A DNA stretch of 35,745 nucleotides from Bradymonadia bacterium (GCA_046290225.1 JBKAGE010000067.1:1-35745); one strand, 5' to 3'; positions 1 through 35,745 are shown, counted from the stretch's first letter. Numbers and translations are program-made. The notes: generated by a model from the letters alone, not told the origin.

Positions 1-268
1 CTGTGATCGAGGCATCGACCCAACGATCGACCTGCTGCTTGAACACGAAAGAGCTCTCGAGGCTCTTCGACATCTGACCGAGGAAGGCCTCGTTGCGAAT
101 GAGCCGGTCAACCTGACCCGACAACCACTGCTCCCACTCCTTGAAGATGGGAGACTGATTCTGAGTGAGGTTCTGAGTGAGGCCGTTGAGGCCCTGCATC
201 CACTGTGTGAAGGGGTTGAAACCGCTCATGCCTCTACTCATTCGCTCGTTGCTCATTTGGGTGTTCAT
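1..268 (-). CDS. Putative PHA synthase accessory subunit (PhaE/Bacillus PhaR-like), 3' end truncated by window edge
   Basis: Not in the ORF track; hand-translated from ATG 268 (GGGGAG RBS 6 nt upstream): MNTQMSNERMSRGMSGFNPFTQWMQG...IFKEWEQWLSGQVDRLIRNEAFLGQMSKSLESSFVFKQQVDRWVDASIT, open to base 1. The helical W..W...F..QM...L..F..Q pattern resembles PhaE/PhaR, and it lies next to a phasin-like gene. Confidence 0.55.
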   Translation of the reverse strand, partial: MNTQMSNERMSRGMSGFNPFTQWMQGLNGLTQNLTQNQSPIFKEWEQWLSGQVDRLIRNEAFLGQMSKSLESSFVFKQQVDRWVDASIT

Positions 269-289
269 CACAATCTCCCCTGAAAGCCC

Positions 290-306
290 ACGTTGCGATG
301 CAACGT
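290..306. promoter_or_regulatory. Perfect palindrome ACGTTGC-GAT-GCAACGT, candidate PHA-regulator operator
   Basis: 7-bp perfect arms about 20 nt upstream of the PhaE-like start. The TGC-N3-GCA core recurs at 879-887. Confidence 0.45.
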
Positions 307-525
307 AGCGGTTCTGTTCCGGGTTGATCGGCGCAAGCCTCGAGCCCCTGCTCGCGCTTGAGCGGGCGTCATCTTACACGGGCAAGACGAGATTGGGCAG
401 GGGTTCGAGGCGTGCGCCGAGCACATTCGCCTCGTGCACCCTCACCGTGAGGGTCACAGTGAGTCGGTGGGTGTCACGGAGCGACGGTCGGTCGCGAAGA
501 TGAGCGCTGGGCGTGTGCCCGTTGC

Positions 526-786
526 TCAGCCCTTGGCAGGTACAGCCTGGGCAACGGCATCACCGAAGGCCTTGACCTGGCGCTCCATCAGCTCGGCGTT
601 GTGCTTGATCATCCCGAACATGAACTCGGTCTGCTGGCTCAGGGCCCGGGTCATGTTGTCGCGCACGGTGGCGGCGATCTTCTCGCCCTCGGTGATGGAC
701 TTCTGGGTGAGATCGAGCATCTGAGCGTTCCAGTAGCCCATCTCGTCGCGGAAAATCTGGTTGGAGTTCTCGAACATGGTTTCCAT
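526..786 (-). CDS. Phasin-like small amphipathic helical protein
   Basis: 86 aa, apparently all-helical, Met/Gln/Glu-rich with Ala-rich C-tail (AVAQAVPAKG). GAGAGG RBS. Upstream of and co-directional with the PhaE-like gene. Confidence 0.5.
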   Translation of the reverse strand: METMFENSNQIFRDEMGYWNAQMLDLTQKSITEGEKIAATVRDNMTRALSQQTEFMFGMIKHNAELMERQVKAFGDAVAQAVPAKG

Positions 787-839
787 GGGTCAGCCCTCTC
801 GGTGTTGAAACGGGTCACCACATCATGTGGTCGAGGAAG

Positions 840-868
840 AAGGTAAGGGCGAGGCTCCAGGGGGTCAA
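840..868 (-). promoter_or_regulatory. Sigma70-type promoter of the phasin-like gene
   Basis: Minus strand TTGACC (868-863), 17-nt spacer, TACCTT (845-840). Flanked by TGCAACGCA (879-887) upstream and palindrome ACCACAT-C-ATGTGGT (817-831) downstream. Confidence 0.5.
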
Positions 869-1017
869 GACATTTTTGTGCAACGCAACAAGGCGGCAAC
901 CAAACGCCTAAAACCAAACAACTAACAACCTAAACAAAAGCAACATTAAGCACACATCCGCTGGGATAAACCTCTCCCCACGACGACAACATTGATGTGC
1001 TCTGTGAAGTGCCCGAA

Positions 1018-2031
1018 TCAGGGCATTTCGACGGGGATCGGTGTGTAGTCCTGCTCTGTGGCGTAGATGATCCATCCGCCCGAAGTCCGCCTCAGGCCGT
1101 AGCACCACCATGCAGGGCGCTCGCTCTGCGCCCCCGCCGAGATGATGTGCTCTCGGCCAGAGACGACGACACACCCTCGATTGGCTTCGATCCACCACCC
1201 GTCGAGGGTGTCCACGTACCCCCAACGGCCAAAACCTGCACCTGTGCAGGCATCTCGGATGGCCATGGCGTGCACGTCTGCAGCGCGGTTGGGGTGTGGA
1301 AACGCCGAGGCCATCTGACGCCAGAGCCGGCGGTGCAGCCCCTCATGCCAGAGTCGAACGGGCTCGAGCAATCCTTCTCCAGAAGGATCTGCAATCGTGA
1401 AAGGTGGTACCTCTGGTGGCCGATAGAACAAGTTGGGCGGCTCGGACTGCTCGACCTCGACGTGCTCGCCCTCACTGTCCTGCGCAGCCCACCAGGCTTC
1501 GTACTCTCTCGACCATTGCAGCCGGCTCAAGGGGGCCTCTCCAGCGAGGGCCCGCCAACGCTCGGCGCCGATGTTGAGGGTCACCTTGGCCTTGGGGCTC
1601 ACCAGAGGATGATCTCCGAGGGCGATTTGCAGCCGCAGGATAGAGACGTCATATCTACGTCGATCGCCCACGAGCCAGTCCACTCGAGGCGCCCACGTGA
1701 GGCACTCGACCTGTTCGGGCAGGTTCAGATCCACCGAGACACCCCATGTAGGTGTGTGCCACCGCTCGAGAGAGTCGATGACAATCGGTGCGGGCGTCTC
1801 AAGGGTGGAGGGTTTCTGTTGCAGATGCAGGGTGTCATAGGAGGCAGCCACAGCTGCCACCCCCCTGAGAGTGACGTGTACCCGCCGATCCTTCATCGGG
1901 CGACCATCGACCTCTCGACGCAGGCAATCGAGCACCAGAGACAGCTCGCCATGTGTGTGCACGACGTCGAGTAATCGCGCGTTGTACAGCAGCTCGGCGA
2001 GATCAGGCCCGGGGCCGTATTCCTGGTACAT
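1018..2031 (-). CDS. Hypothetical protein (337 aa)
   Basis: Globular, Trp-rich composition; fills the gap between neighbours. The overlapping + ORF reads like an antisense shadow. No family recognised. Confidence 0.65.
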   Translation of the reverse strand: MYQEYGPGPDLAELLYNARLLDVVHTHGELSLVLDCLRREVDGRPMKDRRVHVTLRGVAAVAASYDTLHLQQKPSTLETPAPIVIDSLERWHTPTWGVSVDLNLPEQVECLTWAPRVDWLVGDRRRYDVSILRLQIALGDHPLVSPKAKVTLNIGAERWRALAGEAPLSRLQWSREYEAWWAAQDSEGEHVEVEQSEPPNLFYRPPEVPPFTIADPSGEGLLEPVRLWHEGLHRRLWRQMASAFPHPNRAADVHAMAIRDACTGAGFGRWGYVDTLDGWWIEANRGCVVVSGREHIISAGAQSERPAWWCYGLRRTSGGWIIYATEQDYTPIPVEMP

Positions 2032-2211
2032 GTCGGCGCGTTTCGAGGCGTAGTGGAGTGTTCATCGAAAGCGCAGTCCTTTCGACAGACAAACACTAGC
2101 GCGATTTGAGGCACGCAGAAAGCGTGCGACTCAAAATCTTTTCACCCAACAATAAAACCATGACCCGCACACTGGTCGTGCGTGTGTGAAGTCATCACCC
2201 GCTGGGTTCAA

Positions 2212-2937
2212 TCAGCCTCGAGAAGGTTGGGGATCGCCGGAGATCGGGATGGGATCGCCCAGGAATCGGGGCTCCGTGGACAACACGTAGATGTCGAGGA
2301 CGGCGAGGGTTCGGGCCATGAACTCTCTGACGCTGGCCACGTGTCGATCAGCGTATTGACGCTTGTCTGCAGGGGCTCCCACGGCGTCGATGCCGGCCTG
2401 GTGTGCGAGGAAGATGGCCCGTGGCTGATGAAAATCCTGGGTGCAGATGATGGCGTCTTTCACCTGAAAGACCTTCTTGGCCCGAATCATCGTGTCCAGC
2501 GTCCTGAAACCGGCGTGATCCTGGAACACGTGGGCCTTGTTCACCCCACGCTCGGTGAGCCACCGCCCCATGGCGTTGACCTCGTCGTAGTAGCGCTTTC
2601 CGTGATCACCCGAGACGAGAATGCGCTGAACCTTGCCGGCGTTGTAGAGCTCGAGGGCCATGGAGAGCCGATCGGCAAGGGCCGGCGAGGGCGTGCCGTC
2701 AGCGTAGACAGCGGCCCCGAGCACGATGGCCACGGTCTTCGAAGGCAGCGCATCGAGATCGGCGTATTGATGTTCAGACGCTCGGTGAAAGACCCACCAG
2801 TTGGCACCGCCGGCGGCGAGGGCCCCGAGCATGACGAGCATCACGGAGATCTTGATGATTTTGATGAGGGCAGCCCATACCCTGCCCATCCGTGATGGGG
2901 GCTGTGTCTCTGGGGGGTTGACGGCAGGCTCGTTCAT
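2212..2937 (-). CDS. sanA: SanA/YdcF (DUF218) family membrane protein
   Basis: N-terminal TM helix and motifs AIVLGA, L.DRL..A.ELY..GKV..ILVSGD, Y.EV.AM, D.AGFRTLDT..RAK.VF, TQ.FH..RA, RE..AR..A..D, P.FLG. Confidence 0.9.
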   Translation of the reverse strand: MNEPAVNPPETQPPSRMGRVWAALIKIIKISVMLVMLGALAAGGANWWVFHRASEHQYADLDALPSKTVAIVLGAAVYADGTPSPALADRLSMALELYNAGKVQRILVSGDHGKRYYDEVNAMGRWLTERGVNKAHVFQDHAGFRTLDTMIRAKKVFQVKDAIICTQDFHQPRAIFLAHQAGIDAVGAPADKRQYADRHVASVREFMARTLAVLDIYVLSTEPRFLGDPIPISGDPQPSRG

Positions 2938-2988
2938 GGGTGCACCCTATCACGACCCCCTGCGCCACGTGCACAATCGAGGTCCCCG

Positions 2989-3612
2989 ATGGACAACACC
3001 GCTGCAAGCGATCCGCATTTCGAGATCGACGACATGTCGCCGGAAGACGTGCCAGCGATCTCTGCATTCGTCGACCGCACCCTCGGTCCTGGCTATATGC
3101 CGCCTGAGCAACTCGCTGCTGATCTCAGCCGAGCAACGGCACCCGATGCAGATGGGCAACCTGTGATCTGCGCGCATGTGGCCCGGAGCACGGAGGGGTA
3201 CATCGGCGGGTTTCGAATCGCCTATCCGCCAGGGCGCTGGTCACATGGCCGTGGAGACGGGCTCACCGAGCATCTCTGGCCAGCACCTCTATCGGCGAGC
3301 GCATACTTTCAGACCATCGTGGTCGACCCCGAGAGCAGAGGACACGGCCTCGGTCAACGACTGTCCCTGCGCGCCCTCGACGCCCTGAGACGGTTGGGTG
3401 CTCAAGGTGTGGTCACCCACTCCTGGCTCGAGTCTCCGCACAACAGCTCCCAGCGGTATTTGAAAAAGCTCGGCTTCGAGCAGGTGGCGGTGCACCCTCG
3501 CTATTGGATGGAAGTGGACTATCACTGTGTGCGTTGTGGCCGACCCTGTGTGTGTACTGCAGTGGAGATGGCCCTGGATCTGCGCGCAGAGGGAGGAACG
3601 ACGAGCACATGA
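2989..3612 (+). CDS. GNAT family N-acetyltransferase with C-terminal Cys cluster
   Basis: Acetyl-CoA motif A VVDPESRGHGLGQRL, motif B S.RYLKKLGF, C-terminal CVRCGRPCVC. Confidence 0.85.
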   Translation: MDNTAASDPHFEIDDMSPEDVPAISAFVDRTLGPGYMPPEQLAADLSRATAPDADGQPVICAHVARSTEGYIGGFRIAYPPGRWSHGRGDGLTEHLWPAPLSASAYFQTIVVDPESRGHGLGQRLSLRALDALRRLGAQGVVTHSWLESPHNSSQRYLKKLGFEQVAVHPRYWMEVDYHCVRCGRPCVCTAVEMALDLRAEGGTTST

Positions 3613-4787
3613 GCGTCTCATACTGGCAAGACACCACCCATGGCACCCCAGAGCGCGAGATCGATATTTTGGTGATCGGCGCTGGCATTGCTGGCACCTC
3701 AACGGCTTTCTGGCTGCGCAGCTCGGGCCTCGACGTCGCAGTGGTGGATCGAGGCGATGTGGGCGCGGGTGCCACTGGGCGCAACGCCGGCTTCGTCACG
3801 TGTGGATCGGTGGAGCATCACCACCGCATGGTGGTCAAACACGGCCGCGAAGAGGCCATGGCCCTCTGGCAAATCGGCCAGGAGAACATCGACCTCATCG
3901 AGTCGGTCCTGGTGGCCGACGGCCTGGACTGCGACTTCGCCCGGAAGGGTGCGTATTCCCTCGCGGGTACCGATCACGAAATGCAGGAGCTGGAACAATC
4001 AGCGGCGCTCTTGCGGTCAGATGGGGTCGAGGTCCACATGGTCTCGGAAGCTCAGGCCGCTGAGCAGCTCGGGTGTGTGGGGTTCCCCGGTGGAGCGTTC
4101 TACCCCGATGACGGTGAGGTGCACCCGGTGAAGCTCGCTCGGGGCATCCTCGAGCGCAGCGGCGCCGACTTCTACCCACACCACGAGGTCTTCGATTTAC
4201 AGGTCCTCGCCGACGGCTCCGTACGTGTGCACACACCCCGCGGGCGGTTCCGGGCTCAGGCGGTGGTGCTGGCCACCAACGGCTACAGCCACCTGCTCGA
4301 TCCGTGGTTTGCCGATCGCATCTACCCGACCCGGGGGCAGATCCTGGTCACGGCCCCTGCCCCTCGGCACTTCATGTCGGCGCCGTGCTACTGCAACTTC
4401 GTGCTCGACTACTTCCGGCAGCTCCCGGATCGTCGCGTGCTCATCGGCGGGTTCAGGCAACTCGACAAAGAGGCCGAGGTGGGGGTGGCCGACGAGCCCA
4501 ACCCCATCATTCACGAGGCCCTCGAGGGCTTCCTCGGTCGTCACTTCCCCGATCTCGCCGGTGTGCCCGTAGAGTACCGATGGGCAGGCACCATGGGCTT
4601 CTCCGTCGATGGTCTGCCCATGATCGGGGCTCTGCCCGGGCGGCCTCAGATCTACTTTGTCGGGGGGTTCACTGCCCATGGCATCGGTATGGGCTTCAAG
4701 GCAGGTCAGATGATGGCGGCGCTCATCGCCGAGGGTCAGGATCCCGGGCCTCTCAGCGCCCGCAGGCTGGCGGGGCTGGCCACCTGA
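3609..4787 (+). CDS. FAD-dependent oxidoreductase, DAO/PuuB-like (amine oxidase) family
   Basis: Start at ATG 3609 overlapping the GNAT stop (ATGA). Motifs SYW, ILVIGAGIAG, GATGRNAG, VVLATNGY, P.RGQ, YFRQ, WAG.MGFS.DGLP.IG, GF.AHG. Confidence 0.9.
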   Translation: MSVSYWQDTTHGTPEREIDILVIGAGIAGTSTAFWLRSSGLDVAVVDRGDVGAGATGRNAGFVTCGSVEHHHRMVVKHGREEAMALWQIGQENIDLIESVLVADGLDCDFARKGAYSLAGTDHEMQELEQSAALLRSDGVEVHMVSEAQAAEQLGCVGFPGGAFYPDDGEVHPVKLARGILERSGADFYPHHEVFDLQVLADGSVRVHTPRGRFRAQAVVLATNGYSHLLDPWFADRIYPTRGQILVTAPAPRHFMSAPCYCNFVLDYFRQLPDRRVLIGGFRQLDKEAEVGVADEPNPIIHEALEGFLGRHFPDLAGVPVEYRWAGTMGFSVDGLPMIGALPGRPQIYFVGGFTAHGIGMGFKAGQMMAALIAEGQDPGPLSARRLAGLAT

Positions 4788-4793
4788 GAGATC

Positions 4794-7223
4794 TCACTCC
4801 AGCTTGAGCAGGCCAGCGCCTGAGGCTTCGACACGTGCGTGGGCGTCGGCGCCCATCTGCAGCTGCTGGATCGTCTGGTGGGGACGAAAGACCTTGATCA
4901 ACAAGGCGTCCGCGCCAAAGGGCACTGATGCGAGGCCCAGGCCATTGCCCCAGGTCTCCCACGCGCCCTGATTGCTCGGGGTGGCCACATTGCTCGGGCC
5001 CAGAGTGATGGGGGTGCCGTTGAAGTGCCCTGGCCCCACGCGCCAGTCGAGCGATGCCAAACCCAGGCCGTTCCCCTCCACCTCATAGGCCTGGATCTCG
5101 TTCACGAGGCGGTTGCGCTGCTCAGTGGTGAAGGCGATGGCCTGTGCTGGTGCGGCCCCCCCGGCGATGAGCCGACGGGCCACGTGGGTGTCGATGATCT
5201 GGTTGCCGAACAGCGCACGGGCATGAGCATCGTTTCTGTTGATGCGCAGCGTGATCAGCGCGCGCTCCGAGAGCCCTTCCGCGGCATCGAGCAGGCGCTG
5301 GGCTTCATTGGGGTTCATCCTGAAGAAAGGCCTGGGGATGCCCAGCTCGCCCTCCTGGTCCACCACGGCGGACACCCGGATGCCGACGAAGGCCTTGTGA
5401 CTGGGCAACCAGCCCGTGCTGACCCGACACCTGCCCTGATGGTTCGTCACACAGCTGAACTCGCGCTTGACCTCCCCCCGCCAACGACCATAGACCTCCA
5501 CGCCAGCAGCAGGCCTATGACCGTTCTGCATGATCTCGAGCTGCACGACCGCCTGCACCTTGTTGTCTGCCTGCCGACCTCGCAGGGCGATGATGGGGTT
5601 GGCAGAATACGTATCGACCTCGCGATTCCGCACGATGATGTGTCGGTGCCGATGGAGGCAATGGTTGTGGACGTCATCGTCCATTGAGTCCAGGTAGTGA
5701 TTGCGGTTGCACTTCCGCATCATCTGACGCACTTGCTGAGCCTTTACGGGCACCCTGCGTCGCCTGGCCAGCAGGACGATGCGCGCGGCGACGGCGGAGC
5801 CCCCGGCCGTGGCCTGTGAGGTCCCCGCACCCAGCCAGTAGCCGTAGGTCCGTCGACCGCGGTCGAAGTCGTCCATGAAGCCCTGGCCCAGAATGCCGTC
5901 AGGCACACCGTCCTCGTTCATGTCATGGCTCAGCCGGCCACCGGGCATCGTGAGCTCCAGCTCGGGCCCCCGGTTGCTGTAGTCGCACAGCGTGACGTCA
6001 CCATCCTCTTGCAGGCAGCTCGCCCCCACAGCGACGACCATGGGGGAGGCCGCTGGGTACTGCACCACATCCTCCCCCCGGTTCCCCGCAGCCGCCATCA
6101 TCACGACCTCTTGCTCCGAGGCCATCGAGAGCGCCTCTGACAACAAGCCTGTGGGCTCATAGCCAGGGCTCAGGGCCAGGCTCATGTTGATGACATCGGC
6201 GCCTCTGTCCACGGCGTGATGGATGCCCTCGACGAGCATCATCTCCGTGCCCATCATGCGATGATCGAGCACCTGCACGGGCATGAGCCGGGTGTCGCTG
6301 GAGTAGCCCCTCAAGGGACCACAGTGTGGTGAGGTGGAGATCAGCGAGGCGATGTGGGTGCCGTGGCCATTGAGATCATCGGGCCATTGATCTGCATTCA
6401 CGAAGTCATAGGGCGAGACGAACCGTGCACAGCCCAGCTCGGGGCTGCGTGTGACGGTGTGACTCTGGTTGGCACCCTGAGCCTCAGGGTTCCAGACCCG
6501 GGCGTTGCGGTAGGCCACCCCGGTATCGAGGATGGCGACACGTACGATGGAGTGGTTGCCATTGAGCCAGGGGAAGACCCTGAACCCCTGCCAGCCCAGC
6601 TCGTTCTCGTACTGCCACTGCAGACTGCGCAGCTCTCCACCAGACCGCCCGGCGCCTCGGGTGACAGCGTTGAACTCCACCTCGACGCCTTGCGTGTGCA
6701 TCAAGGCTTCCCGCACCTGAGTCAGATGGCTGCCTGGGGCGATCTTCACGCGGTGCCAGGTGTGATGGGTGCTGCGTTGTACGCTGCTCAGGCCGAAGGT
6801 CTGCCTGATCTCGGCTCGACCGCGCTGGGTGAGGGTGGGGTGGAACCGGACCAGCAACTCATCGGCCACCACCTCGAGGGCCTGTTCGCCCGTACCCAGG
6901 ACGATGATCTCGTTCACCGGGCCTGGGGCTAGGTCTACGCCCACGAGGGGCTCCGACCAATACTGATCTTCGATGGCCAGACCCTCGGCATCATGGGGAG
7001 ACAGTTGTGCCTCCAAGGGCGGCAGCGCTGACATGTCGAGGGGCGCCAGGGGTCGGGTATATCGACCTGATGTGGTGCTCGAAGGCTCGAGAGCTGACGC
7101 TGATGATTGAGGGGACCCGTCAGAGGCATACCATCCGGTCACGATGCCGGCTCCGGCGAGGGCGAGGGCAGTCCATCGACGCGTATGGCCTCTACGCATG
7201 CTCCGGGTCTTTTGATGGGGCAT
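4794..7223 (-). CDS. Secreted S8 (subtilisin-like) serine peptidase with propeptide and long C-terminal extension
   Basis: Catalytic triad VAILDTGV / NGHGTHIAS / AGTSQAT, oxyanion AAAGN, VINMSL. Start placed at MPHQ (GGAG RBS), followed by a basic plus hydrophobic signal/anchor. Confidence 0.9.
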   Translation of the reverse strand: MPHQKTRSMRRGHTRRWTALALAGAGIVTGWYASDGSPQSSASALEPSSTTSGRYTRPLAPLDMSALPPLEAQLSPHDAEGLAIEDQYWSEPLVGVDLAPGPVNEIIVLGTGEQALEVVADELLVRFHPTLTQRGRAEIRQTFGLSSVQRSTHHTWHRVKIAPGSHLTQVREALMHTQGVEVEFNAVTRGAGRSGGELRSLQWQYENELGWQGFRVFPWLNGNHSIVRVAILDTGVAYRNARVWNPEAQGANQSHTVTRSPELGCARFVSPYDFVNADQWPDDLNGHGTHIASLISTSPHCGPLRGYSSDTRLMPVQVLDHRMMGTEMMLVEGIHHAVDRGADVINMSLALSPGYEPTGLLSEALSMASEQEVVMMAAAGNRGEDVVQYPAASPMVVAVGASCLQEDGDVTLCDYSNRGPELELTMPGGRLSHDMNEDGVPDGILGQGFMDDFDRGRRTYGYWLGAGTSQATAGGSAVAARIVLLARRRRVPVKAQQVRQMMRKCNRNHYLDSMDDDVHNHCLHRHRHIIVRNREVDTYSANPIIALRGRQADNKVQAVVQLEIMQNGHRPAAGVEVYGRWRGEVKREFSCVTNHQGRCRVSTGWLPSHKAFVGIRVSAVVDQEGELGIPRPFFRMNPNEAQRLLDAAEGLSERALITLRINRNDAHARALFGNQIIDTHVARRLIAGGAAPAQAIAFTTEQRNRLVNEIQAYEVEGNGLGLASLDWRVGPGHFNGTPITLGPSNVATPSNQGAWETWGNGLGLASVPFGADALLIKVFRPHQTIQQLQMGADAHARVEASGAGLLKLE

Positions 7224-7441
7224 GAAGACTCCTGGACACTGGGGGGTGCTCTCCCTCCATCGACCAGAACAAAAAGAACATTTAGAACCAAACACATCAA
7301 AGACCCACCCCCTCCACTTTTGAGCCAGTGGCCCACCTGTGCGCCCGATGAGGCGTGTGCAGGGTGGTCCATGCACATGACCGACAACACAATCAATATG
7401 ACGAGGGAGAGCTGGAGGGTGGTGTATCAGCCTGACTGGCT

Positions 7442-7717
7442 TCAGCAGATGGCAGGGGGCTTCTGAGCCCAGATGGACACACTGGCCCTTGACGCGATCC
7501 GTTGTCGAGACCGCTCGTAGCGTGCCCCCATGGGCGTGATCTCGTCGGCGTGCGTGGGGGTGTGGGCAATATAGGCTGCCAGGGTCCCAGCAATGAAGAA
7601 GCCCAGACTCAACGCCACGGTGTTGACCATACTCAACGTGATTTTCGGAGGCCCGACGACTTCGTATTCACCGTCGTGATGAGGCTCGTCTGATGGTGTC
7701 TGATGATCATGTGTCAT
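7442..7717 (-). CDS. Small single-pass membrane protein
   Basis: AGGAG RBS before ATG 7717; one hydrophobic helix (VALSLGFFIAGTLAAYIA); 91 aa. Confidence 0.5.
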   Translation of the reverse strand: MTHDHQTPSDEPHHDGEYEVVGPPKITLSMVNTVALSLGFFIAGTLAAYIAHTPTHADEITPMGARYERSRQRIASRASVSIWAQKPPAIC

Positions 7718-7964
7718 GAGAGGCTCCTGCTCGACGAGCACATGCCACGTGTAGCATGGCCAGATGTGTTGAAAGACATCATGGGAGACGACCAGTCAAA
7801 CGACCAGAGCAAGGACGAGGGCTGTGGTGACCCACCTGCTCTGACTGCACCTGTCCGTGCAATGCAGTCACGCTCATCGTGCACTGTGTTCGGCCCGTTC
7901 ATCCTGAAGCTCATCGCAACGCCGGTCGATATGTGAAGAAGGCGCGAATCAGGAGCGAGACGAA

Positions 7965-10025
7965 ATGCGGCACAGCCCCCCGATACACAGCATGGTGGGG
8001 TGGGTATGGATCAGCCTGCTCACCCTGACGGGGTGTGCCATCGAGCCAGCCCCACCGCCAGAGGTCGAGGTGACTCCGCCTGCGCCGGAGCGACGCCTTC
8101 CGGAGTATCCCGATGCCAACTTGATCGCTCGGGATCAAGCGGATGCATCCACTGCGCCGTCACCCAACGCACGCATCGAGATCCCAGCACCTCAGCCCAA
8201 GGTCATCCGACCATTGACCTTTGATGGCGGCTTGCCGGATGCAGCCGCTGAACAAGATGCCCATGTGCCTCATGAGACGCCCCCTTGTCGGCGGTACTGT
8301 GAAGCGCTGGCTCACCAATGCCCTGGAGAGGTCGTGACGATGGAGGCCTGTGCCCGGCACTGCGCCACCTGGACAGACTCAGCCTCTGGAGAGGGTGACG
8401 TCGGCGCCGACACCCTCGGATGCCGACTTGCAGTGCTGGCTCAGGACTTCGATACGCTCCAGCCTGGCCAGAAGGCCTCTGCATGTGCCGCAGCAGGCCC
8501 TCTGGGCGGCGGCATCTGCGGCTCGGTCTGTACTGTGTATTGTCGCCTCGTCGAGACTGCATGCCCTGCGCTCTTTCCCGAAGACGAACTCTGCACGTCG
8601 AGCTGCCGTACGTGGCCCAACGATGGTGATGTAAAGGGGCTCAATCGGGACACAGCATGGTGTCGAACAGCTGCGGCGGCGAGGGCGCTGAATGGCGACA
8701 CCCGCGCCTGCGCTGAAGCCTCGGCGGGGGGCGGCTCGCTGTGTGTAGACGGCCCGCCCTGTGCCCTGGGTATCCCTTGCCCTGATGGGCTGGCCTGCAC
8801 CTGGCCCACAGGCCAGTGCGACGGACTGGGATCTTGCCAACGGATGCCCGAGGCCTTGTGTGACGGCGTCGAGGTCTGCGGTTGCGACGGGATCACCTGG
8901 CCTGATCGCTGCGCCGCTGCTGGGGTGGGGATTCAGGCTGTGGGCCCCTGCCCACCCCTACCCTGCGATGATGCTCAGCCCTGCCCTTCTGGGGCGATCT
9001 GCTCGAGACCCGAGGGTCAGTGTGGCGGACCAGGGCAATGCACCGCGCGTCCCTCTCACTGTGAAGGCCCCGACGCCCCGGTGTGCGGCTGTGACGGCCG
9101 AACACACCGCAATGCCTGCGAAGCTGCCCGCGCCATGACCACCGTGATGGCCCAGGGCCCTTGTCCGCCTGGCCCCTGCCTGAATGCCCGAGACTGTGGA
9201 TTTGGTCAGTGGTGCAGCCGCCCGGCAGGTCAATGTGGCGGGCAAGGCGAGTGCGCACCCCTCTCCACTGCCTGTGCCCAGCCTGGGGGCAGTGTTTGTG
9301 GGTGTGATCGACGATCGTATGACGATGCCTGCGCCGCCGCTACCGCAGGCACCACGGTTCGCCTTCAGGGCGAGTGTGTGTGTGAAGACAACGCCCAGTG
9401 CGCCCAGGATCATCGCTGCACCAAAGCTCAATGTGGCGACGCTACAGGTCGATGTGTCGCCCGGCCTGATGCATGCCCTGCGCCACGAGAAGGACAGCAG
9501 GTCTGTGGCTGTGATGGCCGCACCTGGCCTTCGGAGTGCCACGCCCGCCAAAATGGCGTGGACGTGCGCGACGAGGGCCCATGCCCCTCGTCCCGATGCA
9601 CCATCGGCGATCCCCTCGGATGCCCGGACGGGCAAGCGTGTCAGAGCCCCCAGGGCATGTGCCGGGGGGTGGGGGTGTGCACCCCTGCCCCGCAATGCCC
9701 ACGCGACATCTTCGATCCGGTGTGCGGGTGTGACGGGCAGACATGGCGCTCAGCCTGTCATGCCCTCGCCGCTGGCCGTTCGGTGGCCTATCGGGGCATC
9801 TGCGGTCGGCCATGTGACCACTCGGCGGCCTGCGGGCCAGACGGGTTCTGTGGCTGCCTGCCCGATGCACCGAGCTGCGAAGCGCCAACGTGCATCCCCT
9901 GCACAGCACGGCTTCAGCCTCTGCCCTGTGGTGACGAGGTTTTGCCCGACGGCCTGTGCACTGCCCGTGATCTCGGGCTCACCTGGGCCGATCTCGATGC
10001 CGGCCGATGTGATGCGTCGCCCTGA
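7965..10025 (+). CDS. Cys-rich lipoprotein with five Kazal-type domains
   Basis: Lipobox LTGC. Five VCGCD..(T/S)....C.A...(G)......G.C repeats near 8874, 9081, 9294, 9501 and 9720, interleaved with C....C..G..C..P.GQC modules. Two further N-terminal Cys repeats. Confidence 0.85.
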   Translation: MRHSPPIHSMVGWVWISLLTLTGCAIEPAPPPEVEVTPPAPERRLPEYPDANLIARDQADASTAPSPNARIEIPAPQPKVIRPLTFDGGLPDAAAEQDAHVPHETPPCRRYCEALAHQCPGEVVTMEACARHCATWTDSASGEGDVGADTLGCRLAVLAQDFDTLQPGQKASACAAAGPLGGGICGSVCTVYCRLVETACPALFPEDELCTSSCRTWPNDGDVKGLNRDTAWCRTAAAARALNGDTRACAEASAGGGSLCVDGPPCALGIPCPDGLACTWPTGQCDGLGSCQRMPEALCDGVEVCGCDGITWPDRCAAAGVGIQAVGPCPPLPCDDAQPCPSGAICSRPEGQCGGPGQCTARPSHCEGPDAPVCGCDGRTHRNACEAARAMTTVMAQGPCPPGPCLNARDCGFGQWCSRPAGQCGGQGECAPLSTACAQPGGSVCGCDRRSYDDACAAATAGTTVRLQGECVCEDNAQCAQDHRCTKAQCGDATGRCVARPDACPAPREGQQVCGCDGRTWPSECHARQNGVDVRDEGPCPSSRCTIGDPLGCPDGQACQSPQGMCRGVGVCTPAPQCPRDIFDPVCGCDGQTWRSACHALAAGRSVAYRGICGRPCDHSAACGPDGFCGCLPDAPSCEAPTCIPCTARLQPLPCGDEVLPDGLCTARDLGLTWADLDAGRCDASP

Positions 10026-10035
10026 GCTGCACGGC

Positions 10036-11019
10036 TCAGCGCGGCACCATCTCCAACGCCTCGGTGATCACCTCGGGACCCGACTTCGGATCTCGGGCCG
10101 CTTCAGTGAGATGACGTCGCCAGCGACGGGCCCCAGGCTGACCATTGAACAGATGCAGCATGTGTCGCGTGGCATGGTGTGATCGGCCACCCTGGCTCAC
10201 CCAATGCTCTACCCACTCGGTCATGGCCATGGCGGCTTCATGTCGACTGGGCACGGGGGTGGTCTCACCGAACAAGCGCTGATCCACCTCGGCGAACAGG
10301 TACGGATCGTCATAGGCCGCTCGGCCCAGCATCGCGGCGTCGACGTGCTCGAGGTGATGCTGCACCTCGTCGAGGCTCTTGATGCCCCCGTTGGTCTCGA
10401 TCCAGAGGTGGGGGCGCTCAGCCTTGAGCCGATGCACTTCGGGGTGACGCAGCGGAGGGATGTTCCGGTTCTCCTTGGGGCTGAGACCTTGCAGCCAGGC
10501 CTTTCGCGCGTGGACCGTGAACCGGGTGCATCCCGAGTCGGCGACGATGTCGACGAAGCGCAACATGTCGTCGTAGCCGTCGAGCTCGTCGACCCCGATG
10601 CGGTGCTTCACGGTCACCGGGATCGAGCACACCTTCTGCATCGCCTCCACACAGGCGGCCACTCGCTCGGGGCGTTTCATCAACACCACCCCGAAGCTGC
10701 CCGACTGCACCCGGCTCGAGGGGCAGCCCACGTTCAGGTTGATCTCGTCATAGCCACGGTCTTCGGCGATGCGGGCACACTCGGTGAGGGCCTGCGGATC
10801 GTCGCCGCCCACTTGCAGACTGATGGGGTGCTCCTGCGGGTGAAAGCCGAGCAGGTAGTCCCGATCACCATTGAGGATCGCCGGCGCGGTGATCATCTCG
10901 GTGTAGAGCAGCGTGCGTCGGCTCAGCTGCCGCATGAAGAGACGGTAGTGACGATCAGTGCGATCCATCATCGGGGCGATGGAGATCACGGGCACTTCGG
11001 TGGGGCTGGCAGGCTTCAT
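10036..11019 (-). CDS. dusA: tRNA-dihydrouridine(20/20a) synthase DusA
   Basis: SIAPMMDRTDRHYR, LYTEM, GYDEINLNVGCPS.RVQSG.FG..LM, PVTVKHRIG, VHARKAWLQGLSPKENR.IPPL, NGGI, MLGRAAY. Confidence 0.95.
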   Translation of the reverse strand: MKPASPTEVPVISIAPMMDRTDRHYRLFMRQLSRRTLLYTEMITAPAILNGDRDYLLGFHPQEHPISLQVGGDDPQALTECARIAEDRGYDEINLNVGCPSSRVQSGSFGVVLMKRPERVAACVEAMQKVCSIPVTVKHRIGVDELDGYDDMLRFVDIVADSGCTRFTVHARKAWLQGLSPKENRNIPPLRHPEVHRLKAERPHLWIETNGGIKSLDEVQHHLEHVDAAMLGRAAYDDPYLFAEVDQRLFGETTPVPSRHEAAMAMTEWVEHWVSQGGRSHHATRHMLHLFNGQPGARRWRRHLTEAARDPKSGPEVITEALEMVPR

Positions 11020-11040
11020 GGCCGGGGGATTGTGACGATC

Positions 11041-12105
11041 TCAACGCAAGCTGGCAAACCGTGCTTTGTCTCGGGCCCGTGCCCTGGCCTCCTTTGCGGC
11101 CACCCGACCACTCTTCGCCGCCTCGAAGAGGGCGTCGTCCATGGACTGCATGCCCACCCCCTTCCCGGATTGGATCAGCGAGGCCAGCATCGAGATTTTG
11201 CCCTCACGGATGATGTTGGGCAGACCTGGCGTCGCCAGCAGAATCTCGTTCACCGCACAACGCCCCTGCCCGTCAGCGGTCCGCAACAGCAGCTGCGCCA
11301 CCACCGCCGACAGGGACTGTGACAACATCAGTCGCGCTTGCTCCTGCTCGTCTTCGGGGAACGCGTCGATGAGGCGATCGATGGTTTTCGAAGCGTTGTT
11401 CGTGTGCAGGGTGCCAAAGACCAACGCGCCGCGCTCTGCGGCGTTGATGGCCTGACTGATGGTCTCGTGATCCCGCATCTCGCCCACGAGGATCACATCG
11501 GCGTCCTGCCGCGTGGCCGCTTGGAGGGCACCGGCGAAACTGTCGGCGTGCACGCCCACCTCTCGGTGCAGGATCGTCGACATCTTGGGCGTGTGCACGA
11601 ACTCCACCGGATCTTCGATGGTGATGATCAGTCGGTTTTTGGTGGCGTTGATCAGATCGATGATCGAGGCCAGGGTGGTGCTCTTGCCACTGCCCGTGGG
11701 GCCCGTGACCAGCACGAGGCCTTTGTCGTACTCGGCGATCTTCGCCACCGCCGGTGGCAGATTGAGCTTCTCGATGGGGATCACCGTGTCGGGGATGATG
11801 CGGAACACCGCCCCAGCCCCATAGCTCTGCCGGAAGTAGTTGGCCCTGAACCGCGCCACGCCGGGGATCGGGTGGGCGAAGTCGACATCATGGGTGCCGG
11901 TGAACTCCGTCCAGAACTGCTCTGGGCAGATGCTCCGCAGCATCTCCATGAGCTGGCGCTCTTGGAGCACTGGCCAGCCCTCGATGGGGGTCAGCCGACC
12001 CCGCAACCGCACACAGGGCCTGATGCCCGTGGCCATGTGCAGATCCGAGCCCCCCATCTCTTTGAGGGTGCACAGCAACTGCTCCATCTTGTTCGACCGG
12101 GACAT
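11041..12105 (-). CDS. pilT: PilT/PilU family type IV pilus retraction-type ATPase (paralogue)
   Basis: GSDLH, RFRANYF, Walker A GPTGSGKSTT, TIEDPVEF, Walker B VILVGEMRD, His box GTLHT, LPNIIRE (AIRNLIRE variant). Start MSRS overlaps the upstream stop (TGATG). Confidence 0.88.
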   Translation of the reverse strand: MSRSNKMEQLLCTLKEMGGSDLHMATGIRPCVRLRGRLTPIEGWPVLQERQLMEMLRSICPEQFWTEFTGTHDVDFAHPIPGVARFRANYFRQSYGAGAVFRIIPDTVIPIEKLNLPPAVAKIAEYDKGLVLVTGPTGSGKSTTLASIIDLINATKNRLIITIEDPVEFVHTPKMSTILHREVGVHADSFAGALQAATRQDADVILVGEMRDHETISQAINAAERGALVFGTLHTNNASKTIDRLIDAFPEDEQEQARLMLSQSLSAVVAQLLLRTADGQGRCAVNEILLATPGLPNIIREGKISMLASLIQSGKGVGMQSMDDALFEAAKSGRVAAKEARARARDKARFASLR

Positions 12106-13682
12106 CAGCTCATCCCTCCGGGCTGCCAGCCGTTGCGGGCCGCCTCTTCGTCGCTGACGAGACCTGCCCGATACAGCCGCTCCACCGATTGAGAGAGCAG
12201 GCACATGCCATCGTTGAGGCTGGTCTGCATGATCGATCTCAGCTGGTGCATCTTCTGATCACGGATCAGATTGCCCACAGCCTGTGTGTTGTAGAGCACT
12301 TCCACCGCCGGCAACCGCCCGGCCTGATCCCGATGGGCCAGCAGCCTCTGTGAGACCACCGCCTTGAGCGACTCCGACACCATGGCCCTGATCTGGCTCT
12401 GCTGTTTCGGAGGGAAGCTGCCAATGAGCCGGTTCACCGTGGCTGCGGCGCTGTCGGTGTGCATCGTGCCCAGGACGAGGTGACCTGTCTCCGCGGCGGT
12501 GAGCGCCAGAGAGATGGTCTCGATGTCCCGGAGCTCGCCGATCACGATGATGTCGGGATCTTCCCGAAGGGCGGCTTTGAGGGCCCGGCCGAAGGACTGG
12601 GTGTTGTCGCCGATTTGACGCTGGTTCACCACGCACTGCTTGGACTGGTGCAGGTACTCGATGGGATCCTCGAGGCACAAGATGTGGTCGTACCGCTCTC
12701 GATTGAGAATGTCGACGAGGGCAGCGAGGGTAGAAGACTTCCCACTGCCACCAGGGCCCGTGATGAGCACCATGCCCTGATGAAAATCCACGAGCCTGGA
12801 GAAGTCCGGGGGCAAGTTCAGCTCAGCGAGGGTGGGCGGCGTCGGGGTGATGATGCGGAACACTGCCCCCACCCCCTGCTGATGTTTGAATGCGTTCCCC
12901 CTGAACCGCGCGAGCTCGGGCAGGGTGTACATGAAGTCCGCTTGCCCCGTGGCCTCGAAACGCTTGCGCTGTACCGGGGTCAGCCGGGCCATGAGCATCT
13001 GCTCGAGGTTCGGCGGCGGCATGGCGCCCTGCACCTCTCGCAGTGATCCGCTCGCCCTCTCCTTCACCACGCACCCTGCGTGAATGTGCAGGTCGCTGGC
13101 CCCGCGGTTGGTGGCCCCCGAGAGCATCAGATCGAGCCAATCGTCCTTGGGCGTAGCCTCTGCAGGCGGTGTCTTCACCGGCTGGTCGAGGGGGGCCGGC
13201 GTCAATGGCAAGGTGCCCAAGCCCGGCGCAGGCCCTCTGGCCTGTGTGGGCGGCACAGATGCTTGAGCAGGAGGCGGCTGTGGGCTGGCCAGCTCGGGGC
13301 GAGGGGCACGCACTGCAGGTGCCCTCGCCGCTGGGGCTGGTCGTGCAGCAGGTGCAGGACGCGGTGCAGGCCGCGACGCAGGTGCTGACCTCGTAGACGG
13401 ACGAGGCGGTGGCTGAGCTGGGGGCTTCTCCGAGGGCGGCTGCTCCTGGATGTCCGACAGCTTGATGGGCCCCTGCACATATTGCCGGGCGATGAGGCCT
13501 TTCTGGACCTCGACCAGCCACTGGTGATGGTGCTCGGACAAGAAGCCCTGCTGCACCATCAACTCACCGATGCGGGTGTCGGGACTCCGAGTGCGCTGAA
13601 TCGCGAGACAGGCATCCACCACAGGCTGGCGGACGAGGTTGAAGTGGACGGCCAGCCGCCCGAAGAGCAAATCGTCGTTCAT
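12105..13682 (-). CDS. pilT: PilT family ATPase with N-terminal MshEN-like domain and Pro/Ala linker
   Basis: ASDLHI, GPGGSGKSST, EDPIE, ALREDPDIIVIGELRD, AETGHLVLGTMHT, AVGNLIRD. N-terminal LFG..AV..NLV....V..CL..Q followed by RIGELMVQQGFLS. Confidence 0.88.
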   Translation of the reverse strand: MNDDLLFGRLAVHFNLVRQPVVDACLAIQRTRSPDTRIGELMVQQGFLSEHHHQWLVEVQKGLIARQYVQGPIKLSDIQEQPPSEKPPAQPPPRPSTRSAPASRPAPRPAPAARPAPAARAPAVRAPRPELASPQPPPAQASVPPTQARGPAPGLGTLPLTPAPLDQPVKTPPAEATPKDDWLDLMLSGATNRGASDLHIHAGCVVKERASGSLREVQGAMPPPNLEQMLMARLTPVQRKRFEATGQADFMYTLPELARFRGNAFKHQQGVGAVFRIITPTPPTLAELNLPPDFSRLVDFHQGMVLITGPGGSGKSSTLAALVDILNRERYDHILCLEDPIEYLHQSKQCVVNQRQIGDNTQSFGRALKAALREDPDIIVIGELRDIETISLALTAAETGHLVLGTMHTDSAAATVNRLIGSFPPKQQSQIRAMVSESLKAVVSQRLLAHRDQAGRLPAVEVLYNTQAVGNLIRDQKMHQLRSIMQTSLNDGMCLLSQSVERLYRAGLVSDEEAARNGWQPGGMS

Positions 13683-13741
13683 CTAGGCCCTCACAACTGC
13701 CTCCTTCTGTTCGGCGGCAGTGTCGACGGCCTTGAAACTCT

Positions 13742-14734
13742 TCACTGCCCCGCGGCAGCCCCCTCCGAGGGCCAGCGAAAGTGCATCAACAACGTACGCT
13801 GGAGCGGGCTCTTGTTGTCGTCGGACATCAAGAAGACGTCGAGGGCACCGTCAGGCCCTGGCAACAAGGCCATGCCTTCCATGTTGTCGACAGTGAAGCC
13901 CGAGCCGAGCTCGACGACGGGCTCGGGTGACCACACCGACTTCTCGAGGCCCGCGCGGGGCACGCGACGCAACCGCGCAGAGACCGAAAACGGTGGCCGA
14001 TACCAACGTTCGAGGATCAGCAGATCGCCCGAGGGCATCAGGGCCGCTTCGGTGGGTAGATAACCATCAGCGTCGAGATAGCGGATGGCCCGCCATTGCC
14101 CGGGCCGGCCGATCCAGCCCTTGAAGCCCCCCTCTGGGTGCTGCCCCCGCTCGCTCAACAAGATCCACGTGCCATCCGGGCCATGGCTCAGCGCTTCGAT
14201 GCCTTTGTTGTCGGGCAGGCTGCTCAAGCCCTCGGGCCCATCGAGAGCCTCTGCGGGCCCCTTCAGGTTCGCCGCATAGCGCCAGAGGCGATGGGCCCGC
14301 TCGAAGGTGACGTACCAGTGCCCGTCGGCCCACCGCACCGTCTCGCCGTCGGCGGCTCGCTTCCCCGAGATGGGCTGACCCTTCAAGTCATGCACAGGCA
14401 AGAGCTGAGCCTGCTCGAGACCTCGCAGCTGCCCCTCGGCGTTGAGCACCATACGACCGCGGAGCCAGTGGCCCGTGTCGGAGATGGCGAGCATGCTCAG
14501 GGCGCCATCGCCTGCCCGTTGAACCGAGAGGCCCGAGTACCCACCGAAGCGTGGATCTTCGTGGGTCAGCTTGATGCCGCCCATCCACTTCAAGGGCCCG
14601 AGCTGCTGGGTGCCAGGGGCACCAGGCTTGAGCAACACCTCGGACCACTGCAGCCCCTCCCGGGCGCTGACGGGGGCGAAGCAGAACAGGTAGAAACACG
14701 CACAGATGAGAGAGAGTCGACGCATGGTGGGCAT
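13742..14734 (-). CDS. Esterase-like activity of phytase family (beta-propeller) secreted protein
   Basis: Signal peptide; motifs FGGYSGL, AISD.G, D.E, N.GIEAL, LLILER, DNMEG, SDDN.SPLQRTLL..F. Confidence 0.85.
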   Translation of the reverse strand: MPTMRRLSLICACFYLFCFAPVSAREGLQWSEVLLKPGAPGTQQLGPLKWMGGIKLTHEDPRFGGYSGLSVQRAGDGALSMLAISDTGHWLRGRMVLNAEGQLRGLEQAQLLPVHDLKGQPISGKRAADGETVRWADGHWYVTFERAHRLWRYAANLKGPAEALDGPEGLSSLPDNKGIEALSHGPDGTWILLSERGQHPEGGFKGWIGRPGQWRAIRYLDADGYLPTEAALMPSGDLLILERWYRPPFSVSARLRRVPRAGLEKSVWSPEPVVELGSGFTVDNMEGMALLPGPDGALDVFLMSDDNKSPLQRTLLMHFRWPSEGAAAGQ

Positions 14735-14784
14735 GATACGTCCGAGCAGTGCAAACGCCAGGGCGACGACGGGGTTCTGGCTTA

Positions 14785-14943
14785 AAGGTCCTAACATAAC
14801 CGCTCCCGTCGCCAGGAACGCGATGCACTTCGCGAGGCAGCCGAAAGCATCCTCGACGATGCTTTGGCATCGCCTGCGCGTCTTTCGACTGCCTCACTTG
14901 CGCCTCACGTCCCTGACTCGGTCCGCTGTTTTGTTAGGACCTT
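14785..14943. mobile_element. MITE-like non-autonomous element (159 bp)
   Basis: Terminal inverted repeats AAGGTCCTAACATAAC and GTTTTGTTAGGACCTT (15/16 match), flanked by direct TTA (14782-14784 and 14944-14946). The interior folds into a long imperfect hairpin. No transposase. Confidence 0.65.
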
Positions 14944-15046
14944 TTAAAGTCAGCGTGAAATCACCTGTCGCCTCATGCTCCGCGACACCGCCCCGGGCTT
15001 CAGGGCGCCGACAATCAGCCAGCTAAAGTGTGGGGAACAGCCCTAC

Positions 15047-18000
15047 TCAGGGCACCGGTTCTGGGGCCGCTGGCAGGCACATCACGTCGTACACCACGGG
15101 GATGTCACAACCTCCGCTGGGGCCCCAACCAGCATCATAGTTCTGCACAGGATCGTTGTTCCGGAACAGGTTGCACGTAATGTTCGGCACATCGCCCTGG
15201 GACAAGGTGGTGCACAGCCCCTCTTCGAAGCTCACCGGCGCCCCGTGGCCTCGGTTGAGGCATGCAAGCTCGGCACAGCGCTCCGCGGTCCCACAGCTGT
15301 TGAAGCTGTCGCAGCTGCCGTGATGGCCGAACGCCTGCTCGGCGCCGAGGGCGACGAACGCGTTGCGGCGCAAGATGACCCGCTCCCAGCCAGCATCGCC
15401 ATTGAGGCTGTTGTCCCCACAACGGTAGCCAGACCGCACAGTGCCATTGCCTGTGTGAATACACATTCGCAGCTCTGGCTGATCGTTGCGCTCGACGTCA
15501 CAGCTGCTGCGGCGCACGGGGGCACCACCGGGGGCGAAGCCCCAGGAGAATTCAGGGGAGTAGTACCACGCCACGCCATTGTGCTCGTTCGTCGCATCTG
15601 CGCCATTGCCCACGTCGAGGAACACCTCTTCGAAGAGGCCCTCGGCGGCGAGGGTGAAGGTGTCGGCACCTACGGGGCGACAGGCCATCATGAGCTGGTC
15701 GGCGTCACAGTCGGCCTGGATTTGAGCCAGATCGTCACCATTGCTGTTGAAGAGGCTGCTGTAGCAGACCTCCCAGCCCATGGCGGTGGTCGCGGCCTCG
15801 GTGAGGTTCTGTTGCACGCCGGGCGTCAACACGGCGCGGTCCGCGGGGGGTGGATCGACACAGAGCCCTTCTTCACAGGTCTGACCCGCGTTGCAGTCGT
15901 TGAAGTCGCGGCACTCGCCTTCGCCAAGCACGGTGCACAGCCCCTCTGCGCAGAACTCGCCAGCTTCGACATTGCACTGGGCATCGTCGCGACAGCCACC
16001 CACGGGCAGGCACGTCATGCCGGCATCTTCAACATGACCACAGTTGTGACCCCCGAGGGGGGTGGCGGGGCATTGGAGCAGGCGCTCCTCATCGCCTTCA
16101 CATTGAACGTCGTCGAGCCAGATCTGCCCTTCTCCGCCGCCGAATCGCTGAATCGCCTCCACCGCGCCGGGGTACCCGAGCTGACGGCAGGCGACATCGG
16201 CGTCCGGCAGGTTCCAGAGATCGTCACAGACGGTGCCCCACTCGCCGTTGACGTAGATCTCCACGCGACCATTTCTGGGGCCCTCGCCGCCGACGAGGCG
16301 CACATCACCATTACGCAACGGGGTGAAGCCCACCATGTACTGCATGAGCGTGAGAGAGTCGGCGCTGAAATCGGGATCAGTGTCTTGCCAGTCTGACTCC
16401 ACGAGCCAGAGCCGGCCGCCGCTGACGTTGATGTAGGCGAGAGAGACGGTGTTCGCGTCCCAGCCACCCAAGGGCGTGATGCCCGGATAGGCGCTGAGGT
16501 CGAACCCACAGCCAGTGCGCCCCTCGTGCACAGCGACAGCAGCGTTGTCCTGCCAGAAGGGGTCATTTTCGTTGAAGCGCACAGGGGGGTTGATGTTGTC
16601 ACTGCAGCCACCGATGTTCGCCCCCTCACTGGGGGCCACGTTGGCTTCGGGGAACACTGCGTTAAAGACCTCGTCGTTGATGTTGTACTCGGTGATGACA
16701 TTGCCGCCACCCTCGAGGTATCCCCGCAACTGAGCCCCGTCGATGTTCTCCGCTCCAGTGCGCGTGATGAGCAACGTCTGCACAGAGACATCGGGTGCGC
16801 ACCCCGGGACGACCTGCAGATCGACCCCTTCGGGGATGAAGGTGGCCACATCTCGGCTCGACCCCCCACAGCGCATCAACACACTCCGCTCAGGCGGCGG
16901 CAGGTCGACGCAGAGGTTGTCTTCGCAGAGCTGCCCTGCGTTGCAGTCATCCGCATCTCGACACTGGCCCTCGCCGAGTACGGTGCAGAGCTCGTCGATG
17001 CAGATCTCGTTGTCGGCGCACTGCGCGTTGCCTTCGCACTCGCCCACACGCAGACAGGTGATGGCTACATCTTCATTGTGACTACAGTTCTCGATGCCAA
17101 GGCCTGCGTTGGGACAGTCGAACAACCGCGCCTCGTCGCCGACGCATTCGACGTCGTCGAGCCAGGTGGGCTGGCCATTGGCGCCGGGCACGGCATCGTA
17201 GTCAGCCACCCGCACCCCAGGGAAACCAAGCTGTCGGCATGCGACCTCAGCGTTCAGCCGGTCCCACCGATCGTCGCAGACAGTGCCCCACGTGCCATTG
17301 GCGTATACCTCGATCCGGCCATCATGGAAGCCCTCGCCACCGACCAGACGGATCATCCCCTCCTCGACGGGCCCACGCAGCAAGATGAAACGCATGATTT
17401 GTTGGGTGTTGGTGGTGAAGTAAGCCTCGCCCTGCTCAGTGTCCTGCCAGTCCCCCTCGGTGAGCCACAGGCGGCCCTGGCCGAGATCGCGATAGGCGAG
17501 CGACACGGTGTTCTCGCTCCAACCACCGAGCGGGGTGATGCCCGGGTAGGCGCTGAGGTCGAATCCACAGCCGCTTTCGTTGTTCTGCGCGGGGGGCAAA
17601 GCACCGTTGGTCTGCCAGAAAGGGCTCCCGAGATTGAAGCGGACGGGAGGATTGACGTTGTCGGTGCACGACCCCTGCCGGGCCCCCTGTACGACCCCTG
17701 CATCGGGGAACAATAGATTGAAGATCTCGTCGGAGTTACCGAACTCGGTCATGAGGTGACCGCCGGCCTGCATCCACGCCGTCACTGCCGGACCATCGAT
17801 CTGTCCGTTGCGGCTGACAGCCATGGCGACAGTGTTGTCGTTCGGCTCACACCCAGCGGCGACAACGACCCCATCTTCAGGGCCGAAAATGACCGAGATG
17901 TCCCGTGCCGGCTCACCACATACGAGCACAGTGGGTCCATCGGGCGGGCAGACATCGCCCTCATCGACGGTGCCATCGCAGTCGTCGTCGATCTCATTGC

Positions 18001-18997
18001 AGGCCTCGTCACCGGCGATGCCTGCTTCTGCGTCGCACTCGGGGCCCTGCTCGCCACAGACGATGACACCCGCGCTTTCACAAGCCCCCTCACCTACGGT
18101 GCAGGCGTCGCCGAGGCCCTCGACATCATCGACGTTCCCGTCGCAGTCATTGTCTACGCCATCGCAAATCTCGTCGACCGGCTCGATGACCTGTGCGTCA
18201 CACAAGGTGCCTTCACCGCCCTCGACGCAGACGCGTACGCCCATGGCCATACAGGCACCTTCGCCGATGGTGCAGGCCTCACCCACTGGGTAGCCGTTGT
18301 CGACTTCACCATCACAGTCGTTGTCGACGCCGTCGCAGGTCTCCTCGCCAGGGGCCCCAGGTACGGCATCACAGACGAGTTCACCGTCGGTACAGACGAA
18401 ATTGCCGGCGCTTGCGCATGCGCCCACGCCCACCTCGCAGGCCTCGCCGAGGCCATCGAGATCGTCGACTTCACCATTGCAATCGTTGTCGATGCCGTCG
18501 CACACCTCTGGTGAAGGCACGCAGGGCTCCCCGCCCCCCATGCCACCGACTTCGCCACCCGCGCCGCCGACCTCGCCGCCAGCACCGCCGACTTCGCCGC
18601 CTGCGCCACCGGCATCGCCGCCCATGCCGCCGACCTCACCTCCGGCACCACCAGCGTCTCCGCCCATACCGCCGACCTCGCCGCCAGCACCACCGGTTTC
18701 ACCGCCTGCGCCACCAACCTCCCCACCGGCTCCACCGACCTCACCGCCTGCGCCGCCGACCTCACCGCCGGCTCCACCGACCTCACCGCCAGCGCCAGCA
18801 ACGGCGCCGCCCATGCCACCGGCGCCCCCGATCGCACCTCCAGTGCCGCCGGCAGCGCCTCCGCTGCCGCCCATCACCGCGCCTCCAGTGGCGCCTCCAG
18901 CACCCCCACCTTCTCCTGAGGTGGATCCTTCGTCGTCACATGCACCCAACCCTGCGGCCAGGCACACAGAGAGCGGCACCAACTTCAACAGCCTCAT
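15047..18997 (-). CDS. Large Cys-rich lipoprotein: Gly-rich tether, 4 putative metal-binding (MopE-like) repeats, 2 SRCR domains and duplicated unknown domains
   Basis: Start MRLLK (GGGAG RBS), lipobox LGAC. Four E.C(D/N)..D(N/D)DC(D/N)G.VD repeats. Two SRCR domains RLVGG.....GR.E.Y.NG.WGTVCDD.W....A.VACRQLG...WLDDV.C.G.E.RL..C......NC.H.ED....C at 17054-17353 and 16010-16303. Confidence 0.9.
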   Translation of the reverse strand: MRLLKLVPLSVCLAAGLGACDDEGSTSGEGGGAGGATGGAVMGGSGGAAGGTGGAIGGAGGMGGAVAGAGGEVGGAGGEVGGAGGEVGGAGGEVGGAGGETGGAGGEVGGMGGDAGGAGGEVGGMGGDAGGAGGEVGGAGGEVGGAGGEVGGMGGGEPCVPSPEVCDGIDNDCNGEVDDLDGLGEACEVGVGACASAGNFVCTDGELVCDAVPGAPGEETCDGVDNDCDGEVDNGYPVGEACTIGEGACMAMGVRVCVEGGEGTLCDAQVIEPVDEICDGVDNDCDGNVDDVEGLGDACTVGEGACESAGVIVCGEQGPECDAEAGIAGDEACNEIDDDCDGTVDEGDVCPPDGPTVLVCGEPARDISVIFGPEDGVVVAAGCEPNDNTVAMAVSRNGQIDGPAVTAWMQAGGHLMTEFGNSDEIFNLLFPDAGVVQGARQGSCTDNVNPPVRFNLGSPFWQTNGALPPAQNNESGCGFDLSAYPGITPLGGWSENTVSLAYRDLGQGRLWLTEGDWQDTEQGEAYFTTNTQQIMRFILLRGPVEEGMIRLVGGEGFHDGRIEVYANGTWGTVCDDRWDRLNAEVACRQLGFPGVRVADYDAVPGANGQPTWLDDVECVGDEARLFDCPNAGLGIENCSHNEDVAITCLRVGECEGNAQCADNEICIDELCTVLGEGQCRDADDCNAGQLCEDNLCVDLPPPERSVLMRCGGSSRDVATFIPEGVDLQVVPGCAPDVSVQTLLITRTGAENIDGAQLRGYLEGGGNVITEYNINDEVFNAVFPEANVAPSEGANIGGCSDNINPPVRFNENDPFWQDNAAVAVHEGRTGCGFDLSAYPGITPLGGWDANTVSLAYINVSGGRLWLVESDWQDTDPDFSADSLTLMQYMVGFTPLRNGDVRLVGGEGPRNGRVEIYVNGEWGTVCDDLWNLPDADVACRQLGYPGAVEAIQRFGGGEGQIWLDDVQCEGDEERLLQCPATPLGGHNCGHVEDAGMTCLPVGGCRDDAQCNVEAGEFCAEGLCTVLGEGECRDFNDCNAGQTCEEGLCVDPPPADRAVLTPGVQQNLTEAATTAMGWEVCYSSLFNSNGDDLAQIQADCDADQLMMACRPVGADTFTLAAEGLFEEVFLDVGNGADATNEHNGVAWYYSPEFSWGFAPGGAPVRRSSCDVERNDQPELRMCIHTGNGTVRSGYRCGDNSLNGDAGWERVILRRNAFVALGAEQAFGHHGSCDSFNSCGTAERCAELACLNRGHGAPVSFEEGLCTTLSQGDVPNITCNLFRNNDPVQNYDAGWGPSGGCDIPVVYDVMCLPAAPEPVP
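18530..18910 (-). repeat. Coding Gly-rich heptapeptide repeat (GGAGGEV/GGMGGDA)n
   Basis: About 13 consecutive 21-nt units with synonymous divergence, inside the lipoprotein tether. Confidence 0.85.
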
Positions 18998-19241
18998 GGA
19001 CTGACTCCCTCGATTGTGCGTCGAGCACACAGCACCCATGGGCATTCACCCCCAGCGCTCTACCCAGCCCGACGCACACAGAACGGTGTGTTGTGCGAGG
19101 TGGGACTCATGATTCGACGCATGTCCGATGTCTCCTGACGAACAGCATCGGCTCTAGAGGAAGGGCCCGTAAAGGAAACTCATCAGACAAATCAGCAGCC
19201 CTGCGGCCAAGACCTCTGTGAACACACACTCTGGAGGTCTC

Positions 19242-19802
19242 ATGAAGGTTGTCTTTGCCGCATTGCTCCTACTGCCTGTCACCGCTGTCGCCGAGCGCAG
19301 CCCCTGGAGCTTCTCTGCCGGTCCCCGGCTCGAAGCAGCTGCCGAGCACGGGCTCGGGGGCAGCCAGGCTGGGGCCCGGTGGCGCTTTTCGGAATCCTTC
19401 GCTCTCGACCTCGTGGGGCGACAGGGCTACTTGAGCAGTTACGAGGAAGGGTTGGGGGATCACGCCTATGTGGCCCTGCTCGCGGGCATCACTTGGCAAG
19501 GTGCCGACGCAGGTGATGGCTGGACCCCAAACGTCTCCGCCCGCCTCGCCCATATCCACCACGCCACAGCAGAGAGCTGGGCCGAGACACCTGGGGCCAA
19601 CATCGCCGGCGACTCCAATGGCGGGGTGGAGCACCGCTCGGGGGCAGAGCTCGCGGTGGGCCTGCTCGGGCCCAGGCTGTACAGCGGTGAAGGCTGGCAT
19701 CTGCGCTGGAGCGTGGAGCTGAGCGGCACCACCCTGCCCTCGTCCGAGGTCATGGGCTGGTCCATGGGCCTCACCGGCGGGGTGGCCCTGGGCTTTGACT
19801 GA
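19242..19802 (+). CDS. Secreted beta-strand-rich protein, possible small outer-membrane beta-barrel
   Basis: GGAGG RBS, signal peptide MKVVFAALLLLPVTAVA, alternating amphipathic strands, C-terminus GLTGGVALGFD. Confidence 0.6.
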   Translation: MKVVFAALLLLPVTAVAERSPWSFSAGPRLEAAAEHGLGGSQAGARWRFSESFALDLVGRQGYLSSYEEGLGDHAYVALLAGITWQGADAGDGWTPNVSARLAHIHHATAESWAETPGANIAGDSNGGVEHRSGAELAVGLLGPRLYSGEGWHLRWSVELSGTTLPSSEVMGWSMGLTGGVALGFD

Positions 19803-22800
19803 TCAGAGCCGCAACACGTCTCTCAGCGCGGCCCTGGCATCGGGATCGGCGAGGATGACCTGACACCGCGCCCGGGCGGTGGCCTCGTCGAGCTTGCCCT
19901 CGCTCACATGACGGGCCACGGCGAGCAGGGCGTTGAGAGGTACGGTGGGGCCGTGCCGCTGCCCACGGGCTACGGCGGCCCAGCTCGGGGTCTCGGGCAG
20001 GGCCTCGGGCCGCTGCTCAGGGGGCGCGATGCCTGCGCTCCGGGGCCGCGCGTGGATCGGGCGCCCGGAGCGCGTGGTGCTGGCATCCACGGGCATCCAC
20101 CGCGGCCCCCACGGGCTGTCGAGCAGGGCCATGGCCCACAAGTGATCAGGCTCATCCACCTGACCGCGATCGAAGGTCCACCCTGTGGCGAGGGCCGCGG
20201 GGATGCCCGACCTGCGCAACAGCTCGCAGGCGAGAGTGTTCAGCTCGTAGCAGATGCCCCGGCCCAGGTGGTGCGCGTCCCGACCTGCGTGGAGCATGGC
20301 GAGGTGCACGTTGGCCCGGCCCTCGCTCACCTTCGCCAGCCATCGGGCGTGGCGCGGGTCTTCGAGGTGTTTGGGATCGTATCGATAGCGCTCGGCGATG
20401 AAAGCCCTGATCATCTTGATGCGCTGGACCACCCCTTCGAGGGCGATGGCGTCGACGAGTGCGTGGCACGGCTCGGGCAGCTCGTCATCGGGCACCGTGG
20501 GCGTCCACAGCGCTTTGTGGCTCGGCAAGGACAGCAACGTCGGGGCCGTGGTCTCCTCACCAAAAGCGGGCGCTGGGGCGAGGGCCACCTCACAGGTGAG
20601 CTGCACATCGTCTTCGAGCCGCAGGGTGGCGCCGTCGAACTCGATGACACGCCCATCCTCCCCTGTGACCTTCAACAATTTGCCATAGAGCGGGAGCGGC
20701 AGCTGCACGACGCCGCCAGGCATTCGACCTCGCATGGTGACAACCGGACCCCCCTCCCCTGGGGTCGCCCATTGTGGATCGACACCTCTGGGGCTCCATC
20801 GCTGGCTTCGACGATGAAATGTGCCGGCGATCTGCAGTGGCCCATAGGTGTACGGCGCCGGCAGCCGGCCAGGGCGAAAAGCGAGGCCGTACCGAGAGAT
20901 ACGGTGGCGATCGTCGAGCCAGTCAGTGCGGGCACCGATCTGCGGGCGGATCGCCTCTCGCTGCTGAAACCAGCGTCGATCGTCAGGCAGCTGCGACGCA
21001 CCAGCTGACGATCCTGATGCATCACCGCGGGGAGGCGTTGGAGGCGCTGAGCGCTCTGGGGCGTGGCGTTCCGCGCGATTGCTCTCGGATGGTGGGGGTT
21101 GGGCAGGTGAGCGATCTTCCCCCTGGCCGCCGAGCAGCCGCCGCAGGCTGGACCACAGGCCCTCTTTTGGTGCTTCTGCACTCGCGGGGATCGCCGGCGA
21201 GGGCGCTTGCTTCTGGGGTATCTGCGCAGGCGCGGTGAAGGCCCCGTGGTGCGCCAGCCACTCACGCCAGGGCGCCGTGTCGAGGCCCGGCGGTGTACGC
21301 ACGACGGCACTCGGATCTTCTGTGCGGATGAGCGGGTGCTCCACGGGCCAGAGCAACGACTCGCCGTTGTGTTGTACCACCAAGCCCCACGGCTGTGGTG
21401 GAGGCTCGTCGGCGGCAGCGAGATCGCCCATGAGCTCCAGGTAGATTTCGTCCCAGTCCGAGGTGCCGATCAGCCAGGCACGCCCGTCGCGCTGCTGGCT
21501 CTCGAACACCCAGGCCAGCACCCGCCGGTGATGGGTGAAGCCCGCCTGAGTGGGGATGCCCAGGGCGCTGGTGAGGCGGCTGAGCTTTCTGCCCTGCCGC
21601 CACCCGCCGCGCCAGGGGCCGTAGCGCCCGGGCTCGAGATCCCGTATCAGCGCCCCAGGTGCTCTGGGGGTGTCGTCGTCATCGAGCAGGGTGAGTCGAT
21701 CTGAAGCAGCCCGAACCTCGTCGGTGCTCAGGTGGCCTGCTCCGAGGGCATCATCGATCCACTGCAGTACAGCACTGGGAGTGACGGCTGCCTCCTGGTG
21801 GGCATCGAGTACGTCACGCAGGACCAGCCCATCGGCGCCACGACACCCGAGACGTGGGCCCAGGGCGAGGCCACTCTCGGCGCCGAAGGCTCGGGCCAAG
21901 GCCTCGCTCACCAGCTTGCCGTGGCCCGGGCCGAGCATCGACACCACCTCTTCCGTGGGCCAGTAGAGGCTCGACGGCTCAGCCCAGCGGCCATCGACTG
22001 CAGGCATCCACGACCGCCGTCGGAGATCGAGAGCATCCACCAGACCCTTCTCTGTCTCCACGCGGTGGCAGAGATAGAGCGCCAGGGCGACACGTGCCTC
22101 ATCGCCCGCCACGCGACCGCGCCCGTCGAGCAGCGCGCCGAGAGTGGCCGTGTCCAACGCACCTTCGGCACCGGCGAGCTGAATCAAACGCCGTGAGGCC
22201 GATGTGTCGTACACATCGCTCGGCCCAGGCGGTGGCCTCTGCATGAAGGTTTCGATCAAGTGCCTCTGAGCGTCATCGGCGGGACTGAGCAGATCTTTGG
22301 GCCGGGTGAAGCCGCCCCGCACATCGGCCACCTTCAAGCGTCGATGAAGCTTCAGCCGTTTGATCAGATCCACCAGAGCGCCCTCTTCGGCCGCGTCGAC
22401 CGAGAGCACATGGGCCAACCCTCTCACGAGACGCACCGAGGCCTCGACGTCTGCTCTGCCCATGGCCTCTTCGTGGGCGTCGAGCAGACGCTCCGCCACG
22501 CGGCGCACCGCCCCTTGTGGTGTGATCATGTGCGCACCGAGCCAACGTCGCAGTGGCTCGGGGATCTCCCCGTGGGGCTGGTCGTCGGCGATGTGCAGAT
22601 CGACGACACCCAGGGTCCGCCAGAGTAGATCTCGTGGCCGCTGGAGCACCCCGCCGGCGCTGAGGCACACCGCGGCGGCGCCCAATGCCCCTCGGGCCTG
22701 CTCATCCTGGGTGATCTCCGCACCATGTCGCAGCAACCACCGATACAGACTCTGCCGCCCTTCGGGCTGCCTCAGAGCGGGGACCGGGTGCGCCTCTGGA

Positions 22801-25800
22801 GCAGTGGGCACGTTGGCGATCTGGGCCATGGCCTGGAGCAGTCGCCGGGGTGGGAGCGGGGGCTCGGGATGAGGCCAGTCCGGATGCGCCAGTCGGGCGC
22901 TGAGAGGCAACCCGACAGCGAGGGCCACTGTATCTGCGTCGGCAGCGTGCACCGGGGCACTCTGCAGGCGCCCCTCCGCGTCCACTGTGAGAATCTGCCC
23001 TGCTCCGAGGGCGTCGGCGAGCAGAGCGACCTGAGCCACGGTAGACAACCATGGGGGCTGCGCATCGAGGGGAACGCCCCAACGTGCCCCACGCTGTACT
23101 TGCTCGAGCAGCCACGCATCAGGTGAGGCGAAGCCGAGGGGCGGTCCGTGCTTGGGTGCACCCGCATCAGCGACAGTCTGCCCTTGCACAGGATCAAGGC
23201 GCACAGCATCGGGTACGGAGAGTCCATGGTCCATCAAGCCCTCGGCGATGATGAGGGCCTTCGCCGGCTCGAGCACCCCTGAGGCGCTCTGCCACATGAC
23301 CAGCTCGGGCAACACATGGGCGGCGCCGAAGGTGGATAAATCCGCTGAGAGCACCACGGCCCTCAGCGCCTCTGCGCTCTGCTCGGGCAGCGCCGCCCCT
23401 CGCCAGCCCGTGACAACCTCGTCGAGGGTGATGGGTGTGATGCCCAGCCGCTCGATCAGCGACCACCTGTCGTGCTCCACATCGGCATCGAGCAATGGCC
23501 ATGGACCACCCTGCATCGCCGGACGCAGCGACCCGGGCACCACCAGTCCCTGCGGGCCCCCGAGCGTGCACCACCGCCCATCCGTATCTGGCCACCATGG
23601 CAGCGTGCTCAGGGTCGCCAATGCGGCCTCGGAGCACGTGAGTCCGCCCACCTTCAAGGCATCGGTGATGGCTTCCCTCAGGGATGGAGGCCATGGGGTG
23701 ACGTCCGACCTGGCAAACAGCTCTGCCATGTCAGCGATCAGACCATCATCGCCTCCGAACCCCATGTACTCGGCGAGGGACAAGCCCTCGACGAGGCGGC
23801 GAGCCCCCTCGGCCAGCTCGTCGTCACCGAGGGCCAGAGGTGCCCACGAAGTCGTGAGCCCAGCAGCCTCGATTTCGGCATACACACGGGCCACCCGGTC
23901 GATACTCGGCGGTGGCCGACGCGTCGAAAGCGGGGCCAGTGCCCCGGCGTTGTCGGGCCAGATCGGCGCCTCTGCCAGGGCTCGTCTCAACCCCTCGTCG
24001 AAATCGGTCCATGCCCGTGGTCGGGTCGACAGCCAGACCAGCAGCCCTCTGCGACCCGCGTCGCTCTCGGTGTCGATGGCCGGGGGCAGGCTCGATGCGT
24101 CACCGGCGAGGGCCTGGGCGAGGCTCAGAGTGCTCACCACAGTGATGCCCATCATCTTGAGGTGGGGCATCCTGCCGAGGCGTGGATCGATCCAGGGCCC
24201 ATCGGGCAGCCAGCCAGAGATGGACTCGTCTTCAGGCCAGGCCACACGCTCTGCGCCCACGAGCGCACGCCGACGCCCAACAGTGTCGAGATGGATCGGC
24301 AGCTTCGCCCAACGCTTCAGTTGTCGTGTAGAGAGCCCCTCGGCCACCTCTGCGAGCCAGCGATGCAGTCCGATCAAAGCCTCATCGTCGAGCTGCACCG
24401 ATCCGCGCAGCAGGGCCTCTGCCATGACATCCGAGGTGAGGGTGCATCCGCCCAGACGAGCGAGCACGTGACGATGTGCAGGATCATCCAGCCGCGCCAG
24501 GGGTGGTCGGACCACAAGATCAGCCACGAAGCGCTCGAGGGCATCACCGACGCCGATCCAGAGCGCGCCAGCGCCGGTGAGCGGCGCCAGAGCCTCACGT
24601 TCAGCAGGGAAGATCGGCAACGGGGCGATCTTCGCCGCTTCAGCGCCGAGCGCCCCTTCGTGGGCCCGCAGCCACGGCAAGAACCCAGGCCGAGCACCGA
24701 GCTCAGGCCCACGCTCGGGGTGCTCGAGCAACGCCACCACCTGAGACACCCCAGCGAACTTCGGTCCCAGCCGGCGCCACCCCCTGGGGCTCAAGGCCTC
24801 TGCCAGGCCCTCGTGAACGAGAGGCAGCATCGAGCCCACGAGCGCCCGAGTGAGCGCGTCGGCGAGATACACCTTCGAAGGCGCACACCACGCCTCCTCG
24901 ACGTCTATGAGCCAGGGCGTCGCCTGCACCTTTTGAAGTTGTGTCTCGGAAAACCGCTTCTGTCGTGCGGTGGCATCCACCCAATGGAGCAGCCCCTCGA
25001 TGGCCTCGAGACGCGGCGGACCCGCGAGGTGCAGATGAGCCAGCGCCGTCGTGCACACTTCTGGCGACCACCTGCGGGCGCCGAGCCACAGCAAGACCTC
25101 GTCTGCCGTATCACCTTCGGCGATCAGTCGGGCACCGCCAGCGTCCAGAGGCAGCCCCGCGAGGGCTTCAGCAAGGGCAGCGGGGCCCAGGATCACCTGA
25201 GACACCGGCCAGCTCTCACCCACAGCGTCCACCACCATCGGGGCATCGCCGACGGCGTTTTTGAAGGCCTCGCCCAAGGCCGCCCAGCCAGGGTGACTCA
25301 AGCGCCTGGGCGAGCGCAGGCACCCCAAGAGGGCCCGCCTCTGCGACGGCGGCAAGTTCAGGGCGAGGCCCGCGAGGGCTTCGCCAGCGTCGATGAGCAA
25401 TCGCTGATTGGTATCACGGCTCGGATCCAGCCGCTCGCGATCCACGGGCAGTTCAAAGGCCCCGTGCACCATGATCCCCCACCCCGGGCGCGCCCCTGTA
25501 GGCAGATGGCAGAACACCTGTGGCAGCACCTCTGGCAGCGGCACGGGGCAGCCAGCATCGTCGGTCTGCACCGCCACCAGCGTGCCCGCTTTGCCCTGAG
25601 CCAGCCGCCAATGCTCCACCTGGGCCTCGCCCTCACCGCTCAGACGCGTCTCCAGGCGAGCACCGGCTTCGGTGTCCACACGGCGGACCTCTCGCTGGCG
25701 GCCATCTGGCGCGATCCACCGGAACGTCCGGATCGAGCGCAGCGCCAGCAACGTGCTCGGGGGCAGCGCCTGAGCATGGTGCCACATGGCGTCGAGGCCC

Positions 25801-26810
25801 ATCTCGGCATCGTCGGGCTGCCGGAGCGGCAGAATCAATCGGGTGAGGTGCTCCTCTGGTGTCCGATCAGTCACCGGCCTCGGGATCGAGACATCGGCGA
25901 TCTCGAAGGCGTAGACGTCGGTGTAGAGCCTCGGGCGCTCGCTGATGGCGTAGACCGCCTTGAAGCCCACCCCGAACATGCCGATCTGGCCTTTGCCCTT
26001 GGTGGTCTGGCCGATGGACAAGACCCCCACGACATCGCGCAGGTCAAAGGGGGCCCCGTCGTGGATCACGTGGACCGCCCCTTCAGCCTGGTGGGCTTCG
26101 ATGTGCCAGCACGTGGCCCCAGCGTCTTCGGCGTTCTGCACCAGCTCCACCAGCCAGTGGCCGGGATCGGTATAGATTTTCTGCGAGAGCAAGGCCTCGG
26201 CCCCTGCCTGGGAGGCAGAGCGGGGTATGGCGGCGAGGGCTTCGAGGGCGCTTTTGGCGAGCCGCCCGCGACGGTCTCGAAAGGCTGCATGTTGAGAAGG
26301 CGCGCCCGCGACGAGGGCCTCGATGGACCGCCCTGGCAGACACATGAGGGGGCCGTCAGGGAGTGCGTCCACATCACCACTGCGCAACGCCGCCTCGACC
26401 TGCTGCACTGCCTCGTCCACCAGAAGGCGCCAGCGCTCTGGCGTGTGCCGGGAGAGCCAGCGAATCAGCAGCGAGAATGTGGTGACGCGATGAATCGGGG
26501 TCCGCGCCGCCGCCTCGGCCACCACCGGTCCCCAGGCCTCCCCCGTCATGGGCCCCAACAGTCGGGCCACCCCAGCATCAGAGAGATCGCTCAGGGCCTC
26601 GGCGACGGCGCCGACGAACCAGGGCTCCCCCAGCGCCCCGGCATCGGCGAAGGCCAGAACACACCGAGCCAGGGGCTCGTGATCGGGCCAGCGGCTCAGC
26701 GTCTCGAGCAGTCGACTTCTCATCTGAGCATCGGCATCACGGGCCACGGCGTCGACGATGGTGACGACCTCGGCGAAGGGCAGGCCTTCAAGGGCAGGCA
26801 AGCTGTTCAT
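19803..26810 (-). CDS. Giant sacsin-like GHKL ATPase with repeat scaffold and C-terminal transglutaminase-like domain (2335 aa)
   Basis: GHKL motifs ELVQNAEDA / HDGAPF / SIG.TTK / IGMFGVGFKAVY, plus sacsin-type CHLPT...HGAFEL..DRE. C-terminal RYD...GICYELN....ELLRRSGIPA..ATG...HLWA...WMPVDAS (Cys-His-Asp triad). Confidence 0.85.
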   Translation of the reverse strand: MNSLPALEGLPFAEVVTIVDAVARDADAQMRSRLLETLSRWPDHEPLARCVLAFADAGALGEPWFVGAVAEALSDLSDAGVARLLGPMTGEAWGPVVAEAAARTPIHRVTTFSLLIRWLSRHTPERWRLLVDEAVQQVEAALRSGDVDALPDGPLMCLPGRSIEALVAGAPSQHAAFRDRRGRLAKSALEALAAIPRSASQAGAEALLSQKIYTDPGHWLVELVQNAEDAGATCWHIEAHQAEGAVHVIHDGAPFDLRDVVGVLSIGQTTKGKGQIGMFGVGFKAVYAISERPRLYTDVYAFEIADVSIPRPVTDRTPEEHLTRLILPLRQPDDAEMGLDAMWHHAQALPPSTLLALRSIRTFRWIAPDGRQREVRRVDTEAGARLETRLSGEGEAQVEHWRLAQGKAGTLVAVQTDDAGCPVPLPEVLPQVFCHLPTGARPGWGIMVHGAFELPVDRERLDPSRDTNQRLLIDAGEALAGLALNLPPSQRRALLGCLRSPRRLSHPGWAALGEAFKNAVGDAPMVVDAVGESWPVSQVILGPAALAEALAGLPLDAGGARLIAEGDTADEVLLWLGARRWSPEVCTTALAHLHLAGPPRLEAIEGLLHWVDATARQKRFSETQLQKVQATPWLIDVEEAWCAPSKVYLADALTRALVGSMLPLVHEGLAEALSPRGWRRLGPKFAGVSQVVALLEHPERGPELGARPGFLPWLRAHEGALGAEAAKIAPLPIFPAEREALAPLTGAGALWIGVGDALERFVADLVVRPPLARLDDPAHRHVLARLGGCTLTSDVMAEALLRGSVQLDDEALIGLHRWLAEVAEGLSTRQLKRWAKLPIHLDTVGRRRALVGAERVAWPEDESISGWLPDGPWIDPRLGRMPHLKMMGITVVSTLSLAQALAGDASSLPPAIDTESDAGRRGLLVWLSTRPRAWTDFDEGLRRALAEAPIWPDNAGALAPLSTRRPPPSIDRVARVYAEIEAAGLTTSWAPLALGDDELAEGARRLVEGLSLAEYMGFGGDDGLIADMAELFARSDVTPWPPSLREAITDALKVGGLTCSEAALATLSTLPWWPDTDGRWCTLGGPQGLVVPGSLRPAMQGGPWPLLDADVEHDRWSLIERLGITPITLDEVVTGWRGAALPEQSAEALRAVVLSADLSTFGAAHVLPELVMWQSASGVLEPAKALIIAEGLMDHGLSVPDAVRLDPVQGQTVADAGAPKHGPPLGFASPDAWLLEQVQRGARWGVPLDAQPPWLSTVAQVALLADALGAGQILTVDAEGRLQSAPVHAADADTVALAVGLPLSARLAHPDWPHPEPPLPPRRLLQAMAQIANVPTAPEAHPVPALRQPEGRQSLYRWLLRHGAEITQDEQARGALGAAAVCLSAGGVLQRPRDLLWRTLGVVDLHIADDQPHGEIPEPLRRWLGAHMITPQGAVRRVAERLLDAHEEAMGRADVEASVRLVRGLAHVLSVDAAEEGALVDLIKRLKLHRRLKVADVRGGFTRPKDLLSPADDAQRHLIETFMQRPPPGPSDVYDTSASRRLIQLAGAEGALDTATLGALLDGRGRVAGDEARVALALYLCHRVETEKGLVDALDLRRRSWMPAVDGRWAEPSSLYWPTEEVVSMLGPGHGKLVSEALARAFGAESGLALGPRLGCRGADGLVLRDVLDAHQEAAVTPSAVLQWIDDALGAGHLSTDEVRAASDRLTLLDDDDTPRAPGALIRDLEPGRYGPWRGGWRQGRKLSRLTSALGIPTQAGFTHHRRVLAWVFESQQRDGRAWLIGTSDWDEIYLELMGDLAAADEPPPQPWGLVVQHNGESLLWPVEHPLIRTEDPSAVVRTPPGLDTAPWREWLAHHGAFTAPAQIPQKQAPSPAIPASAEAPKEGLWSSLRRLLGGQGEDRSPAQPPPSESNRAERHAPERSAPPTPPRGDASGSSAGASQLPDDRRWFQQREAIRPQIGARTDWLDDRHRISRYGLAFRPGRLPAPYTYGPLQIAGTFHRRSQRWSPRGVDPQWATPGEGGPVVTMRGRMPGGVVQLPLPLYGKLLKVTGEDGRVIEFDGATLRLEDDVQLTCEVALAPAPAFGEETTAPTLLSLPSHKALWTPTVPDDELPEPCHALVDAIALEGVVQRIKMIRAFIAERYRYDPKHLEDPRHARWLAKVSEGRANVHLAMLHAGRDAHHLGRGICYELNTLACELLRRSGIPAALATGWTFDRGQVDEPDHLWAMALLDSPWGPRWMPVDASTTRSGRPIHARPRSAGIAPPEQRPEALPETPSWAAVARGQRHGPTVPLNALLAVARHVSEGKLDEATARARCQVILADPDARAALRDVLRL

Positions 26811-26896
26811 GGGGGAGGAGTGTGGTGGGGGGGCAGGCCAGAGGCAAGCTCAGAGGCAATCCCGGGGCCAGAGCCGGATCACCCGTGCGCCCTCGC

Positions 26897-29872
26897 TCAC
26901 TGGGCGTTGGGACCCACCGAGACGACCTCCCACGGCCAGACGCCAGTGAAGACCAGCATGATCCGGAAGCTCTGATCGTCGGAGTCCTCCGCGGGGGTCA
27001 GAGCGCCTGCAGCCACGGCGATGGCCTCGCCGTCAGCGGGCAGCTGAAGGGGGCCAAAGGTGGCGATGGGGGCCATGCCCGTGGGGGCCACGCCGAGGGT
27101 GTAGTTGCCGGGCATGACCGGCAGGCCCTCGGGGGGCGTCACCGCGGGGAAAGCCACGTTCTCGAGACCCGGGAGGATGGTGAAGCCCTCGCCCACCACG
27201 CCGACGTCCACAGCAGGGGCATCGGGGGAGCCGTGCACCGCACGGAGCAGGAAAGCGTTGGGATCGTCTTCGGGGGCCATAAAGCCGTCGGCGAGGCTGA
27301 TGAACTGGAAGGGCTCACGACCCTCAGGCTGCTCACCGAGGAAGCCCGTGGCGATGACGAGGTAGCGCTCACCGGCCATCAGCTCGGGGGAGGCATAGGT
27401 GATCACGGGATCACCCTCAGGGCGCATCGGGCCCTTGTCCGAGGCGAAGATGTCGAGCATGTACTCGCCCGGGGGCACCTGCACAGGGTTCGAGAGATCG
27501 CCGAAGCCGATGTTCTCGATGAGCTCGTCGCGACCGGCGAAGACATCTACGGCGGGGGCGTTGGGGCCCGCGTGCAGCACAGTGACCTGGGGATCCTGGC
27601 GGATGAAGCCGATGGCACCCTCAGCGCCCACGGCGAGCAGGTTGAAAGCGTCGCCCGCATTGGGCTTCGAGCCGAGCAGGCCGGTGGCGATGACGTACAG
27701 CTCGCCGCCCTCGGGCAGCTCAGGCGTGGTGAAGGCGGTCACCGTGTCGACGGTGTCTTCGACCTCGAGGACCACCCCGATGTTGATGGGCTCACCGGCG
27801 GGCAAGGCCACGCCTTCAGCCCCCGTGTCAGCGAAGCGGGTGAAGGCCTCCTGGCCCACCTCGATGGAGCCATCAGCGCCCACATCGAGGCCCACGGCAG
27901 GGGCGTTGGCGCCGGCGTGTACAATGCGCACCCGGGCGTTGCCCTCTTCAGCAGGGCCGAAGCCATCGAGGTAGGGCAGCAGGCGGAAGCCGTCCTCTTC
28001 GTCGCCACCGAGCACACCTGCAGCCACCACGGTGTAGCGCTCAAAGGGCATGAGCTCGAGCTCGGGACTCACGAATGCGGGCTCGCTGTCGGCGGCAGCA
28101 CCGGCGGCGCGGATCTCAAAGGTGTATGCACCTGCAGGCACAGCGGCGTAGTCCGTGGCGGCGCCATAGGGCGCGCCGGCGAAGGCAGGATCCATGGCCC
28201 CCTGCACATAGACGTCGACGTCTGGAGCCCCAGGAGAGGCGTGGATGACCCGAATTTCGGCTTCAGGCTCTGTGGGGGCCACCTGAGCAACCGTCCAGGG
28301 CCAGGCGGCGGTGTTCACCACCATCAGGCCAAAGGGCTGCTCGTTCTCCAGCATGGGGCTCAAGAAGCCCGTGGCCAGGGTGAACGCCCGCAGACCTGCG
28401 GTCAGGTCGAGGTCGAAGGCTTCAACGGGCGTGGGGGTACCGGTGGCGGCGACGCCCACACGGATCTCGCCGGGGGGCAGGGGCAAGCCGGCCGCGTCGG
28501 TGCTCTCGCCGTACTCGAGCTCCTCGAAGACTGGGGCCACGGCGCCGTTGGCGATGGGGCCGACGTCCACAGGGGGCGCATCGTGAGAGGCATGGACCAC
28601 GCGGACCACGGCATTGTCGGCGTCGACGGTGAACTGATCAGTCACCACGGCGAGGTTGATCTCCTCACCGCCGCCCAGGACGTTGGCGGTGCCGCTGGCG
28701 TACACCAGGTAACGCTCACCGGCCATCAGCTCGGCGTCGGCGAGGGTGGCGGCGCCACGGCCCTCGGGGCGCTGCGAGCCCTCGGCGTGGCCGAAGGCGT
28801 CGAGGGTGTAGGTGCCCGGGGGTACGATGATGGGCTGGGAGATCATCCCATAGTCGAGGTTGTCGATGAGCTCGGCGTCACCGGCGAAGACGTCCACCGC
28901 AGGGGCGTCGGGGCCTGCGTGCAGGGCGTAGACGGCGGGGTTCTGCTGGATAAAGCCGATGGTGCCCTCGGGGCCCACGGCGAGCAGACCAAAGCCGTCA
29001 TCGGCGTTGGCCCGGGTGGCAAAGCTGCCGGTGGCGATGACGAAGAGGTCGGCACCACCAGGGAGCTCGGGGGTGGTGAAGCTGGTCACCAGAGCGGCAG
29101 CCTCGTCGGCGGTGGTCAGGCCCACCTGCAGCGCCTGACCTGCCGGCAAAGGCACGCCTTCGGCGCCAGTGTCCGCGAAACGCTCCACAGAGGCGATCTC
29201 CACATCGCCGTCAGCGCCCACATCGATGCCCACGGCAGGGGCGTCGGCGCCGGCGTGCACGATGCGTACTCTGGCGCTCTCGTCCGAAGGTGCGCCGAAG
29301 CCCTCTACCTGAGGCACGAGACGGAACGCGTCTTCATCGGTCTCACCGCCGAGGAAGCCTGCGGCGATCACCGTGATGTTGGCGTTTCCGGGCAGGTCGA
29401 GTTCCGGAGAGACGAAGACCGGCTCCGAATCGAAGGCAGCGCCAGCGGGGCGCACCTCGAAGGTGTAGGCGCCGGCCTCGATCTCGAGGTAGGTCGAGGT
29501 GTCCTGGTAGGTCAGGCCGGAGATGGCGGGCTCGTTGCTGCCCTGCACGTACACATCCACAGCGGGGGCATCGGAGGCTGCGTGCACCACGCGGAGTCGA
29601 AGGCTCTCGGGGGGCATGACCTCACCGCCCATGCCGGCCTCACCGCCAGCTCCGCCGGCCATGCCCGCCTCACCACCAGCTCCACCGCCCGCTTCGCCAC
29701 CCATGCCGGCGGCACCGCCAGCGCCGCCTCCCGCCTCGCCCCCGGCGCCGCCGATGACGCCACCGGCACCGCCAGCGCCGTCTCCACCGCTGTCGTCATC
29801 ATCACAGCCAACGACCACGCCACTGGAGAGAAGGGCCGCAGCCACCCACGACAATTTCCTTAGATTTCGCAT
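26897..29872 (-). CDS. Lipoprotein with eight DUF4397-type repeats
   Basis: Lipobox VVGC, Gly-rich tether, and eight ..hH(A/G)(S/G/A)..AP.V(D/G)h motifs arranged as two tandem blocks of four. Confidence 0.85.
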   Translation of the reverse strand: MRNLRKLSWVAAALLSSGVVVGCDDDDSGGDGAGGAGGVIGGAGGEAGGGAGGAAGMGGEAGGGAGGEAGMAGGAGGEAGMGGEVMPPESLRLRVVHAASDAPAVDVYVQGSNEPAISGLTYQDTSTYLEIEAGAYTFEVRPAGAAFDSEPVFVSPELDLPGNANITVIAAGFLGGETDEDAFRLVPQVEGFGAPSDESARVRIVHAGADAPAVGIDVGADGDVEIASVERFADTGAEGVPLPAGQALQVGLTTADEAAALVTSFTTPELPGGADLFVIATGSFATRANADDGFGLLAVGPEGTIGFIQQNPAVYALHAGPDAPAVDVFAGDAELIDNLDYGMISQPIIVPPGTYTLDAFGHAEGSQRPEGRGAATLADAELMAGERYLVYASGTANVLGGGEEINLAVVTDQFTVDADNAVVRVVHASHDAPPVDVGPIANGAVAPVFEELEYGESTDAAGLPLPPGEIRVGVAATGTPTPVEAFDLDLTAGLRAFTLATGFLSPMLENEQPFGLMVVNTAAWPWTVAQVAPTEPEAEIRVIHASPGAPDVDVYVQGAMDPAFAGAPYGAATDYAAVPAGAYTFEIRAAGAAADSEPAFVSPELELMPFERYTVVAAGVLGGDEEDGFRLLPYLDGFGPAEEGNARVRIVHAGANAPAVGLDVGADGSIEVGQEAFTRFADTGAEGVALPAGEPINIGVVLEVEDTVDTVTAFTTPELPEGGELYVIATGLLGSKPNAGDAFNLLAVGAEGAIGFIRQDPQVTVLHAGPNAPAVDVFAGRDELIENIGFGDLSNPVQVPPGEYMLDIFASDKGPMRPEGDPVITYASPELMAGERYLVIATGFLGEQPEGREPFQFISLADGFMAPEDDPNAFLLRAVHGSPDAPAVDVGVVGEGFTILPGLENVAFPAVTPPEGLPVMPGNYTLGVAPTGMAPIATFGPLQLPADGEAIAVAAGALTPAEDSDDQSFRIMLVFTGVWPWEVVSVGPNAQ

Positions 29873-29983
29873 ACACGTATCCCTTGCGCTCGTGAACAGC
29901 GCTCTACAACAACCATTGTTCTGCTTGAGTTGAGGGGCCCTACCGCACGCAGCGCAGCCCCGCGATGTCTCTCAGATGATGTC

Positions 29984-31930
29984 TCAGGGCCAGCGGACCT
30001 GCCCGGACCAGCGTCGTGTGTGACCGACGCGATCTCGGGCCTCTACAGTGACCTTGTGATCGCCGGGCTTCATTCGAGACCAGGATCGCCACACCGCTTG
30101 CTGATAGCCAGACATCCACTCGGCGTGCACGGGGCGATCGTCCACCGTGATGCTCACCGAAGATACACCCGAGCCTTTGTCGGTTACTGGAACGACCAGC
30201 CTCGGCCCACCGGGGTGAGGCTGAACGGAGGGCTTCTCGATCGTGGGGCGCGCGACGTCGCGCATGAGCGCGAAGGGCCCCAAGTGCACTGTATATCCCG
30301 TGATCCATCCGGCCTCCTGGGCGCCGCCGAGATACCACCAGCGATCGCCTTCACCGAGATAGACACCCACCCCTGACGGATCCGCAGTCGAGGGGAGACG
30401 AATTCCGATCGCGCTCCCCGATCGGGTGGGCCACCAACGGTTGGTGAGACGCTGGATCGGGGTCACGGCCTCGAGCCCGTTCACCACAGGTTGAGGCCCC
30501 TCGACACGCTCCGTGGCGTACGGCAGGAACAAGGCCTTCGACCCCACGGCAAAGCGCACAGGTCCCGATTCGAAGGTGCCCTCGGGGCTCACCGGCAACA
30601 CCTCGATGCGGTGACGCACGGGTTTGCCGTCACGCAGATATCCGATGTCGAGATCGCCCCCCTCCCCCTCAGGCAACGTAACCGCCAGCGCAGGCTCATC
30701 CTCGAGCCTGCTCAGCGTCGCCCCCTCGAGAGGTGCCCCGCGCCATCGCACCTTCAGCTGTTGTTCTGCCCCACCGCAGGCACCGGGCAAGGGCACCACC
30801 ACGCGGCGCCCGCGCCACAGACGCTCCGGAGCGTCCACCAGGGTGCCCTCTCCAGGGGCGGCCTTCGACAGCGACCACGGGCACGGCGGCTTTGCCGGCA
30901 CCACCCTCAGGGTGAATTTCAGCTTGCTGGTGTTGCCCGCGGCGTCCCGGGCGATGATCAGCGCCTCGTGATCCCCTGGTGCCAGATCGACGAGATCGGG
31001 CGGCGGACCCTTGCGGTGCACCCGCACGTGGGGCCCCTCTCGAAAGAGCTTGTTGAACAGCCCCTCGCGCCGCGCTCGACGCCCCGGCTCGAAGTCGAGC
31101 TCCACATGGGCTTTGTCTTTCTTGCCATAGGACACCCGATCGTACCGGGTGAGGTGGCGGCGCTTGCCGTCCACCTTCAGCTCCACGGACCACGGGCTCA
31201 AATCACGGGTGCTGCCGTCGATGCGATCGTTCACCTCCACCATGAGGCCCACGTCACCGCCGATGACCACCGGGGCGCTGATGCGGCCTTTCCGCACCAT
31301 GAAGATGCGATCTGCCTGGTCGTGGGCCACGTGAGCGCTGGCCTCTCGGGGCATCGCCAGCAGCCGGGCGATGCGGGGCGCTTGCGTGTCGGGGATCTTC
31401 AACCCGCGCCGGAGCGGGTTCACAGGCACCCCGCCCTTGCGCAGTTCAAAGTGCAGATGCACCAGATCGGTGCCGCTGGTGCCCACCAGCCCCAAGGCCT
31501 CGCCCGCTTTGACGGGGATGGGCTCTTCGAGGTTGAAGGCCAGCGGGTAGTCTCCCACCTTCTGCTCTCTGGCCTTCACCAGGGTTGCCAGCTGAGGGAC
31601 ATAGGCCGAGAGGTGGCCGTACACCGTGGTCCACCCCCCCGGGTGGCGCACATAGACAGAGCGCCCATAGCCGCTGTGGCTGCGGCGGATGCGATACACC
31701 TCACCATCCGCAGCAGCGAGGACCGCCACCGACTCGTCTCCGCCCGTGACCAGATCGAGGCCAGCGTGGTGATGACCAATCCGGTAGGTGCCAAAGGTGG
31801 AGGTCACCGCAGGCGGATGGTCGAGTGGGTACACCATGGGCAGCGAGGGGGCCTTCGCCCCAGCACTCCCCACCCAGAAGAGCAAAAGCGCCCAACACGG
31901 CAGAAGGCCGACGACTTCAGCGCGCTTCAC
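29984..31930 (-). CDS. M23 family Zn metallopeptidase with C-terminal beta-rich (Ig-like) domains
   Basis: STFG.YR..HHHAGLDL (HxxxD), GYGR..Y..H, YGHL, G.SGT...HLHFELR (HxH), PVNPL. Likely GTG start at 31930 (GAGGTG RBS) with signal peptide, overlapping the upstream stop. Confidence 0.85.
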   Translation of the reverse strand: MKRAEVVGLLPCWALLLFWVGSAGAKAPSLPMVYPLDHPPAVTSTFGTYRIGHHHAGLDLVTGGDESVAVLAAADGEVYRIRRSHSGYGRSVYVRHPGGWTTVYGHLSAYVPQLATLVKAREQKVGDYPLAFNLEEPIPVKAGEALGLVGTSGTDLVHLHFELRKGGVPVNPLRRGLKIPDTQAPRIARLLAMPREASAHVAHDQADRIFMVRKGRISAPVVIGGDVGLMVEVNDRIDGSTRDLSPWSVELKVDGKRRHLTRYDRVSYGKKDKAHVELDFEPGRRARREGLFNKLFREGPHVRVHRKGPPPDLVDLAPGDHEALIIARDAAGNTSKLKFTLRVVPAKPPCPWSLSKAAPGEGTLVDAPERLWRGRRVVVPLPGACGGAEQQLKVRWRGAPLEGATLSRLEDEPALAVTLPEGEGGDLDIGYLRDGKPVRHRIEVLPVSPEGTFESGPVRFAVGSKALFLPYATERVEGPQPVVNGLEAVTPIQRLTNRWWPTRSGSAIGIRLPSTADPSGVGVYLGEGDRWWYLGGAQEAGWITGYTVHLGPFALMRDVARPTIEKPSVQPHPGGPRLVVPVTDKGSGVSSVSITVDDRPVHAEWMSGYQQAVWRSWSRMKPGDHKVTVEARDRVGHTRRWSGQVRWP

Positions 31931-33245
31931 TGCGCCACACCTCGCCAGAGTCATCTCCGTAGTAGAGCGCCCCACGCCACCACGCCGCCGCCCGTGGACG
32001 GACGTCGGTTTCGAAGCGCGTCAATTCGACCACCTCTTCGAGGTCGGGCCCTGTGGCCACGAGCACTCGCACCGACCAGCTGGTCAGCGCGTTCACCTGT
32101 TCGAAGTCCGAGCCCTCATGGGCCAACAAGAGGATCTCGCCGGTCTCCTGATGGACCGAAACATCGATCAGAGTGAGGCCAGCGAGGGCCTCAACTGGGG
32201 CGATGCCATCGCTGTCGACCCGCCACGTGACGTACTCCAGAGGAGGCGCCGCCACATCGACCCCACGGAGCAGGGCCACGTCGGGGGCGATCATGTCAGT
32301 CTCCGTGGCGAAGAACCGGCCGAAGGGGTGCTCGTCGGGCAGCAAATCCACCCGCCGGAGGCTGGTGGCGAGCTGTCCCGTGGGGAACTCGTAGATCTGA
32401 CCCATGCGATCGCTGCGATAGCCGAACATGTAGAGCTCACCTCCGGCGGCCATGAGACGCACCCAGCGCGTATCGCCCATCAGGCCGTTGTGCACACGAT
32501 CGACCACCGACCACGTGGCCCCCTGGTCTTCAGAACGCCAGAGATGCCCGTAGACATTTCCCCCCATCCACTCTTCTGGCGTGCCGCCGGAGCCCACAGC
32601 GTAGAGTTCACCCTCGAAGCCCACCACGTCGTGCACATGTACGCCGTTGTTCACCGTGCGGTGTTTCACCCACTCGCCTCCGGGCGGCCGGCGGTAGACA
32701 TTGCCCAGCCACGCGTCTTCCGTAGCGTCGATGCCCGCCTGGTACAGCACACCGTCGATGAGCCGGAAACGGTCGATCTGCTCCTCGTCGGAGGCGAACT
32801 CCGTCACCACCGCCGTGGGATCACCCGGATCGGTGAAGGCCCGAAATTCGATGGGGGTCACGCGGCCCAGGTTCACCGTGGCGTCGCCGTACCCGAAGAA
32901 GAGCTGATCGTCGAAGGGCACCAGATCGTGAATGCCCCGCTGGAACACTCCATCGGGGCCCACGTGGGCCTCACCGTCGGCGAGATAGTCCACCAGAGGC
33001 TGCCCCCAAGGCTCGGGTTGACCCACCTCCTGAGCGGCGATGGTCTCCGGCCCCACTGTGGCATCTGGGGTCACGTCGGCGTCCTCAGACACCATCGCAT
33101 CGGGCAGATCAGCATCTGCCACCTCAGCGTCGGCGCCACCCGCTCCACCAGCGTTCACGGCCATATCAGGGGCTTCGTCGCTCTCGGCGCCATCATCACA
33201 CGCAGCGAGGGCGCTCACACACATCCACAACACACACCAGCGCAT
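31917..33245 (-). CDS. Lipoprotein with Asp-box/BNR motif, probable beta-propeller
   Basis: Lipobox LAAC, acidic linker, repeated (G)xLY strands, Asp-box WRSEDQGATW, terminal GEVWRS. Confidence 0.7.
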   Translation of the reverse strand: MRWCVLWMCVSALAACDDGAESDEAPDMAVNAGGAGGADAEVADADLPDAMVSEDADVTPDATVGPETIAAQEVGQPEPWGQPLVDYLADGEAHVGPDGVFQRGIHDLVPFDDQLFFGYGDATVNLGRVTPIEFRAFTDPGDPTAVVTEFASDEEQIDRFRLIDGVLYQAGIDATEDAWLGNVYRRPPGGEWVKHRTVNNGVHVHDVVGFEGELYAVGSGGTPEEWMGGNVYGHLWRSEDQGATWSVVDRVHNGLMGDTRWVRLMAAGGELYMFGYRSDRMGQIYEFPTGQLATSLRRVDLLPDEHPFGRFFATETDMIAPDVALLRGVDVAAPPLEYVTWRVDSDGIAPVEALAGLTLIDVSVHQETGEILLLAHEGSDFEQVNALTSWSVRVLVATGPDLEEVVELTRFETDVRPRAAAWWRGALYYGDDSGEVWRSEAR

Positions 33246-33392
33246 CAGGTCTCCACATGCCCGATTCAGGGGGGGTCACGCTAGCACAGGTGGCTCTCCC
33301 GGGACCCACCTAGGGGTCAAGAGTTCCCGCCGTCGCCCGATGTTGAGGGCACGTCCAGCAATCGAGGCGCGCAGCGCCAAACGAGAAGTCAA

Positions 33393-33839
33393 ATGTCGAA
33401 CGACACGCACGATGGACCGCCCCCGTGGCCCTGGGCTCAAGTGGCCGAGGGTCACCGCGCCCTGAGCATGGCCCTCGATCAGGCCATCGATTCACTCGAC
33501 GGGATGCTCGCTCAGTTGGACTCCGGCAATTGCCCGACGGAGATCAGAGCCTTGAGCCGGGTGCTGCGAGACTACATCTACGATCACATGCCCGCAGAAG
33601 ATCGCCTGATCACTGACATCCTTGGTCCAGCGCACCCCGCCTACCACCGCTTGAGCGAAGCCCTCGAGGGCCTGCAGTGGCAGATGCGATATCTGCACAA
33701 GATGGTGGAGAACGAGGCCCCCTCGGTGGACTGGATCGTCATCCGCCGCCAGAGTCAGCGCGTTCTCTCGGCTCTCACGGCCCACAGCCACACCGGCGAC
33801 GCCCTCATGGCAGAGTCGTCCATGGCCGAAGGCGACTGA
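33393..33839 (+). CDS. Hemerythrin-like four-helix protein (degenerate)
   Basis: Helical pattern with EGHRAL, HMPAED (HxxxE) and HSHTGD (HxxxxD). The central His ligand appears replaced (LSEAL). Confidence 0.5.
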   Translation: MSNDTHDGPPPWPWAQVAEGHRALSMALDQAIDSLDGMLAQLDSGNCPTEIRALSRVLRDYIYDHMPAEDRLITDILGPAHPAYHRLSEALEGLQWQMRYLHKMVENEAPSVDWIVIRRQSQRVLSALTAHSHTGDALMAESSMAEGD

Positions 33840-33994
33840 GCCCCACGCTCAGGCGTTTCTGTGCCCATCGAGAAAAAAATTCACCTGCCGCAGAACTTTC
33901 CTGCCCCCTCGCCGTAGACCCACCCATCGCCGAGGCCTTCTCTCCTGATGGCCTGGCAGCTCCATCCATTCTCATGTCTACCCGAGGAGTCTCC

Positions 33995-35386
33995 ATGTCA
34001 GTCCTGCGGCACACGTCCACCTTCCTTCGCGGCCTCACCCTGTCTCTCGCCAGCATGGGTGCCCTCTGCCCGCAAATGGCCATGGCCGACGCCCCGCTGA
34101 AGATGGCCAAAAAGGCTGATCCCACCTTCAGCGAGATCATCCAGCGCGTCGTGGCGATGCCCGGCAACGCCGATCTGCAACGTCGGGCCCGAGCGTTGGG
34201 GCTCAACGTGCTCAACGTGATGTGGGAAGACACTGGCCGCGCCGCAGGATCCGCCCTCGGGCCCAACATCAGCGATCTCACCTTGCAGGTTCGCGAGCCC
34301 ACCGACGGCGACAAAGTGCGCACGCATTTGCTGCCGGTGATCCGCCACCCGAACTTCACCGACAAGACCGCTGACATTCCCGCGGACGAGCTCTGGGTGA
34401 AGGTGGGCAACGAGGTCGAAGGCGAGGGCGACATCGACGCCACCCAGCTGAAGGCGGTGCCCCTCACCCATGTCCTCGAGAATTTGAAGGACTACCTCTC
34501 GGATCCCGAGAGCCTGAAGGGAGAAGGCAACTTCCTCGCCGACCGGGACTCGCATTTTCTGGTGAGCGCCCAGCACGTCTTCGTGCCCCTGCCTTCTGAA
34601 GGCAAGGCAGAGTTCAACCCGGTGCTCTTCAACTATCAAAGCGCCCCCGAGTCACCGGCGGTGCTCACCCTGCTGATCACCCGTCAGGGCACCAGCGCCA
34701 CCATCATCGAGAACAAGTCCGGTGATCAGAGCTTCCAGGGTTGGGGGCAGCAGCTGTTCTTCAACCACGGGGGCCAGAAGACGGTCTTCACCGCGGAGCG
34801 CAAGAGCGCCGTGGCCCAACGCATCGAGCAGACGATCGCCCAGGGCGGTGAGATCGACGCCCAAGATGCCGGGGCCCTCGACGAGGGCGCCGACATGATG
34901 ATGATCGTGCAGGTGCCCCTGAAGCACAAAGGCCGCGGGTTCCTAAACGGCCTGGCCTTCGGCGAAGACATGGACTTGCTCATGGAGGCCGAGGGGGGGA
35001 TGGCGGTCCCCTCGGCGGCCCCACTGAAACGCTCGCTCAGAGGCGGTGCGTCGGTGTCCGACGTGGAGCAGGCGGTCCTGGGCCACGGTGAGGACATGGG
35101 TCCCTTTGAGGAGATGGGCGGCCTGAAGCTGGAGCGCGACGAGGCCTTCCCGATCCGGGTGACGGTGCAATTCTACAAGGCCACGAGCAACGGTGTGGTG
35201 AGCGAGGCTGATCTGAAGGCGGCCCACGCGGACATTCAGAAGGTGTACGACAAGGCTGACTACGTGGGCTCCCTGGTGGTGCCCAAGGGGGAGCGGGTGC
35301 GGCCGACGGATTGGATCAAGGATGATCCGAACGGGGGGGACTGGAGTGCTTTTCCTTGGTTTGGGTGGTTTTCTGACGACCGTTGA
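33995..35386 (+). CDS. Secreted conserved-looking protein of unknown function (WEDTGR...GPNISD motif)
   Basis: GAGGAG RBS, signal peptide ending AMA-D, strong GC3 bias. Motifs VMWEDTGR...S.LGPNISDLTLQV, PVIR.PNFTDKT.D, SAQ.VF.P, FNP..FNYQS, RD...PIRVTVQFYKAT. Confidence 0.85.
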   Translation: MSVLRHTSTFLRGLTLSLASMGALCPQMAMADAPLKMAKKADPTFSEIIQRVVAMPGNADLQRRARALGLNVLNVMWEDTGRAAGSALGPNISDLTLQVREPTDGDKVRTHLLPVIRHPNFTDKTADIPADELWVKVGNEVEGEGDIDATQLKAVPLTHVLENLKDYLSDPESLKGEGNFLADRDSHFLVSAQHVFVPLPSEGKAEFNPVLFNYQSAPESPAVLTLLITRQGTSATIIENKSGDQSFQGWGQQLFFNHGGQKTVFTAERKSAVAQRIEQTIAQGGEIDAQDAGALDEGADMMMIVQVPLKHKGRGFLNGLAFGEDMDLLMEAEGGMAVPSAAPLKRSLRGGASVSDVEQAVLGHGEDMGPFEEMGGLKLERDEAFPIRVTVQFYKATSNGVVSEADLKAAHADIQKVYDKADYVGSLVVPKGERVRPTDWIKDDPNGGDWSAFPWFGWFSDDR

Positions 35387-35418
35387 GCATTCTCGCTTCG
35401 CTCGCAGATCCGTTTGTC

Positions 35419-35687
35419 GGGCACGGGCACGGGCACGGGCACGAGTTGATACATACGCGGACCCGTGGCCCAGCATGACTCCGCTCGTGGGTGTGTGATG
35501 GTGGAGGCTCTACTCGGCCCCATATGCCTCTCATTGGAGGTTTTGGCCTTCAGACACCCCAAGACCAAAATTCTCAGGCTGCTCTGAAGCGCATCAACTC
35601 AGCCTCAATGACAACCTTCGCCCTGAGTCATGCAGGGCCACGGGTCCACGTATGTATCAACTCGTGCCCGTGCCCGTGCCCGTGCCC
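35419..35687. repeat. 63-bp inverted repeat pair tipped with (GGGCAC)4, enclosing a 143-bp spacer
   Basis: 35419-35481 versus the reverse complement of 35625-35687: 61/63 identical. Confidence 0.9.
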
Positions 35688-35745
35688 TGTACCAATTGGA
35701 TTGTCGCTTTGGATCTTGATGCGAGGCATCTGAGAACACCACCCG

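Follow-up and report, generated by a model that had tools for sequence, protein, structure and literature searches.

A sacsin/Tiamat-type ATPase fused to a transglutaminase-like domain in a conserved family of giant bacterial proteins, with a candidate membrane anchor

The window analysed here is an entire contig of 35,745 bases from a Bradymonadia genome of 8.58 Mb (64% GC, 99% complete). On its minus strand a single open reading frame encodes a protein of 2,335 aa with no visible signal peptide and no hydrophobic span (best 19-residue hydropathy window 1.54); the reading frame, its size and its signal-less state are as an earlier note on this DNA had described them. The domain order is a helical cap, a sacsin-type ATPase with its transducer, about 12 repeats of about 110 aa, a Pro-rich linker and a transglutaminase module. 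The features are listed below, the basis of each in parentheses.

19803..26810 (-), whole gene, one open reading frame of 2,335 aa
26226..26810 (-), N-terminal helical cap, aa 1-195, a HEAT-like helix stack (structure model)
25806..26225 (-), sacsin/Tiamat-type GHL ATPase, aa 196-335, with Glu222, Asn226, Asp251, Gly277/280/282 and Thr323 (Pfam, PADLOC, NCBIfam, fold)
25311..25805 (-), S5-like transducer, aa 336-500, with a DRER motif (structure model)
21411..25268 (-), tandem repeats of 105-120 aa, about twelve in number and homologous to Tiamat's middle region (profiles and eye)
20991..21410 (-), Pro-rich linker, aa 1801-1940 (sequence)
21123..21164 (-), short basic amphipathic helix EGLWSSLRRLLGG, aa 1883-1896, predicted to bind membrane (pattern counts)
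20511..20990 (-), beta-sandwich ahead of the enzyme core, aa 1941-2100 (structure model)
20031..20510 (-), transglutaminase-like core, aa 2101-2260 (Pfam, model, fold match, conservation)
20250-20252 (-), codon of the catalytic Cys2187 (GICYE motif)
20142-20144 (-), codon of the catalytic His2223 (HLWA motif)
20085-20087 (-), codon of the catalytic Asp2242 (PVDA motif)
19806..20030 (-), C-terminal tail, aa 2261-2335, with three helices at its end (structure model)
19242-19802, small signal-peptide gene, convergent, just after the giant gene (window genes)

The giant gene is present as a single copy in the host genome, where a six-frame profile search gave one strong match per domain. It is preceded by a DUF4397 lipoprotein-like gene, the other window genes that were scanned being ordinary, and its GC and GC3 are those of its neighbours. 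A long ORF on the opposite strand (23472-26975) was discarded as a shadow, its codon composition mirroring that of the giant gene.

Two Pfam families were identified above cut-off, SACS (aa 213-299, E 1.2e-9) and Transglut_core (aa 2178-2243, E 1.9e-8). NCBIfam NF047352, the sacsin N-terminal domain, also matches the protein (E 3.3e-21), whose motifs are ELVQN (aa 222-226), HDG (250-252), GMFGVGFK (277-284), GICYE, HLWA and PVDA. The structure model of aa 1-540 (mean pLDDT 91.7) comprises an all-helical cap, in agreement with the helical N-terminal cap first read from the sequence, followed by the GHL ATPase and the transducer. The fold matches of the cap are generic helical repeats (best Z 8.3). 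The cap is specific to the family: its profile matches none of 52 control sacsin-type ATPases, and it contains positions conserved among the members. ESM Atlas gave weak recognition scores for the cap and the repeats, which are kept as leads, and a weak Pfam CATASP match in the cap, below cut-off, was set aside.

The Bergerat-fold ATPase signature is present, with the catalytic Glu, the Asn, the Asp-x-Gly, the Gly-rich lid and the Thr. Human sacsin SR1 (PDB 5v44) is the nearest ATPase of solved structure, both in sequence (E about 1e-10) and in fold (Z 15.2, with an rmsd of 2.7 over 160 residues); sacsin, however, is described as having three ATPase modules and a J + HEPN end, whereas the giant protein has one ATPase and a thiol enzyme. 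Through the transducer the model aligns to GRP94 (Z 14.8) and TRAP1 (Z 14.1), that is, to the N-terminal and middle domains of Hsp90. The role of a transducer arginine in Hsp90 and in Tiamat is given in the accessible text of a preprint (10.64898/2026.09.30.754977), and by analogy with Hsp90 the catalytic arginine is likely Arg458 or Arg460. By its ATPase signature and its conserved transducer arginines, the protein is placed in the sacsin/Tiamat clade of GHL ATPases. The sacsin/HSP90-like ATPase proposed at first sight is thus upheld by Pfam SACS, NF047352, the fold matches and catalytic residues invariant in the family.

The region that follows is formed by tandem repeats, as had been claimed, extending over about 1,290 aa (aa 515-1800) and not the about 1,400 aa originally given. 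The count of twelve was placed by eye from a shared motif, at a spacing of about 100-120 aa; repeat profiles found 5 or 6 repeats in the 2,335-aa protein and a median of 7 per member, over a background of 0-2 matches in total on reversed sequences. The only PADLOC family matching the whole protein is TmtA (best E 3.5e-32, aa 209-491, at the ATPase). When the ATPase was removed, the repeat region of 9 of 9 members still matched the middle of the TmtA profiles and nothing else, at E values from 6e-14 to 1.6e-3, the weakest being that of the 2,335-aa protein. Because both the ATPase and the ATPase-free repeat region match TmtA profiles, the chassis is that of Tiamat from the ATPase through the repeats. 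Pfam DUF3684 gave no match in the repeat region or in the members scanned, and an ESM Atlas link to DUF3684 is a weak lead.

Most relatives have an extra domain ahead of the Pro-rich linker, which is absent from the 2,335-aa protein. In the longer members we took this domain to be reminiscent of the inactive metalloprotease-like fold of Tiamat; the identification was rejected, its profiles matching 0 of 52 control ATPases above background and giving no TmtA match. The linker itself cannot be aligned, except for the short basic amphipathic helix conserved inside it, a feature absent from the first reading of the sequence. A strict pattern for this helix was identified in 87 of 138 members, compared with 144 of 6,900 shuffled sequences and 64 of 862 windows from the middle of proteins, and a looser one in 112 of 157 members versus 201 of 7,850 shuffles (2.6%); both patterns were written after the family had been seen, and the counts therefore show conservation and not function or membrane binding. 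Among the 45 proteins missed by the looser pattern, 25 were inspected and all show a variant by eye. The helix fits the MinD-type pattern (Gly-hydrophobic-hydrophobic-x-basic-hydrophobic-basic-x-aromatic), the membrane-anchor helix of Bacillus subtilis MinD being given as KGMMAKIKSFFG in the accessible part of PMC13537761. From its sequence the helix seems rather more inclined to bind membrane than not to; alternatively, it could be a protein-binding motif.

The last 415 aa were modelled with a mean pLDDT of 89.6 as a beta-sandwich, a transglutaminase core and three helices, and a conserved three-helix insert precedes the catalytic cysteine in the core. The codons of Cys2187, His2223 and Asp2242 sit exactly where the earlier note had located the triad. 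In the model the Cys lies at the start of a helix, the His at the start of a strand and the Asp after the next strand, the usual order of the transglutaminase fold. With this triad on that fold, the module is placed within the superfamily of transglutaminase-like proteins (PF01841), where proteolysis, deamidation and cross-linking all occur according to the available text of PMC10318531. Two further domain searches were negative: NOV_C or PD-(D/E)xK nucleases had no match in the 2,335-aa protein or 18 relatives, and Schlafen/AlbA had none in the 19 full-length members or pieces scanned.

The closest solved structure is the periplasmic module of Pseudomonas aeruginosa TgpA (PA2873; PDB 6g49, 6g4h), with a Foldseek E of 1.5e-7 and a Z of 15.0 versus 9.6 for the next best. 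Residues 26-335 of the model superpose on TgpA 196-476 as one module (rmsd 4.2 over 252 residues, 13-14% identity), both being formed by a beta-sandwich and a transglutaminase core with Cys-His-Asp. The alignment of the C-terminal region with the profile of a TgpA-type neighbour covered only 55 columns of the core, at a probability of 5.8%, so the TgpA link rests on fold searches. TgpA is described in the accessible text of PMC3507681 as a membrane-bound protein with a periplasmic domain, six membrane helices and a three-gene cluster, active as a transglutaminase (amine incorporation) in vitro; the module of the giant protein, in contrast, lacks membrane spans, probably resides in the cytoplasm and is joined to an ATPase.

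A family search with the last 396 residues gave 95 proteins, which range from 1,284 to 4,087 aa and almost all contain both Pfam domains. When the first 500 residues were used, 173 matches were obtained, and the 120 listed included 60 new proteins. Our own profile identified a transglutaminase domain in 52 of these 60 listed proteins, Pfam having missed many; the other 8 comprise early stops or unrelated sequence, one of them with a histidine kinase + receiver end. Among 1.84 billion representatives, 166 matches down to E 1e-30 were obtained with a profile. The family members are of 2,300-3,100 aa with about 12 repeats, and one of them, WP_012830857.1 (Hoch_5788), comes from the cultured Haliangium ochraceum. 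Both domains were identified in 154 of the 160 collected proteins of at least 2,200 aa, the ATPase only in 3 and the enzyme only in another 3; the fusion is therefore no assembly artefact, a doubt that the earlier note had raised.

In the 154 proteins with both domains the invariant residues are E222, N226, G252, K271, G277, G280, G282, K284, T323, R458, E459 and R460. Position D251 is Asp in 143 and Asn in 11, and the triad is kept as Cys in 153, His in 153 and Asp or Glu in all 154. From these residues it is very probable that an active ATPase and an active thiol enzyme are carried on one chain. No swap of the effector was seen among the collected proteins of the family. In a quick tree of the ATPase and transducer, built from 39 sampled family rows and 16 control sacsin-type ATPases, the 39 members form one long branch (support 100) apart from the controls.

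The surroundings of the gene were examined at 35 loci, the window included: 110 neighbours were scanned at 16 genome loci (106 of the 161 called, plus 4) and 66 at 18 metagenome loci (Pfam only). A DNA helicase or DNA methylase neighbour was identified at none of the 35, where 72 of 176 neighbours had no Pfam match and many loci were short, and the proposed defence-island association was not supported. The suggested partnership with MoxR and vWA proteins likewise found no support: a MoxR-transglutaminase operon was found at one locus and a vWA gene at one other, both single cases, as was an EAD2-kinase. Uma2, TnpB and integrase genes are also single occurrences, at 2 of the 35 loci. PADLOC matched 10 of the 110 neighbours, nine via generic domains (kinase, OmpA, ABC, sigma factor, sigma-54 activator) and one as Uma2. 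No partner gene is conserved across genera at the 35 loci, nor is any kinase or regulator conserved alongside; an all-against-all comparison of neighbours found sharing only within genera or of generic families (kinases, sulfatases), and a conserved partner was rejected.

As a control, more distant sacsin-type ATPases were examined at 23 loci, 18 of which have an adjacent helicase or Druantia-type gene; this is a biased set with about two neighbours per locus, in which large adjacent ones are favoured and one SNF2-linked family dominates. In the accessible text of the preprint (10.64898/2026.09.30.754977) a helicase lies beside only 14% of curated Tiamat genes. The neighbourhood result lowers the defence reading without excluding it. 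The flanks of the giant gene are ordinary (tRNA synthetases, guaBA, transporters) and are retained within a genus, the gene lying at the same chromosomal place in two same-genus pairs. Among 31 genomes of the order it was identified in 10, as one copy per genome and with a presence or absence that mostly follows the genus, and in a phylum-wide sample in 6 of 300. Most named members belong to Myxococcota, others being labelled Planctomycetota, Vulcanimicrobiota, Obscuribacterales and Alphaproteobacteria. The viral, phage and plasmid collections searched contained no match to the family.

Rates of divergence were taken from one pair of the same genus with conserved synteny. Identity is 88% in the enzyme core (dN 0.075, dS 0.65, the dS being crude), 81% in the ATPase and 58% over the whole giant protein, the last below all 14 neighbours (63-93%). 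The repeats and the linker are among the fastest-diverging parts, with repeat identities of 46-59% in this pair. These rates suggest a substrate that is fixed and a scaffold that is diversifying or under loose constraint, and a conserved core with divergent repeats is what would be expected of a fixed effector behind a variable sensor.

Of the known systems, the anti-phage protein Tiamat (TmtA) is the closest in layout: an N-terminal Hsp90-like GHL ATPase with a transducer arginine, a repetitive TmtA-matching middle and a C-terminal effector on a flexible linker, able to stand alone, as far as Tiamat is described in the available text. The giant protein has no PD-(D/E)xK nuclease, its effector being the beta-sandwich and transglutaminase core, and it is therefore not a strict Tiamat, although its layout works like one. 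The family also adds the 195-aa helical cap, the about 12 repeats and the predicted membrane helix, and reaches 2,300-3,100 aa versus the 1,063-1,655 positions of the TmtA profiles. The HEPN-transglutaminase-helicase-Vsr giants of the MTES_1575 type share with it a stand-alone gene, a proposed role in defence and a transglutaminase-like peptidase; they differ in their helicase and nucleases, and the accessible part of PMC3710099 does not mention a sacsin-type ATPase.

Literature searches found no description of an architecture with a sacsin-type ATPase and a transglutaminase, or of the Haliangium member, in line with the earlier impression that it had not been described. The claim of a new system has to be reduced, as the preprint 10.64898/2026.09.30.754977, in the text available, already contains Tiamat-like types whose nuclease is swapped for other effectors, peptidases included. 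The single peptidase type there (V-A) combines a Schlafen-like domain with a peptidase that is not named, whereas the domain before the core of the giant protein is a TgpA-like beta-sandwich. None of the words transglutaminase, papain, Myxo or Haliangium appears in the main text of that preprint, the figures or supplements of which could list the family. Judged by its sequences, the fusion is real and conserved, a variant of the Tiamat/sacsin kind that has apparently not been described, with a putative protein-directed effector and a candidate membrane anchor. The initial interpretation is upheld in part: an ATP-driven scaffold in which a thiol enzyme directed at proteins takes the place of the nuclease is supported by the near-invariant active sites and by the Tiamat-related ATPase and repeats.

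The protein is likely a stand-alone enzyme gated by ATP, with proteins rather than DNA as the target of its cutting or modification. As a whole we favour, tentatively and at a little under even chances, a single-gene derivative of Tiamat in which the nuclease was replaced by a TgpA-like cysteine enzyme: an ATP-gated, membrane-docked switch acting on a host protein, the trigger most likely being infection. By analogy with GHL proteins and with the model in the accessible text of the Tiamat preprint, binding of ATP would bring the ATPase heads together in a pair and shut a clamp with the repeats as arms. The repeats would bind the trigger, most likely a sign of infection, and this would be relayed to the thiol enzyme, presumably held at the inner face of the membrane by the predicted amphipathic helix. 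The enzyme may then cut, deamidate or cross-link a conserved host protein, hydrolysis or deamidation being guessed over cross-linking; a fixed host substrate is suggested because the enzyme core is strongly constrained.

An immune role as such is plausible, if short of an even bet, on account of the ancestry, the patchiness and the fast-evolving repeats. Against it stand the lack of a defence neighbourhood (0/35 loci versus 18/23 control loci), the ordinary flanks kept within a genus, the single copy per genome and the genus-wise presence, as well as an effector never seen swapped, GC and GC3 like those of the neighbours and the absence of viral, phage or plasmid matches. Moreover, the family stands on its own long branch away from the control ATPases and may therefore have left the job of Tiamat behind. 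A narrower form of immunity, in which the transglutaminase, docked on the membrane, is triggered by a Tiamat-type ATP clamp and cross-links or deamidates proteins at the inner membrane, whether these belong to the host or to a phage that is entering or assembling, seems doubtful.

The same ordinary setting favours a quality-control or remodelling machine outside immunity, a bacterial counterpart of sacsin whose repeats would hold damaged or aggregated clients while the ATPase cycles and the enzyme trims or deamidates them at the membrane. This is unlikely but deserves real weight because the setting is stable, partnerless and housekeeping: a stand-alone chromosomal gene amid housekeeping genes, syntenic in genera, in single copy and of fixed architecture, with sacsin as the nearest solved ATPase and Hsp90 proteins next. 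Against such a machine, the gene was not found in 21 of the 31 genomes of the order, several of them more than 90% complete, nor in 294 of the 300 of the phylum sample, the protein is the most diverged of its syntenic block, and the repeats match Tiamat profiles. Less probable still is a signalling or developmental switch cleaving itself or one membrane-bound regulator on an internal cue, as in the multicellular cycles of myxobacteria. The enzyme core, the most constrained part, would fit one fixed substrate, the long linker and predicted membrane helix would suit release by self-cleavage, and Myxococcota supply most of the named members; but no conserved kinase, regulator or other partner adjoins the gene and members occur in unrelated phyla.

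A structural cross-linker, whose own repeats would be used under ATP control to build or stabilise a scaffold in the cytoplasm or along the membrane, is very improbable. The amine incorporation by TgpA in vitro and a stretch of about 1,300 aa of tandem repeats that could form a lattice speak for it; the repeats, however, are poorly conserved, and the family alignment shows no conspicuous substrate segment rich in Gln/Lys. That the gene is a chimeric ORF or an inactive relic is scarcely credible. Frame breaks were found at 5 of 9 loci chosen for looking broken or badly called, one of the nine lacking the ATPase end, and these may be due to sequencing error or decay; against this, both domains and near-invariant active sites are shared by 154 long proteins, including the one from cultured Haliangium ochraceum.

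Should the favoured reading of an ATP-gated, infection-triggered derivative of Tiamat be right, protein cutting or cross-linking at the membrane would join the effector chemistries of the GHL defence ATPases; the one characterised Tiamat, in contrast, cuts DNA, and its E44A change abolishes protection according to the accessible text of the preprint (10.64898/2026.09.30.754977). If the role is not immune, the family would represent a bacterial housekeeping use of the Tiamat/sacsin chassis, with a bearing on the function of sacsin and NO VEIN.

By enzyme score the family is divided in two subgroups of 103 and 51 members. The second comprises proteins labelled Vulcanimicrobiota, Obscuribacterales, Alphaproteobacteria and Myxococcales; its tail is longer, and the end of this tail resembles a winged helix by eye.

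The genes flanking the giant gene (19803-26810, minus strand), which encodes the 2,335-aa protein with a sacsin-type ATPase and a transglutaminase core, and several other genes of the window are as follows, with domains assigned by Pfam.

4794-7376, minus: subtilase
7965-10025, plus: Kazal-repeat protein, divergent from the subtilase gene
11041-13682, minus: two PilT-type ATPase genes in tandem
15047-19045, minus: SRCR-bearing protein, 1,332 aa, lipoprotein-like
19242-19802, plus: small gene, 186 aa, with ribosome-binding site and signal peptide
26897-29872, minus: DUF4397 protein, 991 aa, lipoprotein-like, at least five DUF4397 domains

The DUF4397 gene lies directly upstream of the giant gene and shares its strand; comparison of called neighbours across loci showed that it is not conserved beside family members, the proteins with the same layout as the giant gene's product. 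On the other side, the stop codons of the small gene and the giant gene abut. The product of the small gene had no match in the Pfam scan, and an aromatic residue adjoins its C-terminus, which in sequence resembles the ending of an outer-membrane beta-barrel.

Neighbours of family members were scanned at 35 loci, window included. A row of consecutive genes encoding a MoxR AAA+ protein, a 728-aa transglutaminase and a 478-aa protein was identified at only one of them (L075, 3256-7969, minus), about 2 kb upstream of the family member and on the opposite strand. At L026 (6871-15571, plus), the family member is followed directly, on its own strand, by two genes for lipoxygenases and one for a kinase-AAA-GAF-cyclase protein.

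P0178 and P0225, of the family's second subgroup (the smaller set by enzyme score), present weak Prok-RING_1 zinc-finger matches immediately C-terminal to the transglutaminase core (E 8.5e-4 and 2e-5, both under the cut-off). P0171 (1,694 aa) comprises the family's cap, ATPase and first repeats followed by a histidine kinase and a receiver, and may be a chimera or a genuine fusion.

Loci of more distant sacsin-type ATPases contain other arrangements. A two-gene unit recurs at L077, L080, L095, L105, L107, L124, L126, L128, L130 and L135: the first gene encodes a Swt1-HEPN and SNF2 helicase protein of about 1,190 aa, the second a sacsin-type ATPase of about 1,030 aa. DruA, a sacsin-ATPase with a NOV_C nuclease, NurA and HerA form a single operon at L098 (8965-16172, plus).

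The window's own genome (G000) contains two other Hsp90-like ATPase genes (L011, 1483-3102, plus, and L012; contigs C61 and C79). Their products passed the Pfam sacsin cut-off only by a narrow margin, are far shorter than that of the giant gene and belong to a different family.

Within the window, the Kazal-repeat protein and the subtilase are a possible protease/inhibitor pair. The SRCR-bearing product has two copies of the SRCR domain, which is more familiar from animal proteins, along with repeats of two kinds, Gly-rich and MopE-type Cys.
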